A stretch of 64,000 nucleotides of DNA from a virus (taxonomy: Duplodnaviria; Heunggongvirae; Uroviricota; Caudoviricetes), in the IMG/VR virus record IMGVR_UViG_3300011399_000002, positions 55,871 through 119,870 of that record; one strand, 5' to 3'. Shown here one piece after another: positions 1 through 64,000 of this stretch. The notes beneath the pieces were generated by a model. It was not told the origin of the DNA. It searched no databases and worked only from the letters and a program-made list of their open reading frames with translations. Position 1 is the stretch's first letter. Every line of letters begins with the position of its first letter. The translations under genes were made by a program, and so were the position numbers.

Positions 1-106
1 TGATAGGTGTTCCCCCTGAGTGGTATCCTGACCCGGTAGAAGCACAGAATTTCTGGCACAGGTTAGATAACCTTGTAGGAGTTGGCCTAGAGGAAGGACC
101 AGTGAA

Positions 107-346
107 TTGAAGATAAAATTTTGGGAGGAAAAACTCCCCAAGTTTTGTTATGTTCATGGCTGTGAGTTAATCATGAAAGAGGTTAAGTGGAGAAATCCAC
201 GCTTTGATAAAAATACAGGTCAGGGCTACGAAGAACGAGCAAACGTCCTATATTGTCCCATCTTAAAGAAGCATAACGAATACTATGACGAGGATATTCT
301 AGTAGGGAAGCCTTGGAAGGTCCCGGTAAAGGCGAATTGTGAATGA
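107..346 (+). CDS. hypothetical protein
   Basis: 79-aa ORF with CxxC..H spacing; no recognisable family. Confidence 0.35.
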   Translation: MKIKFWEEKLPKFCYVHGCELIMKEVKWRNPRFDKNTGQGYEERANVLYCPILKKHNEYYDEDILVGKPWKVPVKANCE

Positions 347-543
347 GAACACCTATAGCACACACAGAAACATACCCTGATGCTGCCACGTTAAAGGTAG
401 GACTGTCAGAGAAGTATCCAGATAAGGTATTTCAGGTACGTAAGCGCAAGAATGGTTTTACCATAGTTGAGCGTACATTTCCGGCAAACAAGCCAGAAGT
501 TACTGAACGTCGAAGGAGCAAAAAGCGTGGCATATCTTTCTAA
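343..543 (+). CDS. hypothetical basic protein
   Basis: 66-aa ORF, ATGA-type overlap with upstream ORF, Lys/Arg-rich C-terminus. Confidence 0.3.
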   Translation: MRTPIAHTETYPDAATLKVGLSEKYPDKVFQVRKRKNGFTIVERTFPANKPEVTERRRSKKRGISF

Positions 544-823
544 CACTACTTATAACCGTATTGCAAAGACCCCTGAGCGCGCTAAGTTAATTCTTATCAA
601 TAGCAAAGGTGAATCTTCCACCGCAGGGGCTTTGATTAAACTGACCAAGACCAAGGGCAAGATTCATACTCGTTGGGAAACACTAGAGTCCAAGAACATT
701 CATCCCTTCACTCATGTTGCTCTGGTCATTAACAATGTGAGCCAAGTTATCTCTGGCATCAAGCCGATCCAGAACGCTGAGTTTGGCTTCATTGATATTG
801 ATTACGAAGGTGACAATGAGTAG
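467..823 (+). CDS. hypothetical protein
   Basis: 118-aa ORF; 5-prime end overlaps previous ORF so true start uncertain. Confidence 0.3.
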   Translation: MSVHFRQTSQKLLNVEGAKSVAYLSNTTYNRIAKTPERAKLILINSKGESSTAGALIKLTKTKGKIHTRWETLESKNIHPFTHVALVINNVSQVISGIKPIQNAEFGFIDIDYEGDNE

Positions 824-1040
824 TAAATGGGGAGAAGAGCAGTACGAATTAGTACAGCTTGACTGGAAAGAAATACTCTGGCACGTTAACTTTTTAAAGG
901 ACTCTGCCATTAGATTTGAACCTAACAACACCGATGTTAGGACCTATGATGCATTATTAAAACAGGCATTAACAATAGTCAGTGTAATTATTCACGGCAA
1001 GGTTGATGCGGAGGTTTTACAATCGATTAGAAAGGCGTGA
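783..1040 (+). CDS. hypothetical protein
   Basis: 85-aa ORF in compact plus-strand run. Confidence 0.3.
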   Translation: MASLILITKVTMSSKWGEEQYELVQLDWKEILWHVNFLKDSAIRFEPNNTDVRTYDALLKQALTIVSVIIHGKVDAEVLQSIRKA

Positions 1041-1851
1041 TTATTTGATTAAGCATATCTCCTATAGTTATCTCCATCTTCTAGCCTGTCCCTTTGCTGC
1101 GTTCCTACGGTACGAAGCAGGGATCAAGGCTCCGATGAATGAGTACCTAGCACTAGGAAATGCTCTTCACAAGGCGTTAGAGGATGGACATAAGGCCGCT
1201 TCATTTGAGGGGTCTTATGTCCATTCTGTCTTTACGAAAGAGTTTAACAGGATCATCACAGATGACGAGGTATTTGTAGGCTACCCACAGAAAAAGAAAC
1301 TAGAGGCAGCGGGAGCAGCCATGCTTGCTCTCTATACTGGACAGATTAAATCAGGCTCTATCTCCTCTACTCCATACAAGATAGAGGAAGGGTTTAAGAT
1401 ACCCTATAAGAACATTGTAATTGTTGGCCGCATAGATAAGGTAGAGTTTGATCAGGCAAGAGGCTACGATATCATTGACTATAAGTCAGGTAGCAGAGAA
1501 CCTGATCCTTGGTTTCTACGTCACAACCTACAGTTAACAGCGTATGCATGGGCCTGTCAGGAATTATATGGGGAGTTACCCCGCAAGGTTATCTGGCATC
1601 ACCTACGAAATGGTAAGAGACTAGAGACAGACAGAACCCAACAAGATATCGATCAACTAAAGAAGATGATCGATGCTGCTCTAAAGATGGAGCAACATAA
1701 GATACGCTACCGTGTCTTCCATGAAAAGATATGCGAATGGTGTGACTATGCTGGCGAAGGTAAAGAATGCGAAGACTATGACATTGAAGAGAGAATACTA
1801 AATGCTAAGAAGCCAAGAGCAGTGGGAGTTGATTCCGATAGAAAGGATTGA
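1003..1851 (+). CDS. PD-(D/E)XK nuclease, Cas4/RecB-like exonuclease
   Basis: DIIDYKSG core with upstream acidic residue, QxxxY, and C-terminal CEWCDYAGEGKEC cysteine cluster typical of Cas4/AddB-type nucleases. Confidence 0.5.
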   Translation: MMRRFYNRLERRDYLIKHISYSYLHLLACPFAAFLRYEAGIKAPMNEYLALGNALHKALEDGHKAASFEGSYVHSVFTKEFNRIITDDEVFVGYPQKKKLEAAGAAMLALYTGQIKSGSISSTPYKIEEGFKIPYKNIVIVGRIDKVEFDQARGYDIIDYKSGSREPDPWFLRHNLQLTAYAWACQELYGELPRKVIWHHLRNGKRLETDRTQQDIDQLKKMIDAALKMEQHKIRYRVFHEKICEWCDYAGEGKECEDYDIEERILNAKKPRAVGVDSDRKD

Positions 1852-2314
1852 ACCCTACTATAAGATAGCCCTAAAGGCGGCTAAGGAATCACCTTGTACA
1901 CGTAGAAAGTATGGCGCGGTGATTGGATATGACTCTGATCCTATCATGGTTACTGGTACTAATGCTAGAGTTAGTGGGTGCTGCGATGGTTACTGTGTTC
2001 GTGATCGTGCTGGCGTCGTTAATGGTTCGCGTACTGAATTGGGCGCAGAAGTACACGCAGAACAAGCAGCCCTAATCAATGCCCCTAAGAGGGGAGAAGT
2101 ATTTGTACTTGCTGGATGGCAGGTACAGAATGGCTTTGAGTTAACAGAGTTGAAAGGCACGGCTGTATATCCTTGTCTTGTATGTGCCCGCATGATTAAG
2201 TATGCAGGATATAGATGGGTACACATGAAGAATTTTGCAGGTAATCTAGATGTTTTTCACATTGATGATATCATTACAGCAAGGGAAATGGAGTTAGGTC
2301 CCCACTATGAATAA
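1802..2314 (+). CDS. deoxycytidylate (dCMP) deaminase
   Basis: CDA-fold zinc motifs HAEQAAL ... PCLVCARMI, N-terminal CTRRKYGAVIG as in dCMP deaminases. Confidence 0.7.
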   Translation: MLRSQEQWELIPIERIEPYYKIALKAAKESPCTRRKYGAVIGYDSDPIMVTGTNARVSGCCDGYCVRDRAGVVNGSRTELGAEVHAEQAALINAPKRGEVFVLAGWQVQNGFELTELKGTAVYPCLVCARMIKYAGYRWVHMKNFAGNLDVFHIDDIITAREMELGPHYE

Positions 2315-2522
2315 CTTTGCAGACATTATCCCTGACCTTGGGATACAGTTAGGTATCTCTGACATTACCTATTTAGATGTAGCAATCAATCAATCGAGGT
2401 ACTATGGCTACGAAGAAACAGCGGAGTGGTTCGAATACTGGAAGGAAAGGTTTGCACGATCCATCAGGGAGGAGTGGTATGTCGTGGGCGATCCCGAAGC
2501 TACCTTCGATCCCAACGGGTAA
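2307..2522 (+). CDS. hypothetical protein
   Basis: 71-aa ORF, ATGA overlap with deaminase stop. Confidence 0.3.
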   Translation: MNNFADIIPDLGIQLGISDITYLDVAINQSRYYGYEETAEWFEYWKERFARSIREEWYVVGDPEATFDPNG

Positions 2523-3042
2523 TCGAATTGCTTTCTTTGGTCCAATGGCATCAGGTAAAACTTACTGCGCTGACTATCTTGAATCCCAGTATGGGTACCA
2601 CAAGTTTACACTAGCAAGTAAGTTAAAGTCTATATGCTACGAGTTATATGGGATTCAAAGCAAGGACGGCGATGGCAGGAGAATGTACCAAGAAGTAGGT
2701 GATGCGTTAAGATCATTTGATAACGACGTATTCACCAAGTACACTCTGTCCTCTATCAATCAACGTTACTCTACTGAGAAGGTTGTTATTGATGACCTAA
2801 GATTACCAGCAGAGGCTACTTTGCTCAAAGAAGCAGGGTTTATTCTGGTGGGTATAAATACACCGTTTGATGTACGGCAGGAGAGGATCGACCGGCTCTA
2901 TCCAAGCGTCCCACAAGGCCGACAGAGCCACGCTACGGAGGTTTCTTGGGAAGCGATACCGATGGACACCTCCGTCAATTCCTCTGGCCCAGCGGACCTC
3001 ACAGATTTAGATGATTTAATGGCGTTCTATGACACAGATTAA
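2479..3042 (+). CDS. P-loop kinase (dNMP kinase / polynucleotide kinase-like)
   Basis: Walker A FFGPMASGKTY; start placed at ATG 2479 after GGGAGGAG RBS; T4 gp1-like small kinase size. Confidence 0.55.
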   Translation: MSWAIPKLPSIPTGNRIAFFGPMASGKTYCADYLESQYGYHKFTLASKLKSICYELYGIQSKDGDGRRMYQEVGDALRSFDNDVFTKYTLSSINQRYSTEKVVIDDLRLPAEATLLKEAGFILVGINTPFDVRQERIDRLYPSVPQGRQSHATEVSWEAIPMDTSVNSSGPADLTDLDDLMAFYDTD

Positions 3043-3586
3043 GATTGTTTTAGTAGGCAGCAATTCCATTGCTCGTCAGCGTGTTGCACGCTACCTAATG
3101 TACGAGGGCTTCACTCGTATGCATATGCTAGAGGGAGCCAAGCGAGCATTCAAATTGTTCTATGGCCCATCGTTTAGAACTAACACAGTTGCACCACAGA
3201 AGAAGGTGGACCTCTATGATGCTGTGTACAAGGTACTACCCGATGCATTTTTAGAGTACCTAAATTACCGTGTAATAAGAAGCGGGAAGAATATTGTAGT
3301 ACCAGATGCACGGTACGTTGATGAGGTTACATACCTTCATGATGAGTTAGGTTTTTGTATCGTAAGAGTCACTAGTGACTACAAGATGGTACGTCCGGGT
3401 AATGCTGTACGTGATGCGGGACCGGGAACAACTGTTCTTTATGAATCCTTTCTTCCATCCTTTAATGCTGCTAGTTACATGTACACACCTTACTACAGTG
3501 TCCATTGGTACGGAGACAAGGAAAAGGACAGGACAAGGGCCGCAGTAAAGCAAATGATAGACACCTTGAACCTCGGCTGGAAGTAG
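3029..3586 (+). CDS. hypothetical protein
   Basis: 185-aa ORF, ATGA overlap with kinase; no clear motif. Confidence 0.4.
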   Translation: MTQIKIVLVGSNSIARQRVARYLMYEGFTRMHMLEGAKRAFKLFYGPSFRTNTVAPQKKVDLYDAVYKVLPDAFLEYLNYRVIRSGKNIVVPDARYVDEVTYLHDELGFCIVRVTSDYKMVRPGNAVRDAGPGTTVLYESFLPSFNAASYMYTPYYSVHWYGDKEKDRTRAAVKQMIDTLNLGWK

Positions 3587-3598
3587 CGTACAATATTT

Positions 3599-4096
3599 GT
3601 GAACCCCATTCATTGGAGGTTCATCATGAGTAAAAGAAGTGCACACCTAACAAGGTTAACGATAGAAGGGATCAGCAGCTTCTCAGCATATAAAGGCGGG
3701 AGGCTTAACTATATCAGGGACTATGATCCTGACCCGACAATCAACGTTGACCTAACAGCAAAGATGGACGTAGAGCGGGCCATAAAAATCCTCTATGAAA
3801 GAGGGGAGTTAACCAAACAAGAAGTACAGATGCTTTTCTATGTAATGCTAGATGGTCGTCTATCAAGGCGGGATATAAGCAAAATGATCCAAGACCATGA
3901 AGGCTACTACGTAGACCAAAGAACCATCAGTAGAAGACTTGACTCAGCATACGGCAAGATATCAAAGTTTCTTGGCTATGAATACTCTGATGGCAGGGTC
4001 TTTAAGATGGTAGCAAAAGCATGGGGCAGACCTCATCCCTATATACTATCTGATGAGGAGATTGATAAGGTACAGACAGTTATGGAGCGTGTGTAA
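3599..4096 (+). CDS. putative HTH / sigma-region-4-like regulatory protein
   Basis: C-terminal RTISRRLDSAYGKISKFLGY resembles sigma region 4 HTH; weak. Confidence 0.35.
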   Translation: MNPIHWRFIMSKRSAHLTRLTIEGISSFSAYKGGRLNYIRDYDPDPTINVDLTAKMDVERAIKILYERGELTKQEVQMLFYVMLDGRLSRRDISKMIQDHEGYYVDQRTISRRLDSAYGKISKFLGYEYSDGRVFKMVAKAWGRPHPYILSDEEIDKVQTVMERV

Positions 4097-4290
4097 TGCC
4101 TAGGGGACGGCCTAGAAAGTATCCTGTTGTAGAAGAGGAACAACCAAAGACAATTCAATGGCTCATAGCAGAGGTAGCGCACGAATACTGTGGCATACCC
4201 GGATGCACAACTAAGTTACACTTACAGGAAGCATCACAGATAATGGACACCCTAAAGGATAATGGGTTTCAGATAAAGGAGAATGGTTAA
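4096..4290 (+). CDS. hypothetical protein
   Basis: 64-aa ORF, TAATG overlap. Confidence 0.3.
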   Translation: MPRGRPRKYPVVEEEQPKTIQWLIAEVAHEYCGIPGCTTKLHLQEASQIMDTLKDNGFQIKENG

Positions 4291-4516
4291 TTTGGCACGC
4301 TGCGTAGTATGCGAGCGAGTTACTAGTGGTTCGCTAGAGTTTTGTAGAAAGCACTATAACGATTTCAAGGACGACATTGCTGATAAGAAGCCTTGGGTCC
4401 GTGTATTAAAGAATGAATCCCAAAGAGAGCGAAGACGAAACAATAAAGAGTACGATAACACATCATTAGATGCAATCATTGACGGAGAATATATGTCTTA
4501 CCGGGATCGCTATTAA
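4283..4516 (+). CDS. hypothetical zinc-ribbon protein
   Basis: CVVC...FCRKH motif, 77 aa. Confidence 0.3.
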   Translation: MVNLARCVVCERVTSGSLEFCRKHYNDFKDDIADKKPWVRVLKNESQRERRRNNKEYDNTSLDAIIDGEYMSYRDRY

Positions 4517-4533
4517 GAAGGGGAGATATTTAG

Positions 4534-5571
4534 TTGGAAGATTTCATACGTTGGAGCCAGTATCCAGAGATACTTAACCGACTACTAGAGTTAGATGCCT
4601 CGCGGTATACGCAAGGTGAAATGTCAAGCATTATTAGAAGTGAATATCCTGAGGAAGTCAAGAGACTACCAAGCAGGGACCAGATAAAGAATGCCCTAGC
4701 CTATGCACGGGGACGAGCAGAATACATTGGCAATCGCCCTCGCGCACAGATCATGCCTTACTATGACAAGTATAGATTAGAAATCGAGGGAGTGAATGTA
4801 GTTGAGAAGGATTATGCCCTTTTACAATCGATTCTTGAAAAGCCAAAGCGCAAGGTACTCGTACTATCAGACCTACACGTACCATTCACAAATGAATCGA
4901 AACTACAGAAGGCCATAGACCTTAACCGCTCCGCTGATATTGTTGTTATCGGTGGAGACTTTTTAGATATGTATGGGTGTTCAAGGCACCGAAAGAGGAC
5001 CAATGTTCCACATGAAATTGAAGTTGATAACGGCATTCGCGTACTTGAATATCTCTCAGATGTGTTTCCTTGGGTGCGCATCATACGAGGCAATCATGAT
5101 GCTCGCGCGATGAAGAAGGTACAAGATGTTGTACCCGCTGAGTTGCTATACCTATTTGATAACGAACCCCTAGACCTAATGGTCAAGCCATTCTCCAACG
5201 TGGAGTATCTTGGTAACTGGTGGACACAACTAGGTGATACAATCGTAGCACATGCAGAAAGAAGTAGCACAATAGAAGGTAGACCGGCAGTATTACTTGG
5301 TAATTATTTTGAAGAGAAGGGCTGGGCCAAGAGATTAAAGCTACCTGAGATACGTGTCTATGTACAGGCTCATACGCACCAAGTATCCGCTGTCTATAGA
5401 GAAGACAAAAAATACTTTGAGTGCGGAGCATTAGTAGACGACCAATCCACTGCCGCAGAATATGTGACAGACTCTACCGCTTTCATGCGACCACCCCTTC
5501 ATGGTTGCGTGTCCTTGACACAGGTTAATGGTAGGACGGACTTCAACCAGAGCAGGGAGTATATCTTATAG
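4534..5571 (+). CDS. calcineurin-like metallophosphoesterase
   Basis: DLHVP, GGDFLD, GNHD, AHTH motif series of the metallophosphatase fold. Confidence 0.65.
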   Translation: MEDFIRWSQYPEILNRLLELDASRYTQGEMSSIIRSEYPEEVKRLPSRDQIKNALAYARGRAEYIGNRPRAQIMPYYDKYRLEIEGVNVVEKDYALLQSILEKPKRKVLVLSDLHVPFTNESKLQKAIDLNRSADIVVIGGDFLDMYGCSRHRKRTNVPHEIEVDNGIRVLEYLSDVFPWVRIIRGNHDARAMKKVQDVVPAELLYLFDNEPLDLMVKPFSNVEYLGNWWTQLGDTIVAHAERSSTIEGRPAVLLGNYFEEKGWAKRLKLPEIRVYVQAHTHQVSAVYREDKKYFECGALVDDQSTAAEYVTDSTAFMRPPLHGCVSLTQVNGRTDFNQSREYIL

Positions 5572-5927
5572 TGGAGACATTCTTATTACTCATCGTGCTT
5601 GTGGGTGTAGTAATCCTATGGGCCTATGACAAGTACAAGTTAAGACAATACACCGACGAGTACAACCATTTCAGTGAAGTGTTTGAGCTGGTCATGGACG
5701 GACAGGAAGATGTGGTCAGGGTAGTGAACGTAAATGCGTCCTCCCTACGCAGCCTACAGGCCACCGTAGACAGGCAGGACAAGAACGTTGCGATCCTGAG
5801 TACCCTCGTAGAGTTACATGCTGAGACACTAAAGGTAGGGGCAGACTTACGAAGTAAGTTAGAGTCAACAGCAATTCTTGATCTGCCTGTAGAGGAATTA
5901 GTTGATGAAGATGTTAACGAAGATTGA
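5571..5927 (+). CDS. hypothetical membrane-anchored protein
   Basis: N-terminal hydrophobic segment FLLLIVLVGVVILWAY; ATGG overlap. Confidence 0.35.
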   Translation: METFLLLIVLVGVVILWAYDKYKLRQYTDEYNHFSEVFELVMDGQEDVVRVVNVNASSLRSLQATVDRQDKNVAILSTLVELHAETLKVGADLRSKLESTAILDLPVEELVDEDVNED

Positions 5928-6132
5928 AGACGAGAAGATACTTAAATTAGCACTACGATTAGGACAAAAAATAGCGCCTCTAGATGCAAACCTAGAGGCG
6001 CAGGTAATAGAGATCGTTGAGGTGCTTAGAGAAGCATTCGACATAGGCTACTGGTCAGGGTTTAATGAAGGTGATCGTGACGGATATGATCGTGGCTATA
6101 ATGATGGACACGAAGACGGGTCTAGACAGTAG
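5902..6132 (+). CDS. hypothetical protein
   Basis: 76-aa ORF ending immediately before terminator. Confidence 0.3.
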   Translation: MMKMLTKIEDEKILKLALRLGQKIAPLDANLEAQVIEIVEVLREAFDIGYWSGFNEGDRDGYDRGYNDGHEDGSRQ

Positions 6133-6135
6133 GAA

Positions 6136-6170
6136 GGGGAGCAATCAAACGATTGCTCCCCTCTTTTTTA
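6136..6170. terminator. bidirectional rho-independent terminator
   Basis: GGGGAGCAATC-aaac-GATTGCTCCCC stem followed by TCTTTTTTATTT; sits between convergent plus and minus gene blocks. Confidence 0.6.
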
Positions 6171-6171
6171 T

Positions 6172-6795
6172 TTACCCTGAGATTGCTAACGGGATTCCTG
6201 TTTCCCGTGAGGCAATTGCTACCTCAATAGTTTCATCGAAGAATGGCTCTAGGACTTCATAAGCCATCTTTGCTACGTCTTTATATGTTTCTAGTACATA
6301 GACAGGGACTTGGATTTCCTCACCATCAATCATCTTAGACTCGTACTTACGAGTACCATTCTCATTGACTGCTCGTAGGTCATTCCAAGCGATAATCACT
6401 TGGCCTATCCCCTCGCCCATGCGATCACCGGCAGGTCCCCGTAGCCAAGGACTATCAGGAGCCTCATCTTCAAGGTCAAACCTATTAAGTTGTGACTCTA
6501 GAGAATTGTAATCATCATAAGAGGTTCTATCGGCTACGTCACCATAGCCCGCATTATATAGGAAGTTGGTAATCAAACCATTGTTAGCGGCTACACCTAG
6601 ATTGAATGCAGTTTGTGCTAGGATACAACCAGCCTTTGGTTGAAACTTATCCTCGATGTAGACGTTCTCCCCGAACCAAGTTTCACGAAGATGCTCAAAA
6701 CCATTCTTCTCTAGAGCAGCATAGACCTCACGTAGGGTGATGGTCTTAGTCTCTAGTTTGATATCGTTCTCGGGATCAATAATAATCGAAGGCAT
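6172..6795 (-). CDS. hypothetical protein, paralog family A
   Basis: Shares REVYxALxxNGFxHLR...GCILAQxAxNL block with ORFs 7131-7727 and 26733-27083. Confidence 0.5.
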   Translation of the reverse strand: MPSIIIDPENDIKLETKTITLREVYAALEKNGFEHLRETWFGENVYIEDKFQPKAGCILAQTAFNLGVAANNGLITNFLYNAGYGDVADRTSYDDYNSLESQLNRFDLEDEAPDSPWLRGPAGDRMGEGIGQVIIAWNDLRAVNENGTRKYESKMIDGEEIQVPVYVLETYKDVAKMAYEVLEPFFDETIEVAIASRETGIPLAISG

Positions 6796-6873
6796 TTACT
6801 TATCTCCTTTAAATATTATAAGATACATTATCCACATGATCAAACCTAATATCAATATCTCCATACGATCATC

Positions 6874-7134
6874 CTAAAATTTTGGGGGAGGAATTTCTCC
6901 AACTTTTTCCAAAGACATTGCTGCATCTATTAGGGCAGCATACCAAACAACGCGGGTAGGAAATAGCCCACGTTCATACTTGCTAACAGTAGATAGAGAA
7001 ACACCAGCCATGTTAGCGAATTCTTGCTGGCTCATCCCATTTAAAAGGCGCGTACTCTTTAGTACGCTCATTGTATAGTTAAGGCTCTCTAATCCTGCGG
7101 CTTGGTGGTAGTTGGTTAGATCAAGTTTCCTCAA
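6874..7134 (-). CDS. XRE-family helix-turn-helix transcriptional regulator
   Basis: LLNGMSQQEFANMAGVSLSTVSKYERG HTH. Confidence 0.6.
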   Translation of the reverse strand: MRKLDLTNYHQAAGLESLNYTMSVLKSTRLLNGMSQQEFANMAGVSLSTVSKYERGLFPTRVVWYAALIDAAMSLEKVGEIPPPKF

Positions 7135-7727
7135 AAAGCACCAACCTCTGCTAGTTGCTCATCAATCTTCATGGAATCATACTCAGCAGATATGACGTAG
7201 ATTACCTTCTTAAAATGGGGCTTCAAAACATCATAGGCCATATCTAGTACGTCTTTGTAAGTAGGAAGGGCATAGTTTCCATTTTCATCCCCCTTATCAT
7301 TCCAATGAATGATAGTTTGAGCGCAGTTTCCAAACGTATGCCATTTACTGTCGGGAGGAACACCAAAGCGATTTAGCTGGTGGGATAGAGTATACTCATT
7401 AAGTCTTTCTATAAGCACATCGGAGTTATTGCTGGTACGGTAGATATGGGTGAGGACAGGGACTTCTTTGGCCTCAGTCTCTATATCCCACTCTGGTAGG
7501 AGATTGAGGTTGAGTGCTGCTTGCCCCAAAATACAAGCACCTACAATCTTACCCTTGGCTTTGCTACTATAATCCTGTAATAGCCACTCGCCCCGAAGGT
7601 GGGTGAAGCCATTCTCTTTAAGGGCTTCATAAACCTCCCTAACTGTTAGTTTGGTTAGGGAAGCCTCGTATACGTATACACCTTTACCATCGTAGCCGTA
7701 CTTGATCTTCTTAGTAACCGTTTCCAT
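7131..7727 (-). CDS. hypothetical protein, paralog family A
   Basis: Paralog of 6172-6795 (VREVYEALKENGFTHLRGEW...GACILGQAALNL). Confidence 0.5.
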   Translation of the reverse strand: METVTKKIKYGYDGKGVYVYEASLTKLTVREVYEALKENGFTHLRGEWLLQDYSSKAKGKIVGACILGQAALNLNLLPEWDIETEAKEVPVLTHIYRTSNNSDVLIERLNEYTLSHQLNRFGVPPDSKWHTFGNCAQTIIHWNDKGDENGNYALPTYKDVLDMAYDVLKPHFKKVIYVISAEYDSMKIDEQLAEVGAF

Positions 7728-7735
7728 ATCAACTC

Positions 7736-7996
7736 CTATTGTAGTAGACGGACTTTTTTATTATCCGTGACAAACACTTTGAAAAACTTTACCATGCCAT
7801 CTGTAACTTCACCAAAGCAAACAACATGGAATCTCCACGGTGGCATTGGATCAGGTGGCATGACAATTATATGTTCAGGATCATCGTAGATGCTAATATT
7901 GTCTTTACATTTTACACAGGTAACATAAGCCGGTGTAGTGATAAGTTGTATCTGAAACTGGTCATGTTCCCGAGTCATCAAATGTCCTAGTAGCAA
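7736..7996 (-). CDS. hypothetical protein
   Basis: 86-aa ORF, Cys pairs (CVKCKD ... VVCFGE). Confidence 0.3.
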   Translation of the reverse strand: MLLGHLMTREHDQFQIQLITTPAYVTCVKCKDNISIYDDPEHIIVMPPDPMPPWRFHVVCFGEVTDGMVKFFKVFVTDNKKVRLLQ

Positions 7997-8561
7997 GGCG
8001 CGTCTTATACGTTTCTGCGTTCTGGCGCTCTGCCTCTAGATCATTTTTGAGAAGGAGATTTTCTCGGTTTCTTTCCGTTAGTGCCTGTAATAATTGTATC
8101 GCCTCCTCGCCTAGGGGATTAGGTGTAAAGGACATAACCTCCTCTGGATTCATGTTGGCTTCCATAACAGCAGCCCTAGCCTTCTCGATTGCTAGACGCT
8201 GATTTATATACTCTAGTACATGGGGCACTGTCATAGACATTTTACGAGCATCCTGTGAAATCTTAGTTTCTACTAGGCGATCTTCATTACGGGCTGAAAT
8301 ACCAGAGATTGGTGCCATACGTAGTAGTTTTACACCTACTACCGGACTTCTCTGAGCAGATTCATCTTCTCTTATTAATTCAATTTCACCAAGACGCTCC
8401 AAACGATAGAGTGTCTGGTATACTTGTGAATAATTAAGACCCGTTTTACCTATTAGTTGATCAACTGTGATATTTACCTCTCTTTCCCCCGGAGACAGCA
8501 GAATTTCTCGTACCCTATCCTGCATTGCTCCCCGTAGAGAGTCCTTTGTAACCATAACCAT
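7962..8561 (-). CDS. hypothetical DNA-binding protein
   Basis: 199 aa, wHTH-like YQTLYRLERLGEIELI, coiled-coil C-terminus; translationally coupled to AAA+ ATPase. Confidence 0.4.
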   Translation of the reverse strand: MVMVTKDSLRGAMQDRVREILLSPGEREVNITVDQLIGKTGLNYSQVYQTLYRLERLGEIELIREDESAQRSPVVGVKLLRMAPISGISARNEDRLVETKISQDARKMSMTVPHVLEYINQRLAIEKARAAVMEANMNPEEVMSFTPNPLGEEAIQLLQALTERNRENLLLKNDLEAERQNAETYKTRLATRTFDDSGT

Positions 8562-9400
8562 TAGAGTTCCTTCAATTTGACTCTTCCTCTAGGCATTCGA
8601 TCAATCCGCCCTGTCTGTAGGAGATAGGGCTCAATTTCACTCTCAATTGTCTTGGCATCGATACCAGTGACAGATGAGAGATAGTGAATTCCTACTGGAC
8701 GATCAACTGGTAATGCTTCCATGTATTGATAATCACGGGTTGTAAATCCGTTTTTATCCACACCTAACGTATCAAATGCCTCCTGTGCTACTCTCATAGG
8801 CACGGTGGATAAACCACGCACTACTACGAAGTCAAAGACGAAGGCTAGATTGTTTAGTGCTACCCGTGGGTTAAGGCGGGAGCGTATCGCTAATTGGGTG
8901 ACAACGCTAGTATCAATGGCAACACCTTTACGTTGTGCTGCCATAATAATGATTTGTTTGATTTCTCCGATAGTGTAACGCTCTAGATTGATAGCCCTAA
9001 AGCGTGATCGGAATGGAGCAGGTAAAGCACCCGGATTAGTGGTACAAGCAATAATCTTTGCCTTACCTGCATCCATTATGATATTGAGTGAGTCTGCTAC
9101 CTGTGGGTCTAGGTTATGAGCCTCATCAATGATGATGGGCTTGTTAAAGTTAGGGAGGTTCTTGTTTATTGCCGCAGCATCATAAACGAGGGCTTTCTCT
9201 CCTGTTTCATAGCGTAGAATCTTTCCAAGAGAGGATTTACCTGTACCATACACACCACTGATGAGTATGTTTGGTAGCGAACGATTCTCGATGCGGGCAG
9301 CATTTACCATAACTAAGGCGATTTTCTTTGCCTTAGGTTGACCTATGTATTCGGAAAAATTTTGGGGACTGAAAATCTGCAAGTTTCCAGATGGAGACAC
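8561..9400 (-). CDS. RuvB-like AAA+ ATPase
   Basis: Walker A GVYGTGKSSLGK, Walker B IIIDEAH, sensor-1 TTNPGALPAPFRSRF, sensor-2 AIRSRLNPRVALNNL matching RuvB pattern. Confidence 0.6.
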   Translation of the reverse strand: MSPSGNLQIFSPQNFSEYIGQPKAKKIALVMVNAARIENRSLPNILISGVYGTGKSSLGKILRYETGEKALVYDAAAINKNLPNFNKPIIIDEAHNLDPQVADSLNIIMDAGKAKIIACTTNPGALPAPFRSRFRAINLERYTIGEIKQIIIMAAQRKGVAIDTSVVTQLAIRSRLNPRVALNNLAFVFDFVVVRGLSTVPMRVAQEAFDTLGVDKNGFTTRDYQYMEALPVDRPVGIHYLSSVTGIDAKTIESEIEPYLLQTGRIDRMPRGRVKLKEL

Positions 9401-9404
9401 GCAT

Positions 9405-9602
9405 CTACTCCTTTATAATGGAGATAATCGTATCCCCATGCTCCTCTCGTATACAAAGATCACGCACAGAAACATCTTCACCCGTTAGATGTACTTTGTA
9501 GCCACCATCCTTTTTACACTTCCCCATATAAAAGCCTAGTTTGTACCCTACAAAGTTATCTGGAGAAGATACCTTTACAGGGGTATTTTCTTTTATGTTC
9601 AA
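9405..9602 (-). CDS. hypothetical protein
   Basis: 65-aa ORF in tight minus-strand operon. Confidence 0.3.
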   Translation of the reverse strand: MNIKENTPVKVSSPDNFVGYKLGFYMGKCKKDGGYKVHLTGEDVSVRDLCIREEHGDTIISIIKE

Positions 9603-9868
9603 TTGATTGATGGGCTGATAACGTTTACTTCGATATGATGCACAATAGCCATAAATGACTTTATGTCAAAATCGAGTGTAGCCTCTGTAGGATCAACCTT
9701 ATTAACTTCCTTAACGAGCATAATTGCCCGTACATCAGTATCGTTGGTAAATATGCTAGACTCGATAACATTGATACCCGTAGGATCAACACTATCGGCT
9801 AGAGGATTTTTAGTCTTAGCAAGAAACTTTTGAAGGTCGGTTCCGTAAATTACGGCAGCGGATTCCAC
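9599..9868 (-). CDS. hypothetical protein
   Basis: 89-aa ORF, ATGA overlap. Confidence 0.3.
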   Translation of the reverse strand: MESAAVIYGTDLQKFLAKTKNPLADSVDPTGINVIESSIFTNDTDVRAIMLVKEVNKVDPTEATLDFDIKSFMAIVHHIEVNVISPSIN

Positions 9869-9917
9869 AGTTTAGTCTCCTTCGATGGAATGATGATAAC
9901 AGATTCGGGCGCAAAAG

Positions 9918-10109
9918 TCAACCGGAGATATTAACCTCTATAAGACGAAGTATATCCTCCTCTTCGGTACACTGGAATAGATCAACGTAGACCATTGTCT
10001 TTGCTAGAGCGATAACGTCCTCGACTCTCACATTGTTGAAAGCAGGATCGTCCTCGTTGATTTCATAGCGGAATTCTGGCGAGTTAAATTTCGCCGTAAT
10101 TGTCTTCAT
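9918..10109 (-). CDS. hypothetical protein
   Basis: 63-aa acidic ORF. Confidence 0.3.
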   Translation of the reverse strand: MKTITAKFNSPEFRYEINEDDPAFNNVRVEDVIALAKTMVYVDLFQCTEEEDILRLIEVNISG

Positions 10110-10473
10110 TATCCCTCCCCCGTAATACTATGACGGGTATATTTTGCTTTCTAGCGCGTGTAACCATATCTTTTGTTCCAACGCTTGACTCTAGATCAGG
10201 GTGGAACGCGATAACTACGTCAGGATGACCTTCATCGATCATTTGTTGATTTCTAATAGGTCCAGCACCCTTTCCGTAGATGTTCCATTTGGCAGGAAAT
10301 GACAAAAGAGAGACTTTGCGGGAAATAGCCCAATTACGAGCAAATGAATCCGCGCCTTTAGCCTCTCCCTCTATGATGACTGATATTAGCGAATTTTTGT
10401 GTAATTCGTCTAAAATTGACTCAATATACTTAAAATCTCGCCAATTCCTATCGCCAGAGACTAGGACCCTCAT
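10084..10473 (-). CDS. SLOG-superfamily (DUF2493/YspA-like) protein
   Basis: VLVSGDRNW ... VIIEGEAKGADSFARNWA ... WNIYGKGAGPIRNQQM ... VVIAFH, the GAD/Rossmann pattern of phage SLOG proteins. Confidence 0.5.
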   Translation of the reverse strand: MRVLVSGDRNWRDFKYIESILDELHKNSLISVIIEGEAKGADSFARNWAISRKVSLLSFPAKWNIYGKGAGPIRNQQMIDEGHPDVVIAFHPDLESSVGTKDMVTRARKQNIPVIVLRGRDNEDNYGEI

Positions 10474-10682
10474 TTAGCAATGCCAAGTGCTTTAATCTCT
10501 TCCTTATGAGGGGTACAGACTAGCCACGTAGTCCGTGTTTCAGTATCCTCTATCAGCCAAGAGAAGTCATTATCGCACCCGTCAGCCTTAAAATAAGGCA
10601 GAAGGCTACTATCTACCTCACAAGGAGTGGCCTCATCTTCATCCTCGTCCTGAAAGTAAATCCTTTTCATTTTATTCTCCAA
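10470..10682 (-). CDS. hypothetical acidic protein
   Basis: 70-aa ORF, ATGA overlap. Confidence 0.3.
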   Translation of the reverse strand: MENKMKRIYFQDEDEDEATPCEVDSSLLPYFKADGCDNDFSWLIEDTETRTTWLVCTPHKEEIKALGIAK

Positions 10683-11006
10683 CTAAATCTTTGGAGCCCA
10701 CTTAGCAGCTTCCTCAGGTAATCCTGCTTTTGTTAGGTCCCTATATAAATTTGCCTTCCATTTAGGATCGATATCTACTGCGAATGACGGAATGTCCACG
10801 CATACATCAGTATACCTACAATTTTCACATGGACCTTTACTTTTAAATGCTGCATATGCAAATTGCTTTTTATCTTTAATACAACCTTGACACACAAACA
10901 CAGAAAACTCCAATAGGGGAGAGCCGAAGCCCTCCCCTATCAATTGATACCTACTTGGACTTGCAACCAAGATAGGCGATATAGACGTTGATTGCCTCAC
11001 GCTCAA
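10683..11006 (-). CDS. hypothetical Cys-rich protein (start probably internal GTG near 10887)
   Basis: CQGC...CENCRYTDVC; annotated ATG start overlaps a GGGGAG...CTCCCC hairpin (10918-10940) and the upstream gene, GGAG-N6-GTG lies just after the hairpin. Confidence 0.35.
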   Translation of the reverse strand: MSVRQSTSISPILVASPSRYQLIGEGFGSPLLEFSVFVCQGCIKDKKQFAYAAFKSKGPCENCRYTDVCVDIPSFAVDIDPKWKANLYRDLTKAGLPEEAAKWAPKI

Positions 11007-11811
11007 AGTCAGAGAGTGTCATTCTCTCTTCTAGCATGATTGACAGGTCTTCCTGACCCGCTTCTGCTAGCATCTTTGATGCATTCTCCATCACTTGAAC
11101 CTTGTGGATCAGTTTAGTGATGAGGGGGAATTGCTTGATGGAAACCGCTAGGGAATCCTCCACAACAGCGGAGAACGGCTCAGGAGCGGCGATAACCTCA
11201 GGAGTGGACTCAACCACTACCTCAGGAATTTCCTTCTCCTTAACGACCATTGATGCTCCCTTGGCGAGTTTGATCCCATAAGGAATCTTGTCGTTGGTTG
11301 AGCCTGTGCTAAAGGTGATCCTATTCTCCCTCTTTAGCGAGTGGAGAACATGGGTGAGATTGTGTGTGTCAGTAGAAGGCCATCCATTAGCCTTTAGTGC
11401 ACGCGCAATGTCATTGGGAGATTGCCACACACTACCATCGGAAAGAAGAACCATAATCCTCTTCTTTAGCGATAGCTCTGCGATCATTCCCTTCTGATAC
11501 TCTACGAAGAGCCTCTGAGCATCGACTAGGGGAACCTTTAGCGTGTAGTAAGCAGTACGACCAATGACACCGTTCTCACGGTACTCAATGCGCCTCGATA
11601 GGATTCCCTTATCTTCAAGGATTCCGATGACCCTTGTAATAATGGAATAGGTAGTGTTTAGTTCATCTGCGAGTTTGTGTGCAGATGTAACAAACTCTAC
11701 GCCCTGAGGATACTTCTTGTAAAGACCCTCGATGATACGAGCCTGATTCTCTGCCGCATCAAAGAAGTTCTTCTTTGGAAGAAACTCATCCGTGTGGGCC
11801 ATAGCAACCAT
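10951..11811 (-). CDS. winged-helix DNA-binding protein
   Basis: Two MarR/wHTH-like segments (YSIITRVIGILEDKGILSRR; ARALKANGWPS). Confidence 0.45.
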   Translation of the reverse strand: MVAMAHTDEFLPKKNFFDAAENQARIIEGLYKKYPQGVEFVTSAHKLADELNTTYSIITRVIGILEDKGILSRRIEYRENGVIGRTAYYTLKVPLVDAQRLFVEYQKGMIAELSLKKRIMVLLSDGSVWQSPNDIARALKANGWPSTDTHNLTHVLHSLKRENRITFSTGSTNDKIPYGIKLAKGASMVVKEKEIPEVVVESTPEVIAAPEPFSAVVEDSLAVSIKQFPLITKLIHKVQVMENASKMLAEAGQEDLSIMLEERMTLSDFEREAINVYIAYLGCKSK

Positions 11812-12002
11812 TACTTCTTCTTCTCCACTATTAGGTGGTGCCCATTTCTACAGTAACTACAAAGGGTTGAAACACTAAACTTGGATAGCACCTCACTACA
11901 CTTAGGAACACATTTGTCACAAGGACATTTAGTTGTTGTTTGCTTAGCCCAAACACCCATCGTAATAAGTATCTTGTGCCTTTCCAGTGTAGAAAAAATC
12001 AA
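11811..12002 (-). CDS. hypothetical Cys-rich protein
   Basis: 63 aa, CPCDKCVPKC ... CSYC. Confidence 0.3.
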   Translation of the reverse strand: MIFSTLERHKILITMGVWAKQTTTKCPCDKCVPKCSEVLSKFSVSTLCSYCRNGHHLIVEKKK

Positions 12003-12225
12003 AAAGGTCGGGACTTGACTTCTCTAAATTGCCGCATACATTACATAGGGCAATACGATTAGTCAGGTCTACGACCGTTTTTGCATCGACTGGATTGATC
12101 TTGATACAGTTTGAGCATACAGGAATCTTTGCGCCGTCATCCTCCGTGTAAAGGGCATTTGATACATGCCCGCATTTCATGGTGGGTTTACTTACCCGAA
12201 AATATCCCGAGTCATGCGTCTGCAT
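11944..12225 (-). CDS. hypothetical Cys-rich protein, paralog family C
   Basis: MKCGHV ... PVCSNCI ... TYYDGCLG shared with ORF 24435-24824. Confidence 0.4.
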   Translation of the reverse strand: MQTHDSGYFRVSKPTMKCGHVSNALYTEDDGAKIPVCSNCIKINPVDAKTVVDLTNRIALCNVCGNLEKSSPDLFDFFYTGKAQDTYYDGCLG

Positions 12226-12249
12226 GGCGCAAGTGTACCACGGATGGGA

Positions 12250-12576
12250 CTACTCGTCAAGCGCAGAGTTTCTTAGACGACCCCGGATCGTCAAGATGAG
12301 CGTTTCTAGGCCCATTTCTTCGACGCCAGCCCGCTCCGCATCAAGGATAATTGATCTTAGCAGGGTATTAGGGATTTTAATTGCCTCCAATGAACCGTCA
12401 TAAGGTTTATTCTCAGCAATAGCTTCCACAAGTGCTGAAAATCCATGCGCCATAAGGCGCATAACTTGTCCTAGTTGCTGCTCACCGACTGGAATACTTT
12501 GGGTATTATTCCATCCGTATATATCAGCAAGGGCTTCTGCGGCAGCAATTTGTCTACGTGCTTCGCTTAAACTCAT
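12250..12576 (-). CDS. hypothetical protein
   Basis: 108-aa ORF with good RBS context. Confidence 0.4.
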   Translation of the reverse strand: MSLSEARRQIAAAEALADIYGWNNTQSIPVGEQQLGQVMRLMAHGFSALVEAIAENKPYDGSLEAIKIPNTLLRSIILDAERAGVEEMGLETLILTIRGRLRNSALDE

Positions 12577-12748
12577 AAAGCATATTCCTTACGATCTAGG
12601 CCATCATGCTTACCTGTCTCACAACGTAAGCATAAAGATGATTGCCTCTTTGTACCTCTAAAACATAAGCAAGTTTTACAGATACAATCTACAGCATGAA
12701 GTTTCAATTTCTTAGCCAATACTACCACTATTTTAGGTATCCTTTTAG

Positions 12749-12798
12749 CGAAATAAAAAAGGGACCACCCACCTCTCCCGTCACGCAAGAAGTGGATG
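12749..12798 (-). terminator. rho-independent terminator (minus strand)
   Basis: On minus strand GGGATCATCCAC...GTGGGTGGTCCC imperfect 12-bp stem followed by TTTTTTATTT, just downstream of CDS 12848-13474. Confidence 0.45.
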
Positions 12799-12847
12799 AT
12801 CCCTTAGGTTTAATCAACTGATATAGTTAAGAGAGAGGTTAATCTGG

Positions 12848-13474
12848 TTAAGCGGTAACTGCCGCCTCAGTATTAGGGGTTGCATCCTCGTTAGAGGTAC
12901 TACCCTCCCCGGTAGTATTCGCGGCAGAAGCCATTGCAGTCTCAATTGCACTCTTGAGTTTAGCAAGTTCCACCGGGTCAATACCGGATAGGGTTTCAGG
13001 GTTAATCTCAGAAAGATTATCCACACGGAAAATCTTCTTGCGGGGACCGCGCCGCTTCGCAAAGCCCTGATCCATCTTGTAAGATGCAGTAGCGTCACGA
13101 ACATACTTCGGAGTACGCGAAGAATTCTCCTCGACAGCACCACGAAGGAATTGCACGGCCCAAGCCGTAATCTGCTTGGCATCAGTATAAGGCTCTGGAG
13201 CCTGACCCTGAACCCAAGGATAAACGTCTAGGAAATCTAGACGCCGATTACGATGAGAAATGTCCTCAACGATCTGGTTAGGATCGTAGGGGGCAAGAAC
13301 AGAGAAATTCTCTGCAATTACACCTTCCGATGTAACTACAAAGTTAGCCTGTCCACCGAAGAGGTTATAAACCCCCTGCCAAGCGGCAAGTAGAGCGTTA
13401 CCACGCCCATCCTCAGTAGATACAGTAATTGACTCAGAACGCTCAGGAGCGGTCTGAACAGGAGTCTTAGCCAT
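12848..13474 (-). CDS. hypothetical protein (possible ssDNA-binding/annealing protein)
   Basis: 208 aa, strong AGGAAAGGAACC RBS, acidic disordered C-tail (EGSTSNEDATPNTEAAVTA) as in SSB/SSAP proteins; first gene of minus block. Confidence 0.45.
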   Translation of the reverse strand: MAKTPVQTAPERSESITVSTEDGRGNALLAAWQGVYNLFGGQANFVVTSEGVIAENFSVLAPYDPNQIVEDISHRNRRLDFLDVYPWVQGQAPEPYTDAKQITAWAVQFLRGAVEENSSRTPKYVRDATASYKMDQGFAKRRGPRKKIFRVDNLSEINPETLSGIDPVELAKLKSAIETAMASAANTTGEGSTSNEDATPNTEAAVTA

Positions 13475-13831
13475 TTAATAAGGTTCCTTTCCTTTAGGCT
13501 AGACTAACCTATCTCTCTCAATCTATATTCAGTTGTTAAGGTGCGGAGTGTTTTAGCCACTCCCCGCGTCCCGGTGTCAGATTTTGTGACTGATTACTCA
13601 ACCAATTCTCTGACCCGTGGTCCCTGTCCGCGAGGGGTCAGGGTTCGACCGCTAGGAGCATCCTAGGGCATAGGCGGCGAAGAGTCAACATCTATTTTCA
13701 AATCACGTTTATTGGTCAGCGTTTCTTTAAGGAATTTCATAACTCCAGATTTAGGTGCCATTGTTCACGCAATTCCTCCATCGAATTTCAATCGGGGCGC
13801 TGTTACCTAACGGCAATGGGGACAATATTAC

Positions 13832-13915
13832 CACGTAATATACATTCTTTTGCTGCGCCGCGTAAATCATCCTAATTCATCGCGTAATATGAGGTGCAAT
13901 GCACCGCGTAAGAAG
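13832..13915. repeat. iteron-like direct repeats C(G/A)CGTAA x4
   Basis: ccACGTAATAta, gcCGCGTAAAtc, atCGCGTAATAtga, acCGCGTAAGaa spaced 22-26 bp in the divergent intergenic region. Confidence 0.4.
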
Positions 13916-13955
13916 GGCGATTCTTGCAATCATTCTTGCTATTTCATCTTTTCGC

Positions 13956-13985
13956 TTGACAAGTCAGACGATCCGTGCTACGCGC
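13956..13985 (+). promoter_or_regulatory. promoter-like TTGACAAGT element, weak -10
   Basis: ttcgcTTGACAagtcagacgATCCGTGctacgcg; duplicate of the 14088 element but -10 is poor. Confidence 0.3.
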
Positions 13986-14087
13986 GGGGGCCTTATTAGG
14001 GGCTCACAGGGGCCATTTTATGCGGTAATATGCCCGAGCAATTTATGAGGCGTTTCTTACGATCTGCAAACCTGTGCCATTTTTTGC

Positions 14088-14117
14088 TTGACAAGTTACG
14101 GCGATCCGTGAGATAAT
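14088..14117 (+). promoter_or_regulatory. sigma70-type promoter for plus-strand small-ORF operon
   Basis: TTGACA-18 nt-GATAAT, 55 bp upstream of TTG-initiated ORF 14175 with GGAG RBS. Confidence 0.55.
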
Positions 14118-14174
14118 ACGAGTGTCGGAAACGCACGGGCAAATGACCCGGCAAAGAAAGAAATGGAGTAGAAA

Positions 14175-14720
14175 TTGAATTCTCTGATCATCAATAGCAA
14201 CCAGATCAAGTCCCGTCGCTATAATCTTGTTATTGATGGCAAGATTGTCGAGGAAATGCTGACGGCTAGGGAAGCCAATCTCTATCGGGATGAATATCGG
14301 GCAGAGGGATTTGCTGTAGATAAGGTCGAGGTCTTTAGCGTCACTAAGGGCATCGAAATTGTCGGTGAGAATGCGGTGGTCAATAGGGATGAGGTTGCTA
14401 CAAGGGCAATCGGAACCCCTGAGGCTACTCCTAACAAAATCAATTACGATAGGTCCCGGCAGCGGGCTAAGAATAACGGAGCCAATAAGAAGCGTCATAC
14501 CGATGGAATTCGGTACACCTCTTATGGTAGGGATAAGAATTCCACCCTCCATGCTGAATATCTTGCCAATCTTCGCAAGAATGGCTTTAGGGTCCACAAT
14601 CTCCTGACCGATGAGGTTTGGATTGGCCTCCAGAAAGAAATCGTCCCTCGTATCGTCAATTACGTGAAGTTTGGCGGCAAGGTTGACGATCTGAATATCA
14701 AGTTCCTTGGAGCAGAGTAA
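14175..14720 (+). CDS. hypothetical protein
   Basis: 181-aa ORF, TTG start 6 nt after GGAG. Confidence 0.45.
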   Translation: MNSLIINSNQIKSRRYNLVIDGKIVEEMLTAREANLYRDEYRAEGFAVDKVEVFSVTKGIEIVGENAVVNRDEVATRAIGTPEATPNKINYDRSRQRAKNNGANKKRHTDGIRYTSYGRDKNSTLHAEYLANLRKNGFRVHNLLTDEVWIGLQKEIVPRIVNYVKFGGKVDDLNIKFLGAE

Positions 14721-14928
14721 AATGGATGATCTGGATTTCTCCTATCTTACCGAAGAATTTCATCACTTTAGGGTTGGTCCCAGCAGCACTTGGATTGTTG
14801 AGGGATTGGTTGCAGATTGGTGCAAGAATAATCCAATCCCTGAGAATTTCGATGAGAATGACTCTTGGCATTGGTCCATTGCAGAGATGCATAACCTCCA
14901 CAATCAGTTGAAGGAAAGGAACAAGTAG
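14707..14928 (+). CDS. hypothetical protein
   Basis: 73-aa ORF, Trp-rich. Confidence 0.35.
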   Translation: MEQSKMDDLDFSYLTEEFHHFRVGPSSTWIVEGLVADWCKNNPIPENFDENDSWHWSIAEMHNLHNQLKERNK

Positions 14929-15119
14929 TGGAAGGGTTTTGGGTAAAGCAACTGAATATCAGAAACCTTCATCTGGCTATTGCTTGTAATGATAACGTTG
15001 CAGAAGCCATGATGAAGAGAAGCAAGAAGAAGTGGAGTATCAATTTCGATAGCCTTAGCGGTCAATTCTTCTTTACCCTTAGGATCAAGACAATTTTCAT
15101 CAATGTGGATTGGACGTAG
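14928..15119 (+). CDS. hypothetical protein
   Basis: 63-aa ORF. Confidence 0.25.
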   Translation: MEGFWVKQLNIRNLHLAIACNDNVAEAMMKRSKKKWSINFDSLSGQFFFTLRIKTIFINVDWT

Positions 15120-15496
15120 AAATGGCAACTCGTCGTGGTGATAATATTCCTGATGTGAGCGAATACGCTCATTGGAATGAAGAGGCTTATTCCATGTGGT
15201 ATGCGGAAAACCGCTACGATATGGAACACGCTGATGAAATCATTGAAGATGATTGGGATGATCAGGATCGTAATTACTACGAGCCTGAGCCCGATATCGA
15301 GATGGAGTTTGATACAGAAGAAGAAGCCCAAGCATTCTTTGATCGTCCTCAGGATTGGGGTTACTCAATTCCTGTGCATTCAATGTCAATGAGGTACTAC
15401 GAATACAAGAATAAGTGGGAAGTCGAAGGCTTTACCAAAGAACTTGGTGAGAAGGCAGTCGAAATCAATAGAAAGAGAAGGATGCGCGATGGATAA
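15110..15496 (+). CDS. hypothetical acidic protein
   Basis: 128 aa, Asp/Glu/Trp-rich. Confidence 0.4.
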   Translation: MDVEMATRRGDNIPDVSEYAHWNEEAYSMWYAENRYDMEHADEIIEDDWDDQDRNYYEPEPDIEMEFDTEEEAQAFFDRPQDWGYSIPVHSMSMRYYEYKNKWEVEGFTKELGEKAVEINRKRRMRDG

Positions 15497-15671
15497 TTGC
15501 AATGCCTATTTCGATGGCATGTTTGCTGGTTTCATGTGCATGAGAAAGAAAGAGCATGGTGGTAAGTTTCATCTTTGGTTTATCAAGGGGCAGGGAAACA
15601 ACAGCCACAATAGAATTTACTGGACTGACGAGAAAAACTCTTGGAAGTCAATGTACAGAAAGGCTAAGTAA
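15444..15671 (+). CDS. hypothetical protein
   Basis: 75-aa ORF. Confidence 0.35.
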   Translation: MVRRQSKSIEREGCAMDNCNAYFDGMFAGFMCMRKKEHGGKFHLWFIKGQGNNSHNRIYWTDEKNSWKSMYRKAK

Positions 15672-15672
15672 A

Positions 15673-15936
15673 ATGGCTACCATGCCGGAATACCTCAATG
15701 TTGAGAAGTACGTTGCAGAAATTCTCAACTATGAGCATGTTATCGAAGCAACCCGTGAATTGATCACGGTCATCAATCAAGATACGGAGGAAAATCTCCC
15801 CATCAAAGAAATTAAGTCCCTTCGTAATAAGTACGGAACTGGTTGGACAGTTTGGGCTATTATGGATAATGGCAATCCCTATAAGTATGCAATGTATATC
15901 ACCGAAGATGGTCAGATCATTGCGGATGGGTTTTAA
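15673..15936 (+). CDS. hypothetical protein
   Basis: Start moved to ATG 15673 (MATMPEYL) after stop of upstream ORF. Confidence 0.4.
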   Translation: MATMPEYLNVEKYVAEILNYEHVIEATRELITVINQDTEENLPIKEIKSLRNKYGTGWTVWAIMDNGNPYKYAMYITEDGQIIADGF

Positions 15937-15938
15937 AG

Positions 15939-16169
15939 ATGGATTTGGATACAGATCACAGAAGCACTTGGAGTCATCAAATTCAAGCAACTAGTTATGG
16001 AGCGGCTGTAGATACAGCAATTCTTGTACTAGGCAAGCAACTAAATAAGCATATTGTACCTGATGAGGTTTGTGCTGTTGGTCCTTTTCCTATCACAATG
16101 CGCGAGGGCGCAGTAAATCGCTATAACAATTTCGATGGTGTTTGGGACGTTACAATTAGGTGGTATTAG
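15939..16169 (+). CDS. hypothetical protein
   Basis: 76-aa ORF. Confidence 0.35.
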   Translation: MDLDTDHRSTWSHQIQATSYGAAVDTAILVLGKQLNKHIVPDEVCAVGPFPITMREGAVNRYNNFDGVWDVTIRWY

Positions 16170-16406
16170 ATGTTGGATAAGAAAGACGTTCTCACTACAA
16201 TCCATCGTACACTTAGGGATCACACCCCTCGTCCACAATTCCCTGAGTTTTCCCAACACTTTGCAGAGGGTTCTGAAAGTAGTTTCATCACAATTCTTTG
16301 TAATTGCAGCGATATGGAGGATATGCATCCAGACGTTTATCGTGAGCATCTAGCAGCAGAATTGTTCCGGGCAATGGATGAATTGGAGCAGGATACAAAT
16401 GAGTAA
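16170..16406 (+). CDS. hypothetical protein
   Basis: 78-aa ORF, TAGATG junction. Confidence 0.4.
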   Translation: MLDKKDVLTTIHRTLRDHTPRPQFPEFSQHFAEGSESSFITILCNCSDMEDMHPDVYREHLAAELFRAMDELEQDTNE

Positions 16407-16737
16407 CATTAGCCAAGAGCATTGGGAAGACGTTATCCCTGATCCTAATGAGGATGGGGTTGAGGCTTATCTGAGTTTTTACGATAGGCTCCATAAATTC
16501 ACCCCCGGTGAGCGTATCGATAGTAGATACGGTTCATATTATCAGTGCACATACACTCTACATAGAAGGGATGGAACGCCATACGTTTGTAATGGCTCTA
16601 GTCACGACTCAATGCATGAGCCTATGGATTGCTGTCATTGTAAGCATGGAGTTTATCTTCATACTTCTTATGATATTCCATGTGGAAGATGTGAAATGGA
16701 GTCGTCTTTTGACGGGCCTTGGGATGACGACGAGTAA
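16399..16737 (+). CDS. hypothetical Cys-rich protein
   Basis: CNGSSHDSMHEPMDCCHCKHG ... CGRCE; start set at internal ATG 16399. Confidence 0.4.
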   Translation: MSNISQEHWEDVIPDPNEDGVEAYLSFYDRLHKFTPGERIDSRYGSYYQCTYTLHRRDGTPYVCNGSSHDSMHEPMDCCHCKHGVYLHTSYDIPCGRCEMESSFDGPWDDDE

Positions 16738-16738
16738 T

Positions 16739-16879
16739 ATGCCCCAACTTATCAAAGAGTGGGAAAAGAAACTAAAGGGGTTAGATGAAGAAGAATTCCT
16801 AGCAGCCCTAGTTGCTTTTGAAGTCGAGAAAGCCCGCAGGATGCGGGAATTGATGGAGGAAACGAAAAATGCCGAGTAA
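16739..16879 (+). CDS. hypothetical small protein
   Basis: 46 aa MPQLIKEWEKK..., starts 2 nt after previous stop. Confidence 0.3.
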   Translation: MPQLIKEWEKKLKGLDEEEFLAALVAFEVEKARRMRELMEETKNAE

Positions 16880-17111
16880 TACGGTTGCTGATCTAGAGTT
16901 GGCTCTGTCTGGTAAGGGATATCACTGGATTAAAACATACGATCAAGAGAAGGGTATCTGTGTTGTAAAAGCAACGCGCGATATTGGGGGATCAACAATC
17001 GTTTCAAAGAATTCTTCTAGGTCAAGTCTTTGGTCCGCTTATAAGAGGGCTCTAGAGTTGACTTTGGAGCAACTAAATGACTACGAGAAAGCCGCAGGAA
17101 AGACCTTCTGA
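16869..17111 (+). CDS. hypothetical protein
   Basis: 80-aa ORF. Confidence 0.4.
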   Translation: MPSNTVADLELALSGKGYHWIKTYDQEKGICVVKATRDIGGSTIVSKNSSRSSLWSAYKRALELTLEQLNDYEKAAGKTF

Positions 17112-17489
17112 AATGGCTGGTGAAGATAGTCACCTAGAGTCTGATTACGAAGATAGGTTTATCGCTGATACAGATATTGACGAGGAGATTGATGAAGATA
17201 TCGACTGGGATGGTGGTCCAGTAGATTTCACCGAAGAGTGGTTTTAGTTAGTTCCTAAGTTCATCCATAGCACACTTCACAAATATTTGCTTTATCCTAG
17301 TGAAGTGTGCTAAAATGAGGCTAGGAACCTCAGGTGGAAAAAAAGAGAGCAGTGTGATATCGCACGTTTTTCCATCTAAGTAACATGATGATTGCGGCTA
17401 TAAAAGGGGCGATACTTTTATAGTACCTATATCGTCCATATCATGTTATCCTCCGTGACGGCTCCGGTTATCCGTCGCTAAAATTCTAT

Positions 17490-17565
17490 GGCCCCTTAGC
17501 TCAATGGTTAGAGCATTTGTCTTATACACAAACGGTTCTAGGTTCGAATCCTAGAGGGGCTACCA
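17490..17565 (+). tRNA. tRNA-Ile (anticodon UAU)
   Basis: Manual cloverleaf: acceptor GGCCCCT/AGGGGCT, D GCTC/GAGC, anticodon stem TTTGT/ACAAA loop CTTATAC, T-arm CTAGG-TTCGAAT-CCTAG, encoded CCA. Confidence 0.7.
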
Positions 17566-17675
17566 AATAAATTGGGACTGTGTATCGGTTATTGCTGGGG
17601 CAATAACCTTCGGGACCTCCCGTCCGCTCCAACAAAGAGTCACAGATAAGTTGTGAGCATCCGAAAGAAAATGGA

Positions 17676-17873
17676 GTGATAATCTTGGCAAACTTCAAGA
17701 GAAAGAAGAAGAAGCAATACTGGCATGTAACTTGTTGCCGTGGTGAAGCAACAAGAATGGGAGGAAACTCGCGGGATAGGTTCCCTGATAAGATGTACCG
17801 TCAACCTCAAATGTATGTTTACAATGAACGTGACCCTGAGAGATACATTCATCAGAAAGTGAAGTACGAATGA
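17676..17873 (+). CDS. hypothetical basic protein
   Basis: 65 aa, KRKKKKQY. Confidence 0.3.
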   Translation: MIILANFKRKKKKQYWHVTCCRGEATRMGGNSRDRFPDKMYRQPQMYVYNERDPERYIHQKVKYE

Positions 17874-18271
17874 AATTCAAAGTCTCTGATATCAATGATG
17901 ACGATCCTGAGATTTGGGTAAGTGTATTCGGGCGCAAGATAAAGACTGCTGCCGATGCATTTGAATTTCTCTATGAGCATCCAAACGCTTATGATCACGA
18001 TGATCAAAATGAATGGGATAAACTCACACTAAAGGATCGCTGGTCTGAGTCTCATGGTCAATTCATTGAACACATGACTCTTAGTGTAAGTAAAAAGGGT
18101 GTTTGGCTAGAGACTGGTCCTATCTATTGGGAAGATCAATTCCCTGATATGTACAAGCCTAGATGGCACACCAATATGCACGATATCCGTCTTGATGTTG
18201 GTGCAAAGACCTTTGAGAAGGCTCTCATTAAACTGGCAAAGAAAGTGAGAAAGTATTACGGTGACTATTAA
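17870..18271 (+). CDS. hypothetical protein
   Basis: 133-aa ORF, ATGA overlap. Confidence 0.45.
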   Translation: MKFKVSDINDDDPEIWVSVFGRKIKTAADAFEFLYEHPNAYDHDDQNEWDKLTLKDRWSESHGQFIEHMTLSVSKKGVWLETGPIYWEDQFPDMYKPRWHTNMHDIRLDVGAKTFEKALIKLAKKVRKYYGDY

Positions 18272-18962
18272 ATATTACAAAGTCGGTGGCGCAGTAAGAG
18301 ATGAAATCCTTGGTGTTAGGTCCAAGGATATTGATTTCGCAGTCGAGGCAGATAGTTACGAGGAAATGCGTGACGATCTTCTCAGTAAGGGCTCAATCAT
18401 TTGGCAGGAGCGCCCTGAATTCTTTGCAATCAGGGCTAAGCATCCAGATTTTGGCCCGGTAGATTTTACCCTATGCAGAAAGGAAGGGTTCTACTCCGAT
18501 AATAGGCATCCCGATAGCGTTGAGATTGGTACGATCTATGATGATCTTGCCCGTCGTGACTTTACAGTCAATGCTATTGCTCTGGATTTTACTGAGACTT
18601 CCTCAACAACATTGATTGATCCTCATGGTGGCGTAATCGACATTTCTAAGAATTTGCTTAGGTGTGTTGGTTCTCCTGAGGAAAGATTTACTGAGGACCC
18701 TCTAAGAATTCTACGTGCAGTTAGATTTCATATTGTGCGCGGGTTTGATCTGGACTTTGATCTAGAGGTAAGTCTTAGTTCTTTCCCTCTAATTGATGGC
18801 TTGAAGAAAATCCCTCTAGAGAGAATTTACGAGGAACTAAACAAGTGCTTTGCTCATGATACTTGGAACACGCTAATGTTCCTTGATAAGCATGAGTACC
18901 TGAAAGATGTAATCTTCCTAGAAATGGGTCTGAAACTGGCCCCAAGAATTAATGGTGACTAA
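18261..18962 (+). CDS. tRNA nucleotidyltransferase (CCA-adding enzyme) head-domain protein
   Basis: Class II polymerase-beta NTase signature GGAVRDEILGVRSKDIDFAV at N-terminus, RDFTVNA; 233 aa. Confidence 0.7.
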   Translation: MTIKYYKVGGAVRDEILGVRSKDIDFAVEADSYEEMRDDLLSKGSIIWQERPEFFAIRAKHPDFGPVDFTLCRKEGFYSDNRHPDSVEIGTIYDDLARRDFTVNAIALDFTETSSTTLIDPHGGVIDISKNLLRCVGSPEERFTEDPLRILRAVRFHIVRGFDLDFDLEVSLSSFPLIDGLKKIPLERIYEELNKCFAHDTWNTLMFLDKHEYLKDVIFLEMGLKLAPRINGD

Positions 18963-19162
18963 TGGTACACGTAGCATTTAGATCAGCAGAAACAGGTCGC
19001 TATCTATTCCATGTAAAATGGCCCGAAGATGAATGGGCTAAGATCGAAGCAGCAGCAGCAGTTATGGGTATCTCTGTTGAAGAGTTTGTCCATCAGGCTA
19101 TTGATGCGTATGCAAAGAAAGTTTTAGGTGACAGTTGGCAACTAGAAACTCCGTCTACCTAA
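18962..19162 (+). CDS. hypothetical protein
   Basis: 66-aa ORF, TAATG overlap. Confidence 0.35.
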   Translation: MVHVAFRSAETGRYLFHVKWPEDEWAKIEAAAAVMGISVEEFVHQAIDAYAKKVLGDSWQLETPST

Positions 19163-19566
19163 AGAACATCAAATCTGATATTGCTATACAGGCAAGAGTA
19201 AAAGCTACTCTGCCTAAAGCAGTAGCAGAGGCAACTGGTATCCCTGAACATAGTCCTGACTCCCATAAGGGTGTCAATATGACAGGGAGTGGTGCAAGAG
19301 CATTCACTGGTGGTATCTGTGATCGTTGCGGGTACCAGTCTAAGAAGTGGATCAAGAATGATCGTTGTATGTCCAAAGTGGATTGCATGTATCGTTCTAC
19401 CCATCCTGAGACTAATGTGCTACCTTACTGGTATCAGTACGGGGAACACATTCCGATGATGCTTGCAGAGAAGATGGAAGAGTCTAATAAATCTCAGGCT
19501 TGGACAGCCGAAGAGATTGACAATCAGATCGAGTACATCACAGAAAGGTTTGATCTAAATGGATGA
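19135..19566 (+). CDS. hypothetical Cys-containing protein
   Basis: CDRCGYQSKKW...CMSKVDC. Confidence 0.4.
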   Translation: MATRNSVYLKNIKSDIAIQARVKATLPKAVAEATGIPEHSPDSHKGVNMTGSGARAFTGGICDRCGYQSKKWIKNDRCMSKVDCMYRSTHPETNVLPYWYQYGEHIPMMLAEKMEESNKSQAWTAEEIDNQIEYITERFDLNG

Positions 19567-19707
19567 AGAAATCTGCACCCATGATGGTATCGAGGATGCA
19601 AGTGATTGTCCTCATGCAACACAAGTAGAGTTTGCATTGGAGGATGCTGATATTAGTAATCCTCCTGATGAGGTAACTTGGTATCCAATCAATGATCCTA
19701 GTGCTAG

Positions 19708-19920
19708 TTGGAACCTACCGAAATGAAAGAGAAATTTAAACTAGCCACCTATCAAATCTCAATTACTGCCCCTATCTCTTGGAATGATGAGCAAGCAGAG
19801 CATATTCTCAATCAACTAGAGGCTAGGGCCATAGATGAGCAAATCGAAAGTCTACTAGTAGCTACAATCAATGATCTTGATGGTGGCGATATGCTAGAAG
19901 TTATGTGGTCTGCTTCATGA
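19708..19920 (+). CDS. hypothetical protein
   Basis: 70-aa ORF. Confidence 0.35.
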   Translation: MEPTEMKEKFKLATYQISITAPISWNDEQAEHILNQLEARAIDEQIESLLVATINDLDGGDMLEVMWSAS

Positions 19921-20318
19921 GTAGGTACCGCGATCCGTTTGATGTTGCGAAGAAGATAGCGGGTAAGACTGATCCTCAGGTTACTCGTTATCTTCATAGC
20001 AGCGTTATTCTAGACAGAAATGGGAGAATTATTGGAACTGGTGTAAATCATTATGATGGCAAGGTAATCACAGCAGATGATACTGGCTTGCCCCTTGATA
20101 AAAGCATCCATAGTGAAGTCCATGCACTAACAAAGGTAGGTGTAAGGAAGCTACAGGGCGCAACAATCATCAACTATAGTAAGACAAACGTAGCAAGTAA
20201 TCTATCGTATCCTTGCCCAAACTGCTATGCAGTATTGAAGAAGTTGGGCTTTAGGAAACTATTCTATTCGATCCGTAGTGATCTAAACAACACAGTATGG
20301 AATGAGGAAAAATTCTAA
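19905..20318 (+). CDS. CDA-fold deaminase (second deaminase-like gene)
   Basis: HSEVHAL ... PCPNCYAVL zinc motifs, 137 aa. Confidence 0.55.
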   Translation: MVCFMSRYRDPFDVAKKIAGKTDPQVTRYLHSSVILDRNGRIIGTGVNHYDGKVITADDTGLPLDKSIHSEVHALTKVGVRKLQGATIINYSKTNVASNLSYPCPNCYAVLKKLGFRKLFYSIRSDLNNTVWNEEKF

Positions 20319-20457
20319 TGGCTAATCCGTGTGGTACGTCTTTCGGTCACGATGGTTGTGGCTTTACCTTTACTGATAGCAATAAGGGTAAGGAATTCCG
20401 CAAGGAAGTCCCCAACAGCAAGGATAAGAAGGAAGAGAAGAAGGAAGAGAAGAAGTA

Positions 20458-20664
20458 ATGACTGACACAGATGTAATGGACAGCCTAGAGGGTATGTCCA
20501 AGTATCTCGTAGTTTTGGATAATGGTCAGTCCAATATTTATTGGGCAGATCATTATATCCACGCTATGGAACAGTCAGATAATGCAAATCCAGATAACGC
20601 AGTAGTTGGAGTCTACGTTCTAACTCTGGTTTATCCCTACCCAGCAGCCGCAGGAAGGCAGTAA
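20458..20664 (+). CDS. hypothetical protein
   Basis: 68-aa ORF. Confidence 0.35.
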   Translation: MTDTDVMDSLEGMSKYLVVLDNGQSNIYWADHYIHAMEQSDNANPDNAVVGVYVLTLVYPYPAAAGRQ

Positions 20665-20666
20665 CA

Positions 20667-21203
20667 ATGGAAGACCTTCATATCGTTAGGTATTGCGCAG
20701 AGGAGTGCGTTAGGCAGGGAAAGTCTGATCCTATGTCTACGTATGATATGTGTAATGCTTGGGATTACGCTCAGAAGATTAGTCAGCATTGTGTGAATTG
20801 TCTGCCATTTGCAGAGCCGCATGATGTGAAGTACGAGAAGATTAATCTGGATTTTATCGAGCATCTTGGTTCTCTGGTTGAGCCTAAGATGAATAAGAAG
20901 GGATTTCGTACTATCCCAATTGGTATCCGTAGTGGATATGGTTGGATTGAGAAGGCCGCTTGGGAAAGGGTTCCTGAGTTGCTTACTGAACTTATTGCAG
21001 CATACTACGAGGACAGGCTGATGAATATGCAGACCAATCCTCTTAGTAAGAATGCTAATGATGAGTTCTATTTTCACTATGAGGAAATCCATCCATTTCG
21101 GGATGGAAATGGTAGAACTGGAAAGATTTTGTACAATTATCTGAATGGTACGCTAGACAATCCTATCATGCCTCCGAATTTTTGGGGAAGTAGTAATCCC
21201 TGA
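20667..21203 (+). CDS. Fic/Doc family protein
   Basis: Fic core HPFRDGNGRTGK. Confidence 0.7.
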   Translation: MEDLHIVRYCAEECVRQGKSDPMSTYDMCNAWDYAQKISQHCVNCLPFAEPHDVKYEKINLDFIEHLGSLVEPKMNKKGFRTIPIGIRSGYGWIEKAAWERVPELLTELIAAYYEDRLMNMQTNPLSKNANDEFYFHYEEIHPFRDGNGRTGKILYNYLNGTLDNPIMPPNFWGSSNP

Positions 21204-21215
21204 AAGGATAATCTA

Positions 21216-21620
21216 TTGACAATTTCACTACAACAGTTGATGAAACGTGATAAGCAAATATGTCACGTATGCGAGAAACGAGTAGAAAGACTATCCGAAG
21301 CCTCGCGTGATCATAAAACCCCAAAGAAGTATGGGGGCACCAATAATCCTGAAAATCTAGCACTAGCACATAAATGGTGTAACAAAGAAAAGGGTCATAA
21401 GATATTCCGTGCAGAACAGCATGGAACAGGATGGGTTGTAGTATCCCCTGATGGAGATATAGCATCAGATGAATATGAAACACACGTAGAAGCATTTGAA
21501 ATTGCACAAGCCATGAACGGAGATAAGATGTACATGGATGACAATTACGGAAGTAAGGGAGCCTATGAGCAGGGATCGGATATTATCATCATCCGTAGAG
21601 CATCGGATAATCCAATGTAG
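21216..21620 (+). CDS. HNH endonuclease
   Basis: CHVCEKR ... DHKTPKKYGGTNNPENLALAHKWCNKEKG HNH motif. Confidence 0.7.
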   Translation: MTISLQQLMKRDKQICHVCEKRVERLSEASRDHKTPKKYGGTNNPENLALAHKWCNKEKGHKIFRAEQHGTGWVVVSPDGDIASDEYETHVEAFEIAQAMNGDKMYMDDNYGSKGAYEQGSDIIIIRRASDNPM

Positions 21621-21845
21621 GAGCGTTTACGGTAAGAAAGAGGAGTGTAATCAGATAGATGGGTCCGCAAGAATAAAAGAGGCCCGTGGTCTACAAAAGA
21701 TGCACTTCAATAGCCACCTAGAAATGCTCTATCATCACGAAATGTATGAGTTGTGGAGTGAGTGGGAAGTCTTTGAGGATGAGTTTACCCTTCTTGGGTA
21801 TGATAGTGATCATAATATTATCTATAGTTACAAGGTAATTATGGA

Positions 21846-21971
21846 ATGAGTGCACTCACAATTGTACTCTTTGTAATTGCTATCACTCTTTCAGTATATC
21901 TAGCAGCCATATACTTTGATGGATACATGGAGAGAAGGCGCGCAAGAAAGAGGAACCCTAAAAGGTGGTAG
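21846..21971 (+). CDS. small transmembrane peptide
   Basis: 41 aa, one TM helix then RRRARKR. Confidence 0.3.
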   Translation: MSALTIVLFVIAITLSVYLAAIYFDGYMERRRARKRNPKRW

Positions 21972-22095
21972 ACAAACACGCAGACAGTAGAGATAAGAAG
22001 AAGCACAAAGAACGCTACGGTATGCAGGTAAGCAATCGTAGCATCAAAACAGTGATCCTAGTAGAGTTAGGCAAGAAGAAGAAAAGGAAGAAGAA

Positions 22096-22380
22096 GTGAA
22101 TTGTGCATCTTGTGGAACAGAATTGAAACTTGTATTCGATGCTCATATGCGTCGTAGGGATGATTATACAACGCAATATGAGAACGCTCTAGCCGTCCAA
22201 TTTACAGGCGGCTATGGAATGTTCGATGATCCGGTAGAAAAAATCTTTGGCGACCCGTTTTATGAACGGAATCAAACATTGATTCTGTGCCATGATTGTG
22301 CACACAATCTTGTGGAGAATAATCCTTGGATTCGTAAAGTTGTAAACGATAAGCAGAGTCATACTCATTTTGAGGATTGA
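22096..22380 (+). CDS. hypothetical zinc-ribbon protein
   Basis: GTG start; CASCG ... CHDCAHN. Confidence 0.4.
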   Translation: MNCASCGTELKLVFDAHMRRRDDYTTQYENALAVQFTGGYGMFDDPVEKIFGDPFYERNQTLILCHDCAHNLVENNPWIRKVVNDKQSHTHFED

Positions 22381-22452
22381 ATTACGATTTGATCGCAGTT
22401 ACATAAGCACCTAGTCAATTGTATCCTATTCAATAAAGGTAAGGAAATATAC

Positions 22453-23565
22453 ATGGGTACCAGTCACTACGCAGTCGCAGATCATTTTGCAAGGCGTTCC
22501 TCCTCTAATGATAAGAAGGGAAACAACGTCTATACTGGTCGTGAAAACACACACATTTATTCCTACGGTCCTCACTTTGTAATGGCCTACGCTGATGATG
22601 AGCGTAAACTGGTCATTGTGAATGGGGATCGGTACGGAGTTACTACGTCCCGTCATCAATCAATTACCCGCAGCGCACTTCGTACCTATCTCCCGAAGGA
22701 TTACCGTGAGATTACGGTACCGTATAGTGTCCTACGTTCAGCAGGAGTTGAGTATCAGTCTGTTGATCCTGTTGCAGTAGACGTTGATTTTGAGGATGCT
22801 CGTTGTATTAAGCATAATGAAGTCTTTTACTCTGATGAGTGGGATACTGCATATGTTCGTATGAATGAGCATATCCGTGAGAATGGCTACACTAATTGTG
22901 AAACCAAGTATGAGCATAGGCTTGGTGGTAGTGTATTCCGTGCCAAGATGCCTAAGTATCATGGGTCTATTCTTGGTACAGCGGATAAGAATGGTTGGGT
23001 GTATTTCCTGAGTGCATTCGATGACACTCATAACAGGAATACCGATGGCTATTTCGTATCTCAACTGCGTCGTCCAGTAAAGACTGTTGCAGAAGCATTT
23101 GATAGTCTAAAGCCTCTAGAGGTTCGTAAGGCTATTGCCGCTGGTCTAGATGTAAAGCGTCAGGGTGATGCATTCGCTATCCCTGTTGCTGATCTAAAGG
23201 TTCGCAAGATGGCCCGTAGTAAGGCTACTCTTGAAGATCATTATGCTAACGCATACTTTGATGAGAACGATAAGGTTGTAACTGGTCGTTATGCTTGGCA
23301 TGGTGGTACTTGGAAGTATGGTCTAGTAGGTAAGACTCTAGATGTTCCAATGTTTCCGAATTGGCCCAGTAATAGGCAGTCTCATGGTGCAAGTGAAATT
23401 GCTGTAGATAGGTTCAATAGGGTTTATGCAAGGGGTTCGATGTATCATCGCCCCCAGTTTAGGAACCCTGAGCATATCCGTATCTCTCTAGGCAAAGTTT
23501 GGCATAGAATTGTTCAGAATACAGCAGTTGCTTCTTGGCAAGCAACTACTGCGAGGGTTGACTAA
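22453..23565 (+). CDS. hypothetical protein (largest ORF of the small-gene region)
   Basis: 370 aa, good RBS AAGGTAAGGA; no recognised motif. Confidence 0.55.
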   Translation: MGTSHYAVADHFARRSSSNDKKGNNVYTGRENTHIYSYGPHFVMAYADDERKLVIVNGDRYGVTTSRHQSITRSALRTYLPKDYREITVPYSVLRSAGVEYQSVDPVAVDVDFEDARCIKHNEVFYSDEWDTAYVRMNEHIRENGYTNCETKYEHRLGGSVFRAKMPKYHGSILGTADKNGWVYFLSAFDDTHNRNTDGYFVSQLRRPVKTVAEAFDSLKPLEVRKAIAAGLDVKRQGDAFAIPVADLKVRKMARSKATLEDHYANAYFDENDKVVTGRYAWHGGTWKYGLVGKTLDVPMFPNWPSNRQSHGASEIAVDRFNRVYARGSMYHRPQFRNPEHIRISLGKVWHRIVQNTAVASWQATTARVD

Positions 23566-23594
23566 AAGAATCCCCATACTAAAGGTCCCAGCCT

Positions 23595-24257
23595 ATGAAC
23601 ACCCCAAACATTATCCAGTACGCACCACTATTTGATGCTGCTGGCGCAAAGATTAATCTCGTAACTTCTAATCTATCCTGTGAGATAGCAGAGTATCCAA
23701 AGAATAAGAAAACCGTTATTGACAATGCAGTATCAGATATATCGAGGTTTCTAGACACACGTACATATGTTGACGGTATGGCAATTTGGGCTATTGCTGA
23801 TAGCATCGATGGCATTGATAATCCTCTTAGTAGGGATAGTAGAAATGCTATCCTTACCGCACTAGGGTTAGTCAAAGAAGGTAAGTATATTTATCAGGTA
23901 CTAGCAACAGCTAAGATCAATAAATCTTGGCATACAAGCGAAGAACCCAATGAATGTACATACTTCGGTGAAATGTGTACACATAGAGGTAGCGTAGATG
24001 TGAAGGGTAAACGTGGTAGGAAGGCTACACGTTTACCTAACGAGTATCATCCAGAGAAGAGTAATGGCATAATAAATCGGGAGCAACTAACAACCCCGTC
24101 TATTGAGGCTCTATGGCATTCAATTCCAGATGGTACACTAGTTGCTGCATCTAAACCTAAGACTACATTTAGACTAGATGAGATTGCTTCTCTAAAGCCT
24201 GAGGAACTAGCAGAACTAATGGATCGTATCAATAAGGTGCAAGCAAGTGCAACTTGA
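23595..24257 (+). CDS. hypothetical protein
   Basis: 220-aa ORF. Confidence 0.5.
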   Translation: MNTPNIIQYAPLFDAAGAKINLVTSNLSCEIAEYPKNKKTVIDNAVSDISRFLDTRTYVDGMAIWAIADSIDGIDNPLSRDSRNAILTALGLVKEGKYIYQVLATAKINKSWHTSEEPNECTYFGEMCTHRGSVDVKGKRGRKATRLPNEYHPEKSNGIINREQLTTPSIEALWHSIPDGTLVAASKPKTTFRLDEIASLKPEELAELMDRINKVQASAT

Positions 24258-24438
24258 TCTTAGACTCACAGTCATTGAAATGGATAAACGTGGGAAAGAG
24301 ATAAAAGACTTTGACTCTGATAAATCTTTGGAAGATGATCTAACCTCTGATATCCTCTATTATTTGGAGGAATATCAAACAGAGGTTGATGGTCGTAAGT
24401 TTTGTATACTAGTTAGTTGGGAACAACCAGTAAAATGA
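24247..24438 (+). CDS. hypothetical protein
   Basis: 63-aa ORF. Confidence 0.35.
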   Translation: MQLDLRLTVIEMDKRGKEIKDFDSDKSLEDDLTSDILYYLEEYQTEVDGRKFCILVSWEQPVK

Positions 24439-24824
24439 TTACTCACCCGCTTATGAAATGTGGTCATGTTGCACAAGGGCATGATCAGGATAAAAACCCT
24501 GTCTGTGTAATCTGTATTGGTCTAACAACTGATGCAGAAATTGTAGCAGAGCAAATCTCACTAGATGGTAGATTTGCTAGATGTGCATATATACATGATG
24601 AAGAGCAGGTTGGTATTCCTTCCTCATATGATCTAGCATTCTTTGAGTATCGGGGACCGGGATCACCTTATGCTACTACTATGTGTACTTGTGGATATAC
24701 CGAAGGTGCACATATCAAAGTAGCATCAGGAGAGATTAGGAATATGAACGTGTGTGCAAATTTTACACCAAGAGGCCCAGCAGAATTCGACACCTACTAC
24801 GATGGTTGTCGGGGATGGGATTGA
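24435..24824 (+). CDS. hypothetical Cys-rich protein, paralog family C
   Basis: MKCGHV ... PVCVICI ... TYYDGCRG shared with minus-strand ORF 11944-12225. Confidence 0.45.
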   Translation: MITHPLMKCGHVAQGHDQDKNPVCVICIGLTTDAEIVAEQISLDGRFARCAYIHDEEQVGIPSSYDLAFFEYRGPGSPYATTMCTCGYTEGAHIKVASGEIRNMNVCANFTPRGPAEFDTYYDGCRGWD

Positions 24825-24828
24825 TGTA

Positions 24829-25035
24829 ATGGATAGTCTACCTAAGACCACATACTTTGTAACCTGTATCATCGAACTAGATGATGAGGTTGAGGCTATC
24901 TCAGAGCATGATGCAGGAGAGACTGCCATTAGATCATTCATCGATACAATCAATACACTAGATAATGCTGGTGATCTTCATAAGTACGTTCAGTGTATGG
25001 TAACAGAAGTAGAGCAGCCCTTTGACGAAATTTAA
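24829..25035 (+). CDS. hypothetical acidic protein
   Basis: Start moved to ATG 24829 just after upstream stop. Confidence 0.4.
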   Translation: MDSLPKTTYFVTCIIELDDEVEAISEHDAGETAIRSFIDTINTLDNAGDLHKYVQCMVTEVEQPFDEI

Positions 25036-25158
25036 GCACATTCTAGGAGTAATACTATATCTGGAGATTGTATTCCTTCTAGCACCACAACTATATAGTA
25101 TTCTATGGGACTTGTTCCCCATGATAATCGAAGCATATAGAATGAAAGGAATTCTACC

Positions 25159-25410
25159 GTGACTCAGGGTATCTTTCTAAAGGATTATACTCGCCCCAAG
25201 TTTGGTAAGACAGCAATTGAGGCAATCAAAGAGGACCCATCAACAGTTTATCTAGAGGCTACCTCATTCTTTGGTAATGAGTATGAGGGACCAGTTAGCG
25301 AGATGCCAGAGAATAAGACCGTCTATGTAGTTGGTCCTGATCCTGAGCGCAAGCGCAATTGGTATATCAATATTACAAGGATCGGAGATAAGTATGTCTT
25401 CAACAAGTGA
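25159..25410 (+). CDS. hypothetical protein
   Basis: 83-aa ORF. Confidence 0.4.
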   Translation: MTQGIFLKDYTRPKFGKTAIEAIKEDPSTVYLEATSFFGNEYEGPVSEMPENKTVYVVGPDPERKRNWYINITRIGDKYVFNK

Positions 25411-25411
25411 A

Positions 25412-25699
25412 ATGATCGATCTTGGGGACGATGGTATTACCACCTTCCATGAGGTCCCGCTAACCGATGTAGATATCACAACTATGGAGGTTTCGCATAA
25501 CCGTCCCATTTGGCTCCTGACCCGTGTAGGATCGATTGAGACAGGCGTTTATGCTGGAAGTGAGGTTTGGGTACCCGGTAAGGTAATTGCATTCGATATG
25601 TTCAAGGAAGGTGAGTTCATTGGTAGTGCTACTATTGAACTATCTGAACTAGTCAAGTTTGCACTTGCTGCAATTGAGAGGGCACCTAAGCATGAGTGA
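25412..25699 (+). CDS. hypothetical protein
   Basis: Start moved to ATG 25412 immediately after upstream TGA. Confidence 0.4.
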   Translation: MIDLGDDGITTFHEVPLTDVDITTMEVSHNRPIWLLTRVGSIETGVYAGSEVWVPGKVIAFDMFKEGEFIGSATIELSELVKFALAAIERAPKHE

Positions 25700-25916
25700 T
25701 AATATCGTCTTTAGTAAGTTGGATGAGACTGGTGGTGTCACAGAAGTTAGGGTACTAACTTTAGACACCATTAGTAAATGTCCTACTCTTGTATTTCTTC
25801 CCGATCATTATCGGGAAGATGGCACCTGTAGGCATGATGAACCTAATTGTGAAGAAGACAACTGCACAAATCTAAAGTATGAGGAAGAGATTTTCTGTGA
25901 GCAGCACTGCTATTGA
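25692..25916 (+). CDS. hypothetical Cys-rich protein
   Basis: ATGAGTGA overlap; CRHDEPNCEEDNC...CEQHC. Confidence 0.4.
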   Translation: MSDNIVFSKLDETGGVTEVRVLTLDTISKCPTLVFLPDHYREDGTCRHDEPNCEEDNCTNLKYEEEIFCEQHCY

Positions 25917-26481
25917 AACTGTAGGTAAGTATCCTACACAAGAACTACTGGACATTTTATCTACTGGTGTAGAGTGGTCAGCATCTAACTTTTGGGCGCA
26001 AATCGAAAAGTATAAGTGGTACTGGTGGTATGTATGTGATGAGAAGGGAGAGCCGCTTTATCCAGATAAAATTAATCCAGAACTAACTCCTGATACCGTA
26101 CTACTAAGGGTGCGGGAGCATGAGTACGATACTGGTAGAGATATCTATTTTCTACAGAAAGTAGATGATCAACTAGTAGCAATGCAGCATCGTAGTGAAG
26201 ATGGGTCTGTAACTACCATCTGTGGTCTAGATTGTAAGGGTGATGATTGGGACTACACTAGTTATAATGCAATTGCAGAGGAGTGTACTACCTGTATCAA
26301 GTGGGTTGATATCACTCTAGCCAACCTAGCAGATGCTACTGATTGGGCGCTAGAAAACTACAATCATCTATTTTCATATAGTGTAAATAACAAGGGTATC
26401 AGGGATGAGATTGATTATGATGTAATTGGTGCAGATGTAATCATTCAGAAGATTGTGCTTGGTGAAGTAACGTATGGATAA
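25879..26481 (+). CDS. hypothetical protein
   Basis: 200-aa ORF. Confidence 0.45.
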   Translation: MRKRFSVSSTAIETVGKYPTQELLDILSTGVEWSASNFWAQIEKYKWYWWYVCDEKGEPLYPDKINPELTPDTVLLRVREHEYDTGRDIYFLQKVDDQLVAMQHRSEDGSVTTICGLDCKGDDWDYTSYNAIAEECTTCIKWVDITLANLADATDWALENYNHLFSYSVNNKGIRDEIDYDVIGADVIIQKIVLGEVTYG

Positions 26482-26644
26482 ATACCTAGTACAAATCGGG
26501 CGCAACAAAAGCGCATACAAAACAAAATGGTCATTCGATAAAGAAGGCCAAGCCTATATGTGGTATACAGGACTAAACGTAGGTAATGGATATAAGAAGC
26601 GCCTAGTCCTTAATGGTAAGACACTAGCAAGAGAGATAACATAA
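26474..26644 (+). CDS. hypothetical small protein
   Basis: 57 aa MDKYLVQIGRNKSAYK..., below ORF-track cutoff, ATGGATAA overlap. Confidence 0.35.
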   Translation: MDKYLVQIGRNKSAYKTKWSFDKEGQAYMWYTGLNVGNGYKKRLVLNGKTLAREIT

Positions 26645-26732
26645 TGGATTACACAGTTATGATTGGTGTAGGGGTAGCATTTGTGCTACTTTGTCTAGCA
26701 ATATTTCTAATTGAGAGTGAGGTTCGGGACTA

Positions 26733-27083
26733 ATGCCTAGGTTCAAGACTCTAACTATGGATGACATTATCAAAGCCGCAGAGATGAATGGCTTTGAATG
26801 GACAAAGAAGAAATATTATAATGGTCGTGGCCCTATCACAGAAGCATGTGTACTAGGACAGATTGCACTAAATACAAAAATTAATCCTAATGACCTTCTA
26901 AGTGCGCTTAATATGGCTATAGGTTACGGTGACTCTGCCAAGATTTGGCACTACAATGACTTTGAGGCTACCTCTTACGAAGACTCTGTTGCTAATCTAA
27001 AGAAGGTTCTTAGTAGTCATCAGGGTAAAGAGATTACAGTAAAGACTCTAACCACAAAGCGCGAAATCATTCGCAAGGGTTGA
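26733..27083 (+). CDS. hypothetical protein, paralog family A (short form)
   Basis: DDIIKAAEMNGFEW ... EACVLGQIALN matches 6172-6795 and 7131-7727. Confidence 0.5.
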   Translation: MPRFKTLTMDDIIKAAEMNGFEWTKKKYYNGRGPITEACVLGQIALNTKINPNDLLSALNMAIGYGDSAKIWHYNDFEATSYEDSVANLKKVLSSHQGKEITVKTLTTKREIIRKG

Positions 27084-27099
27084 ACTTTAGACAGATGAA

Positions 27100-27315
27100 A
27101 TGGTACCTTTGATACCGACAGTCGGGACACCTGAAAAAGATATGACACTACTTGAATTTCTTACAGAGTTTGGAATTGGCTTTGATACTCAAAGTGATAA
27201 CATTGAGTATGAAGTGGTTGCTGAATGGTACGGTGAGGAACAACTAGTTGTAGTTGGTCTTAGATTTGATCATCAGGAAAAGAGGATTATCATTGAGGTA
27301 GAGGATGCTACGTAA
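27100..27315 (+). CDS. hypothetical acidic protein
   Basis: 71-aa ORF. Confidence 0.35.
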   Translation: MVPLIPTVGTPEKDMTLLEFLTEFGIGFDTQSDNIEYEVVAEWYGEEQLVVVGLRFDHQEKRIIIEVEDAT

Positions 27316-27559
27316 GAAATACACAATCACGTTTGATCCTTGGGTAGGTAGGAATTCTACTATTGTAGAGACTAGATCAATTCCTTGGATTATCTGGCTC
27401 ATTGATAAGTGGTTCCTTTGGGCGCATGAATGGCCTTGGTTAATCAATAAAGACTGGTTCATTAAGAGCCGTTGGGCTAAGGTATTCTGTACTCCATATA
27501 CATACGTTTCTAACTGGTCCTTTGGATTTGAGAGGATAGATAAGAGTGAAGTACATTAA
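27305..27559 (+). CDS. hypothetical Trp-rich protein
   Basis: 84 aa, unusually W-rich. Confidence 0.3.
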   Translation: MLRKKYTITFDPWVGRNSTIVETRSIPWIIWLIDKWFLWAHEWPWLINKDWFIKSRWAKVFCTPYTYVSNWSFGFERIDKSEVH

Positions 27560-27809
27560 TATTGAAGTTAGACCTGAGGATGCTGTAGGTGCTATTCCCT
27601 ATAACTCTCAGTATTGTCCTGTTGCTAGAGCATTGAAGCGTACATATCCTCTAGTATCTTTAGATGATATCCATGTGGGTACTAGGCAATTGGTACTCAA
27701 AGAGAGAAAGTATTTGCACTCTCATAAGTTGAGTGAGGTTATCGCAACATATGATGAGACTGGTGAATTTCACTATGCTACATATAGGGCATTTCTAATA
27801 GATGAGTAA
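27546..27809 (+). CDS. hypothetical protein
   Basis: 87-aa ORF. Confidence 0.4.
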   Translation: MKYINIEVRPEDAVGAIPYNSQYCPVARALKRTYPLVSLDDIHVGTRQLVLKERKYLHSHKLSEVIATYDETGEFHYATYRAFLIDE

Positions 27810-28005
27810 GAAGCAGTACAAGATATCCCAAGCAGAATATTGGGTACGTGATTACTTCATTATGGCAGAATCTAAAAAGGAAGCCCGTATTATCTATGAC
27901 AGATATCTAATTAATGGTAATATGGATAAGATCGATAGGGTTAGCGATCCTGATTTCCTAAACGATATTCAGGGTGACGTTGAGGTTACTGAACATGCAT
28001 CCTGA
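27802..28005 (+). CDS. hypothetical protein
   Basis: 67-aa ORF. Confidence 0.35.
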   Translation: MSKKQYKISQAEYWVRDYFIMAESKKEARIIYDRYLINGNMDKIDRVSDPDFLNDIQGDVEVTEHAS

Positions 28006-28228
28006 CGCTATTGAAGCCTATGCCATTGGTTATTACTACGGTAGAACCATTGGCTCTGATGAAGATGGCCGCATAGAACTAGAAACCAGATTCTCTAGTT
28101 TCACTACATATGAACAGATGAAATCTGGATTTAAACATGGTTATGAGCGTGGTGTATCAGACTACGTTGACTTTGATGAAATACATGAAGGAACCTTAAC
28201 AGATAAGATTAATAGGGAGTTTGGATGA
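27995..28228 (+). CDS. hypothetical protein
   Basis: Start at ATG 27995 (MHPDAIEAYAIGYYYG). Confidence 0.4.
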   Translation: MHPDAIEAYAIGYYYGRTIGSDEDGRIELETRFSSFTTYEQMKSGFKHGYERGVSDYVDFDEIHEGTLTDKINREFG

Positions 28229-28431
28229 GTGCATACTATGAACTCATTAGAACTGAGTTTATCAACTTTGAGTATTCAGGTGAGAGTATTCAAGTTTGTC
28301 TAAATTGTGGTATAGAGATACAGGATGGTGAACGTATTCTAAGAGAAGTATTTAGAGTTATGGGGCATGATGATCATCTAGTATCTCTATGGCATATTCC
28401 TTGTTGGTATAGTGTGGAGACTGTAGAGTGA
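28225..28431 (+). CDS. hypothetical protein
   Basis: 68 aa, ATGA overlap. Confidence 0.4.
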   Translation: MSAYYELIRTEFINFEYSGESIQVCLNCGIEIQDGERILREVFRVMGHDDHLVSLWHIPCWYSVETVE

Positions 28432-29090
28432 AAGAATATCACAAGATTGACTCAGTATATAAGAGAGATGAAAGAGGAAAGTTTCTACTTGGTGAATTCT
28501 CTCGTCCTGAGTTTGAGTATCTAAAAGACCTTCCTTGGCTATGGACAGAGAAGATTGATGGTACTAATATCAGGGTAATGTGGAAGCCTGATGCTGCTTT
28601 TCCTGATGAGCCCTATATTAGTTTTGGAGGTAAGACTGAAAATGCTCAAATTCCCACTAAACTATATAGCCATCTAGCAACAACGTTTGCTCCATTGATG
28701 AATCAACTAATTGATACATTTGGAGAGACAGAAGTTTGTCTTTATGGTGAGGGATATGGAGCAGGAATTCAGAAGGGTGGAGGAAACTACTCTCCTGATC
28801 AAAAATTCATTCTCTTTGATGTAAAGATCGGAGATTGGTGGTTGACTAGGGAGAACGTAGAGGATATTGGGCGTAAGTTAAATATTCCTGTTGTACAACT
28901 AGGTCCACGCTATACTCTTTCTGAGATGATTGAGTATGTTGAACAAACTGCTAGGCTTCTAGAAGGAGCCCCATTTTCTAATATTGGAACAGCAAAAATT
29001 GAGGGTTGGGTAGGAACACCTGCTATTCCTCTATTTGCACGTAATGGTGATCGTATTATTACCAAGGTTAAGTATAGGGACTTTAAGTAA
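28428..29090 (+). CDS. RNA ligase-like nucleotidyltransferase (Rnl2-type)
   Basis: Motif I WTEKIDGTNIRV (KxDGxN), downstream YGEGYGAGIQKGG; size of an Rnl2 adenylyltransferase domain. Confidence 0.55.
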   Translation: MKEYHKIDSVYKRDERGKFLLGEFSRPEFEYLKDLPWLWTEKIDGTNIRVMWKPDAAFPDEPYISFGGKTENAQIPTKLYSHLATTFAPLMNQLIDTFGETEVCLYGEGYGAGIQKGGGNYSPDQKFILFDVKIGDWWLTRENVEDIGRKLNIPVVQLGPRYTLSEMIEYVEQTARLLEGAPFSNIGTAKIEGWVGTPAIPLFARNGDRIITKVKYRDFK

Positions 29091-29332
29091 TGACTGAGTT
29101 TGATGAGAAGATGCTACCTGAAATCCTAGCAGACAGGATAGGTGAGCGCTTTGAGTGGACTAATGCCCATGTACTACGCTTTCTAGATAAGATGTTTGCA
29201 AAGGGCGCAGTAGAACTTCCTCAACTATGGAAAATATATCCACAGCAAATGACTGCACTCATGATGCACTATGGATGGAGTCTAAAGTCTATGGAAGATA
29301 CTATCTCTCATTGGAGTAGAAGTGGACGCTGA
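29090..29332 (+). CDS. hypothetical protein
   Basis: 80 aa. Confidence 0.4.
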   Translation: MTEFDEKMLPEILADRIGERFEWTNAHVLRFLDKMFAKGAVELPQLWKIYPQQMTALMMHYGWSLKSMEDTISHWSRSGR

Positions 29333-29666
29333 TGATATTGCTGAGTTTCTAGAGACTCTTGCACAGCGACTAACACCAACTGCTAATCACGTAGTTGAGT
29401 TAGTACAACGGCAACTACTCATTGAAGCAATACTAGGGGCAATTGTACTTGGTATTGCTCTCATAGCAATACTGATACTTTGGCTTCTAACTATCCGTTC
29501 ATATCGGGGTAGAGGACGTAACGCGGATACTATGTTCATTGTGTCTGCATTTGTATCAGGAACTACAGCATTTATAATGCTATTCTGTATTCCTGAGATT
29601 GCAACTCGTATCTTCAATCCTGAATGGGCAGTCATTCAGTATCTACTCAATCAGGTAGGTGGTTAG
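29322..29666 (+). CDS. hypothetical membrane protein
   Basis: Two predicted TM helices. Confidence 0.4.
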   Translation: MDADDIAEFLETLAQRLTPTANHVVELVQRQLLIEAILGAIVLGIALIAILILWLLTIRSYRGRGRNADTMFIVSAFVSGTTAFIMLFCIPEIATRIFNPEWAVIQYLLNQVGG

Positions 29667-29689
29667 TGAAATTAAAACCTCTAAGATGT

Positions 29690-29845
29690 ATGGTCTGTAA
29701 TAATGACATAGTTGTAGGACAATTCGCTAATATCGTGGTTGAGGATAATACTATTATTGGTGTTGTTCATACACGTAGAGGCGATAAGAGAGGAAAGACC
29801 TGCGCTGATGTAGTAATAGATCAGTATTCGGGGGCAAGTAAATAA
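29690..29845 (+). CDS. hypothetical small protein
   Basis: MVCNNDIVVGQF..., start after upstream stop. Confidence 0.3.
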   Translation: MVCNNDIVVGQFANIVVEDNTIIGVVHTRRGDKRGKTCADVVIDQYSGASK

Positions 29846-29867
29846 CTAATGGGTATGAATACATACT

Positions 29868-30314
29868 ATGGATACTAGATACTACTGGCATATCCACCAT
29901 GAAGAACTAGTAGAACCATTAATGGTTGGTCAGAATATAGATAAGCGGGTATACTACATAAATTGGGGCAAACCAGTAGACCAAAGACCATTAAGACTAC
30001 ATCTTATGAGGCCAGCATATATACCTGAGGATATACAAGGGAAGATAAGACGTAATGGTCTAGGTACCATTCTATATGACCCTGATTATAGTAGTGTGCG
30101 CACAGAGATAAATGATCTTCATGCCAAACAGTGTGATCCTCTTTGTCCTTTTGCTCTAGAAGATGAAAGATATCCAGATGATCCAGAAACGATATTCCAT
30201 TACCGTGATCTAGATGGTAATTGGTGTCTATCTGGTAGAGAGAACAGTAGAACATCAGACTGGGCGCAAGAGAATACATATAAAGAACCTATAAGAGAGA
30301 GTATAGAGACATAA
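29868..30314 (+). CDS. hypothetical protein
   Basis: 148-aa ORF, last gene before cassette array. Confidence 0.45.
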   Translation: MDTRYYWHIHHEELVEPLMVGQNIDKRVYYINWGKPVDQRPLRLHLMRPAYIPEDIQGKIRRNGLGTILYDPDYSSVRTEINDLHAKQCDPLCPFALEDERYPDDPETIFHYRDLDGNWCLSGRENSRTSDWAQENTYKEPIRESIET

Positions 30315-30520
30315 TAAGGGAGATAGGGGTAGTATCTGTATAGAAGGTACTGTCAGTGAAACTGTTGCCGATATAAAAAGCGCACAGTTACGCACAAAAT
30401 TAGCCAAATGAATAAAAACAAAGCCATTTATGACACAAAATCGTGCATAAATGGCTTTTTTATTGCATTATGTGTGCAATCCCTATTTCATTGTATATTC
30501 CCTTCCATATCCATATCCGT

Positions 30521-30540
30521 GAGCCAATGGAGCGTGGGTT
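30521..30540 (+). repeat. GAGCCAATGGAG cassette motif copy 1
   Basis: GAGCCAATGGAG-cgtgggtt-ATATAA-GGTACTA; downstream 8-bp hairpin ATATAAGG/CCTTATAT. Confidence 0.6.
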
Positions 30541-30591
30541 ATATAAGGTACTACCTTATATTCACCATATTTTGATCCATATCCTTATTTT

Positions 30592-30610
30592 GAGCCAATG
30601 GAGAGAGGGC
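30592..30610 (+). repeat. GAGCCAATGGAG cassette motif copy 2 (divergent 3-prime half)
   Basis: TGAGCCAATGGAG-agagggca-TTTAGC. Confidence 0.5.
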
Positions 30611-30837
30611 ATTTAGCAAGGGCTGGGTATAAATTCGTGCACAAATCTCATAAAAAGTGTCATTTTACTGTATATGCCGATACAAAATAAAAATCGAATT
30701 AGAATGGAGTCCAGTTACGTAGAGTATATACAAAAAAGAACCATATCCATATACTATGGTATATACCTGCACCTTCATCTGTTGAGATTAACCCTGGCCC
30801 ATTCTTGCTGACATTAGTGCTTTCAATAAAGAAGCAT

Positions 30838-30866
30838 TTGACACCATATTCGACCTGTGATATAAT
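30838..30866 (+). promoter_or_regulatory. consensus sigma70 promoter for cassette-1 gene
   Basis: TTGACA-17 nt-TATAAT, followed by ~100-nt leader with GTACCGC...GCGGTAC hairpin. Confidence 0.65.
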
Positions 30867-30971
30867 CAGGGTACCGCAGATGCGACAGGGCGGTACTTAA
30901 CAACTGAATAGGGTCAGGAATTAGTGGGACTGATTGAACCTGTGATTTCACAAAGAAAGGTTCAACCTGAA

Positions 30972-31268
30972 ATGACCACCTACACTATCGCCAAGATTCG
31001 CGTCGTTACTCCCACCGAAACCATGCGCGAGAAGCATCCAGATCGTGCATTCACTGTCTTCGGTCAATTCTTCAATGAGAAGGGTGACAAGTTGTCGATC
31101 ACTAATAAGGTGATCACAACGGAAGACATTCTGCATCCTGAATTCAACATCGATGTTGCAAAGGGATTGCTCACAATTCATTCTGGCGAAAGGGGACGCA
31201 AAGCAGCGGCTTCAATCACACAGAATGACGTTAACGACATTCTCACTGCAATCCGCAAGTCCAAGTAA
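30972..31268 (+). CDS. cassette-1 small protein, paralog family B
   Basis: Start at MTTYTIAK aligns with MALVTYFV of ORF 31756; shared GERGRKA and LTI blocks. Confidence 0.5.
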   Translation: MTTYTIAKIRVVTPTETMREKHPDRAFTVFGQFFNEKGDKLSITNKVITTEDILHPEFNIDVAKGLLTIHSGERGRKAAASITQNDVNDILTAIRKSK

Positions 31269-31378
31269 ATTCAATTAGTTTCACTTCTCCTGATCCTATT
31301 TAGTTGTTAATCATTCAGTTTCAATTAAGTAATTTAATAAAGTAAATTAAATTAAATTTCAATTTATTTACATAAGCC

Positions 31379-31398
31379 GAGCCAATGGAGTGGGTTCC
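31379..31398 (+). repeat. GAGCCAATGGAG cassette motif copy 3
   Basis: GAGCCAATGGAG-tgggttcc-ATATTG-GGATACTA. Confidence 0.6.
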
Positions 31399-31592
31399 AT
31401 ATTGGGATACTACATTGAAATTCATATCCTGTTCCATAAAATGAATTAGATTTGGTCGCGTTTACATAAACGAATTACAATTCGGATGCGGTTACATATC
31501 CATATCCATATCCATGCACCAATTGGTGAGTGCCAATCTTTCTCCGATTGATGATGCCGCGAAGGTTGCGAAGCCCTCCCAGCGGTGTAACC

Positions 31593-31629
31593 GAACCGCA
31601 ACCTTACCGCTACCCTACCGCAATTGACG
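31593..31629 (+). promoter_or_regulatory. ACCGCAA direct-repeat / TTGAC element (cassette 2)
   Basis: gaACCGCAACCttACCGCtaccctACCGCAATTGACg ~125 bp upstream of ORF 31756. Confidence 0.4.
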
Positions 31630-31755
31630 CGAGAGGCACAATCCGCGAAGATACACCTATCACCAACGAGGAACGCTCCTCCCGGTGAGAACCTTAACAA
31701 GAGAATAGGAACAGGGGACCTACCCGCCGAACAGGCAGAAAGGTAAGGTCCACCA

Positions 31756-32124
31756 ATGGCGCTCGTTACGTATTTCGTTGACAAGATGCGCGCGGTTCCC
31801 CCGACTGGTAAGGTCGCGGAGAATAACCCCGAGCGTGTCCTCACCGTCAATGGCGTTTTCTACAGCACCAAGATTGACGAGAACGGCAATCGGGTTCGCA
31901 ATGAGAAGATGTCCTACACTACCAAAGCCGTCGATATCGAAGATGTCCTCGCAGGGGCGGAAGTCGATCTAGACGCCGGTACGCTCACCATTCCCGCAGG
32001 GGAGCGGGGACGCAAAGCCGATCCGGGGCTGGACGCTAATAGCGTCACGTCGCTACTCAATTCCATCCGCAATCCAATTCCTGAGCCCGAGCCGACACCG
32101 GCACCGGCCACCAAGAGCAAGTAA
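31756..32124 (+). CDS. cassette-2 small protein, paralog family B (GC-rich copy)
   Basis: Paralog of 30972-31268; AGGTAAGG RBS; C-terminal PEPEPTPAPA tail. Confidence 0.5.
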   Translation: MALVTYFVDKMRAVPPTGKVAENNPERVLTVNGVFYSTKIDENGNRVRNEKMSYTTKAVDIEDVLAGAEVDLDAGTLTIPAGERGRKADPGLDANSVTSLLNSIRNPIPEPEPTPAPATKSK

Positions 32125-32250
32125 CTAATTGGTCCCCTGTTCCTATCTCTCACCTAATCCTATTCTGTAACGTAATTGTAACGTAATTGCAACCATTACA
32201 AATACATTACAATTTCATTACAAAATCGAATTAGAACAGGCGTTCGTTAC

Positions 32251-32270
32251 AGCCAATGGAGTGAGGACCC
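32251..32270 (+). repeat. GAGCCAATGGAG cassette motif copy 4
   Basis: cAGCCAATGGAG-tgaggacc-CTGTAA-GGGGACTA. Confidence 0.55.
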
Positions 32271-32325
32271 TGTAAGGGGACTATGATCATCAGAATGATG
32301 AGAATAGGCCAATCCTTCGGATAGT

Positions 32326-32370
32326 CCGCAACCTTATCGCAACCATATCGATACCGAACCGCAATTGACA
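32326..32370 (+). promoter_or_regulatory. ACCGCAA direct-repeat / TTGACA element (cassette 3)
   Basis: CCGCAACCttatCGCAACCatatcgatACCGaACCGCAATTGACA. Confidence 0.4.
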
Positions 32371-32439
32371 TAGGGAACAGGAACAGGCATAGTACGCATA
32401 TCAGGTAAGTCACCTGAGCCACGGAGAAAGTAACAGAAT

Positions 32440-32697
32440 ATGGCAAGATATACGGAACCTGAAATCTCTACCGATCGTATCCATGATGACGGACCGTCAT
32501 TCGATATCACCCGGACAGAGATTGTCGGAACGGTTCACCTCTCCACAATGGGGAAGGATAGTCCCGTTAGCGTAGCGTTCGGGATCATCGCATCCTATCT
32601 CAATGAGAACCTTCGTTGGGACGGCGATACCGAAATCTCATTCACGGTTCCTGAGGGTCATACCTTCACAATCAACGCTACTCCCGCTCGTCAATAG
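32440..32697 (+). CDS. cassette-3 small protein
   Basis: 85-aa ORF after AGGTAAGT...GGAGAAAG RBS region. Confidence 0.45.
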   Translation: MARYTEPEISTDRIHDDGPSFDITRTEIVGTVHLSTMGKDSPVSVAFGIIASYLNENLRWDGDTEISFTVPEGHTFTINATPARQ

Positions 32698-32802
32698 CCT
32701 GTAGGATCAACGTTCCTGCGCCTATCTCCCCGATGCAATCTACAAAGTAAATTGTTGATTGAAACGAGAGATTGCATCAAATGGGCGCAGGAATAAATCC
32801 TA
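32698..32802 (+). terminator. long imperfect hairpin (terminator-like) after cassette-3 ORF
   Basis: Nested inverted repeats TGTAGGAT/ATCCTACA, TTCCTGCGCC/GGCGCAGGAA, GATGCAATCT/AGATTGCATC. Confidence 0.35.
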
Positions 32803-32995
32803 CACAATGTCTTAAAGATAGACGAAAGGTAGGGTGATTAATATCCGACGATAGATATAGAGTACGCTAGGTAAATGTACTGGAAATGCGTACACTGGTA
32901 GTCAAAAACCTGATACTACCATCCGAATAAGTAAATGCATACTAATACAAATGAATAACTATTCATAAAAATGAATAAATATACATAATTGAATT

Positions 32996-33015
32996 GAGCC
33001 AATGGAGTAGGAACC
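32996..33015 (+). repeat. GAGCCAATGGAG cassette motif copy 5
   Basis: GAGCCAATGGAG-taggaacc-TATATG-AGGTACT, flanked by AATTGAGCC/GGCTCAATT inverted repeat. Confidence 0.6.
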
Positions 33016-33216
33016 TATATGAGGTACTGGCTCAATTGTTGAGCCTGAGATTGAAAGCGCTCAATTGAATTACAAATTGAATTGCGTTCAGGTTCGAATT
33101 CGAATTGAATTGCATTCTTGTTCTGTTCTATACGCACAGGCGCCACGCGCACGCACGCGCACGGACCTATAGGATGCGCCCCGGAGAAAGGTTGCGATAG
33201 GCGAAATCGTTAGCTA

Positions 33217-33256
33217 CCGAACCGCAACCATTTCGTAACCGTACCGCAATAGACAA
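33217..33256 (+). promoter_or_regulatory. ACCGCAA direct-repeat element (cassette 4)
   Basis: ACCGaACCGCAACCatttcgtAACCGtACCGCAATAGACA. Confidence 0.35.
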
Positions 33257-33343
33257 TCCTCTCGCAGAGGAGCATGATGTGCACATCAGATCGATACCCG
33301 ATCTGAGCCGGGAGGCAGGAAAGCCTCACAGTCAACAGAAAGG

Positions 33344-33649
33344 TTGGCACATAGGATGGGCGTCTTTCTCGATCAGGCGGTTCTGGTTCTGGAACTGGCA
33401 CCGGACGATACGCTGGCCGCGTGGACTGAGGACTACCTCAATCGCGCTCCGGCATTCTTCTCCCCCGACGCCGATCCGTCGCAGGTGATGGCAGACTCTC
33501 TGCTGGGCAACCTGTTGGAGAACGAGAACCGGCAGCGCGGGAACGCTGCTACGGCTCGCAAGGTCTTCGCCGTCGTGAATGACGCGATTGGCACCGGCTA
33601 CGCCTCCTATGAGGATTACCTCGCGTCGATCCTCGACAACGGCTTCTAG
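33344..33649 (+). CDS. cassette-4 small protein
   Basis: 101-aa ORF, GC-rich. Confidence 0.4.
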   Translation: MAHRMGVFLDQAVLVLELAPDDTLAAWTEDYLNRAPAFFSPDADPSQVMADSLLGNLLENENRQRGNAATARKVFAVVNDAIGTGYASYEDYLASILDNGF

Positions 33650-33657
33650 CCTAGCCT

Positions 33658-33688
33658 AGGGGAGAGGGATGCATAATCCCTCTCCCCT
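33658..33688 (+). terminator. strong hairpin terminator after cassette-4 ORF
   Basis: AGGGGAGAGGGAT-gcata-ATCCCTCTCCCCT, 13-bp perfect stem. Confidence 0.5.
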
Positions 33689-33781
33689 ATACAATGCATA
33701 TACAATGCATATGTATACTGTATAATCATACATGCATGAATATGCATGATGATGAATAATTATGCATCGAACATTTGTTCT

Positions 33782-33800
33782 GAGCCAATGGAATGAGAAC
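33782..33800 (+). repeat. GAGCCAATGGAG cassette motif copy 6
   Basis: GAGCCAATGGAa-tgagaacc-ATGATG-AGGGACTA. Confidence 0.55.
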
Positions 33801-33964
33801 CATGATGAGGGACTATGGATGAATTGAACAAGCGTTCGAATTCGAATTCGAATTGGATTTCGTTCTTGTTCCCGTTCTAGTGCATGGCTATGGATGGGTA
33901 GCATGGATTGGATGAGCATGGATGAGCCATGACCCCATGAGGGTAGGGCTCATCTATGAGAATG

Positions 33965-33998
33965 TAACCCAATCGCAACCTTTCTGCTACTTGACAAT
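33965..33998 (+). promoter_or_regulatory. CGCAACC / TTGACA element (cassette 5)
   Basis: aaCCCAATCGCAACCtttctgctacTTGACAatg. Confidence 0.35.
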
Positions 33999-34068
33999 GA
34001 CGCATGGTGCGGTACGATGGGCGTAGCCCATCGAGGTTCGATGGTAGATGGTAGAAAGGGTTAGATAG

Positions 34069-34401
34069 ATGATCTACTTTGAGAATGCGAAGCGTACAAT
34101 CGATGCGACAAACGTGCCGTTTCTCAACGGATCGAACGTCGGACCCGGCTTTATGATCGATGACGCCTATACGATGGAAAGTGAGCGCGCACGGTACAGC
34201 GAAGCGCACGATACCTTGACGCTTTGGGTCCAGCGCAAGGAATTCGCAGGATCGTACGCGAAGCGCAACATGCATGATCTGCTCTACGTGTTGGGTGACG
34301 AATTCGACCGCAACGAATTCGAAGCGTTCCTCGCCTATGAGAATGAGACAGATATGATGGTGACAGCCTACCGTCATGAGATGACAGTCGCGGGGTTCTA
34401 G
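34069..34401 (+). CDS. cassette-5 small protein
   Basis: 110-aa ORF, RBS GAAAGGGTTAGATAGATG; preferred over antisense ORF 33877-34407. Confidence 0.45.
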   Translation: MIYFENAKRTIDATNVPFLNGSNVGPGFMIDDAYTMESERARYSEAHDTLTLWVQRKEFAGSYAKRNMHDLLYVLGDEFDRNEFEAFLAYENETDMMVTAYRHEMTVAGF

Positions 34402-34439
34402 CCTCACCAGTCAAGGTGAGGGATGAGCAATCATCCCTC
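34402..34439 (+). terminator. tandem hairpins after cassette-5 ORF
   Basis: CCTCACC-agtcaa-GGTGAGG and GAGGGATGA-gcaa-TCATCCCTC. Confidence 0.4.
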
Positions 34440-34473
34440 ACCCATCCATCCTCACATGAAAGGTGAGAATAAG

Positions 34474-34560
34474 ATGATCGATTACACCATTCCGATCCTA
34501 TTGGTTGCGATGCTCGCGCTAGCCGCGCTATGGAGTAGCGCGCGAGCCTATCGCGGGTAA
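34474..34560 (+). CDS. small hydrophobic peptide
   Basis: 28 aa MIDYTIPILLVAMLALAALWSSARAYRG with GGTGAG RBS; below ORF-track cutoff. Confidence 0.3.
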   Translation: MIDYTIPILLVAMLALAALWSSARAYRG

Positions 34561-34570
34561 TCAGGAACAG

Positions 34571-34605
34571 CTAGGGGATTGTATATCTATACAGTCCCCT
34601 AGTAT
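34571..34605 (+). terminator. hairpin CTAGGGGA...TCCCCTAG
   Basis: 8-bp stem, 16-nt loop, ends the cassette array. Confidence 0.35.
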
Positions 34606-34609
34606 TCAA

Positions 34610-35440
34610 ATGAATACTTATGCATAATATGACTTTGCCCGACTGTTACAGTCTACAAATAGTGGAACCAAAATCTGCAACTTTTTAGATAACTCTATTC
34701 CCATCATAAATGATGGTAACGCTCTAAATTTACATGGTAATATCGACCAAGGCAAAAGAAAAGCCCTACTAGGGATCAAAAGAGTCCGGGGGGAAACTCT
34801 CAATCAACCTAGTAGGGCTTTCCTGTGTAGGGCTAAAAATTGATCAGCCGTGAGACAGAAGTCTTTAGCACTACACAGGATCAGCGTCACAATTGGACGC
34901 CCATATTAAGTTAGGTGACTGTCGTTTATGACAGCCGCTATCCGTTAGGATAGTTAGGTGGGGAGTGGGATTCAAGTTTACCCACATGACTCGACAGGAC
35001 TACTTTTCTCAAAGAAGTATTTACGAGTCAACCAACCGTTAGCCTTGACGCGAATTCATTCTCTTTGATGCTATCGTAAAGTTTGAATTCAGGCAACGCT
35101 TCGGCTCCGGTCAAAGAGCCTCCGTCATACTTTTACCTACTGCACTACTTGTTTAAGGTAATGTGTTTAGGTTTGACTAATCTCAGAAGTTTTACCCTTG
35201 ATTAGCCGACGTTATCTGCGTCCGATTGTACGTTACGCGACTGACCCTGTGGCAGTCACTTTCCGTCATCCCCCTGCAACCGCCGCTAAGCGGCTGCATT
35301 GGTTGTACTATAGGGCACCTGAGCGATCCCGTCAAGTTAAGGTTCCTTAACCGAGTTTCAGGAGCGTGTAAGTTTGAGTAAAATTGCGCTTGACCGCAGA
35401 ATAGACCCGTGGTAGGATAGTAGGACGTACCCGGTATGGG
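34610..35440. other. ORF-poor structured non-coding region
   Basis: No credible ORF; 14-bp hairpin AAAGCCCTACTAGG...CCTAGTAGGGCTTT (34762-34821), CCGCCGCTAAGCGGC palindrome, many shorter stems. Confidence 0.3.
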
Positions 35441-35659
35441 TTGAGAGGGGAGGAGGGGAACAGGGCCAAATTGTCGCATGAAAAACGCTGTTCTCGTTGT
35501 AGGAAAGACTTTCCCCAAACAGAATCCTTCTTCTACGTCAGCCGTCAAGGACGTAAAAAGGCTCCCGGCTTCCAGTCTTATTGTATCCCTTGCACTAAGA
35601 CTGTGAATGCGGAAAACAAACTCCGAAGAAAGATAGTACAGTACAAAAGAGGGGTTTAA
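35441..35659 (+). CDS. hypothetical basic zinc-ribbon protein
   Basis: CSRC...CIPC, Lys/Arg-rich, 72 aa. Confidence 0.35.
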   Translation: MRGEEGNRAKLSHEKRCSRCRKDFPQTESFFYVSRQGRKKAPGFQSYCIPCTKTVNAENKLRRKIVQYKRGV

Positions 35660-35735
35660 GCCGTGCAGACGGTTAAGTGTTCTGTTAGAACAGTTACTCG
35701 CGCCACTCCTCATCTTTGTAACTATAGAACGTCCC

Positions 35736-36062
35736 TTGCTTCCTGTGTCAGTTGTAGACAAGTGTTCTGCACTCGACACAGGAACAAGCACCGTGATTGA
35801 TGAAATCTTTGCCCTTCCCGGTATATCTTGGTATTACGAGAAGGGTGAGAAGGTAATCGTTAAGGCTCTTGATGATGATATGGAGCCAATCGGTGAAGCT
35901 CTTATGATCTATTCGGGCCAGAATGTAAACGTTGCTGTCAATGAACTAGAGCAAGTCACAATACCCTACTTCATTGATGTTAACGGCTCTCTTATGGGAA
36001 TTGACTATCCCTATCAGGAGATTATTCAGATATCTCGCCAACAGGAACACAACCCCACTTAG
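35736..36062 (+). CDS. hypothetical protein
   Basis: 108-aa ORF. Confidence 0.4.
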   Translation: MLPVSVVDKCSALDTGTSTVIDEIFALPGISWYYEKGEKVIVKALDDDMEPIGEALMIYSGQNVNVAVNELEQVTIPYFIDVNGSLMGIDYPYQEIIQISRQQEHNPT

Positions 36063-36282
36063 GGATATTAGATTTAGACAATGTAGCCACATGACCGATT
36101 TGTGGTGAATGATAGTCCGTTTCTACTACGCTGCTGACACTGGTATCACAGGTCTTGCAGTAACCAACTAAATAGATTTCATCGTGCAAGGGCATGAATG
36201 AGTACATCCAATTGTGCTTCATTTGTGCCCTTTCTTTTTGCCCTAAAGCATCTATTAATTCCTTTGGTAATTCTCCTTCCAT
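36022..36282 (-). CDS. hypothetical protein
   Basis: 86 aa, GGAGG RBS upstream on minus strand. Confidence 0.4.
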   Translation of the reverse strand: MEGELPKELIDALGQKERAQMKHNWMYSFMPLHDEIYLVGYCKTCDTSVSSVVETDYHSPQIGHVATLSKSNIPKWGCVPVGEISE

Positions 36283-36315
36283 ATTTCCTCCTAATATTTA
36301 GTCCTATCTAAGTGT

Positions 36316-36969
36316 TCAGATTTCATATTTCTCTGTCTCCCACACGATCACTCTCTGTGTAACATTGTGCCTTTCTTTGCCCTCGCCCTTTTCTACCCTG
36401 TCTTCTCCTTCCATGTAGTACCAAGTATTTAGTTTCCAAGGAAGTTTAGTGTTGTTGAAATGTTCTTGTAGGATGGCTGGGGTGAATCCTGTTTTGTGGT
36501 ACTCACCCTCATGCTTTTGATGACCATAAATGATCGCCATATCCCATTTGGTAGTCTGATGCTCCAGCCACCAACGACAGGCCCATTCCAGATCGGGCAC
36601 AACGACCTGCAAGCGGCCACCACGCCTCAGTAATCGGTGCCACTCCCTTAGGGTCGGCACGACTTCAAACCTGCCTACGTGTTCAAGGGCATTCGATGAG
36701 AAGATTGCTTCTACACTACCATCGGGTAGCGGAATATCCCACATCGTTGCTTTGATATCAGCGTTTGTGTGCAAGTCTACTGCTGTAAACTTATCATCAG
36801 AGGATAAGCCACCCGCACCTATATCAAGCATTAGTGGTTGCTTGAATTGAGATGGGTCTAATGTCTTGTGTACAGGTTCAGGGTTTCCATCACTTCCTAT
36901 ATGATAACCGGGGTTGTATTTTGGATCACAGCAATCCTCACAGGTTATGTATCTAGGCTTATCAGCCAT
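36316..36969 (-). CDS. class I SAM-dependent methyltransferase
   Basis: Motif I LMLDIGAGG, motif post-I AVDLHTN, LRRGGRLQVVVPD. Confidence 0.65.
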   Translation of the reverse strand: MADKPRYITCEDCCDPKYNPGYHIGSDGNPEPVHKTLDPSQFKQPLMLDIGAGGLSSDDKFTAVDLHTNADIKATMWDIPLPDGSVEAIFSSNALEHVGRFEVVPTLREWHRLLRRGGRLQVVVPDLEWACRWWLEHQTTKWDMAIIYGHQKHEGEYHKTGFTPAILQEHFNNTKLPWKLNTWYYMEGEDRVEKGEGKERHNVTQRVIVWETEKYEI

Positions 36970-37478
36970 GCCTCAAACTCCTTATTGAAGAGGACTTCTT
37001 CATGACGATTCTTGCGCAGTAAGTGTATGGCATCACGGGCAGTCATTCCCTGCTTCATCAGCGTTCGAACAACAACAAGTGAAGAGCGGTTCATCCCCGC
37101 CTGACAGTGTACCAAAACGTCAAGATTAAGGTCAAGTGCTGCCTTTACCATATCAGAGGCTTCTTCTACGGCTTCTACATTGACATTTGGGCCATCGTAT
37201 AGCCGATATTCCTGTAGGATTGTTCCTGCGGTCGTTTTATAGCGCCCCCAAGGGTAAAGTGACACTACAAGATCGAAGTTATCCCCAAGGTGCAGATTCT
37301 CCACGTATCCTCCATGCCAGAGATTTCCTCTTACATGGGTGATGATTGGAACCGTCGTTGATCGATCACTATTCTCATAATAGAACGTAATGTAGTGATT
37401 AAACGGGTCAGCACCATCTGGTGCGATCCATCCCTCCGTTTTATTGACTGTATTCTCGCCTTGATCTAGTTTAGGCAT
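36945..37478 (-). CDS. CX5R phosphatase (PTP/dual-specificity family)
   Basis: Signature VLVHCQAGMNRSSLVV (HCxxGxxRS P-loop). Confidence 0.6.
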   Translation of the reverse strand: MPKLDQGENTVNKTEGWIAPDGADPFNHYITFYYENSDRSTTVPIITHVRGNLWHGGYVENLHLGDNFDLVVSLYPWGRYKTTAGTILQEYRLYDGPNVNVEAVEEASDMVKAALDLNLDVLVHCQAGMNRSSLVVVRTLMKQGMTARDAIHLLRKNRHEEVLFNKEFEAWLISLDT

Positions 37479-38319
37479 GGGCTTTCTCCCTTATTGCATC
37501 CATCTTTGCTCTCCACTCCGTTGATCGGTCTGTTTTGATATCTTTTAATGGAACGATAACTAACTTTTCATAGCCCCGGTTATTGTCTATGATCGAGTCT
37601 GTTGTCATTACCCAATTGATGTACGTACTGCCTGAGAAAATCTTACCCTCAAATATTGTATTCTCACAGTGGGCGACAACCAGTACGATATTCCTAAAGC
37701 CTAGATCGTGCAGTTTCTCAGCGGCTAGAACGAACGTTCCACCCTTTGAACACAAGTCATCAACAATGATGACCGTATCGCTGGTCTTATTGCCTAGAAT
37801 CTCCAAACTAAGGATTCTACCTGTCGCAAAATCACGCTTTTTGAACCCAACTAGCGAATCAGGCGATTCTAGGCTTTCATAGCGCTTCTGTGCCCCAGCA
37901 TCGGGGAAAAATATCTGCGAACCCGGAAGATGCAGATATTCCTTGAAAAGATGCTCTGTTACGTTCACAACTTGGCATTTGTTGAGAAGGGCAGGAGTTA
38001 CGTCGGAATGAGGCTCGTAAACGACGACCTTGTTCCACTCCATCAAATTGATCAATTTCGTGATCGATTTGAGCGTGAAAATATACTCATCTGAATTACG
38101 ATCCATACGCGAGTAAGGAAAGTAAGTGATGTGTAAATCGGCTGGGAACCAAAGAGCCTTCCTGACTAGAAAAAGTCGGAGTAAATCTTCGTCCCCCTCG
38201 TACTTTAGCGTTACCTTATTTATTGCTTGTTTATGTTCAGAAAAGAAGGGTTTTGGTATATTTACCTCCCCATTGGGGAAATGACCGAATTTTATCTCTT
38301 GATCGTTGAATAGGATCAT
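37471..38319 (-). CDS. ribose-phosphate pyrophosphokinase (PRPP synthetase)-like protein
   Basis: PRTase-type motif VIIVDDLCSKGGTF and Prs N-domain; 282 aa. Confidence 0.75.
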   Translation of the reverse strand: MILFNDQEIKFGHFPNGEVNIPKPFFSEHKQAINKVTLKYEGDEDLLRLFLVRKALWFPADLHITYFPYSRMDRNSDEYIFTLKSITKLINLMEWNKVVVYEPHSDVTPALLNKCQVVNVTEHLFKEYLHLPGSQIFFPDAGAQKRYESLESPDSLVGFKKRDFATGRILSLEILGNKTSDTVIIVDDLCSKGGTFVLAAEKLHDLGFRNIVLVVAHCENTIFEGKIFSGSTYINWVMTTDSIIDNNRGYEKLVIVPLKDIKTDRSTEWRAKMDAIREKAHA

Positions 38320-39800
38320 ATCCGAGCCCTAATTTCCGCTAGTGTGTCTTCACGAACGAGTTTACCGTCAACAAAGAGGTCTTGTAGCAGATCATCCTCT
38401 ACTGCATCGCGCTCTACTTCGGTTAGCCCATCGCGGAAGCCAATTCCCCAAGGGGTCTTCCAAACAGTTACCATGCCTGTTTGGGACTTCTTGATGCCAT
38501 TGTCAGTGATAGGGTCTTTGAATAGGAATTTCTCTTCGCCCGCAATACGAGCGTATGTTGACTTTAGAGCAAAGGAGAAGGTATCGCGTGTGTTGTACTG
38601 ATAGGTGAAGCTACCAATACCGTATACCATGTTCGTTGATGCGAAGCCTTTTGTCTCTAATTGACGGCAAATCTCATCACAACGCTCTAGAGTAATGGCA
38701 TCACCGTAAATAACACCGATATGTGGGTCCAATTCCTTGTAACCCTTCTCATTGACCGTGCCGCCGAAGATATCCCAAAGGATTTCAACAACACCACGAA
38801 CAGCGTCAGGGTTGTCAGAAAGGGGATCGCCACAGATGATCTTGATAGGATCGCCTGAATCTGGTCGAATAACAACCTTACCATCGCGGGCAAGAATGTC
38901 AGGCTTTAGTGTGGCAATTACCCCATTTAGGACTTTCCACAGGTCCCAAGTGTCAGAAACGATGGAAACGTACCCGTTTGGATACACATTTGTTATAATG
39001 TTACGATAAGAGTCTAATTCGTTCTGTCCATATGCGCACATAACAGAATGCTCTGTGGCAGGGATGGAAGTACCGACTAACTCTTCTTCGATATTTGCCC
39101 CATAGAATTCCTCTAGGAACAGGATACCGGGAATAGAGTCGGTACCAACGAATGAGAGCAGGTGTCCTGCTGCACTGTACTTTGCAGTTTGCAGGGAACC
39201 CATTCCACGCATTGAGAAATCATGGCCTTGGAACGGGACAAAATCCTTTGATCCACCAGTCTTAAAAGCCCAGCCCAAAAGAAGGCTCTTAAAACGCTTT
39301 GCCAGTGTCGCACTTGTGCACATTTGCCAAAGCGAACACGACATAAGCGTTTCTATGTAGTTTGTAACCCAAAAGAATTCAGGAAGTGTGTTCTCAACAG
39401 TGAGAAGAGGAGTACGAATTTTAACGCTGGTTCCTTCGGGTACTGCCTTAATTCTGAGGGGCAGGTACCCTAACCTGTGGAGTGCTGCAATGTGATCAGA
39501 GTAAGGCTCTTCAACACCTAACGTTGATCGTATAACCCGCTCATACTCTTCAAGAACGTCCCTTTCAGGACGAGAGAAGAAGTTGTCATTAAAGTAGTCA
39601 ATTAGGTACTCTTTTACAAAGGCTTGGAAGCCGAAGGCAACAACAGAGTCTATATTGGGAATTCGTGAAGCCCTTGGTGTCCAAGTAGAGTATACCTTCT
39701 CTGTACCTTGCGGATATTGCTCCCTGTGTGAAACCTTGTAAAAATCACACAGCAAGGTTGCTGGGTATATATACTTCTCAGTTGTTCTTTGTAGCGTCAT
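38316..39800 (-). CDS. nicotinamide phosphoribosyltransferase (NAMPT/NadV)-like protein
   Basis: 494 aa, NAPRTase-family size and conserved blocks (GSKDFVPFQGHDFSMRGM, PDSGDP). Confidence 0.7.
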   Translation of the reverse strand: MTLQRTTEKYIYPATLLCDFYKVSHREQYPQGTEKVYSTWTPRASRIPNIDSVVAFGFQAFVKEYLIDYFNDNFFSRPERDVLEEYERVIRSTLGVEEPYSDHIAALHRLGYLPLRIKAVPEGTSVKIRTPLLTVENTLPEFFWVTNYIETLMSCSLWQMCTSATLAKRFKSLLLGWAFKTGGSKDFVPFQGHDFSMRGMGSLQTAKYSAAGHLLSFVGTDSIPGILFLEEFYGANIEEELVGTSIPATEHSVMCAYGQNELDSYRNIITNVYPNGYVSIVSDTWDLWKVLNGVIATLKPDILARDGKVVIRPDSGDPIKIICGDPLSDNPDAVRGVVEILWDIFGGTVNEKGYKELDPHIGVIYGDAITLERCDEICRQLETKGFASTNMVYGIGSFTYQYNTRDTFSFALKSTYARIAGEEKFLFKDPITDNGIKKSQTGMVTVWKTPWGIGFRDGLTEVERDAVEDDLLQDLFVDGKLVREDTLAEIRARI

Positions 39801-40126
39801 CGCTTCACCTTCCTTAGTGCTTCATCTGCTTGATTGATTACTGATTCTGATGTGGGGCCATAAAAAGCCAGACCCATTGCCCAAGGCCACTGTATATTGC
39901 TATCGTCTTCAAAATGCTCTAAGGCTGGAGTAGCCTCTAGGGAGTAACGTTCCTCAGGATTTGCAGTAGCAGCCCTGTAAAGGAATAGGTCAGTAAACTC
40001 AGGAAACCGGGGCGCAAGGTCATCAATAGTCAAAGATACTGACTCTTCACCCGTTATATACACCTTTATAACTTCATCACTCACAGTTTTAATTTCTCTA
40101 GTGTATCCATTACAGACTTTGCACAC
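39797..40126 (-). CDS. hypothetical protein
   Basis: 109 aa, ATGA overlap. Confidence 0.4.
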   Translation of the reverse strand: MCKVCNGYTREIKTVSDEVIKVYITGEESVSLTIDDLAPRFPEFTDLFLYRAATANPEERYSLEATPALEHFEDDSNIQWPWAMGLAFYGPTSESVINQADEALRKVKR

Positions 40127-40341
40127 TACTTTACCCCTACTTCGCTTAGACAGTAGACACCGACTTTTACTTCTGCCACCCCTGAACTTCTAACTTCGAT
40201 ACAATCGGGCGCAAAGGTCCAAGGATAGGCTACAACAGAAGTAGGGGGTGGTCTAAAAAACGTAAGTAGCGCAAGCACAATAAAAATAATAACCCCAACG
40301 AGTATAACTACTAGGCAACCCCACAGGCCATCGTCACTCAT
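40126..40341 (-). CDS. small membrane protein
   Basis: LWGCLVVILVGVIIFIVLALLTFF TM helix. Confidence 0.35.
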   Translation of the reverse strand: MSDDGLWGCLVVILVGVIIFIVLALLTFFRPPPTSVVAYPWTFAPDCIEVRSSGVAEVKVGVYCLSEVGVK

Positions 40342-41390
40342 ATATACTCATTTACTCTTGTATGATTCTCAGAGGCAGTTGATGGACTTATACGTATGAA
40401 CTCAGCCCTATCACGTAATTCGGATAAGTTTTCTGCTCCGACGTAAGACATTCCACTTCGTAAGCCTCCCATAAGTTGTTTAAGTACCGCCGATACTGGT
40501 CCTTTGTAATCCACGAATCCAGATATGCCCTCCCTAGTAAAGAGTGCATCATTTGTACCAAATATAGACTGTCCTTGATAACGCTTGACTCTTCGTCCAC
40601 GTCCAGTATCAATAACCTCTCCGGGGGCTTCGTCAGTCCCGGCCAAAAGACTACCTAGCATTACAAGGTCAGCACCGGCTGCTAATGCTTTTACGATATC
40701 TCCTGCGCTTCTTATGCCTCCATCCGCGATAATAGGTATATGGTACTTTCTAGACTCCTGATAGCATTCCGCAATAGCAGATAGTTGCGGTACTCCGATC
40801 CCTGTAACAATTCTTGTTGTGCAGACTGATCCCGGTCCAATTCCGATTTTAATAGCATCCGCTCCTGCTGCAATAAGGTCAACTGTGCCTTCTGCTGTTG
40901 CAACATTACCAGCAACCACTCTGGCTGATGGGAAAAGGTCTTTAACTCTTTTGACAAGATCAATTACCTTTCTATGGTGTCCATGTGCTACATCAACGCA
41001 GACAATATAGGGGGCAAGATTACAGGAACCATCTATATGCCTGATAAAGTCTAGGCTTTCTTTCTGATCCCTTGTACCAACAGAGAATGCTACAGGGTAG
41101 CCCTCTGAGTAAAGGGTCTTAATATCACCTATTTGATCTGCTGGGGGCATGAAACGATTTAATATTCCTAAACCCCCTGCGTTGTGCATGGCGATTGCCA
41201 TTTCACGGCCAGTAACAAAATCCATGTTAGCACTGATGACAGGAATGGACAGATTCAGTCCTAAAAAGTCCTGAGACAGATCGATATCCTGTCTTGACTC
41301 TATTTCTGAATATGCTGGACGTATGAGTACATCATCGAATGTGAAGTAATCTTTCAATTCTAAATCCCTTCTGTTTTTGCATCCATGCAA
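40338..41390 (-). CDS. GMP reductase / IMP dehydrogenase-family enzyme (no CBS insert)
   Basis: Catalytic loop [14 protein letters not shown], 350 aa like GuaC. Confidence 0.75.
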
Positions 41391-41652
41391 TCAAATTTGG
41401 CAAAGGTTGACCAACGAATTTCTTCGCTATTGGGGCAACCTCAATAATCTTACCTTGCTGTGTTGTTACCTCGATTGTCATCTTTTCTGAGGACAACCAC
41501 CATGCCATCGTTTCTGTCATACGTTAGAAATCTCCATAGAGCAGAAGGACGATCAGGACAATTTGCATTAGGCGGATCATGCTCCCCACACGCATTGCAA
41601 AATCGATGGTTGGTTTGTTGCTCAGTAAACCATGTATGTTTGTGGTCAACCA

Positions 41653-42219
41653 CTAATACCACCCCACCCTATTGTGAAACGTTAACGCTCTGCAAGCAGA
41701 GCCATATCTTGAATTCACGTAACGAATTCCCCACCTTACCTGTGTAACAGGGTTAGTACGCCAATCACTACCGGCACTTTTCATCTTGCTACCGGGGAGT
41801 GCCTGAGGAATTCCGTAGGCTCCACTACTCTTATTGTGTGCCCAATATCTCCAAGAACTCTCTCGCTCCCATAGCGCTTCAATACAAGAGAACTGTGAGG
41901 CTCCTAGACGGTCCAGAGCGTACCTTTTTGCTAGGGCCTTACTTCCACCCCCTTTTATAGTTACCGGGGCTCTCCGTGGCTCCTGTGGCGTCACAGAGGG
42001 TTGTGGCTTTGGTTGCTTGACCCGAATCTTAGGTCTGGTGGGTTCCGGTGTCTCTACGACCGTAATATACGGCTCCGTGTCTTCTGTTGTACGATTAATT
42101 TGTGTGAATGTAACACTTGGCAGAGGTTCCCACTTCTCTGTGGGTTGTTTACCGCTAGCCTCAGTACAGGCAACAAATAAAACTGCCAACGTGGCAGTTC
42201 CTAAGGTTCTTACTCTCAA
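41653..42219 (-). CDS. secreted lipoprotein with transglycosylase-like domain
   Basis: Signal peptide + LFVAC lipobox-like, Pro-rich linker, C-terminal ERESSW...SGAYGIPQALPGSKM. Confidence 0.5.
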   Translation of the reverse strand: MRVRTLGTATLAVLFVACTEASGKQPTEKWEPLPSVTFTQINRTTEDTEPYITVVETPEPTRPKIRVKQPKPQPSVTPQEPRRAPVTIKGGGSKALAKRYALDRLGASQFSCIEALWERESSWRYWAHNKSSGAYGIPQALPGSKMKSAGSDWRTNPVTQVRWGIRYVNSRYGSACRALTFHNRVGWY

Positions 42220-42284
42220 ATTTATCTCCTCCTCACAACGGAATCCGCTGCTAGGACCATTGTATCACAGTCAAGACCTGAGGG

Positions 42285-42476
42285 TCAACCCAAATCTGAA
42301 AAAGGACCCTTTCCGCGTTGAACTTCCGACCCGTCTTTTGGTACAATGTCTATATCCCGACCAGCACACTTCGTACAGACCCAAATGTTGATGGTCTTGT
42401 TCAGTTGCTTAATCTTCTTTCTTCCGAGTTTGATCGGAGCGAAACAGCACTTGCTTCGATAACCGTAGTCTAGCAA
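42285..42476 (-). CDS. hypothetical zinc-ribbon protein
   Basis: KCCFAP ... CTKCAGR, 63 aa. Confidence 0.35.
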   Translation of the reverse strand: MLDYGYRSKCCFAPIKLGRKKIKQLNKTINIWVCTKCAGRDIDIVPKDGSEVQRGKGPFSDLG

Positions 42477-42566
42477 ATTCTCCTCCTGTAGAGATAGCTA
42501 CGCTATCTCTATTTTTATTTCTATTTTTACTACTGAGTATACAGTAACTAATACAGCTAAGTATGG

Positions 42567-42580
42567 AGCTGTATACAGCT
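42567..42580. promoter_or_regulatory. perfect 14-bp palindrome AGCTGTATACAGCT (operator-like)
   Basis: In divergent intergenic region with two further GTATACAG half-sites. Confidence 0.4.
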
Positions 42581-42688
42581 CAGTATATATAGCTATTATA
42601 TATATCTCCCCCTCCTCCCTCAGTTCTTAGTCTAGCGTTTAAGGTATAGGAAGTTCAAGGGAAGGAATTAAAATTATCCATAACAAAG

Positions 42689-43198
42689 TTGATCCATGAG
42701 GCCCACATAACCCATGAGCAAGAGGTTTATAAACTATCCCCTATGAAAAAAGACAAAATTATTGACTATTACATATTGGTCTACAAGCCCAGCCATCCAG
42801 CAGTGGTAGGTGACGGATATGTACCAGAGCAGATATTAGTAGCAGAGAGCGAATTAGGACGCTTCCTCTATCCTGATGAATCAGTAAGGCATAAAAACGG
42901 CGATCCCCAAGATAACAGGCCCTCAAACTTAGAGGTTGTATCCGCTAGTCACGGATACAGGTTAGTTAACCTTGGTGACGAGCATATTGAGCCACGCAAG
43001 TCCGCTGGTAAAACTTTTATGCCTTGCAAATTTCAAAAACCGTGCTGGAAAGAAGTTAGAGCGCCTATAGCCCGTGAGCATAAGGTGTATCTTCCGTACA
43101 TATGCAGTTATCAGGAAGGTGGGGACGTTTACAAGTGTTCGCGCTTTTGGAGTTATGTAGATAAAACATTAGTAGAGCAAGGGAGCGATGAAAATTGA
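42689..43198 (+). CDS. HNH homing-endonuclease-like protein
   Basis: RHKNGDPQDNRPSNLEVVSASHG HNH motif; immediately upstream of RNR. Confidence 0.6.
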   Translation: MIHEAHITHEQEVYKLSPMKKDKIIDYYILVYKPSHPAVVGDGYVPEQILVAESELGRFLYPDESVRHKNGDPQDNRPSNLEVVSASHGYRLVNLGDEHIEPRKSAGKTFMPCKFQKPCWKEVRAPIAREHKVYLPYICSYQEGGDVYKCSRFWSYVDKTLVEQGSDEN

Positions 43199-45018
43199 CT
43201 TATAGACCAGAAGGATTAGCGGAGACTATCTTTAAGGAAAGATATACAATCCATCCAGAGGAAACATGGGATGGTGCTAGCCATCGATTAGCAAAACACG
43301 TAGCAAGTGCAGAATTGGACGGTGACAAGGAAAGATACGAAGAACATTTCTATGAAGAGATTGTAACCAACCGATTTATGCCCGGAGGGAGAATATGGTA
43401 TGGAAGTGGTCGTCCTCGCGCTCAGTTGCTTAATTGTTTTGTTGTTCCCACCTCCGATTCTAGAGAAGGCTGGGGAAAGACCATTCATGATGTTATTGTT
43501 GTGTCTGGTATGGGTGGTGGCGTCGGCATTAACTGCTCACCTATCAGACCCCGTGGTAGCCGCATCACTGGGACTGGTGGCGTGGCTACGGGCGCTGTAT
43601 CACTAATGGAAATGATCAATGCTGTGGGTGATGTTCTCGTTGCCGGTGGTGGCAGACGACTAGCACTCATGCTTGATCTAAATATCAGTCACCCTGATAT
43701 GCCAGAGTTTATTGATGCAAAGTTGAACAAGAATAAACTGACCAACGCTAACGTTTCTGTCATCATTGACAAGAAGATTAATTCAGACACTTTCGTTAAT
43801 GCAGTAAAGAATGGGAGCAATCTTCCGCTACAGTTTGGTGGATCAACTCACAAGAACGTAAATGCGAAGGAACTATGGGGTAATATTGTTAACAATGCAT
43901 GGGCATCAGGAGAACCGGGAGTATTAAACGGGGATTTAGCGAACAAAGAGTCTAATATCTGGTATCATAAGCCTCTTATTTCTACTAACCCTTGTGGTGA
44001 AATTTGGTTGGAAGAATACGGTAGTTGTGACCTTGGGGCATTAGTGCTTCCTAGATTTGTCAACGCTTTGGGGCAACTAGATTACGTAGCACTCGCTAAG
44101 ACAATACGTACAGCAGTAAGATTCCTCGATAACGTACTTTCAGTAAATGAGTACCCTCTTCCAGAGATTAGAGAGAACAACGTAAACGTGCGGCGAATCG
44201 GTCTAGGCATCATGGGACTGCATTCCATGTTGATCCAGATGGGATATCGCTACTCATCACAGGCATCTATTAATTTCGTTGATGACCTCATGAATTTCAT
44301 AAAGTATCAAGCCTATCTTGCTTCGATTGACCTAGCAAGAGAGAAGGGATCATTCCCAGCGTTCGACGCTGATCTATTCCTCCAGTCGGGCTTCGTAAAG
44401 CGTGCACTAAACGACGAGATAAAGAACAGCATCAAAGCATTTGGTATTCGTAACTGCGCTCTTCTTACTATTGCCCCAACAGGCACTACTGGAATGGTCA
44501 GTAACGTATCTACTGGTATTGAGCCCTTATTCTCTGCGGCATATTGGCGCAGATTCTACCGACCTACACCGGATGGTAGCAGACAACTAGATAAAGAGTT
44601 GGTTGTTGATCCACTGTGGGATCAAGTTACTGACAAGTCCCTATTGGAAGGTGCATATGATGTTGCTCCTGACTATCATTTTGATATGCAAGTCGCTTGC
44701 CAGAAGCACATCGATAACGCTACTTCAAAGACGATTAACCTGCCCCAATCTTACTCAGTTGAAGTTCTGTCAGACCTATGGCTAGAGTATCTTCCACAGG
44801 TCAAGGGCACGACGTTCTATCGAGCAGGATCAAGGGGAGAGGAACCTCTAGAGGCTATCCCTCTTGAAGAAGCAAAGAGACTTATGAGCGTTAAGAACGC
44901 AGCAAAGCAAGCAACGATTGCTGAACAGAACATGATGGACTGCGTTGGAGATTCTTGTGGCATTCCAGAAGATTTGAAGCCCAAGATAACTGAACAGGTG
45001 ATACAATTTATAAGTTAG
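43195..45018 (+). CDS. ribonucleotide reductase, large monomeric (class II-like) catalytic subunit
   Basis: 607 aa, active-site block STNPCGEIWL, no adjacent beta subunit. Confidence 0.8.
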   Translation: MTYRPEGLAETIFKERYTIHPEETWDGASHRLAKHVASAELDGDKERYEEHFYEEIVTNRFMPGGRIWYGSGRPRAQLLNCFVVPTSDSREGWGKTIHDVIVVSGMGGGVGINCSPIRPRGSRITGTGGVATGAVSLMEMINAVGDVLVAGGGRRLALMLDLNISHPDMPEFIDAKLNKNKLTNANVSVIIDKKINSDTFVNAVKNGSNLPLQFGGSTHKNVNAKELWGNIVNNAWASGEPGVLNGDLANKESNIWYHKPLISTNPCGEIWLEEYGSCDLGALVLPRFVNALGQLDYVALAKTIRTAVRFLDNVLSVNEYPLPEIRENNVNVRRIGLGIMGLHSMLIQMGYRYSSQASINFVDDLMNFIKYQAYLASIDLAREKGSFPAFDADLFLQSGFVKRALNDEIKNSIKAFGIRNCALLTIAPTGTTGMVSNVSTGIEPLFSAAYWRRFYRPTPDGSRQLDKELVVDPLWDQVTDKSLLEGAYDVAPDYHFDMQVACQKHIDNATSKTINLPQSYSVEVLSDLWLEYLPQVKGTTFYRAGSRGEEPLEAIPLEEAKRLMSVKNAAKQATIAEQNMMDCVGDSCGIPEDLKPKITEQVIQFIS

Positions 45019-45023
45019 TTTAG

Positions 45024-45236
45024 GTGATTTATGTGGATATATGGGAGAACGAAGGTGGAAGGGTGCTAGAAACAGAAGTCGGGGTAGAGGAACCTAAGCC
45101 TTTTATACTGCCAGAAGCGATTGAAATTGTCAGGATGCTCTATGATTACTTTGCCCCACTTTCTGATGCACAATCGCGCAGGGTTGATGCCCTATTAGAA
45201 AGGTACGAGAGGGAGTATGTCAAAAAGTCTACTTGA
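45024..45236 (+). CDS. hypothetical protein
   Basis: 70 aa. Confidence 0.35.
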   Translation: MIYVDIWENEGGRVLETEVGVEEPKPFILPEAIEIVRMLYDYFAPLSDAQSRRVDALLERYEREYVKKST

Positions 45237-46278
45237 AGTCTTGCCCGAACAGGGCATACAGATCATGGAGAGTAGCAATGGTAGGTGGGTTGCGGTTTGT
45301 CCGTTGCATGACGGCGACCACGACCCATCTTTTACCATTTATACTCACAATGATACATATTTCTGCTTCGGGTGTAGTGCTTGGGGCGATCCAGTCAAAT
45401 TCCTTTGTGACTACAAAGGATGGGACACAAAACAAGCCCAAGAGTACGTAGGAGTAGACTATGAGTACAAGAAAGCAGAAAAAGCACGAATCATCAAGAC
45501 CCGTGATGCTCTACGTACATGGGGATTTCTCAGTTATGTTACCGGAATCTATCATGATAACCTTTTACGAACAACTGGTGCGAGGGATTATCTCCGCAGG
45601 AGAGGACTCAGTGATGACACAATACGAATACAGAGAATGGGGTACACTGACGGAAGAGTTTTACGAATTGAATTCGCTAACGATTACAGTATCGCCCACG
45701 AATGCGGACTAATAAACGCGCAGGGTTACGAGGTAATGAGTCACAGAATCACAATTCCAAACTTCTGTGACCCCTTACGTGAGCGTGTAGACTTCATCAT
45801 GGGTAGAACGGTCACAAATGACCGCATTAAGTACCTTGGAACAAGGATGCCTAAGCCTATCTTTGGATTCTACGAGTTTGCAAAGTCTCCTATTCTGCTT
45901 ATAGCGGAAGGTCAGTTTGATTGGCTAATGTTGAAGCAATGGGGCTTTCCTGCTACGGTTTTATCTGGTACGAATCTTCCCAAGTACCATCATGCACTTC
46001 TTAGGGATAAATTCGTAGTAATTGTACCCGACAATGATGCTGCTGGCAAACTGTCTGCGGTAAAGTTGCACTCAGCACTGCGGAATAGTGTCATTCTTGA
46101 TTATTCCTCTCTTGGAGTCAAGGACGTTGGGGAGTTGGGGGCAAAAGAAGATGGACAAGAGAGTTTCTTACAAATCATACAGGAGCAAGAATGGTACAAG
46201 GATATACTTTTGTCGAAGGCTCATTGGATGAAGTGGTTGCCCACTTCTCTACAGATAACATCATTGGACTTGACCTAG
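45217..46278 (+). CDS. DnaG-type DNA primase
   Basis: CHC2 zinc finger CPLHDGDHDPSFTIY..CFGCSAWGD, TOPRIM LIAEGQFD ... PDNDAAG. Confidence 0.75.
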   Translation: MSKSLLEVLPEQGIQIMESSNGRWVAVCPLHDGDHDPSFTIYTHNDTYFCFGCSAWGDPVKFLCDYKGWDTKQAQEYVGVDYEYKKAEKARIIKTRDALRTWGFLSYVTGIYHDNLLRTTGARDYLRRRGLSDDTIRIQRMGYTDGRVLRIEFANDYSIAHECGLINAQGYEVMSHRITIPNFCDPLRERVDFIMGRTVTNDRIKYLGTRMPKPIFGFYEFAKSPILLIAEGQFDWLMLKQWGFPATVLSGTNLPKYHHALLRDKFVVIVPDNDAAGKLSAVKLHSALRNSVILDYSSLGVKDVGELGAKEDGQESFLQIIQEQEWYKDILLSKAHWMKWLPTSLQITSLDLT

Positions 46279-47984
46279 AGACTACGGGATTAAGCCCGAT
46301 TGATTCTAAGATCATTCTGTGTCAGATAGGATTCAGGGATCATACATACGTTATTGACACTAGCAAGGTAGACATTGCTCCCCTTCTACCTTTCTTTACA
46401 AGTAACAGGTGGAAGAAGATCATCCAGAGAAGCGAGTTTGAACGCAAGTTCATCAAAAAGCATCATGGAGTAAAGATCAACAACGTATTTGATACGTGGT
46501 TGGCAGAGAAACTGATTACAACGGATACCAAGGCTCCATCATCGCTTGCATTCTTAGCTAAGAAGTATGCGGATATGGACTTAAACAAGGCTGTACGTAT
46601 GGGCTTCACAGAGGCTAGAGCAGTCTCTATGTTCACAGAAGAGGAGTTACAATACGCAGCAGACGACGTTATCTGTTTGTTTCCCATCTATGATGGGCAG
46701 TCCAAGATCATTAGGGAGAAAAGCCTAGACTATATTGCAGAGGTTGAGTTTGAGTGTGCACAGGTTGTCGCTAACATGGAGTTGGTAGGAGTACCAATTC
46801 TCATAGACAAGTGGCATAGTATCATCGAGGAGACTCGTCGGGAGCATGAGGAATCTCGATTGAGGATGAACGGATATCTATTTGATAGTGGGGATAATCA
46901 GGAACAGATTGGAATGTTTGTTCGTGATAGTATAAATCTAAATTCACCTAAGCAGATAACAGCAGCATTTGCTAACCTAGGCATAAATGTCACAAGTACA
47001 GCAGAGCGAGAGATTGCACTAATTGATCATCCAGCAGCAAAGGAGTTATTGAAGTATCGTGGTTTACAAAAGATTCTATCCTCATACGGAGAGTCATTCC
47101 TTGGTCATATCCATCCCTTCACCGGAAGAATACACGCTGACTTTCTCCAACTTGGTACTGAAACTGGAAGATTTTCTTGCAAGGAACCCAACCTACAGCA
47201 AATGCCAGATAACTTCCGTCAATGTGTCGGAGGTTCCGGGTACTCGATCATCGCGGCAGATTATTCTCAAATTGAGTTACGAATCCTCGCAGAATTAAGT
47301 GGTGATCCTAACTTCCTAAAGGCTTTCACTTCTGGTGAAGACCTGCACAAGTCAACCGCTGCTACAATGTTCAACATCGACCTCGATAAGGTCACTAAGG
47401 AACAACGCTTCATTGCCAAGACCATTAACTTCGGTCTAGCGTATGGAATGGGCAGCAATAAACTCATGGATATCCTGAACGCAGAGGCAGAGAAGAACGG
47501 GAGCAAGAAATATACACAATTCCAGACCAAGGCACTTGTCTCCAAGTACAGAACAGCATATCGTAAGGTTATTGACTGGCTAGATGAGGCTGGACAAACT
47601 GCGATACGAAAGGGCTACTCTGAAACCATGCTGGGGCGCAAGAGATTCTTCTCCCGTCCTGCACAAGGTATATCAGAGGGAGAATTTGATATGCAGATGG
47701 CAGGGATCAGACGGCAGGGAGCAAATGCCCCAATTCAAGGAACAAACGCAGACATTACCAAACTGGCTATGATAGAGATAGACACAGAGTTAGCAAAGTA
47801 TGGATTTTCTGGTGATATCATTATTCAGGTTCATGATGAAATCGTTGTACTAGCCCGTAAAGACCAAGCAGAGAATATTAAGATAATTGTAGTGGATGCA
47901 ATGATTGCAGCCGGTGAGAAAGTGCTTAAAACGGTCCCCGTTAAGGTGGAAGCGTATATCTCTGATGTTTGGAAAAAAGGATGA
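46191..47984 (+). CDS. family A DNA polymerase (PolA-like, with 3-prime-5-prime exonuclease domain)
   Basis: Exo I IGLDLETTGL, motif A DYSQIELR, motif B KTINFGLAYGMG, motif C QVHDEIV. Confidence 0.8.
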   Translation: MVQGYTFVEGSLDEVVAHFSTDNIIGLDLETTGLSPIDSKIILCQIGFRDHTYVIDTSKVDIAPLLPFFTSNRWKKIIQRSEFERKFIKKHHGVKINNVFDTWLAEKLITTDTKAPSSLAFLAKKYADMDLNKAVRMGFTEARAVSMFTEEELQYAADDVICLFPIYDGQSKIIREKSLDYIAEVEFECAQVVANMELVGVPILIDKWHSIIEETRREHEESRLRMNGYLFDSGDNQEQIGMFVRDSINLNSPKQITAAFANLGINVTSTAEREIALIDHPAAKELLKYRGLQKILSSYGESFLGHIHPFTGRIHADFLQLGTETGRFSCKEPNLQQMPDNFRQCVGGSGYSIIAADYSQIELRILAELSGDPNFLKAFTSGEDLHKSTAATMFNIDLDKVTKEQRFIAKTINFGLAYGMGSNKLMDILNAEAEKNGSKKYTQFQTKALVSKYRTAYRKVIDWLDEAGQTAIRKGYSETMLGRKRFFSRPAQGISEGEFDMQMAGIRRQGANAPIQGTNADITKLAMIEIDTELAKYGFSGDIIIQVHDEIVVLARKDQAENIKIIVVDAMIAAGEKVLKTVPVKVEAYISDVWKKG

Positions 47985-47990
47985 TGTTAC

Positions 47991-48275
47991 ATGAGCAAAG
48001 AACCTAACTGGGACCATATGTTTCAAGGGATAGACTTCTCTGCCCTTGACGCTGCCCCCAAAGAACCTGCACTAGTCGAGCAGGGAATTAAAATCGAGGA
48101 TAAGGTGTTTGTTCAAAAACTTACAACCGAGACTTGGATATTTACTGATCTATCGAATAACACATTTGGACAAAGCGTTATCCAAGATGTAACTATCATC
48201 GGTGAAATGACCAAGGAAGCATACGCTAAGATGGTCCAGCAGCGGAAGACGCGCAGACGAAAGAAATCAGACTAG
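47991..48275 (+). CDS. hypothetical protein
   Basis: 94 aa, basic C-tail. Confidence 0.4.
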   Translation: MSKEPNWDHMFQGIDFSALDAAPKEPALVEQGIKIEDKVFVQKLTTETWIFTDLSNNTFGQSVIQDVTIIGEMTKEAYAKMVQQRKTRRRKKSD

Positions 48276-48305
48276 TTGAAGTTCACCTAGGTAAGGTGAT
48301 ATATT

Positions 48306-48390
48306 GGAAGGTATCCGAACGGTGAGGAAGCTGTTTGCTAAACAGTCGGGCAGAAATGTCTTGCGGGTTCGACCCCCGTGCCTTCCGCCA
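48306..48390 (+). tRNA. tRNA-Ser (anticodon GCU)
   Basis: Acceptor GGAAGGT/GCCTTCC, anticodon stem GCTGT/ACAGT loop TTGCTAA, long variable arm, T-loop TTCGACC, CCA encoded; D-region atypical. Confidence 0.6.
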
Positions 48391-48462
48391 TTTTATCAGA
48401 GGTGCGCCCAAGATAAAAAGAGTATAGTAGGTTAATTAATCTAGGCTTATAGAGAGGAAAAT

Positions 48463-49461
48463 GTGTTAGGGTTTCTAGCGTTTCTAGTCGTAGTGCTTAT
48501 TTTTGGAGCGATTACGGCATTTTTTATCCTCAGACGCTTAAACTATGAGCGTAAGTGGGCAACACTAAATGAATACGGTAATAAAGAAAAGGTAGAGCGT
48601 GATCCGCCTAGCATTGTACCTGCGATTGTTTTTGCAGTCGTTGGGTTTGTCCTAATCATAGGAACAGGCGGAATCAGAGAGATTCCAGCGGGCCACGTAG
48701 GGGTTATTACTTCATTCGGTAGAGTTACCGAAGGAACATTACCATCGGGTCTAACATACGTTATGCCCGTCGTTAATCAGGTTGTCATTCTTGACACCCG
48801 TGTCCAGTCTTACGAATTTACTGACCTACAGGGCGCAACAAGCGATACTCAGGCAGTTACGCTTTCAGGTTCAGTTAACTACCGAATCGATGGAGCAACG
48901 GCTTGGAAGTTGTATCGTGATGTTGGTGAAGACTTTGCAGTCAGAGTTTTCCAGCGTCCAGCAGATACGGCACTAAAGACAATTACACCTAGATATACTG
49001 CTACTGATATCATCGGTAAGCGTGACGAAATTGCTTCATTAGCAACGCAACTTCTCCGTCCATCCGTTGAGCAGTACGGTATCTCTGTAGAGGCATTCTA
49101 TGTCTCTAACATTGGCCTAAATCAAGCATTCCTAAATGCAGTTGAAGCGAAGCAGATTGCTAATCAGCAAGTGCTAACTCAGAAGCAGATTACCGCGCAA
49201 AAGGAAGAGCAGAAGAAGCAAGCAAAGATTGATGCAGAAGGACGAGCAGATGCCGCTAGAGCAGCAGCAAATGGTGAAGCCGATGCAATTCGATCACTAG
49301 CAGATGCACAGGCAGATGCAAACAAGTTGCTAAATAACTCACTAACACCTGAGTTAATTCAGTATACATTGATCAACAAGTTAAGTCCTACGATTAAGAC
49401 TATGATTCTTCCTGATGGACAGAATTTCATCCTTGATCCTAAGGCACTTCTTGGTCAGTAA
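48463..49461 (+). CDS. SPFH/band-7 (stomatin/prohibitin-like) membrane protein
   Basis: N-terminal TM helix then band-7 core and Ala/Gln-rich coiled coil. Confidence 0.7.
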   Translation: MLGFLAFLVVVLIFGAITAFFILRRLNYERKWATLNEYGNKEKVERDPPSIVPAIVFAVVGFVLIIGTGGIREIPAGHVGVITSFGRVTEGTLPSGLTYVMPVVNQVVILDTRVQSYEFTDLQGATSDTQAVTLSGSVNYRIDGATAWKLYRDVGEDFAVRVFQRPADTALKTITPRYTATDIIGKRDEIASLATQLLRPSVEQYGISVEAFYVSNIGLNQAFLNAVEAKQIANQQVLTQKQITAQKEEQKKQAKIDAEGRADAARAAANGEADAIRSLADAQADANKLLNNSLTPELIQYTLINKLSPTIKTMILPDGQNFILDPKALLGQ

Positions 49462-49464
49462 TAG

Positions 49465-49552
49465 GGAAGGTTGGCTGAGTCTGGCTTAAAGCGATAGTCT
49501 TGAAAACTATTGGTGTAACAACCCGTGGGTTCAAATCCCACACCTTCCTCCA
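49465..49552 (+). tRNA. tRNA-Ser (anticodon UGA)
   Basis: Perfect acceptor GGAAGGT/ACCTTCC, anticodon stem ATAGT/ACTAT loop CTTGAAA, long variable arm, T-arm GTGGG-TTCAAAT-CCCAC, CCA. Confidence 0.75.
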
Positions 49553-49820
49553 TTTATTATGAAAGGGAAAACAATGGCTAACGTAACTGCGGACGATTTG
49601 GTTCCCACATTCTGTGGAGTGTGTGGTACTCGTTTGGTAGAGTTTAGAATTGCTTCGGTTTCGGGTTATGACATTTATACTGGAACGCCCCTCAGCAATG
49701 AGAGTGTTTCTCGATCTTGTCCAAACCCAACGATCACAAAGAGTGGTCGATTTAGCGCACCGTCAACTACCCAGCATCGAACCTATCGGTTTGAAAAGGA
49801 TAGTTGGGTCTAATTACAGT

Positions 49821-49894
49821 GGGGTTATCGTTCAACGGGAGGACGACTGCTTTGCACGCAGTAAATCAGGGTTCAATTCCCTGTAGCTCCACCA
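49821..49894 (+). tRNA. tRNA-Ala (anticodon UGC)
   Basis: Anticodon stem ACTGC/GCAGT loop TTTGCAC, T-arm CAGGG-TTCAATT-CCCTG, acceptor with two G-U pairs, CCA. Confidence 0.55.
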
Positions 49895-49901
49895 ATAAGT
49901 T

Positions 49902-50099
49902 ATGAAGATTGAGTTAATCACAAGAGAAGAATACGAGAAGCGTACCAAGTATTGGATTCGTAAGTACGAGTGGTTCTGTGGTGTATGCGGTAGATTAGAG
50001 GGTAAAGAGTGGACGAGAGTCTATGATGAACCTAGACCTGATGCATGGCACGAACGTAACGAGATAGACGAAAACCATATTTGTTACGGTTGTTACTAA
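49902..50099 (+). CDS. hypothetical zinc-ribbon protein
   Basis: CGVCG ... CYGCY, 65 aa, between two tRNAs. Confidence 0.35.
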   Translation: MKIELITREEYEKRTKYWIRKYEWFCGVCGRLEGKEWTRVYDEPRPDAWHERNEIDENHICYGCY

Positions 50100-50174
50100 G
50101 GCTCCGAACCTAAACGGACAAGGGTCTGTCTGCAAAACAGATTTTAGTGGGTTCGACTCCCACCGGAGTCTCCA
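50100..50174 (+). tRNA. tRNA-Cys (anticodon GCA)
   Basis: 75 nt, acceptor GGCTCCG/CGGAGTC, anticodon stem TCTGT/ACAGA loop CTGCAAA, T-arm GTGGG-TTCGACT-CCCAC, discriminator U, CCA. Confidence 0.65.
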
Positions 50175-50206
50175 TTACTTGAACCTCCTAGAAGCAAGGG
50201 AGTACA

Positions 50207-50372
50207 ATGGGAAGACCAAGGAAACCTAAGGTACTTGAAGAGGAAGGAATTGTTCTTCCTCCTAGGCCCAAGCCTCAAATATTGGATGGCAATTTTGGCT
50301 ATCCACGACCAGCACCTAAACCAAGTCAGACGAAAAAGGTGCGGTATAAGAAGGAAGAGTCTGAAAATTAAT
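50207..50372 (+). CDS. small basic protein
   Basis: 55 aa MGRPRKPKVLEEEG...; below ORF-track cutoff. Confidence 0.3.
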
Positions 50373-50407
50373 GTGACCTAAAAGGTCTACTAAAGGAAGG
50401 GAAAATT

Positions 50408-51937
50408 ATGGCAAGATTAAACGCAACTAAGCGAACAAGGGTTACAGAAACATTAGCAGAGGAAACTACAACTAACCTAGCAGGTGGGAAGGCTTTTAAG
50501 TTAACTCCCCATGCAAAGTTAATTGAACAGGTTGTAGGTGCGTTCTGGAACGAGGATTTGTACTACGCTAAGGGCTCTAAGACTTCCGCACAGATTGTGC
50601 AGGGTGTTAAGGACGTAGCAAAGGATGATCCTAGATTCCCACTACAGCTAGCAGCATACGCTAGAAACGTTCTCTATCTGCGAACAACCCCACAGGTTTT
50701 GCTTGTGGAAGCATCACGTATTGAAGCGTGCAAGCCATTCGTTCGTGAATATACTTCAAAGATTGTAAAGCGAGCAGACGAATTAACTGATATCGTTGCT
50801 TACTACACTTCTACATCAGGCTCACACAAGGGCTTCCCTAACTCTCTAAAGAGAGGACTGGCTGATGCATTCGTGAAGTTTGATGAATACCAGTTAAATA
50901 AGTATGACTCTTCAAAGTCAGTTGTAACACTTGGTCAGGTAGCACAGTTAGTGCACCCAGCGTTGGGTAAGGCTATGTACAACTTCCTCACAAAGGATGA
51001 AGTTGATGCAGAGGCTCTTCCTAAGATTGGGGCTCTAAAGGCTCTATTGGCTAAGGATAAGATTGATGCAGAGGCTATCGAGTTAATCGGTAAGTCAAAT
51101 GTAACTTGGGAAACCCTTATCTCAAAGTTTGGGGCATCCAAGGAAACTTGGGAATTAGTAATTCCTAATATGGGTTATATGGCACTTCTTAGAAACCTAA
51201 GAAACTTCGAACAGAAGGGTGTCAATCTAACTCCTGTATTAGCACGGATTGCAAATCCTGAGGAAGTAAAGCGCTCAAAGCAACTTCCATATCGGTTCTA
51301 TTCTGCTTACCTACAGGTATCAGAACAGAAGGTGCAGCGTGCAATCGCTCAGGCGTTTGAACACAGCATTTCAAATGTCCGACTTGAAGGTCGTACAGCC
51401 GTTATGGTAGACTTGTCTGGAAGCATGGGATCAGCACTATCGGATAAGTCAGCAATGTCCTATCGAAACGTGGGTACCGTGCTTGGAGCCATCGTTGTAA
51501 AGAAGTCAGAGGAATCTGTAGCAATTGGTTTCGGTGATACCGCGCAGATTGCAAAGATCAACCCTGATGACACAATGATGACAAATATTGATAAGATTGA
51601 TAAGTTACCAGTGGGTCACTCAACTAATGCCTATCGAGGCTTCCAAGTCTTGGGCAACAGAGTAGTTGATCGTGTGGTAGTTATCTCTGATATGCAGTGC
51701 TACGGTGGTAACGAATACTACGGTAGTGGCCTATCAAACGCTTGGGATGAATACGTGAAGAACGTAAATCCAAATGCAAGACTCTACTCGCTAGATGTTA
51801 GCGCATATGGATCAAAGCAATTCCCAAGCAGAAAGAACAACGTTGTAACTCTTAACGGCTGGTCAGACAAGATCATCGATATGATTGGTGTCTACGAACG
51901 TGAAGGTGCAATGCTTGATGAGGTTAGAAAGTGGTAG
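50408..51937 (+). CDS. rsr: Ro60 ortholog Rsr (TROVE domain + vWA domain)
   Basis: N-terminal NLAGGKAFKL...VVGAFWNEDLYY matches the Rsr/Ro60 signature (NPAGG...GSxxGTYY), C-terminal vWA with MIDAS VMVDLSGSMGS; 509 aa. Confidence 0.75.
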   Translation: MARLNATKRTRVTETLAEETTTNLAGGKAFKLTPHAKLIEQVVGAFWNEDLYYAKGSKTSAQIVQGVKDVAKDDPRFPLQLAAYARNVLYLRTTPQVLLVEASRIEACKPFVREYTSKIVKRADELTDIVAYYTSTSGSHKGFPNSLKRGLADAFVKFDEYQLNKYDSSKSVVTLGQVAQLVHPALGKAMYNFLTKDEVDAEALPKIGALKALLAKDKIDAEAIELIGKSNVTWETLISKFGASKETWELVIPNMGYMALLRNLRNFEQKGVNLTPVLARIANPEEVKRSKQLPYRFYSAYLQVSEQKVQRAIAQAFEHSISNVRLEGRTAVMVDLSGSMGSALSDKSAMSYRNVGTVLGAIVVKKSEESVAIGFGDTAQIAKINPDDTMMTNIDKIDKLPVGHSTNAYRGFQVLGNRVVDRVVVISDMQCYGGNEYYGSGLSNAWDEYVKNVNPNARLYSLDVSAYGSKQFPSRKNNVVTLNGWSDKIIDMIGVYEREGAMLDEVRKW

Positions 51938-52075
51938 AAATCATAGTCCTTGTCCTGCTCTTCGGAATAGGAACGTTCTTGATCGGATTTGGGTTTGGTC
52001 GTTGGGGGTTGGAAACAACTATCGATGACCAACAGGCCCAAATCGAAGCACTTACTGGCGATCAAAATATATCTT

Positions 52076-52135
52076 AGTAGTGTAGTTTACGGTTACTTCT
52101 TTGCTTGAAACGAAATTAACACCGTACACGTTTTA
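52076..52135 (+). ncRNA. conserved-motif hairpin (element A of TAGTGTAG family)
   Basis: TAGTGTAGtttACGGTTACTTC...; TACGGTTA/TAACaCCGTA stem; 17 nt upstream of tRNA-Glu. Confidence 0.3.
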
Positions 52136-52151
52136 ATCTCTAGGATTTAAT

Positions 52152-52226
52152 GGCCCTATCGTCTATCGGATAGGACACCAGACTTTCAATCTGATAAGCG
52201 GGGTTCGACTCCCCGTAGGGCTACCA
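52152..52226 (+). tRNA. tRNA-Glu (anticodon UUC)
   Basis: Acceptor GGCCCTA/TAGGGCT, loop CTTTCAA, T-arm CGGGG-TTCGACT-CCCCG, CCA. Confidence 0.65.
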
Positions 52227-52237
52227 AAGACAACTTA

Positions 52238-52390
52238 ATAATAGTCTAGTGTCGGAAACGGTTACTTCTACAAACTTTTTGTTTCACTAACAAACCATCT
52301 AGTCCGGGTAATGCGGATCAGGTTGTGTGCGAAGCATGATTGACTCTAAGGAAAGGACTTAGTGACGAATCGGAAGTAAGACGATAAAGC
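52238..52390 (+). ncRNA. element B of TAGTGTAG family (candidate Y-RNA-like RNA)
   Basis: CTAGTGTCggaaACGGTTACTTC; GTTACTTC can pair with GGAAGTAAG ~110 nt downstream; no ORF. Confidence 0.3.
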
Positions 52391-52557
52391 CTCCGTTCCA
52401 TTTAATCTGACTATTACAATCTTTGCCCATTCAGTAGCAATGGACGCCAAACAAGCAGTCACCGGGCCATGTGGACTATACTGGTAGGGATATGGCTGTT
52501 GAGGTAGGAATGGTCCACCATGTTTATTGCTACCGAATGCGCAAAGCGCAGAATTTA

Positions 52558-52700
52558 GGATAGTGTAGATAACAGTTACTTCTCTTTGGGCGACGTGATG
52601 TGGGTTCGAATCCTACTCTCCCAACAAAATCGATGGGAGATAGCTTAATGGTAAAGCGCGAAAATTTCTGTAGTCGCTTTAATCTTCCTAAAATAGTCAT
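52558..52700 (+). ncRNA. element C: Y-RNA-like RNA with tRNA-like module
   Basis: TAGTGTAGataACAGTTACTTC, then T-arm GTGGG-TTCGAAT-CCTAC, 7-bp loop-capped helix TCTCCCA/TGGGAGA, then D-arm GCTT-AATGGTA-AAGC. Confidence 0.4.
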
Positions 52701-52795
52701 CGCTCACCCAGTAGACGAATTCATACAAGGCAGAACGTAAGGGTTGCAACCGCCCGCCTATGAAATGGTCTACCGGATGCGCGACGGCGCATCAA

Positions 52796-52915
52796 TCTTT
52801 AGTGTAGTGTTTGTTACGGTTCCTTCGATAAATGTATATCAATTGACTTCAAATCAATCTTTGTAGGTTCAAGTCCTACAGGAATAATGTCCGTAGCGCC
52901 TCTATCCTCACTAAT
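52796..52915 (+). ncRNA. element D: Y-RNA-like RNA enclosing a tRNA-like cloverleaf (anticodon-position UCA)
   Basis: TTAGTGTAG pairs with CTA(tcct)CACTAA ~95 nt downstream; enclosed 52818-52887 folds as acceptor GGTTCCT/AGGAATA, D GATA/TATC, ATTGA-CTTCAAA-TCAAT, T-arm GTAGG-TTCAAGT-CCTAC, no CCA. Confidence 0.4.
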
Positions 52916-52922
52916 ATATCGC

Positions 52923-52999
52923 TCTCCTATGGTGTAACTAGGTAAGCATACCTGTCTGTTAAACAGTTGGTATAGGTTCGAATCCTGTTGGGAGAGCCA
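52923..52999 (+). tRNA. tRNA-Asn (anticodon GUU), tentative
   Basis: Acceptor TCTCCTA/TGGGAGA, loop CTGTTAA, T-arm ATAGG-TTCGAAT-CCTGT, CCA; U1-A72 start unusual. Confidence 0.5.
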
Positions 53000-53004
53000 A
53001 CTTT

Positions 53005-53202
53005 TTGAGGTGTTATATGGCAAACTTCAAGCGCAAGCACCCTAAGCACAGAATCCTACGGGATTGCAATGCTCATTGTAAATACGATGGAAGTCACTAT
53101 ACTAGTATAAATGGTAGGGAAAGATACCTACCGATGTATTGGAAGAAGGTGGGTGGAAGACACGCTTGGAGATACCTACATAAGAACGTAGACATTCGCT
53201 GA
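53005..53202 (+). CDS. hypothetical basic protein
   Basis: 65 aa, His/Lys/Arg-rich, between two tRNAs. Confidence 0.3.
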   Translation: MRCYMANFKRKHPKHRILRDCNAHCKYDGSHYTSINGRERYLPMYWKKVGGRHAWRYLHKNVDIR

Positions 53203-53273
53203 GGATTGGTGTAACGGCAGCACCGGAGATTTTGGTCCTCCTAGAAAGGGTTCGAATCCCTTATCCTCTGCCA
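53200..53273 (+). tRNA. tRNA, probably Gln (anticodon UUG)
   Basis: D-arm GGTG-TAACGGCAG-CACC, T-arm AAGGG-TTCGAAT-CCCTT, acceptor TGAGGAT/ATCCTCT, CCA; anticodon arm imperfect. Confidence 0.5.
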
Positions 53274-53381
53274 ACTTAGGAGATTAAATGCAGCACCAGA
53301 TCATTCGTGTCCTCAATGTACTTGGACTATACCGTTGTACTTGTGGGGCAACAGGCGATCTATCATGGGTAGCAGAACACG

Positions 53382-53981
53382 TTGTTAAGAATCAGTACGA
53401 GGTTAAACCTAATGTCCCTAGAGGAGAGTAGATTTACACCAGCAAGAGATTGGTGTATGCATCCTGAATATTGGCATTCTCCTGACTCAGAGGCTACCGA
53501 AATGGAAGTCACTGGGTTTTTAGGTGCTTTAGTGACAATGATACAGCCAGAGTATGTTGTTGAAACAGGAACATATCACGGGCATACGGCAGCAGCAATA
53601 GGTGCGGCACTTTATGTAAACGGTCATGGACGCTTGGTAAGCATTGAGAATAATGGTGAGCATTATGAGGAAGCTTTACATACTTTGGATGGATGGAATT
53701 ATCCAGTCAAACTCGTTCATGGCAATACGATGGATTTTGTCCCCGAACAAAACATCGATTTTGCTTTCTTTGATTCTTGGCAGGAAGGACGTATAGAAGA
53801 GTATACACGATTCTATTCTCTAGGTTTTTTGAAACCCGGAGCAATCGTAGCCTTCCATGATACCGCACCACATCATCAGGTACGAAAGACTATTCTACCC
53901 TTAGAAGGAATTGGTGAGGGCGAGTTAAGGATCATTGATTTCCGAACACCGCGAGGACTAATTTTGGGGCAAGTAAGATGA
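53382..53981 (+). CDS. class I SAM-dependent O-methyltransferase (family 3-like)
   Basis: VVETGTYHGHTAAAIGAAL motif I, FFDSW motif like catechol-type O-MTases. Confidence 0.6.
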   Translation: MLRISTRLNLMSLEESRFTPARDWCMHPEYWHSPDSEATEMEVTGFLGALVTMIQPEYVVETGTYHGHTAAAIGAALYVNGHGRLVSIENNGEHYEEALHTLDGWNYPVKLVHGNTMDFVPEQNIDFAFFDSWQEGRIEEYTRFYSLGFLKPGAIVAFHDTAPHHQVRKTILPLEGIGEGELRIIDFRTPRGLILGQVR

Positions 53982-54658
53982 CACTTACAATAGCTGTCCT
54001 ATCATGGGGATCACATAAGACACTAATAAACACATTAAACAGTTATGAAGAATACGGACTGTATAATCTAGCAGATGAACGAATCATATGGTTTCAGGAA
54101 TTCACCAAGCCTGACCTAGAGATAGCAAGAAGATACGGGTATCATGCCTACGGATCACCTACTAACATAGGGATATCCGGGGGATATAAAGGGCTTGTCC
54201 AATTAGCGACAAGCGATCTTTTTTTATTTTTAGAGAATGACTGGCTCCTAACTGAGGACCCAACACAACAGATAAAAGATGCTAAGGCTCTCATAGGATC
54301 AGGCTACGCTGACGTTGCAAGACTACGGAGCAGGAATAATCCCGGTCATCCCCTGTGGACTAAGCAGTTTGAGGGGAATGAGTTAAGCCGACCAGAGCAT
54401 CTTCTTGATTCAATCCACTGGACTAACCCGTCTAGATTCTACCAGATCAAGCCTGTACTTGGTACATGGTTTGAGACTATAGCACCATTTGCAAATTGGA
54501 CCAACAATCCAACCATGTTTAGACGTGAGTGGTTAATTGAAAACATTCTCCCTCGATTAGATGGTGATATTGAAAGAAGTATCCAGTCTTGGTGGGAGGA
54601 GCAAAGTTTCAAGGTTGTTCAAGGTGAAGGACTTTTCACTCATTGGAGATTAGATTGA
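53978..54658 (+). CDS. hypothetical protein (possible sugar-transfer enzyme)
   Basis: 226 aa, ATGA overlap, inside methyl/glycosyl-transfer cluster. Confidence 0.45.
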   Translation: MTLTIAVLSWGSHKTLINTLNSYEEYGLYNLADERIIWFQEFTKPDLEIARRYGYHAYGSPTNIGISGGYKGLVQLATSDLFLFLENDWLLTEDPTQQIKDAKALIGSGYADVARLRSRNNPGHPLWTKQFEGNELSRPEHLLDSIHWTNPSRFYQIKPVLGTWFETIAPFANWTNNPTMFRREWLIENILPRLDGDIERSIQSWWEEQSFKVVQGEGLFTHWRLD

Positions 54659-54927
54659 TGTGGATAAGGGGGAACCATAAAAACCGTTATACCAAACCTT
54701 CGTCATGGCATCTGTTTAAAGAGGCAGGACTGACTCCTAAATTCGTTAGAAGTTATCATGAAGACGGAAATACAAAATCCGTCTATGTAGCAGCAGATAC
54801 CATGAAATCAATAGATGGTTATACGTGGTGGGAAACAGAAGTACAACGAAGCGAGGAGTTACCCAAGAAAGGTAAAATCTGTGCTAGTTGCTTACAGAGG
54901 TATTTAAGTGAGAGTAGGATTCCTTAA
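54643..54927 (+). CDS. hypothetical protein
   Basis: 94 aa. Confidence 0.35.
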   Translation: MEIRLMWIRGNHKNRYTKPSSWHLFKEAGLTPKFVRSYHEDGNTKSVYVAADTMKSIDGYTWWETEVQRSEELPKKGKICASCLQRYLSESRIP

Positions 54928-55852
54928 CAACCAGATAGACAATCGGGGCACAGGCAATGCTCTGTATGACTATGCTCATTACAACGAAACTATCCTAGGT
55001 AACGAGAGTGTCATATTCACCCTGACCCACCAGAATGCAGATCAGGGAATGCAGGATAGGCTAGTAGATAGGTTTGGAGACATTTGGTCTGTTTGGGCAT
55101 TAGTAGAAAGAGAGTTAAACATAGACTTTATCTATCATATCAAGTACGGAAATATGGACGGGTTCCATATGGGCGAAACTCCCTATGGTGTCCATGCTGT
55201 CTTTGATGGTAGTCAGCCTCATGGAGACAGGTATGCAACAATCTCTGAGTATATGGGTAGGAAGTATAAGATTCCTTACGTTCCCCATATTGTAAGTCTA
55301 GCAGAACCAACACAGGACTTTAGAGCAAAGTACGATATACCGCAAGATGCTTACATATATGGAAGGCACGGTGGAGCGGATACTTTCGATATCCCGTGGG
55401 CATGGGATGCTATCAACGAGGCTATGTACTATGACGATAGCCTTTATTTCATGTTCATGAATACGGAGATACCAAATGTCAAATTCTTCGATCCAAGTAG
55501 ACTTACCTTCATCGCTAATTCAGCGAATCCAGCATTTAAAAGTTCGTTTATACATTCGACAGATGCAATGCTCCATGCTCGATCTAGAGGTGAAACTTTT
55601 GGAATTGCAGTTGGCGAATTTGCAATTGCAGGAAAGCCTGTCATCACTTACGGAGGCAGCGGAGAAAGGGCGCACCTAGATTACCTAGGTAGAAACGCTA
55701 TCAAGTATTGGACTAAGACAGACCTATACATAGAGTTGCTAAGAAAGCCCAAGCCATACATGAACGACTTAACAGACTATGCAAACTTCACACCGGAGAA
55801 CGTGATGAAAAAGTTTAAGGAGGTATTTCTAGATGAGGCAAATTCACCTTAG
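54908..55852 (+). CDS. hypothetical protein (cluster member)
   Basis: 314 aa. Confidence 0.45.
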   Translation: MRVGFLNNQIDNRGTGNALYDYAHYNETILGNESVIFTLTHQNADQGMQDRLVDRFGDIWSVWALVERELNIDFIYHIKYGNMDGFHMGETPYGVHAVFDGSQPHGDRYATISEYMGRKYKIPYVPHIVSLAEPTQDFRAKYDIPQDAYIYGRHGGADTFDIPWAWDAINEAMYYDDSLYFMFMNTEIPNVKFFDPSRLTFIANSANPAFKSSFIHSTDAMLHARSRGETFGIAVGEFAIAGKPVITYGGSGERAHLDYLGRNAIKYWTKTDLYIELLRKPKPYMNDLTDYANFTPENVMKKFKEVFLDEANSP

Positions 55853-56459
55853 AGGTATCCCCTTTTATCTGCATGACAGCGGTGATTTATTATCTGGCGC
55901 AATAGAGAGAAATGGAGACTTTTGGGAAGCAGATATCCTAGACTACATACGGGATAATCATCCAGAGCATATGTCAATATTGGACATAGGTGCTAACATA
56001 GGTAATCATTCTGTCTACTTTGCAAACTTTCTAAAGTATGCATCTATCATGTGCTTTGAGCCCGAAACTCTAAACTACGATGTTCTAACAAACAACATGA
56101 GTGGCTATTCTAATATAGGATTGGCTAAGTTTGCTGTATCTGATAAAACCGGAACGGCAGCGTTCATACGAAATGGGGATAATTTTGGGGCACATAGAAT
56201 TAACGATCAAGGTGATGAAATAGTAAAAACTATCTCTATCGATAAAATAGCGTTGGGCCATGTTACGCTGATGAAGATTGACGTTGAGGGCCACGAACCA
56301 GCGGTTCTAGATGGAGCAACAGATACCATCATACGATGCAAGCCGCTTATCCTGATAGAAGACTGGGATTTAGAGTATCATAGAATCCTTAGTCCTCTTG
56401 GATACGAGATAGAGAAAGATTGGGAGCATCATAAGACTTACCTTTGGAGGCCAGTATGA
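55833..56459 (+). CDS. FkbM-family methyltransferase
   Basis: ILDIGANIGNHSVYFA motif. Confidence 0.6.
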   Translation: MRQIHLRGIPFYLHDSGDLLSGAIERNGDFWEADILDYIRDNHPEHMSILDIGANIGNHSVYFANFLKYASIMCFEPETLNYDVLTNNMSGYSNIGLAKFAVSDKTGTAAFIRNGDNFGAHRINDQGDEIVKTISIDKIALGHVTLMKIDVEGHEPAVLDGATDTIIRCKPLILIEDWDLEYHRILSPLGYEIEKDWEHHKTYLWRPV

Positions 56460-57100
56460 TATATTTCATAGCAGCCGTATATAACGAAGAGCAAGAGATA
56501 CACGAATTAGTTGATCATGTTAGTCATCTTGTAGGTGGCTATCGTTTTGTCGATGATGGGTCTACAGACAACACTCTAGCCCTTTTAGCGGAAAATGAGT
56601 ACGCATATGACGGTGCATATGACTTTGATTATAAATCAATTCCTCATACGGGACTACCCGAAACCGTTAAGCACGAAGCAAAGGAAATGGTTCCAGACGG
56701 CGCGTGGATACTGATGCTGGACGCTGATGAAAGGCTCTCAGACGACGCACAAGCGGGCATAGAGGGCTTCTTTGGCTCAGGTGAGGCGGATGCCTACGAC
56801 TACGTTTACTTTAACCAGTACGAGATAATAGATGGGGTTCATGTTCGTGGATTCCAAAAGTGTAAACTCTTCCGAAAGGAGAGTATACAGTTTCCATTGA
56901 ATAATATTCATGCCGATGATCAATTCACTGGAAGGGGAACCTTCAAAGAGGATTGGGTGGTATTCCACCGCAAGACAACGTACAAGCAGATTAATCGGGA
57001 ACAAGAGTACCTAGAAACCTACAAGAAACTACTTGAAGATGGTCACATCGACCAAGGCAGGTACGACTGGCTTCGCGGACTACATCATTTTATTAGGTAG
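56444..57100 (+). CDS. family 2 glycosyltransferase
   Basis: YNEEQEI ... DDGSTDNT ... LDADERL (DXD). Confidence 0.6.
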   Translation: MEASMIYFIAAVYNEEQEIHELVDHVSHLVGGYRFVDDGSTDNTLALLAENEYAYDGAYDFDYKSIPHTGLPETVKHEAKEMVPDGAWILMLDADERLSDDAQAGIEGFFGSGEADAYDYVYFNQYEIIDGVHVRGFQKCKLFRKESIQFPLNNIHADDQFTGRGTFKEDWVVFHRKTTYKQINREQEYLETYKKLLEDGHIDQGRYDWLRGLHHFIR

Positions 57101-57112
57101 GTTGAACTTCAT

Positions 57113-57730
57113 ATGAACAACAAGGTAGAATTAATAGACTGCTATGGCTCGGATGAACGACACGCCCTAGCAGCGTGGACAAGTACATCACGGGACCTTA
57201 CACCGGAGAAGAGGGAAAGAATACCGGGCCTTTTAAAGATGCTAGCAGAGAACGACCATACGACTCCTTTTGAAAAGAGTTTCATTGGTTTTCTTGTTAC
57301 GTGTGATACAGCAAGTCACATTCATATCTTGAAGCACAGGATAGGTGTGTCTGTCAATGGAGAGTCTGCACGGTACAAGGAGTTAAAGGACGATAAGTTT
57401 TACGTCCCCGAAGACTGGCCCGCTGAGTTAAAAAATGATTTAAATACTGATATTATGTATGCGTTTGATAAGTATCATAACGCTTTGCATCTCCTTGATA
57501 AGGAAGGAATTCCTAGAAAGCGCGCAAAGGAGACAGCAAGATTCTATCTCCCTTATGCTAATCAGGTAACACTAGATGTTACATTTAACTTTAACTCATT
57601 CAAGCACTTCCTAAAGAAGCGCTATGAGCCAGATGCACAGAAAGAAATATACGATATCGCTGATGAAATGCTAAGACTCGTTAGAGCAACAGGTCAATTT
57701 GAACATTCACTTAATGCATGGGGATTGTGA
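57113..57730 (+). CDS. thyX: flavin-dependent thymidylate synthase ThyX-like protein
   Basis: ThyX signature KHRIGVSVNGESARY (RHRx7-8S...RY), 205 aa. Confidence 0.65.
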   Translation: MNNKVELIDCYGSDERHALAAWTSTSRDLTPEKRERIPGLLKMLAENDHTTPFEKSFIGFLVTCDTASHIHILKHRIGVSVNGESARYKELKDDKFYVPEDWPAELKNDLNTDIMYAFDKYHNALHLLDKEGIPRKRAKETARFYLPYANQVTLDVTFNFNSFKHFLKKRYEPDAQKEIYDIADEMLRLVRATGQFEHSLNAWGL

Positions 57731-58035
57731 TGGACGTAAGGTTTGGACTTCAAGTAGCCACTATGAAAATGTTTAATAGCATAAGTGAGGAGCAGGGTAA
57801 GAGAGAGATAGAAAGTTATCTTGCTTGGCTAGACTGCACGCCTAAGGAAGAAGCAATTTTATTGGGGCTTCCTACTGAGGTATTTACTCAACTTGGTAAA
57901 GCCAAGTTTTCAAATGCAGCGTTTGGCGTCTTTGAAACCAACTTCCAAACATACATGGAAAAGATGCTGACTGCTCTAAGAAACGGGGTCATAGAAGGCT
58001 TAGACTTTGATTCAGGAAATACAATAAATGGATAA
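57718..58035 (+). CDS. hypothetical protein
   Basis: 105 aa, ATGA-type overlap with thyX. Confidence 0.4.
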   Translation: MGIVMDVRFGLQVATMKMFNSISEEQGKREIESYLAWLDCTPKEEAILLGLPTEVFTQLGKAKFSNAAFGVFETNFQTYMEKMLTALRNGVIEGLDFDSGNTING

Positions 58036-58088
58036 AGAAGATTGCGGTTGTTGTGGGCCAGATTGTGAAATGTGCTTCATGACCGAGA

Positions 58089-58307
58089 ATGATAATTTTG
58101 AGGAAGATGATCCAGATGCTCAGGAAGATAACAACGAGGGTTAGAAATATCGCCCGAAAGGCTTTTATGTTGCCCGGTAGTATAGTGGTATCTAGATTAG
58201 AAGGTCGTATTGTGTCCATAAACGATGGACCAGAGTTAGGAGAATATAAAGAAGCTAAAGCAGATCAGGAGTATCCAGAGATATTCTATGATCCGCACCT
58301 AATGTAA
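58089..58307 (+). CDS. hypothetical protein
   Basis: 72 aa, ends 1 nt before tRNA. Confidence 0.3.
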   Translation: MIILRKMIQMLRKITTRVRNIARKAFMLPGSIVVSRLEGRIVSINDGPELGEYKEAKADQEYPEIFYDPHLM

Positions 58308-58382
58308 GCCCGATTCGTATAATGGCGATTATGCTTCCGTTACATGAAAGCGACGGCAGTTCGATTCTGTCATCGGGTACCA
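58308..58382 (+). tRNA. tRNA (tentatively Val, anticodon UAC)
   Basis: Acceptor GCCCGAT/ATCGGGT, T-arm GGCAG-TTCGATT-CTGTC, CCA; anticodon arm imperfect so isotype uncertain. Confidence 0.5.
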
Positions 58383-58395
58383 AGAATTAAATAAT

Positions 58396-58472
58396 GGCCC
58401 ACGATTCATCTGGTCGAGGAAGACGTTCTTATAAAGCGTTTGAGCAGAGTCCGATTCTCTGGTGGGCTACCA
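58396..58472 (+). tRNA. tRNA-Ile (anticodon UAU), second copy of this anticodon
   Basis: Acceptor GGCCCAC/GTGGGCT, anticodon stem ACGTT/AGCGT loop CTTATAA, T-arm CAGAG-TCCGATT-CTCTG, CCA. Confidence 0.55.
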
Positions 58473-58474
58473 TC

Positions 58475-58550
58475 GCCGCTGTAGTATAATGGCTCATTAC
58501 AAGTGTTTTGTACTCACTAAATGGGGGTTCGATTCCTCTCAGCGGCTCCA
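58475..58550 (+). tRNA. tRNA-Thr (anticodon UGU)
   Basis: Perfect acceptor GCCGCTG/CAGCGGC, anticodon loop TTTGTAC, T-arm GGGGG-TTCGATT-CCTCT, CCA. Confidence 0.6.
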
Positions 58551-58568
58551 ATAACTTGTCAGGAAATA

Positions 58569-58590
58569 GGACCCGAAAGGGTCTTTTTTT
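58569..58590 (+). terminator. rho-independent terminator after tRNA trio
   Basis: GGACCC-gaaa-GGGTC followed by TTTTTTT. Confidence 0.7.
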
Positions 58591-58659
58591 ATGTCCTAAG
58601 GAAGTAATACAATACTGCAAGGAGAATATTATCGAATAAAATACAAGGGAGGTCATTAA

Positions 58660-59250
58660 ATGCCAGCAACATTCTCATGGGTACAGTACACAGGTTCCTC
58701 AGGTAACTCAACAACACCAGCCGGTTCAGGTGTAACTGCAACATCATCATCTAACTCAATGTCTTGGGACTTTGAAGTAGCAGACAGCACAGGTACAGTA
58801 ACATATACAGCTAACCCAGTTAGTGCCGGTAGTGCTTCTTATCCACTATGGATAAAGGGTCTATGGACTAACTCAGTTGCCTATACTGTTTCTAACCTAA
58901 AGTTTTGGCAGTTCAACCCAGCAGCATCTTCTGCTAACACAGCATCATTTACAATCTTTGGTGCTACACAAACTGCCTATTCAATTGCTACAGGAACAGC
59001 AACAGGAGCAGTCTATGCTTCTAACGTAGCAGTACCAACAAGTACGTCAAGTACAGGATCACCGGGCGCTCCAGTTACAGGTCTAGGTTCTTACGCTACA
59101 TCAGGCGCAGGATCGGGAGTAAATGGAACAGGAGCATCAGGTATCGCAACTCCGGGCGGATGGCTTGGACTACAGTTAAGTGCCGCAGCAGCAGCACCGG
59201 CTGGAACAACAGGCTACTTTGGATTTACACTACAGTACGACGAACAATAA
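58660..59250 (+). CDS. Ser/Thr/Gly/Ala-rich protein (putative virion/surface protein)
   Basis: Strong RBS GGGAGG; 196 aa low-complexity S/T/G/A composition, aromatic C-terminus GYFGFTLQYDEQ. Confidence 0.5.
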   Translation: MPATFSWVQYTGSSGNSTTPAGSGVTATSSSNSMSWDFEVADSTGTVTYTANPVSAGSASYPLWIKGLWTNSVAYTVSNLKFWQFNPAASSANTASFTIFGATQTAYSIATGTATGAVYASNVAVPTSTSSTGSPGAPVTGLGSYATSGAGSGVNGTGASGIATPGGWLGLQLSAAAAAPAGTTGYFGFTLQYDEQ

Positions 59251-59306
59251 AGAGGTTGAACCTCTAGAGGGTGATCTGATATGATTAGATATCAGGTAGG
59301 GAGGAT

Positions 59307-59627
59307 ATGCGTATGGAAGTAATTTTAGCATTCATTGCCGCTGTATTTGCTCCCTTGTCATCCACATTAATCTTAGCCGTTATAATCGGCGGTTTATTTC
59401 ATGGTGCCTTATATAACTGGAAGTTAAATATTCCAAAGTCTTTCGTATCCCACCAATTAACAGCAGGTATAGCTTTCCTCTCAACCCTATTCATCTTTAG
59501 AAGTTTGACTGCGGTGTTTGAAGGTACTGCACTGGTTAGTCCTGCTGGATGGATAGGAATAGCTATACTGTGGTCTATATTCTGTTTATTTATATGGGTA
59601 GGGCACTCAGCAAGAAGAAGAAAATAG
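59307..59627 (+). CDS. integral membrane protein
   Basis: Three to four TM helices, basic C-end RRRK. Confidence 0.45.
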   Translation: MRMEVILAFIAAVFAPLSSTLILAVIIGGLFHGALYNWKLNIPKSFVSHQLTAGIAFLSTLFIFRSLTAVFEGTALVSPAGWIGIAILWSIFCLFIWVGHSARRRK

Positions 59628-59738
59628 GTCTACCAGATTAAATGTCTCACACCTATAAAGTCTGTATGAAGGAGTAGATAGTACAGGCATCATTGAAACG
59701 TTTGCTAGAATGCAATCTAGCGTAGTAAGGAGTAATAA

Positions 59739-61223
59739 ATGGGTAAGGTTCAGGGCGTAAATGTCGTTGTTGGTATTCCATCATTCGGCATGGTAAGTAC
59801 ATATTTTATGCAATCCCACTCAGCAATGGCATTCCCTCTTGTATCAAGTAAGATTGACAAGATCGTGTTAAACAAACCCATTGCAGAAGCGCGCAACGAA
59901 ATCGTTGAATTCGCACTCTCACAAGGAGCGCAGTATATATTTTGGTTGGATGATGATGTAGTATCACCGCCAGATAGTTTCATGAAGTTATATAGACATA
60001 ATAAGGACATTATCAATGGCGTTTATTGGTCAAAGTCTAACCCTCCCATGCCCCTTCTGTTCAGAGGGCACCTTGAAGGTCCCTATTGGAATTGGCACAT
60101 CGGGGACCTCATCGAAATCGATGCGGCTGGTTCTGGACTTACGCTCGTCAAAACTGATGTGTACAGAAAGATGCAGCAAGAATTGGGAGGCCCTTGGTAC
60201 TCAACTGAGTACGTATCCTTTGCTGGAATAGAAACTTCTGATAGTCCTCCTAATAATACGGAGGACTTGTATTTCTATGCTAAGGCCAAGAAAGCTGGCT
60301 ACAAGGTTTGGGCAGATACTAGTGTTCAGGCTTGGCATTATGATAAGCACTCACAAGCAATGTTTGGTATAACACCAAACTCTCCGCAAGCATTTCCTAG
60401 ATGGGCAGAGGTTAAGCCTGAGGGCAGTCTGCTCATTGCAGACCTTGGTAGCGGTCCTACAACACCCTACATGCGCGATGAAGGCGTCACAGTATCCTTT
60501 GATATACGTGAGGAAGTTAAGCCTGACGTAGTATGCGATCTTCGCTATATTCCTGTACCCGATCAAACATTTGATATCGTCTTTTCTTCCCACACACTTG
60601 AACACTTCGGCTGGACCGGAGTGGATAAGGTGCTAAAGGAATGGGCTAGAATATTGAAGGTTGGAGGGGAATTAAGAATTGTTGTTCCTAATATTCGCTG
60701 GTCAGCAAAGAGGCTCTATGAGGATAGAGCAACAGCACTAGACCTACAAGTATTATACGGGGAGCAAGACTACCCTAAAAACTTTCATGGTGTAGGATTT
60801 ACACCAAACATGCTAAAGGCTCTAGTAGAGTCCTTAGGAATCTTTGAGAATATCGAGACTCATGAGGGTGATCTAGAAGGTAATCCGGGTCCTGATAGTT
60901 GGAATCTTCTCTTGAAGGCAACTAAGAAAGAACACCCAATGATCGAGAACATCACACCAGATTACGTCGATCCTGCCCCAACAGCAGAGAATTGGTGGCC
61001 GATCATGCAGGATCAAGCATATGAAGTACGACCCATAACCGATGAAGAGATTGAAGCCGATTTTAAGGCTCAACTTCCAGCACCAAAGACACTAGAAACT
61101 AGAGCATTAAAGAAGGACATAATCGAACAAATTAAAACTAAGGGAGCATTTGACTTCTCAGTCTTTAATGCAACTACAGTAGCGGAACAGGAGAAGGCAG
61201 ATGGGCTGGATAGCGATAACTAA
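59739..61223 (+). CDS. bifunctional glycosyltransferase / SAM-methyltransferase fusion
   Basis: N-terminal GT-like region (VVGIPSFGM ... WLDDDV), C-terminal MTase motif I LIADLGSGPTTP and SHTLEHF. Confidence 0.55.
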   Translation: MGKVQGVNVVVGIPSFGMVSTYFMQSHSAMAFPLVSSKIDKIVLNKPIAEARNEIVEFALSQGAQYIFWLDDDVVSPPDSFMKLYRHNKDIINGVYWSKSNPPMPLLFRGHLEGPYWNWHIGDLIEIDAAGSGLTLVKTDVYRKMQQELGGPWYSTEYVSFAGIETSDSPPNNTEDLYFYAKAKKAGYKVWADTSVQAWHYDKHSQAMFGITPNSPQAFPRWAEVKPEGSLLIADLGSGPTTPYMRDEGVTVSFDIREEVKPDVVCDLRYIPVPDQTFDIVFSSHTLEHFGWTGVDKVLKEWARILKVGGELRIVVPNIRWSAKRLYEDRATALDLQVLYGEQDYPKNFHGVGFTPNMLKALVESLGIFENIETHEGDLEGNPGPDSWNLLLKATKKEHPMIENITPDYVDPAPTAENWWPIMQDQAYEVRPITDEEIEADFKAQLPAPKTLETRALKKDIIEQIKTKGAFDFSVFNATTVAEQEKADGLDSDN

Positions 61224-61722
61224 AGATTACGAGATACTACGAGAAGATGAAGGTATTCATGGTCGTCCTGTAGCAGCGGGTGAGGAGGGAAATCTCCTTG
61301 TCATCGCTCAGGAAGACTTCGGACATAATGTTGCTGTTGATTTAGTTAATGGTATCATTGCAATAGACTATAAAAGTCTAGGTGTTCAAAACAACACGAT
61401 TGAACTCGATGGTGGAGTCCTAAGATTTCTAATCTGCGATGAAACAAATATCGTAGGCCAGTTTAGACACCTAGAACAAAAACTTGAATACCTACGTGAC
61501 GATAATGGAAGAAGGATTATCGGGGAAGATGGGCGGTTCCAACAGGTTAGAACAGACATTCTTCACCCCTTGATCTGGCGTCCAATCTGGTTTACGAGAT
61601 TAACAAATGGTGTTCCCACGAAGGTTATCGGGGCGCAGGTAACATTGCCCCGTGATCAAGGTGGAAAGAACGTTAAGAAGATGGTAAGCCTATTTGTCGA
61701 TGGGCAAATAGGCATAGATTAA
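61201..61722 (+). CDS. hypothetical protein
   Basis: 173 aa, overlaps upstream stop. Confidence 0.45.
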   Translation: MGWIAITKDYEILREDEGIHGRPVAAGEEGNLLVIAQEDFGHNVAVDLVNGIIAIDYKSLGVQNNTIELDGGVLRFLICDETNIVGQFRHLEQKLEYLRDDNGRRIIGEDGRFQQVRTDILHPLIWRPIWFTRLTNGVPTKVIGAQVTLPRDQGGKNVKKMVSLFVDGQIGID

Positions 61723-61736
61723 AGGGGATGGAATGA

Positions 61737-63101
61737 TTGAGGTTTTTAGTAATATTACTAGCATTTCTAATACTAGTACCAGTAGGTGCAACAGCGTTTG
61801 CTGCTCCTCCTAATCCATGTATAAAGAATCCTAGTCATCCAAAGTGTCCTAAACCAACACCTACGGCAACAATTAGACCAACACCTACTGCAACTCCCGT
61901 AGTAACACCAACACCTGTTCCTACGATAGCACCAACGCCAACTCCGACACCAATTGCTACATCAACCCCAACAATTACTCCTACACCTACTGTGGCACCG
62001 ACTCCAACTCCTACAGTAACCCCTACGCCAATACCAACTATTGCACCAACACCAAGTCCTACAGCAACTCCAATACCGGCTGGTCCTTTTGCACCACCAG
62101 TAACAACTGGAACATTTACGCTTCCAGCAACGGCTGATACTGCATCAGAGATTAACTCATTTATTGCAGGTATTCCAAATGGTTCGATTGTTGAGTTTAG
62201 ACCTGAGGTTGCTTATTCCCTTGATACGGGACTGCTACTAGCAGGACGAAATAATCTTGTTCTTGATGGTAATAGCGCAACACTCACCATGAATGGTACA
62301 ACAGGTAATGATGAGGCTGACTCAACATTCCTGCTGCGTGGATCATCACATATTAGGATCGTTGATTTCACGGTTCATGGAGATTACGCAACCTTTCCCG
62401 GTCAGGCTGGAGAAGTAGCACACCTAATTGGATTATCTGGATGGTACGGAGGGGGACCTTCCAGTTATATAGAAATGTCTAATGTAACCGGGGATGGATT
62501 CTTTGGTGACTTTGCTTACCTAGAAGGCGAGAATGTAGGCACACAGCGCCCATCAACAAACGTTTGGATTCATCACAATAATCTAACCACCGTAGGTAGA
62601 AATGGTGTATCGCTGATTAACGTAACTGATGTTCTCATCGAGAACAATACGATGACTAGAGCAGCGTACCACATGATTGATTTTGAGCCTAACTTTGATG
62701 CAGAGGAAGTACGTAGAGTAGTTATTAGAGATAACACCTTTGGCTCTTACGCTCATAGATCAGGTTTAATCGGATTCTTTGTTTCATTCTATTCACCTAA
62801 CAACCCACAGGGCTCAGACTTCACCATCGAAAACAACACGGTGGCTGGAATTGCCGCAAATGGGTATGACGGAACAGCAAGATCGCTTAATTCATCCTTT
62901 GTAGGAAAGAGCGCAAACAAATTAGTCAATGTAGTATTCAAGAATAACAGTACATCACGTACCGTATCAGGCTATGGTATTCTCTACTTCAATTGGATAA
63001 CTGGAGTTACTGTAACTGGAAATACTCAACCAGTACAGTCAGGAAGTACCCTAGTAGTAGTGAGTAATTCAACGAATGTAGTATCATCACCAAACCCCTA
63101 G
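61737..63101 (+). CDS. secreted PT-linker / right-handed beta-helix protein (tailspike or depolymerase-like)
   Basis: Signal peptide, ~80-aa (P-T-P-T-x)n linker, then NxT/NN-rich beta-helix-like repeats ([27 protein letters not shown]). Confidence 0.55.
61845..62085 (+). repeat. PT-repeat coding microsatellite-like region
   Basis: Reiterated CCAACACCTACT / ACTCCTACA codons encoding TPTPT(V/I)APTPTP. Confidence 0.5.
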
Positions 63102-63112
63102 GGGAGATAGAT

Positions 63113-63736
63113 TTGAAAAGTATTTTCATTAGGTCGTTATTTATACTGTTAGCAATGCTTGCATTGGCTTTACCAATAAGCGCTGCCAAGCCGATAGGTT
63201 CTGGTGGCGACCCACTTACTATTGAGACAGATCGTAGATCAATTTCATGTAATGTTGAACAACAAACTATTCGTTGGTACGGATCATTTGATCCAATTGC
63301 TCCTTGTCCGGGTCCAAATGTTGTTAACAACTCTACTGGGTGTGGATGGGATATTGATGATAGTTGGTCTATGCGAGGTTCAGGACGAGCCAGCGATATT
63401 CATACTGCAAGTCTGTGCGTCGTGTCTGACGGGACACACAGAGCCCCTGTTGATGTTTCGGTTAGGGCTAAGAACGATCAACTTCTCGTAAGGCTTGATG
63501 CCTCTGATGGAAGATCGTGGTCTGCATCACCTATTCGTGATGGTAACGAATATCAGTATGTTGCTTGTGGAGATAATTTCATTAGTGCCCCGCACCCTGA
63601 AATTCTTGGGACTAATGGCGGGCACGGAACAATTGTAACCTATACCTTGACTATCGATGCTTCGGCGCGAGCCAGTAATGTGACTGCACTACTAAAGTAT
63701 GGAAACGGTATTTGGGTTGTCGAGGAATGTGAATAA
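63113..63736 (+). CDS. secreted hypothetical protein
   Basis: Signal peptide MKSIFIRSLFILLAMLALALPISAAKP, 4 Cys. Confidence 0.45.
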   Translation: MKSIFIRSLFILLAMLALALPISAAKPIGSGGDPLTIETDRRSISCNVEQQTIRWYGSFDPIAPCPGPNVVNNSTGCGWDIDDSWSMRGSGRASDIHTASLCVVSDGTHRAPVDVSVRAKNDQLLVRLDASDGRSWSASPIRDGNEYQYVACGDNFISAPHPEILGTNGGHGTIVTYTLTIDASARASNVTALLKYGNGIWVVEECE

Positions 63737-63813
63737 TAGAAAATAATACTTCTCAATACAATGAGAGATAGCCTAATTCAATAGGAGCGTGGTTTTAAAT
63801 GAACCTAATAGAA

Positions 63814-63861
63814 GCCAGAGCAAAGCCAGAAATGGTACTGCTCTGGCTTCTTTTTGCTTTT
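63814..63861 (+). terminator. rho-independent terminator
   Basis: GCCAGAGCA...TGCTCTGGC 9-bp stem followed by TTCTTTTTGCTTTT. Confidence 0.6.
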
Positions 63862-63881
63862 CACCTTGGGGGTGAGAAGTA

Positions 63882-64000
63882 ATGGCTACACAAGGACCGA
63901 ACTATCCCGCATCCGGCGCTACCCTAGCGAACGCCGGTACAAGTGAAAACGCCGAAGCATGGGTAAGCCCCGGTAACATCACGTCCGATAACGGCACGTC
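63882..64000 (+). CDS. hypothetical protein (3-prime truncated by window end)
   Basis: GGGGGTGAG RBS then ATG; MATQGPNYPASGATLANAGTSEN... Confidence 0.3.
   Translation, partial: MATQGPNYPASGATLANAGTSENAEAWVSPGNITSDNGT

What the first reader, a model, noticed from the sequence alone, without database searches (positions are those of the whole stretch)
52558..52700. Element C: tRNA parts in permuted order (T-arm, loop-capped acceptor-like helix, then D-arm)
After the TAGTGTAG...ACAGTTACTTC motif comes a standard T-arm (GTGGG-TTCGAAT-CCTAC). Next is a perfect 7-bp helix TCTCCCA/TGGGAGA closed by a 10-nt loop. Next is a D-arm GCTT-AATGGTA-AAGC with the conserved GG. No anticodon arm follows. A normal tRNA gene cannot have its 3-prime acceptor strand before its 5-prime strand with a loop joining them. 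A Y-RNA tRNA-like domain (capped acceptor stem; anticodon stem replaced by the Ro-binding stem) or a circularly permuted tRNA precursor would look like this.
Basis: seen in the sequence. Interest (0 to 1): 0.6.

Follow-up and report, generated by a model that had tools for sequence, protein, structure and literature searches.

The report
Phage Y RNA with tRNA-like domain
The odd "shuffled tRNA" is a small non-coding Y RNA that sits just after a phage gene for the Ro60 RNA-binding protein; this kind of tRNA-mimicking partner RNA is already known, so it is a correct catch but not a new kind of thing.

Summary
At 52600-52657 (+) there is a T arm, a loop-capped 7-bp acceptor-like helix and a D arm, in that order.

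The whole element is a 139-nt RNA, 52554-52692. Its 5' and 3' ends pair into a two-part stem. The TAGTG...GTTACTTC motif is the 5' strand of that stem.

It lies 617 nt downstream of a Ro60/TROVE gene (50408-51937) on the same strand, inside a tRNA cluster of a phage-like contig of about 120 kb.

Across 27 relatives, 94.7% of cells in 29 pairs are paired (58% when shuffled), and 28 pairs show compensatory changes. A model built from them scores the window copy at 113.6 bits. It also hits phages where YrlA Y RNAs were already reported: CcrColossus and a Bxz1-like mycobacteriophage.

A scan of IMG/VR with the motif alone kept 80 loci. Of these, 38 carry Ro60, always on the same strand.

Verdict: a YrlA-type Y RNA, a new member of a known kind. 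It lacks the GNCGAA motif and scores below Rfam's threshold (27 versus 69 bits).

Three more RNAs in the window (A, B, D) use the same scaffold with different inserts.

Ro60 binding and function are inferred, not shown.

The parts
50408..51937 (+). Ro60/Rsr orthologue (509 aa), the presumed protein partner
   Evidence: Pfam TROVE 1.5e-35 and vWA_Ro60 2.1e-07. Closest solved structure is Thermus phage phiLo Ro60, 9KOP/9L5Y, E 2.2e-32.
52554..52692 (+). Complete YrlA-type Y RNA (element C), 139 nt
   Evidence: Family model R1 hit 52554-52691, 113.6 bits, E 8e-26. Segment parse. Covariation.
52554..52560 (+). Outer stem, 5' strand TTTAGGA; pairs with 52686-52692
   Evidence: 7/7 pairs. Outer helix is 94.2% paired over 27 sequences, and all 7 pairs have changes on both sides.
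52561..52567 (+). Conserved internal-loop motif TAGTGTA. It occupies the place of the GNCGAAN0-1G motif of classical YrlA and is the presumed Ro60 contact.
   Evidence: Repeated 4 times in the window and conserved in relatives. Positional equivalence comes from the Rfam YrlA consensus and Mycobacterium phage ScottMcG. Ro60 contact is inferred.
52568..52575 (+). Middle stem, 5' strand GATAACAG; pairs with 52668-52675
   Evidence: 7/8 pairs. Recovered by RNAalifold on a plain MAFFT alignment. 89.7% paired, and all 8 pairs have changes on both sides.
52576..52582 (+). TTAC-TTC. TTAC is the conserved YUAY/UA 'kink' motif of YrlA. TTC starts the V hairpin.
   Evidence: UUAC in 18 and AUAC in 6 of 27 relatives. 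These columns are invariant or nearly so in A2. YUAY is defined in PMC4201824.
52580..52599 (+). V region plus variable loop (TTCTCTTTGGGCGACGTGAT). The hairpin is degenerate here. The last base, T52599, is position 48.
   Evidence: In distant relatives this region is a 5-bp stem, a 7-nt loop and a 5-nt AGGUC loop.
52600..52616 (+). T arm GTGGG/TTCGAAT/CCTAC
   Evidence: 100% paired in 27 sequences, and 4 of 5 pairs have changes on both sides.
52617..52640 (+). Acceptor-like stem (AS): 7 bp TCTCCCA/TGGGAGA capped by the 10-nt loop ACAAAATCGA
   Evidence: The AS helix is 98.5% paired and all 5 counted pairs have changes on both sides. AS lengths in relatives are 5-9 bp, mostly 7-8.
52641..52657 (+). 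UA linker (positions 8-9) and D arm GCTT/AATGGTA/AAGC, with GG and A15
   Evidence: UA linker in 21/27, GG in 25/27, and 15:48 is A:U or G:C in 20/27.
52658..52667 (+). A-rich 3' strand of the inner internal loop, GCGAAAATTT
52668..52675 (+). Middle stem, 3' strand CTGTAGTC
52676..52685 (+). Pyrimidine-rich 3' strand of the outer internal loop, GCTTTAATCT (the repeated TTTAATCT)
   Evidence: Direct repeats D2 and D6. Conserved ...TTCT just before the outer stem in relatives.
52686..52692 (+). Outer stem, 3' strand TCCTAAA
52071..52146 (+). Paralogous scaffold RNA A. Same outer and middle stems and motifs, with a small hairpin insert and no tRNA-like domain (YrlB-like).
   Evidence: R1 hit 52071-52145, 31.6 bits. 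MFE fold shows outer AUCUUAG/CUAGGAU and the middle stem.
52239..52416 (+). Paralogous scaffold RNA B. Same scaffold with an insert of about 125 nt of unknown kind.
   Evidence: Motif copy. MFE fold shows outer UAAUAGUC/GACUAUUA, the middle stem, and GUUACUUC paired with GGAAGUAA. No comparative test was done.
52799..52914 (+). Paralogous scaffold RNA D. Same scaffold carrying a cloverleaf in normal order; ARAGORN calls it tRNA-SeC(tca) at 52818-52887.
   Evidence: tRNA model 49.1 bits; MFE z = -2.8; the 5-bp UUCCU/AGGAA helix stacks on the middle stem.
18261..18962 (+). Phage-encoded tRNA nucleotidyltransferase (CCA-adding family). Possible co-factor; context only.
   Evidence: PolyA_pol 8e-24; phrog_2244 2.1e-49.
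28428..29090 (+). Phage-encoded RNA ligase; context only.
   Evidence: PF09414 2.6e-11; phrog_548 2.1e-19.

Best explanation
Element C (52554-52692, + strand) is a YrlA-type Y RNA. It is a non-coding RNA of about 139 nt made to partner the Ro60 protein encoded just upstream.

Shown:
- Its two ends pair into a long stem made of an outer 7-bp helix and a middle 8-bp helix.
- These helices are separated by conserved internal loops: 5' UAGUGUA opposite GCUUUAAUCU, and 5' UUAC opposite GCGAAAAUUU.
- The distal end of the stem opens into a tRNA-like module in circularly permuted order: V/variable region, T arm, loop-capped acceptor stem, UA, D arm.
- The nucleotides that build the tRNA elbow are present.

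Inferred from the known family:
- Ro60 binds the conserved 5'-strand motifs of the stem.
- The tRNA-shaped module folds into an L shape and recruits one or more tRNA-binding factors. Alternatively, as in other Ro60 RNPs, the RNA tethers Ro60 to an exoribonuclease such as host PNPase and gates access to the Ro60 ring.
- The RNA is probably made by co-transcription with Ro60 and the flanking tRNAs, followed by processing.
[quoted passage not shown] The phage's own CCA-adding enzyme might do this. Most relatives cap this stem with stable tetraloops, so the closed form is probably the working form.
- In the phage, the RNP most likely serves RNA or tRNA quality control or repair, or redirects host RNA decay during infection.
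For: Ro60 gene next door:
- A TROVE + vWA_Ro60 ORF at 50408-51937 lies on the same strand, 617 nt upstream. Its nearest solved relative is a phage Ro60 that binds Y-like RNAs (PMC12135203).

Match to the known family:
- Rfam YrlA aligns to T, AS and D (27 bits, E 0.0034).

Structure support:
- RNAalifold on a plain MAFFT alignment of 27 relatives recovers the middle stem, T, AS and D. 22 of 23 pairs have compensatory changes.
- On the curated alignment, 29 pairs are 94.7% paired against 58.1% when shuffled (0 of 500 shuffles reach it) and 41-49% when the 3' partner is slid. 28 of 29 pairs show changes on both sides.
- On the CM alignment of 150 hits, pairing is 93.1% against 56.9%.
- tRNA tertiary signature: 15:48 is A:U in 10 and G:C in 10 of 27; UA linker in 21/27; GG in 25/27; YUAY in 24/27.

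Same family as published phage YrlAs:
- Family model R1 scores the window copy at 113.6 bits. It also hits Caulobacter phage CcrColossus (five tandem copies, 63-93 bits), Mycobacterium phage ScottMcG (65 bits), Arthrobacter phage Atuin (108 bits) and Gordonia phage Rabbitrun (65 bits), in each case beside Ro.

Ro linkage independent of how loci were chosen:
- The 22-nt motif alone retrieved 80 IMG/VR loci. 38 of them carry a Ro homologue, all 38 on the same strand and 36 within 1.3 kb. Only 285 of 50,697 phage records have any Ro match.

Transcription:
- No sigma-70-like promoter on the + strand upstream of or between the elements; the one + strand match lies downstream, at 53076-53103.
- No ORF of at least 80 aa and no called gene between 51938 and 53287.
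Against: - No expression, RNA-end or binding data exist for this sequence. Ro60 binding and every functional step are inferred by homology.
- The defining GNCGAAN0-1G motif of YrlA is absent from the 5' part of all 27 family members examined.
- The Rfam score is far below the gathering threshold (27 versus 69 bits).
- The single-sequence MFE fold of the window copy is not better than shuffles (z = -1.3 to -1.4). It also picks a different pairing for the flanks, so the stem model rests on comparative evidence.
- The curated alignment (A3) was fitted helix by helix, which inflates pairing percentages for the outer and middle stems.
- The V hairpin is degenerate in the window copy.
Confidence: 0.82

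Rival explanations
1. It is a circularly permuted tRNA gene. The transcript would be circularised or ligated through its paired ends, then opened at the acceptor loop by RNase P and 3' processing. That would yield a normal, decodable tRNA, as in Cyanidioschyzon merolae. The phage's RNA ligase and CCA-adding enzyme could help.
For: - The order is 3' half, acceptor loop, 5' half, with a perfect 7-bp acceptor stem.
- In distant relatives the hairpin before the T arm has anticodon-arm geometry: 5 bp, a 7-nt loop with U at position 2, then a 5-nt AGGUC variable loop.
- The window encodes an RNA ligase and a CCA-adding enzyme.
- The YrlA literature itself notes the resemblance (bioRxiv 10.1101/312249).
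Against: - The window copy has no usable anticodon arm (52580-52599).
- The 'anticodon' triplets differ freely among relatives.
- The paired ends are a conserved 15-bp interrupted stem with sequence-conserved loops shared with the non-tRNA inserts A and B. They are not a bulge-helix-bulge splice site.
- Acceptor caps are often UUCG or GAAA tetraloops, and only 2 of 27 begin with N-CCA.
- The link to Ro60 has no role in this model.
- No bacterial enzyme for such circularisation is known (established knowledge).
Confidence: 0.04
2. It is a dead remnant of two neighbouring tRNA genes: the T arm and 3' acceptor strand of one, a spacer, then the 5' acceptor strand and D arm of the next. It has no function of its own.
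For: - It sits in a tRNA cluster, with tRNA-Glu, tRNA-Asn and tRNA-Gln within 600 nt.
- Chen et al. 2014 warn that dimeric tRNAs can mimic YrlA in searches, and a dimeric-tRNA origin of YrlA has been proposed (PMC4201824; bioRxiv 10.1101/312249).
Against: - The two acceptor strands pair with each other 7/7 and covary across relatives. Strands from two different tRNAs would not.
- The flanks form covarying helices.
- The element is conserved at 60-118 bits in loci whose Ro60 proteins share only 25-68% identity with the window's.
- No tRNA parts lie upstream of the V region or downstream of the D arm.
Confidence: 0.03
3. It is a tRNA decoy or processing cassette that works without Ro60. For example, it could act as a sponge for a host tRNA-targeting nuclease or modification enzyme. 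Alternatively, the shared stem could be an RNase III/E-type processing signal that releases embedded RNAs from the polycistronic tRNA transcript.
For: - The same scaffold flanks four different inserts between real tRNAs.
- No internal promoters, so processing from a long transcript is needed.
- tRNA-like modules are plausible decoys, and the phage carries tRNA-repair enzymes.
Against: - The scaffold motif is tightly and directionally linked to Ro60 genes across very divergent phages: 38 of 80 motif-only loci, all on the same strand, mostly within 1.3 kb. A general processing signal should be spread over tRNA clusters without Ro60.
- The conserved parts are single-stranded loop sequences on the 5' strand, as in known Ro60 sites (PMC4201824).
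Confidence: 0.08

Closest known systems
YrlA RNAs of bacteria (Salmonella Typhimurium, Mycobacterium smegmatis; Rfam RF02553; Chen et al. 2014, PMC4201824; structure PDB 6CU1, bioRxiv 10.1101/312249)
   Same: - Encoded next to Ro60 on the same strand.
- A long stem formed by the paired ends, with internal loops.
- A module in the order V, T arm, closed acceptor stem, UA, D arm.
- Conserved elbow nucleotides, a 15:48 Levitt pair and the YUAY/UA motif.
- A 7-bp acceptor stem, as in M. smegmatis YrlA, which RNase P cleaves.
   Different: - No GNCGAAN0-1G motif; GGAUAGUGUA occupies that place.
- The strongly conserved GUUACUUC is not part of the published definition.
- No 4-bp 'anticodon-stem' helix closes the junction as it does in the Rfam consensus.
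- Scores 27 bits against a gathering score of 69.
Phage YrlA RNAs reported by Chen et al. 2014 (mycobacteriophages, Caulobacter phage CcrColossus, Bacillus phage G) and unannotated copies in Arthrobacter phage Atuin and Gordonia phage Rabbitrun
   Same: - Hit by the same family model R1 (63-108 bits) beside Ro60.
- Same scaffold, UUAC/AUAC-UUC motif and tRNA-like module.
- Multiple tandem copies (five in CcrColossus).
- They also fall below Rfam's threshold (31-42 bits).
   Different: - The loop motif differs by lineage: ScottMcG GGCCGAGAG, Atuin CCGAAGCGCA, window GGAUAGUGUA.
- The window's Ro60 is at most 32% identical to any Ro60 in the phage collection.
Thermus phage phiLo Yrl1/Yrl2 with phiLo Ro60 (PMC12135203; PDB 9KOP, 9L5Y)
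   Same: - The closest solved Ro60 (E 2e-32).
- Phage-encoded Y-like RNAs beside Ro60, shown to bind it and to form complexes with host PNPase.
   Different: phiLo Yrls were picked by a CGAA motif and a stem-bulge-stem shape. No tRNA-like domain is described in that paper. They lie upstream of Ro60.
Deinococcus radiodurans Yrn1 and metazoan Y RNAs (Rfam RF00019)
   Same: - A modular Ro60-binding stem plus an effector loop.
- Yrn1 has T-arm-like and anticodon-arm-like parts in normal order, like window element D.
   Different: - Element C has the permuted YrlA order.
- The GGUCCGA/UUGACU bulged helix is absent.
- No RF00019 match even at E <= 10.
Circularly permuted tRNA genes (Cyanidioschyzon merolae; some archaea)
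   Same: The 3' half comes before the 5' half. The acceptor ends are joined by a loop and the termini are paired.
   Different: Those mature into working tRNAs through a bulge-helix-bulge splice site and a eukaryotic or archaeal endonuclease. Here the anticodon arm is degenerate, the termini form a conserved Ro-linked scaffold, and the host is bacterial or phage.

Membership tests
YrlA-type Y RNA (Chen et al. 2014; Rfam RF02553) | Encoded within about 4 kb of a Ro60/TROVE gene, on the same strand | tested here: met
   Ro60 ORF at 50408-51937 (+), TROVE 1.5e-35. The RNA starts at 52554, 617 nt downstream.
YrlA-type Y RNA (Chen et al. 2014; Rfam RF02553) | Near-invariant T stem-loop with a tRNA-type loop (UUCRANY) | tested here: met
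   GTGGG/TTCGAAT/CCTAC at 52600-16. 100% paired in 27 relatives.
YrlA-type Y RNA (Chen et al. 2014; Rfam RF02553) | Closed acceptor-like stem-loop (AS) between the T and D arms | tested here: met
   7 bp plus a 10-nt loop at 52617-40. All 5 counted pairs covary, 98.5% paired.
YrlA-type Y RNA (Chen et al. 2014; Rfam RF02553) | UA linker and D stem-loop with conserved GG | tested here: met
   TA at 52641-42; GCTT/AATGGTA/AAGC at 52643-57. UA in 21/27 and GG in 25/27 relatives.
YrlA-type Y RNA (Chen et al. 2014; Rfam RF02553) | Levitt-type 15:48 pair (G:C or A:U) and a pyrimidine at the last variable-loop position | tested here: met
   A52648: T52599. In the family: A:U 10, G:C 10, other 7 of 27.
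YrlA-type Y RNA (Chen et al. 2014; Rfam RF02553) | Conserved YUAY (UA kink) before the V region | tested here: met
   TTAC at 52576-79. UUAC 18 and AUAC 6 of 27. It aligns with CUAc of the Rfam consensus.
YrlA-type Y RNA (Chen et al. 2014; Rfam RF02553) | Long stem formed by the paired 5' and 3' ends | tested here: met
   Outer 7-bp and middle 8-bp helices, 94% and 90% paired, with all 15 pairs changing on both sides. The middle helix is also found by RNAalifold on a plain MAFFT alignment.
YrlA-type Y RNA (Chen et al. 2014; Rfam RF02553) | GNCGAAN0-1G motif near the 5' end (proposed Ro60 contact) | tested here: not met
   Absent from the 5' part of the window copy and of all 27 relatives. The equivalent position reads GGATAGTGTA. 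CGAA occurs only on the 3' side, at 52659-62.
YrlA-type Y RNA (Chen et al. 2014; Rfam RF02553) | Score at or above Rfam's gathering threshold (69 bits) | tested here: not met
   27 bits, model positions 27-81 only. None of 20 related loci reaches it. Published phage YrlA loci also fall short, at 42.3 and 36.1 bits.
YrlA-type Y RNA (Chen et al. 2014; Rfam RF02553) | Physically bound by Ro60; carries tRNA-type modifications (pseudouridine 55, dihydrouridine) | not testable with these tools
   Needs RIP/EMSA and modification mapping.
Circularly permuted tRNA gene | All tRNA parts present, including a functional anticodon arm, so that processing yields a decodable tRNA | tested here: not met
   The region before the T arm (52580-99) cannot form a 5-bp/7-nt anticodon arm. 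Nothing anticodon-like follows the D arm.
Circularly permuted tRNA gene | Termini form a bulge-helix-bulge (3-4-3) splice motif | tested here: not met
   The termini form 7-bp and 8-bp helices with 7/10-nt and 4/10-nt internal loops.
Canonical tRNA gene | Cloverleaf in normal order, recognised by tRNA finders | tested here: not met
   No ARAGORN call and no Rfam tRNA match over 52554-52692, even at E <= 10.
Metazoan/Deinococcus-type Y RNA (RF00019, Yrn1) | GGUCCGA / UUGACU bulged Ro-binding helix | tested here: not met
   No such sequence in 52554-52692. No RF00019 match at E <= 10.

The most novel reading that the evidence does not exclude
The four RNAs at 52071-52914 would form a modular Y-RNA array. 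One conserved Ro60-binding scaffold (UAGUG loop plus GUUACUUC) would present interchangeable effector modules:
- a bare hairpin (A);
- an unknown domain of about 125 nt (B);
- a permuted, YrlA-type tRNA mimic (C);
- a normal-order tRNA mimic that exposes a UCA anticodon loop (D).

The array would work with the phage's own CCA-adding enzyme and RNA ligase as a dedicated tRNA surveillance, repair or anti-defence system. The UAGUG/GUUACUUC motif would be a Ro60 recognition code distinct from GNCGAA that co-evolved with this Ro60 lineage.
Probability: 0.25. Interest if true: 0.6.

Novelty: new member of a known kind. Interest (0 to 1): 0.38.

Why it matters
tRNA-mimicking Y RNAs that partner Ro60 have been known in bacteria and some phages since 2014, so the class is not new. 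Three points have practical value.

- The curated Rfam YrlA model scores every copy tested in this phage and metagenome clade below its threshold. That includes phages where YrlA was originally reported and cultured phages (Atuin, Rabbitrun) whose records leave these RNAs unannotated. A model like R1 would close that annotation gap.
- The clade replaces the proposed GNCGAA Ro60 contact with other conserved motifs. This gives a natural set of variants for testing how Ro60 recognises Y RNA.
- The window offers a compact test system: Ro60, four scaffold RNAs with different inserts, a CCA-adding enzyme and an RNA ligase. It could be used to ask what phage Ro60 RNPs do, which is still unknown.

Tried and rejected
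- **Canonical tRNA, tmRNA or another Rfam family.** Only weak partial matches over the element: YrlA at 27 bits and beta_tmRNA at 10.5 bits.
- **DNA similarity to known phages.** Only the flanking tRNA-Glu matched. No close relative of the window is in the phage collection.
- **Protein-seeded scan of IMG/VR with the single Ro60 sequence.** This gave one distant locus. A scan with the Ro60 alignment against metagenomes was needed to get relatives.
- **The repeated 5' motif as a promoter.** Rejected. The bases upstream of it pair and covary with the 3' end, so they belong to the RNA. No sigma-70-like site accompanies it.
- **Single-sequence folding.** The MFE of the window copy does not beat shuffles and misplaces the flanks. 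It was not used as evidence.
- **First regex scan for the T arm.** It had a wrong loop length and found nothing useful. Fixed.
- **N-CCA at the start of the acceptor loop as a general sign of processing.** Only 2 of 27 relatives have it.
- **Supplementary tables of Chen 2014 and two Wolin-lab reviews.** Not held. I therefore could not check which phage copies were listed there or whether the UACUUC motif had been noted.
Full report
**1. The observation**

- The motif TAGTGTAGATAACAGTTACTTC is at 52561-52582.
- A canonical T arm, GTGGG/TTCGAAT/CCTAC, is at 52600-16.
- A perfect 7-bp helix, TCTCCCA/TGGGAGA, is closed by a 10-nt loop at 52617-40.
- The dinucleotide TA is followed by a D arm, GCTT/AATGGTA/AAGC, at 52643-57.
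- No anticodon arm lies downstream of the D arm.

ARAGORN finds ten tRNAs in the window but none over this stretch. Rfam at its curated thresholds finds only tRNAs. With permissive thresholds on 51800-53400, the one family that aligns here is YrlA (RF02553). It scores 27 bits with E 0.0034, covers model positions 27-81, and aligns exactly the T, acceptor-like and D arms.

**2. Context**

The ORF immediately upstream, 50408-51937 on the same strand, is a Ro60 orthologue. Pfam gives TROVE at 1.5e-35 and vWA_Ro60 at 2.1e-07. Its closest solved relative is the Ro60 of Thermus phage phiLo (9KOP/9L5Y, E 2.2e-32).

The window belongs to a 119,888-bp metagenomic contig. Its gene content looks like a phage:
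- family-A DNA polymerase, primase and class II ribonucleotide reductase;
- a PD-(D/E)XK nuclease, a RuvB-like ATPase, NAMPT and a GMP reductase/IMPDH-family enzyme;
- a tail-spike-like protein;
- eleven tRNAs.

It also encodes a tRNA nucleotidyltransferase (18261-18962) and an RNA ligase (28428-29090).

Between 51938 and 53287 there is no ORF of at least 80 aa and no called gene. There is also no sigma-70-like promoter on the + strand upstream of or between the elements; the only + strand match lies downstream, at 53076-53103.

**3. The full element**

A second short repeat, TTTAATCT, follows three of these copies.

I collected relatives with an alignment of Ro60 proteins. The same layout recurs beside Ro60 in dozens of loci.

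Parsing 27 non-identical copies gives this plan for the window RNA:

| Segment | Sequence | Coordinates |
|---|---|---|
| Outer stem, 5' strand | TTTAGGA | 52554-60 |
| Loop | TAGTGTA | 52561-67 |
| Middle stem, 5' strand | GATAACAG | 52568-75 |
| YUAY motif | TTAC | 52576-79 |
| V/variable region | TTCTCTTTGGGCGACGTGAT | 52580-99 |
| T arm | GTGGG/TTCGAAT/CCTAC | 52600-16 |
| Capped acceptor stem (AS) | TCTCCCA-loop-TGGGAGA | 52617-40 |
| Linker | TA | 52641-42 |
| D arm | GCTT/AATGGTA/AAGC | 52643-57 |
| Inner loop, 3' strand | GCGAAAATTT | 52658-67 |
| Middle stem, 3' strand | CTGTAGTC | 52668-75 |
| Outer loop, 3' strand | GCTTTAATCT | 52676-85 |
| Outer stem, 3' strand | TCCTAAA | 52686-92 |

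It is not a promoter.

**4. Is the structure real?**

- RNAalifold on a plain MAFFT alignment of the 27 sequences (A2) recovers the middle stem and the T, AS and D helices. 22 of 23 pairs show compensatory changes.
- On a curated alignment (A3, padded so that MAFFT kept my columns apart from two rows), 29 pairs in five helices are 94.7% paired. Shuffling gives 58.1%, and 0 of 500 shuffles reach the observed value. Sliding the 3' partner by 1-3 columns gives 41-49%. 28 of 29 pairs change on both sides.
- A covariance model built from A2 (R1) scores the window copy at 113.6 bits, E 8e-26. It also finds many sequences that were not in the seed. The resulting 150-sequence alignment is 93.1% paired against 56.9% when shuffled.

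Three caveats apply. A3 was fitted helix by helix, and the CM alignment is fitted to the model, so both lean towards the structure. The single-sequence MFE of the window copy is unremarkable (z about -1.4) and chooses other pairings for the flanks. The stem model therefore rests on comparative evidence.

**5. Is it linked to Ro60 independently of how I chose the loci?**

I scanned IMG/VR with the RNA motif alone (TAGTGNAGNNNNNNGTTACTTC). A pattern with 15 fixed bases should also give many chance matches in a collection that large; that estimate is my own.
- Of the 80 loci kept, 38 carry a Ro60 homologue within the stored stretch.
- All 38 have Ro60 on the same strand as the motif, and 36 have it within 1.3 kb.
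- 22 of the 80 loci have R1 hits of at least 64 bits.
- For comparison, only 285 of 50,697 phage records have any match to this Ro60.
- The Ro60 proteins in most of these loci are only 25-37% identical to the window's. The RNA motif is therefore conserved across deep Ro60 divergence.

**6. What it is**

The architecture and signature nucleotides are those of YrlA RNAs, as defined by Chen et al. 2014 (PMC4201824) and by the YrlA crystal-structure paper (bioRxiv 10.1101/312249):
- a Ro60-adjacent RNA with a long terminal stem;
- a V region introduced by YUAY (here UUAC);
- a T arm, a closed acceptor stem, a UA linker and a D arm;
- a pyrimidine at the last variable-loop position;
- a Levitt 15:48 pair that switches between G:C and A:U.

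In the window, 15:48 is A52648:T52599. In the family it is A:U in 10, G:C in 10 and other in 7 of 27 copies.

R1 also hits phages in which YrlA was already reported:
- Caulobacter phage CcrColossus has five tandem copies just upstream of Ro60, scoring 63-93 bits.
- The Bxz1-like Mycobacterium phage ScottMcG scores 65 bits.
- Arthrobacter phage Atuin scores 108 and 75 bits, in an unannotated gap right after its Ro gene.
- Gordonia phage Rabbitrun scores 65 bits.

The window element is therefore a new member of a known class.

**7. Where it departs from the definition**

- The GNCGAAN0-1G motif is absent from the 5' part of all 27 family members. By position, the window's GGAUAGUGUA stands where ScottMcG has GGCCGAGAG, Atuin has CCGAAGCGCA and the Rfam consensus has GgCgaAUGCu. 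The motif looks diverged rather than lost.
- GUUACUUC, or AUACUUC, is much more strongly conserved here than the literature describes.
- Rfam's YrlA model reaches only 27 bits against a gathering score of 69. No YrlA hit reached threshold in 20 related loci. It reaches only 31.5-42.3 bits even in CcrColossus, ScottMcG, Atuin and Rabbitrun. The curated model thus scores every copy tested in this clade below threshold.

**8. The V region**

In distant relatives such as L077, L078, L071 and L016, the V region is a 5-bp stem with a 7-nt loop that has U at loop position 2. A 5-nt AGGUC-type loop follows. This is anticodon-arm and variable-loop geometry. There the module is an entire tRNA permuted at position 26/27.

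In the window and its close relatives this hairpin is degenerate. This argues against any decoding role for the window copy.

**9. Mechanism**

Shown:
- the sequence and covarying structure;
- the tRNA-elbow signature;
- the tight, same-strand linkage to Ro60.

Inferred from the family (PMC4201824; 10.1101/312249; PMC12135203):
- Ro60 binds the stem, mainly through the conserved 5'-strand loop motifs.
- The tRNA-shaped module recruits a tRNA-binding factor. Alternatively, the RNA tethers Ro60 to an exoribonuclease such as host PNPase and gates the Ro60 cavity.

More speculative:
- The 7-bp acceptor stem matches the one feature that made M. smegmatis YrlA an RNase P substrate followed by CCA addition, and the phage brings its own CCA-adding enzyme.
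- Against this, many relatives cap the stem with UUCG or GAAA tetraloops, and only 2 of 27 loops start with N-CCA. The closed form is probably the working form.
- The biological role of phage Ro60 RNPs is unknown. The candidates are RNA or tRNA quality control, RNA repair, and hijacking of host RNA decay.

**10. Rivals**

- A permuted tRNA gene that matures into a real tRNA is unlikely. The anticodon arm is degenerate, the scaffold is shared with non-tRNA inserts, and there is no bulge-helix-bulge motif.
- A fossil of two adjacent tRNA genes is contradicted by covariation between the two acceptor strands and in the flanks.
- A Ro-independent decoy or processing cassette is hard to reconcile with the directional Ro60 linkage, although a decoy role for the tRNA-like module within the RNP remains possible.

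**11. Beyond the finding**

The same scaffold occurs three more times in the window.
- A (52071-52146) carries a small hairpin insert and scores 31.6 bits with R1.
- B (52239-52416) carries an insert of about 125 nt in which GUUACUUC pairs with GGAAGUAA.
- D (52799-52914) carries a cloverleaf in normal order that ARAGORN calls tRNA-SeC(tca). Its 'acceptor' is a 5-bp helix stacked on the scaffold's middle stem. This topology resembles Deinococcus Yrn1 rather than YrlA.

The pairing partner of GUUACUUC differs among A-D while its sequence stays the same. This fits recognition by sequence rather than conservation for pairing.

**12. Verdict**

The element is a YrlA-type Y RNA. It is a new member of a known kind, with a variant Ro-site motif. 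It belongs to a clade in which every copy tested scores below the curated model's threshold.

Noticed in passing
window 52799-52914 (+): Element D has the same Y-RNA scaffold as element C. Its insert is a cloverleaf in normal order: a D-like arm, an anticodon arm with loop CUUCAAA (UCA), and a T arm. ARAGORN calls it tRNA-SeC(tca) at 52818-52887 and the Rfam tRNA model gives 49.1 bits. Its 'acceptor' is a 5-bp UUCCU/AGGAA helix stacked on the scaffold's middle stem, and G1/G2 can instead pair into that stem. It may be a Yrn1-like tRNA mimic rather than a real opal-suppressor tRNA.
   Followed up: partly
window 52071-52146 and 52239-52416 (+): Elements A and B are two more RNAs with the same outer and middle stems and the UAGUG / GUUACUUC motifs. 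A carries a small hairpin (YrlB-like). B carries an insert of about 125 nt that matches no Rfam family. Together with C and D they form a four-member array interleaved with tRNA-Glu, tRNA-Asn and tRNA-Gln.
   Followed up: partly
window 52418-52553 and 52693-52797 (+); L008 from 3009: A second repeated element follows B and C. A long hairpin (CCCAGTAG...CTACCGRATG) is followed by a GC-rich hairpin (GCGC-N-GCGC). The second copy is flagged as terminator-like at 52776-52793. A homologue in L008 encloses yet another scaffold-like motif. It has no Rfam match and its function is unknown.
   Followed up: partly
window 18261-18962 (+) and 28428-29090 (+): The phage encodes its own tRNA nucleotidyltransferase (PolyA_pol head domain; phrog_2244) and an RNA ligase (PF09414). 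Together with Ro60, the Y RNAs and 11 tRNAs, this makes an RNA or tRNA repair and maintenance toolkit.
   Followed up: partly
L083 (Arthrobacter phage Atuin, OK040794.2) 4158-4740; L082 (Gordonia phage Rabbitrun) 1766-2168: Cultured, GenBank-deposited phages carry strong members of this RNA family right next to their annotated Ro-like genes: Atuin at 108, 75 and 42 bits, Rabbitrun at 65 bits. No feature is annotated at any Atuin copy. In Rabbitrun the hits overlap small hypothetical-protein CDSs but no RNA gene is annotated.
   Followed up: yes
L204 (Caulobacter phage CcrColossus) 1942-2901: Five tandem family members (63-93 bits) lie directly upstream of the Ro60 gene. One of them overlaps a feature annotated as tRNA-Gln (2119-2186), which may be a mis-annotated Y-RNA module.
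   Followed up: no
L033 1971-2235 (and near-identical L034-L036, L039): A Ro60 locus with Y RNAs and about 20 tRNAs also carries an archaeal-type RNase P RNA (RF00373, 169.5 bits). The locus is either archaeal or a virus or element that carries its own RNase P RNA.
   Followed up: no
L067 755-1158: A tmRNA (RF00023, 76.7 bits) lies next to a Ro60 gene with two YrlA-type RNAs and many tRNAs.
   Followed up: no
window 52616-52626 versus 52986-52996: An 11-nt stretch across the T-arm/acceptor junction and loop of element C (CTCTCCCAACA) is perfectly complementary to the 3' end of the neighbouring tRNA-Asn (TGTTGGGAGAG). My own rough estimate is about 0.3 such matches by chance in this 1.5-kb region, so it may mean nothing.
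   Followed up: no
window 50100-50171 (+): Rfam calls a tRNA here (50.5 bits) that ARAGORN does not report. It lies just upstream of the Ro60 gene.
   Followed up: no
window 17490-17565 and 58396-58472 (+): Two tRNA-Ile genes with anticodon TAT are predicted in the same window, which is an unusual duplication for a phage tRNA set.
   Followed up: no
window 36945-41390 (-) and 20667-21203 (+): Auxiliary metabolism and effector genes: NAMPT (38316-39800), a PRPP-synthetase-like gene (37471-38319), GMP reductase/IMPDH (40338-41390), a dual-specificity phosphatase (36945-37478) and a Fic-domain protein (20667-21203). An NAD-salvage pair also sits near Ro60 in Gordonia phage Rabbitrun.
   Followed up: no

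What the first reader, a model, noticed from the sequence alone, without database searches (positions are those of the whole stretch)
52818..52887. tRNA-like cloverleaf with UCA at the anticodon position and no encoded CCA
A 70-nt segment folds into all four arms. The acceptor is GGTTCCT/AGGAATA (6/7 pairs with G1-A72 mismatch). The D-stem is GATA/TATC. The anticodon stem is a perfect ATTGA/TCAAT with loop CTTCAAA (U33, anticodon UCA, A37). The T-arm is a perfect GTAGG-TTCAAGT-CCTAC. UCA would decode UGA (opal suppressor, or Trp as in code 4). No ORF in this window shows in-frame TGA, so recoding is not supported here. The element sits inside Y-RNA-like element D, so it may be a decoy/mimic rather than a decoding tRNA. 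The phage also encodes its own CCA-adding-type enzyme (18261-18962), which could mature a CCA-less RNA.
Basis: partly seen in the sequence, partly recalled or inferred. Interest (0 to 1): 0.6.

Follow-up and report, generated by a model that had tools for sequence, protein, structure and literature searches.

The report
tRNA look-alike inside phage Y RNA
The apparent "stop-codon-reading tRNA" is most likely not a decoding tRNA: it is the tRNA-shaped middle of one of four small structured RNAs (Y RNAs) encoded just after a phage copy of the Ro60/Rsr RNA-binding protein, which matters because gene finders will mislabel such elements as suppressor tRNAs.

Summary
Bases 52818-52887 (+) fold as described, and ARAGORN (tRNA-SeC, tca) and Rfam tRNA (49.1 bits) both accept them.

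It does not look like a free-standing tRNA gene.
- It is the core of a 116-nt module (52799-52914). The module's ends form two conserved helices carrying the motifs 5' UAGUG and 3' UAAUCU-like.
- Three other modules share these motifs. All four lie within 1 kb downstream of a phage Ro60/Rsr gene (50408-51937). One of them is a classic permuted YrlA-type Y RNA.
- A covariance model built only from three related phages recovers the whole module as the top hit in the window (52.6 bits). Real tRNAs match only the model's core.
- In module context, G1 and G2 pair with a downstream CC (P about 1). This explains the G1-A72 mismatch.
- Orthologous modules keep the anticodon-like stem through compensatory changes, but the triplet varies (UCA, CUU, UUU, GUA, UAU, CUA and others).
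- All 16 other tRNA genes of this phage encode CCA; this element does not.
- 71.7 kb of the roughly 120-kb genome shows no TGA recoding.

Best reading: a Y-RNA tRNA mimic with an unpermuted cloverleaf, a new variant of a known kind. Binding to Rsr and the function are inferred, not shown.

The parts
50408..51937 (+). Phage Ro60/Rsr orthologue (509 aa); presumed protein partner of the RNA modules downstream
   Evidence: Pfam TROVE 1.5e-35 plus Ro60 vWA 2.1e-7. More than 1500 homologues, several labelled 60 kDa SS-A/Ro ribonucleoprotein.
52071..52146 (+). Y module A (76 nt, minimal, no tRNA-like insert)
   Evidence: Signature scan: closing helix, UAGUG, GGUUACUUC, UUUUAAUCU, closing helix.
52239..52416 (+). 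Y module B (178 nt) with a conserved insert of about 100 nt and unknown role
   Evidence: Signature scan. Full-length hit of model R1, 24.8 bits, E = 0.0012. Insert conserved in L082, L084, L086 and L091.
52554..52692 (+). Y module C (139 nt): classic circularly permuted YrlA-type tRNA mimic (T arm, closed acceptor hairpin, D arm)
   Evidence: Partial Rfam YrlA hit at 52596-52657, 27 bits, below the gathering score of 69. nhmmer finds many homologues next to Ro genes. Signature scan.
52799..52914 (+). Y module D (116 nt): the complete element that contains the reported cloverleaf
   Evidence: Top hit in the window of model R1, which was built from three other phages: 52.6 bits, E = 1.9e-10, model positions 1-133. 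MFE structure. Signature scan.
52799..52804 (+). Closing helix, 5' strand UUAGUG; pairs with 52909-52914 CACUAA
   Evidence: MFE. Closing helices differ in sequence but stay complementary across modules.
52805..52809 (+). Conserved 5' basal motif UAGUG
   Evidence: Invariant in alignment A3. Present in 121 unique modules from 49 Ro loci.
52812..52819 (+). Helix 2, 5' strand UGUUACGG; pairs with 52891-52898 CCGUAGCG. Includes G1 and G2 of the 'tRNA'.
   Evidence: P(G1:C) = 0.998 and P(G2:C) = 0.97. Six of 7 pairs show compensatory changes among 8 D-type modules.
52818..52887 (+). tRNA-like core as reported: 5-7 bp acceptor, D arm, anticodon-like arm, 4-nt variable loop, T arm, A73
   Evidence: ARAGORN tRNA-SeC(tca). 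Rfam tRNA 49.1 bits. Isolated fold gives the cloverleaf at -13.1 kcal/mol.
52849..52851 (+). UCA triplet at the anticodon position, in loop CUUCAAA (52847-52853)
   Evidence: The homologous triplet in other D-type modules is UUU, CUU, CUU, GUA, UAU, CUA, CAG, UAA and others.
52885..52890 (+). Six-nt 3' bulge UAAUGU (U71, A72, A73 plus UGU) between the 5-bp acceptor and helix 2. Orthologues carry a GNRA hairpin at this point.
   Evidence: MFE. Orthologue sequences.
52899..52908 (+). 3' basal motif CCUCUAUCCU, a variant of the family's (C)GCC-UAAU(U)CU
   Evidence: aligned to model positions AAacUAAuCU.
52776..52793 (+). Conserved hairpin GAUGCGC-GACG-GCGCAUC immediately upstream of module D
   Evidence: Terminator-like hit. 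Conserved with covariation in L002, L082 and L084.
52152..52226 (+). Bona fide tRNA-Glu(UUC) with encoded CCA, lying between modules A and B (context)
52923..52999 (+). Bona fide tRNA-Asn(GUU) with encoded CCA, 9 nt after module D (context)
18261..18962 (+). CCA-adding/poly(A)-polymerase-type nucleotidyltransferase (context: could act on tRNA-like ends)
   Evidence: Pfam PolyA_pol head domain 8e-24.
28428..29090 (+). RNA ligase (context: phage RNA-repair toolkit)
   Evidence: PHROG 548 RNA ligase, 2.1e-19.

Best explanation
Bases 52818-52887 are the tRNA-shaped effector domain of a phage Y RNA, module D (52799-52914). They are not an independent suppressor tRNA gene.

The module is one of four tandem Y-RNA-like RNAs (A-D, 52071-52914). 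They are probably co-transcribed with the phage Ro60/Rsr gene and the interleaved tRNA genes, and cut out of that array.

Its 5' and 3' ends pair into a bulged stem: a closing helix, the UAGUG / UAAUCU-like internal loop, and helix 2. By analogy with known Y RNAs, this stem is the Rsr-binding part.

The cloverleaf sits on top of that stem through its acceptor end, so it has no free CCA end. It presents a tRNA-like L-shape and an anticodon-like hairpin to some tRNA-recognising partner. Following the known Y-RNA role of tethering Ro60/Rsr to an effector or gating its cavity, the candidates are a nuclease, a modification or repair enzyme, RNase P, or the CCA-adding enzyme.

The UCA triplet is incidental.

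Shown here: the fold, the flanking helices and their covariation, homology to modules in other Ro loci, the lack of anticodon conservation, and the contrast with the phage's real tRNA genes.

Inferred, not shown: Rsr binding, the transcript ends, and the identity of the partner.
For: 1. Position. A Ro60/Rsr gene ends 861 nt upstream on the same strand. The Y-module signature occurs only four times in the 64-kb window, all between 52071 and 52914 on the + strand. It does not occur on the - strand, and shuffles give a mean of 0.3 per window.

2. Neighbour. Module C is a permuted YrlA-type RNA (Rfam YrlA partial hit; many Ro-adjacent homologues). It shares the same basal motifs as D.

3. Leave-one-out test. 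Model R1 was built only from L002, L082 and L084. It finds 52799-52914 as the best hit in the window, full length, at 52.6 bits (E = 1.9e-10). Genuine tRNAs match only model positions 27-92.

4. Covariation. In a hand-registered alignment of 8 D-type modules, 98.9% of cells pair against 38-45% when partners are slid. Sixteen of 22 pairs show compensatory changes: helix 2 has 6 of 7 and the anticodon stem 5 of 5.

5. Thermodynamics. In module context G1 and G2 pair with the downstream CC (P = 0.998 and 0.97), and the 7-bp acceptor form is 9.5 kcal/mol worse. This explains the G1-A72 mismatch and the G2-U71 wobble.

6. Orthologues at the same position are not usable tRNAs. L002, L082 and L084 have a 3-4 bp acceptor plus an inserted GNRA hairpin. 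Their triplets are UUU, CUU and CUU; other D-type modules have GUA, UAU, CUA, CAG, UAA and more.

7. Contrast with real tRNAs. All 16 other tRNA genes of this phage encode CCA and have 43-57% GC. This element has TGT after A73 and 33% GC, and it lacks G18G19.

8. No TGA recoding. Code 11 gives 88% coverage by ORFs of at least 100 codons, with stops TAA 36, TGA 32 and TAG 28. In 71.7 kb, single-stop-split open frames number TAG 5, TAA 1 and TGA 2, and one of the two TGA cases is the natural end of PolA.

9. Literature. Y RNAs are encoded next to Ro60 in bacteria and phages and mimic tRNA (PMC4201824). A phage Ro60 binds its adjacent Y-like RNAs and affects host PNPase (PMC12135203).
Against: - No direct evidence that the phage Rsr binds module D.
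- The family lacks the GNCGAAN0-1G/CGAA motif considered the Rsr recognition element in YrlA (PMC4201824, PMC12135203). Module D gets no Rfam YrlA hit, and module C reaches only 27 of the 69 bits required.
- The window copy is the most tRNA-like of its close orthologues: a potential 7-bp acceptor, A73, a canonical 7-nt loop with U33 and A37, and a canonical T loop. Processing into a free tRNA-like RNA therefore cannot be excluded. A 7-bp acceptor is what makes M. smegmatis YrlA an RNase P substrate that then receives CCA (PMC4201824).
- One distant D-type module (L065 883-958) even has a perfect 7-bp acceptor followed by ACCA.
- Alignment A3 was registered by hand with pairing in mind, so its percentages lean towards the structure.
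- About 40% of the genome, including most structural genes, was not available.
Confidence: 0.75

Rival explanations
1. It is a working UGA-decoding tRNA (opal suppressor, or Trp-like as in code 4). RNase P and 3' trimming would release it from the module, the phage CCA-adding-type enzyme would complete it, and a host or phage synthetase would charge it. It would read through TGA in some genes, possibly late genes outside the window.
For: - ARAGORN and Rfam both accept it.
- It has a canonical anticodon loop (U33, A37), a canonical T loop, and U8, A14, A15-U48, G53-C61 and A73.
- The phage encodes a CCA-adding-type enzyme.
- Most structural genes lie outside the 71.7 kb examined.
Against: - No TGA-specific signal: TGA ends 32 of 96 long ORFs, and split-frame counts are no higher for TGA than for TAG.
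- The 1727-aa ORF and the tail-spike-like ORF are intact in code 11.
- None of 18 related phage loci has a tRNA(UCA). The homologous element carries other triplets and a crippled acceptor.
- G1 and G2 are sequestered in helix 2.
- It is the only one of 17 tRNA-like genes without an encoded CCA, and it has the lowest GC.
- G18G19 is missing and position 1-72 is a G-A mismatch.
Confidence: 0.08
2. It is a decaying copy: a D-type module, or an old tRNA gene, that is degenerating in this lineage and no longer has a function. The UCA triplet and the good-looking cloverleaf would then be accidents.
For: - Compared with L002, L082 and L084 it has lost the GNRA hairpin and two D-loop bases including the GG. 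It is 116 nt against 130-133 nt.
- Its 3' basal motif is the most divergent: CUAUCCU against UAAUCU.
- GC is 33%.
- No closer relative exists to test purifying selection on this exact form.
Against: - All four stems, helix 2 and the closing helix are intact, with only one G-U.
- The deletions preserved pairing and in fact lengthened the acceptor.
- The T loop and the U8/A14/A15-U48 tertiary positions are kept.
- The element still scores 52.6 bits full-length with the orthologue model.
- Modules of this type persist across very distant Ro loci.
Confidence: 0.12
3. The flanking helices are not an Rsr-binding Y stem. They would be a generic processing or stability cassette, for example a nuclease recognition hairpin, that packages assorted small RNAs in this operon. 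Module D would then be a cassette-wrapped tRNA-like RNA unrelated to Ro biology.
For: - The canonical CGAA/GNCGAAN0-1G motif is absent, and Rfam YrlA scores stay below the gathering score.
- Sixty-three of 121 modules have no tRNA-like part at all.
- A terminator-like hairpin precedes module D.
Against: - The signature was found only in Ro-encoding loci, on the Ro strand, in 49 loci including very distant ones.
- Modules with the same base contain the permuted T-acceptor-D core that Rfam's YrlA model aligns at full length, for example L004 5879-5983.
- Adjacency on the same strand as Ro60 is the criterion used to define bacterial and phage Y RNAs (PMC4201824).
- Caveat: every locus searched was selected for having Ro, so the association was not tested against Ro-less genomes.
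Confidence: 0.05

Closest known systems
YrlA-type bacterial and phage Y RNAs (Rfam RF02553; Chen et al. 2014, PMC4201824; structure in bioRxiv 10.1101/312249)
   Same: - Encoded within 1 kb of a Ro60/Rsr gene, on the same strand.
- The 5' and 3' ends form a long bulged stem.
- The middle folds into a tRNA-like domain with a canonical T arm and D arm and no free CCA end.
- Several copies per locus.
- Module C next door is of this type.
   Different: - YrlA is circularly permuted (T arm, closed acceptor hairpin, D arm), and the Rsr stem replaces the anticodon arm. The structure paper states that it lacks an anticodon loop.
- Module D is unpermuted. It keeps a 5-bp anticodon stem with a 7-nt loop, and its stem leaves from the acceptor end.
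- It lacks the GNCGAAN0-1G motif and gets no Rfam YrlA hit.
Deinococcus radiodurans Yrn1 (as drawn in Chen et al. 2014, PMC4201824)
   Same: According to that paper, Yrn1 has the opposite orientation to YrlA. The T-like and D-like elements are in tRNA order, and the stem-loop between them occupies the anticodon-arm position. The Rsr stem is therefore at the acceptor end, as in module D.
   Different: Yrn1 has no full D arm, a 6-nt 'anticodon loop' and no variable arm (PMC4201824). Module D has all four arms with canonical lengths and passes tRNA detectors. No sequence similarity was detected or tested here.
Phage-encoded suppressor tRNAs linked to stop-codon recoding (from my own knowledge: Ivanova et al. 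2014; Borges et al. 2022)
   Same: A phage gene that tRNA finders call with a stop-codon-complementary anticodon (UCA).
   Different: Recoded phages show genes interrupted by the reassigned stop. Here TGA behaves as an ordinary stop in 71.7 kb. The element is also embedded in a Y-RNA stem, lacks the CCA that this phage's tRNA genes encode, and is not conserved as UCA in relatives.
[quoted passage not shown]
   Same: A Y-RNA tRNA mimic whose acceptor can reach 7 bp. This makes processing by tRNA enzymes conceivable, and the window phage carries its own CCA-adding-type enzyme.
   Different: M. smegmatis YrlA is the permuted type. For module D the 7-bp form is predicted to be strongly disfavoured before any cleavage. 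Nothing has been tested experimentally.

Membership tests
Canonical decoding tRNA | Cloverleaf recognised by tRNA detectors | tested here: met
   ARAGORN tRNA-SeC(tca); Rfam RF00005 49.1 bits against a gathering score of 29.
Canonical decoding tRNA | Seven-bp acceptor stem with ends accessible for RNase P and 3' processing | tested here: not met
   G1-A72 mismatch and G2-U71 wobble. In context G1 and G2 pair with the downstream CC (P = 0.998 and 0.97), and the leader and trailer are base-paired. This is a prediction only.
Canonical decoding tRNA | 3' CCA, which every tRNA gene of this phage encodes | tested here: not met
   Sixteen of 16 other tRNA genes encode CCA; this one has TGT after A73.
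Canonical decoding tRNA | Conserved elbow nucleotides (G18, G19, T54, Psi55, C56, A58) | tested here: inconclusive
   The T loop UUCAAGU is canonical. The D loop AAUGUA has only one G, whereas orthologues have AAUGGAUA.
Canonical decoding tRNA | Anticodon conserved among orthologues | tested here: not met
   The homologous triplets are UCA, UUU, CUU, CUU, GUA, UAU, CUA, CAG, UAA and others, while the stem covaries.
Canonical decoding tRNA | Aminoacylation and ribosomal decoding | not testable with these tools
   Needs acid-gel or tRNA-seq and read-through assays.
Suppressor tRNA of a stop-codon-recoded phage | In-frame reassigned stop codons (TGA) in phage genes | tested here: not met
   Code 11 gives 88% coverage by long ORFs; TGA ends 32 of 96. 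Split-frame counts are TGA 2, TAG 5, TAA 1 in 71.7 kb. About 40% of the genome was not examined.
Y RNA (Ro60/Rsr-associated ncRNA, general) | Encoded close to a Ro60/Rsr gene and on the same strand | tested here: met
   The Ro gene ends at 51937 and module D starts at 52799, both on the + strand.
Y RNA (Ro60/Rsr-associated ncRNA, general) | The 5' and 3' ends form a long bulged stem | tested here: met
   MFE structure. Covariation in the closing helix and helix 2. Full-length hit of the orthologue model.
Y RNA (Ro60/Rsr-associated ncRNA, general) | Bound by Ro60/Rsr | not testable with these tools
   Needs RIP/CLIP or gel-shift with the phage protein.
YrlA (Rfam RF02553) | Score at or above the family gathering threshold (69 bits) | tested here: not met
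   No YrlA hit on module D. Module C reaches 27 bits, and the best relatives reach 33 bits.
YrlA (Rfam RF02553) | GNCGAAN0-1G (CGAA) motif near the 5' end | tested here: not met
   The aligned position carries (C/G)AGUUACUUC in this clade and GGUUCCUUCG in module D.
YrlA (Rfam RF02553) | Permuted order (T arm, closed acceptor hairpin, D arm) with no anticodon loop | tested here: not met
   Module D has the order acceptor 5' strand, D arm, anticodon arm, T arm, acceptor 3' strand, with a 7-nt anticodon-like loop. Module C does meet this feature.

The most novel reading that the evidence does not exclude
Unpermuted, full-cloverleaf Y RNAs may form a distinct and widespread class. Fourteen or more were seen here across distant Ro loci, often called as tRNA-Lys, Ile, Leu, 'Pyl' or 'SeC' by ARAGORN. 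Their freely varying but canonically shaped anticodon loops could act as baits or sensors for tRNA-targeting enzymes such as host anticodon nucleases. That would couple the phage Rsr to the phage's own tRNA-repair kit (RNA ligase, CCA-adding enzyme, 17 tRNA genes).

A still bolder version: copies with a 7-bp acceptor (this window; L065 883-958, which also has ACCA) are cleaved out and charged. They would then act as conditional stop-codon readers stored on Rsr.
Probability: 0.15. Interest if true: 0.8.

Novelty: new variant of a known kind. Interest (0 to 1): 0.5.

Why it matters
Practical. tRNA finders label this element, and similar ones in other Ro-encoding phages, as suppressor-type tRNAs: SeC/UCA here and 'Pyl'/CUA in L065. 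In phage genomics such calls are taken as a hint of stop-codon recoding, and here the hint would be false. Encoded CCA, GC content and the flanking UAGUG...UAAUCU stem separate these elements from real tRNA genes.

Biological. The tRNA-like domain of bacterial Y RNAs is known only in a circularly permuted form without an anticodon loop, and its binding partner is unknown. A clade of uncultured phages of about 120 kb carries 4-8 tandem Y modules per genome in several tRNA-like topologies. These include complete cloverleaves whose anticodon stems covary. This gives a natural series of variants for asking what the tRNA-like domain is recognised by, in a genome that also carries an RNA ligase and a CCA-adding-type enzyme.

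Tried and rejected
- Close relatives by DNA. Megablast of 52000-54000 against 50,697 phage records gave no match. An exact 38-nt search for the anticodon-to-T-arm segment in IMG/VR also gave none. The UCA form itself has no known second occurrence apart from other assemblies of the same phage.
- IMG/VR scan with the Ro protein. This returned one distant locus only. tblastn of the Ro protein against cultured phages reached at most 32% identity, so no host or cultured relative is known.
- Code-4 reading. Rejected: making TGA a sense codon lengthens open frames no more than doing the same for TAG or TAA.
- PolA read-through. The TGA at 47982 is followed in frame by a 94-aa ORF. I rejected this as read-through because the Pfam domain ends at the stop and the frame relation is not kept in L084.
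- Genome walking. Two look-ups failed because the TTG-start ORFs do not match the recorded gene calls. One worked and added 7.7 kb.
- MAFFT on whole D-type modules misaligned the 3' halves. I replaced it with a hand-registered alignment of the helices only, with the bias that implies, and with a leave-one-out covariance model.
- My first T-arm classifier had an off-by-one error; it was corrected. The 'permuted' count there still includes some D-type modules that carry an extra hairpin after the T arm.
- Excess of stop-complementary triplets among D-type modules (UCA, CUA, UUA). With A/U-rich loops and about 12-15 modules this is not significant by a rough binomial estimate, so I make no claim.
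Full report
**1. The observation**

- acceptor GGTTCCT/AGGAATA, with a G1-A72 mismatch and a G2-U71 wobble
- D stem GATA/TATC, with a 6-nt loop AATGTA
- anticodon stem ATTGA/TCAAT, with loop CTTCAAA
- 4-nt variable loop
- T arm GTAGG-TTCAAGT-CCTAC
- discriminator A followed by TGT, so no encoded CCA

ARAGORN reports it as tRNA-SeC(tca). Rfam's tRNA model gives 49.1 bits, against a gathering score of 29, with E = 1.7e-7 over the whole window.

**2. The surroundings**

The window is part of an uncultured phage genome of about 120 kb (contig of 119,888 bp). It encodes ribonucleotide reductase, a DnaG-type primase, PolA, NAD-salvage enzymes and a RuvB-like ATPase, an RNA ligase and a CCA-adding/poly(A)-polymerase-type nucleotidyltransferase at 18261-18962.

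The ORF at 50408-51937 is a Ro60/Rsr orthologue (TROVE 1.5e-35 plus the Ro60 vWA domain). A repeated RNA module occurs four times in the 1 kb that follows it:
- A, 52071-52146
- B, 52239-52416
- C, 52554-52692
- D, 52799-52914

Genuine tRNA-Glu, tRNA-Asn and tRNA-Gln genes are interleaved with, or follow, these modules.

Each module has the same layout:
- a closing helix of 5-8 bp whose sequence differs between copies
- the 5' motif UAGUG
- a second helix
- the motif GUUACUUC (GGUUCCUUCG in D)
- a variable insert
- the return strand of helix 2
- a 3' motif UAAUCU (CUAUCCU in D)
- the return strand of the closing helix

A scan for this signature finds exactly these four sites in 64 kb, none on the other strand, and a mean of 0.3 in shuffled windows. 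Module C contains the circularly permuted T arm / closed acceptor hairpin / D arm that defines YrlA-type Y RNAs. It gets a partial Rfam YrlA hit, 27 bits against a gathering score of 69, and has many nhmmer homologues beside Ro genes.

**3. The reported cloverleaf is the insert of module D**

Folding 52799-52914 gives the cloverleaf's D, anticodon and T arms and a 5-bp acceptor (UUCCU/AGGAA). This is followed by a 6-nt 3' bulge (UAAUGU, which includes U71, A72 and A73), then helix 2 (UGUUACGG/CCGUAGCG), and then the basal loop and closing helix UUAGUG/CACUAA. The MFE is -24.6 kcal/mol.

G1 and G2 of the 'tRNA' are the last two bases of helix 2 and pair with a downstream CC:
- P(G1:C) = 0.998
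- P(G2:C) = 0.97
- P(G2:U71) = 0.0002

The alternative with the tRNA-style acceptor costs 9.5 kcal/mol. This explains why the top of the tRNA acceptor looks defective (G-A, G-U): those two 'pairs' probably do not exist in the primary transcript. This is a thermodynamic prediction, not a measurement.

**4. Relatives**

The Ro protein has about 68 relatives at 50-70% identity, on contigs of up to 124 kb. I fetched 18 such loci.

Synteny is conserved: tRNA-Ser, Ser, Ala, (Cys), Ro, modules with tRNA-Glu, tRNA-Asn, tRNA-Gln. None of these loci has a tRNA(UCA).

At the position of module D, the closest loci (L002, L082, L084) carry a 130-133-nt module with the following features:
- the same flanks
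- a canonical D arm with loop AAUGGAUA
- a 5-bp anticodon-like stem with a 7-nt loop
- a canonical T arm
- only a 3-4-bp acceptor
- a GNRA hairpin (GCC-GCAA-GGC, or CGC-GCAA-GCG) between the acceptor and helix 2

ARAGORN calls two of them tRNA-Lys(ctt).

Their anticodon arms compare as follows:

| Locus | Anticodon arm |
|---|---|
| L002 | UGUUU-UCUUUAA-AGACA |
| L082 | UUGUA-CUCUUAA-UACAA |
| L084 | UUUCU-CUCUUAA-AGAAA |
| window | AUUGA-CUUCAAA-UCAAU |

The stem changes completely but always pairs. The triplet is not kept.

**5. Objective tests of homology and structure**

A covariance model (R1) was built only from L002, L082 and L084, with the structure above. It finds 52799-52914 as the best hit in the window:
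- 52.6 bits, E = 1.9e-10
- model positions 1-133, so both flanking helices are included

Real tRNAs match only the inner core (positions 27-92). Modules B and C give weaker full-length hits through the shared stem.

In a hand-registered alignment of the helices of eight D-type modules, 98.9% of cells form standard pairs, against 38-45% when partners are slid by 1-3 columns. Sixteen of 22 pairs show changes on both sides: helix 2 has 6 of 7, the anticodon stem 5 of 5, and the T stem 3 of 5. No shuffle out of 500 reached the observed values. The registration was made with pairing in mind, so these figures lean towards the structure. The leave-one-out model does not have that bias.

**6. The class is wider than this clade**

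The basal signature is present in 121 unique modules from 49 of the Ro loci fetched, including distant ones.

R1 and a simple arm finder identify at least 14 D-type (unpermuted) modules. ARAGORN labels several of them as tRNAs:

| Locus | ARAGORN call |
|---|---|
| L039 | Ile(tat) |
| L065 744-816 | 'Pyl'(cta) |
| L065 883-958 | Leu(cag) |
| L050 | Leu(taa) |
| L082, L084 | Lys(ctt) |
| window | 'SeC'(tca) |

The L065 Leu(cag) element has a class-I variable loop, a perfect 7-bp acceptor and ACCA.

The triplets seen are UCA, UUU, CUU, CUU, UAU, CAG, CUA, GUA, UAA, UUU, AAU, UUA, CAC and CAA. The loop usually keeps U33 and purine-37-like positions. The shape of the anticodon arm therefore appears to be selected, while the triplet is not.

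**7. Contrast with the phage's real tRNA genes**

Ten other tRNA genes lie in the window, and six more in the 7.7 kb beyond it. All of them encode CCA after the discriminator and have 43-57% GC. The UCA element has TGT and 33% GC. Its D loop has lost the GG that its own orthologues keep.

**8. Recoding**

Under code 11, ORFs of at least 100 codons cover 88% of the window and end in TAA 36, TGA 32 and TAG 28 times. Treating TGA as a sense codon lengthens frames no more than doing so for TAG or TAA.

Over 71.7 kb (the window plus L089), same-frame open stretches of at least 80 codons separated by one stop number TAG 5, TAA 1 and TGA 2. One of the two TGA cases is the natural end of PolA. A 1727-aa ORF and a tail-spike-like ORF are uninterrupted.

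About 40% of the genome, with most structural genes, could not be fetched. Recoding of late genes is therefore not strictly excluded.

**9. Comparison with what is known**

- Chen et al. 2014 (PMC4201824) showed that Y RNAs are encoded next to Ro60 in more than 250 bacteria and in phages, and contain a tRNA-like domain. They also showed that M. smegmatis YrlA, which has a 7-bp acceptor, is cut by RNase P and receives CCA in vivo. D. radiodurans Yrn1 has the opposite orientation, with an imperfect 'anticodon arm'.
- A phage Ro60 (Thermus phage phiLo) binds adjacent Y-like RNAs through a CGAA motif and attenuates host PNPase (PMC12135203).

Module D shares the genomic context, the stem formed by its two ends, and the tRNA mimicry. 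It differs in three ways:
- its topology is unpermuted, with the stem at the acceptor end
- it has a canonical anticodon-like arm
- it lacks the GNCGAAN0-1G/CGAA motif; the aligned position carries GUUACUUC

It fails the Rfam YrlA threshold. I therefore file it as a Y RNA in the functional and contextual sense, and as a new structural variant. It is not a member of RF02553.

**10. Mechanism, with its status**

Shown: the fold, its embedding, the covariation of flanks and arms, its position beside Ro, non-conservation of the triplet, and dissimilarity to the phage's tRNA genes.

Inferred:
- The module is cut from a Ro-tRNA-Y RNA co-transcript. No sigma-70-like promoter was seen on the + strand within 52000-52900.
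- The bulged stem binds the phage Rsr.
- The cloverleaf recruits or occupies a tRNA-recognising factor, as proposed for YrlA.

Which factor is unknown. The RNA ligase and the CCA-adding-type enzyme in the same genome make tRNA damage and repair a natural context. A decoy or sensor role for anticodon nucleases is speculation; I give it about 0.15.

**11. Verdict**

The finding is real.

As a 'suppressor tRNA' it is most likely a false lead. As a Y RNA it is an interesting new variant of a known kind, and a useful warning for tRNA annotation in Ro-encoding phages.

Noticed in passing
window 52239-52416 (insert about 52270-52395); L082 5526-5695, L084 5474-5648, L086 5434-5608, L091 4355-4527: Y module B carries an insert of about 100 nt with a strongly conserved block (GACUCUUAGGAAAGGACUAAGUGACGAAUCGGAAGUAAGACGAUAAAGCC). 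It is not tRNA-like and has no Rfam match. It may be a different effector-binding domain.
   Followed up: partly
window 52417-52553 and 52693-52798; L002 about 3480-3630, L082 about 5860-6020, L084 about 5800-5885: A second conserved structured element lies between the modules and lacks the UAGUG signature (AGUCAUCGCUCACCCAGUAG ... CUACCGGAUGCGCGACGGCGCAUC). It ends in a hairpin (52776-52793) that covaries in L084 and scores as terminator-like. Its nature is unknown.
   Followed up: partly
L084 5284-5427, L086 5252-5386, L092 2849-3003: A third tRNA-like topology in Y modules: a closed acceptor hairpin, then D arm, anticodon-like arm (loops UUGAAGG, CUUUUAA, CUUUAAC) and T arm. All four arms are present, but the stem enters between the T arm and the acceptor.
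   Followed up: no
L065 744-816 and 883-958; L039 1093-1165; L050 5927-6002; L092 3199-3274: ARAGORN labels Y modules in other Ro loci as tRNA-Pyl(cta), Leu(cag), Ile(tat), Leu(taa) and Pro(tgg). The L065 Leu(cag) element has a perfect 7-bp acceptor followed by ACCA but a short variable loop, so some modules may be processed like tRNAs.
   Followed up: partly
window 50100-50171 (+): A tRNA-Cys(GCA) found by Rfam (50.5 bits) but missed by ARAGORN. It encodes CCA and matches the tRNA-Cys seen at this position in relatives.
   Followed up: yes
window 18261-18962, 28428-29090, 50408-51937, plus 11 tRNA genes in the window and 6 in L089 18562-20438: The phage carries an RNA-maintenance kit: a CCA-adding-type nucleotidyltransferase, an RNA ligase, Ro60/Rsr with four Y modules, and 17 tRNA genes that all have an encoded CCA.
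   Followed up: partly
window 53018-53202 (+); L002 3976-4160: A small conserved ORF between tRNA-Asn and tRNA-Gln (MANFKRK...RYLPMYWKK.GG..WRY.HKNV). It is basic and Cys/His-containing, and its function is unknown.
   Followed up: no
window 17493-17558 (tRNA-Ile UAU) compared with model R1 positions 27-92: The core of the D-type module model scores 50.5 bits on the phage's tRNA-Ile(UAU). The distant module L039 has the same anticodon stem as the window (AUUGA/UCAAU) with loop CUUAUAA. D-type cores probably descend from a real tRNA, possibly of the Ile(UAU) type.
   Followed up: no
window 37471-39800 (-), 40338-41390 (-): NAD-salvage and nucleotide genes: ribose-phosphate pyrophosphokinase, NAMPT-type phosphoribosyltransferase, and an IMPDH/GMP-reductase-family enzyme. 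These are typical auxiliary metabolism genes of large phages.
   Followed up: no
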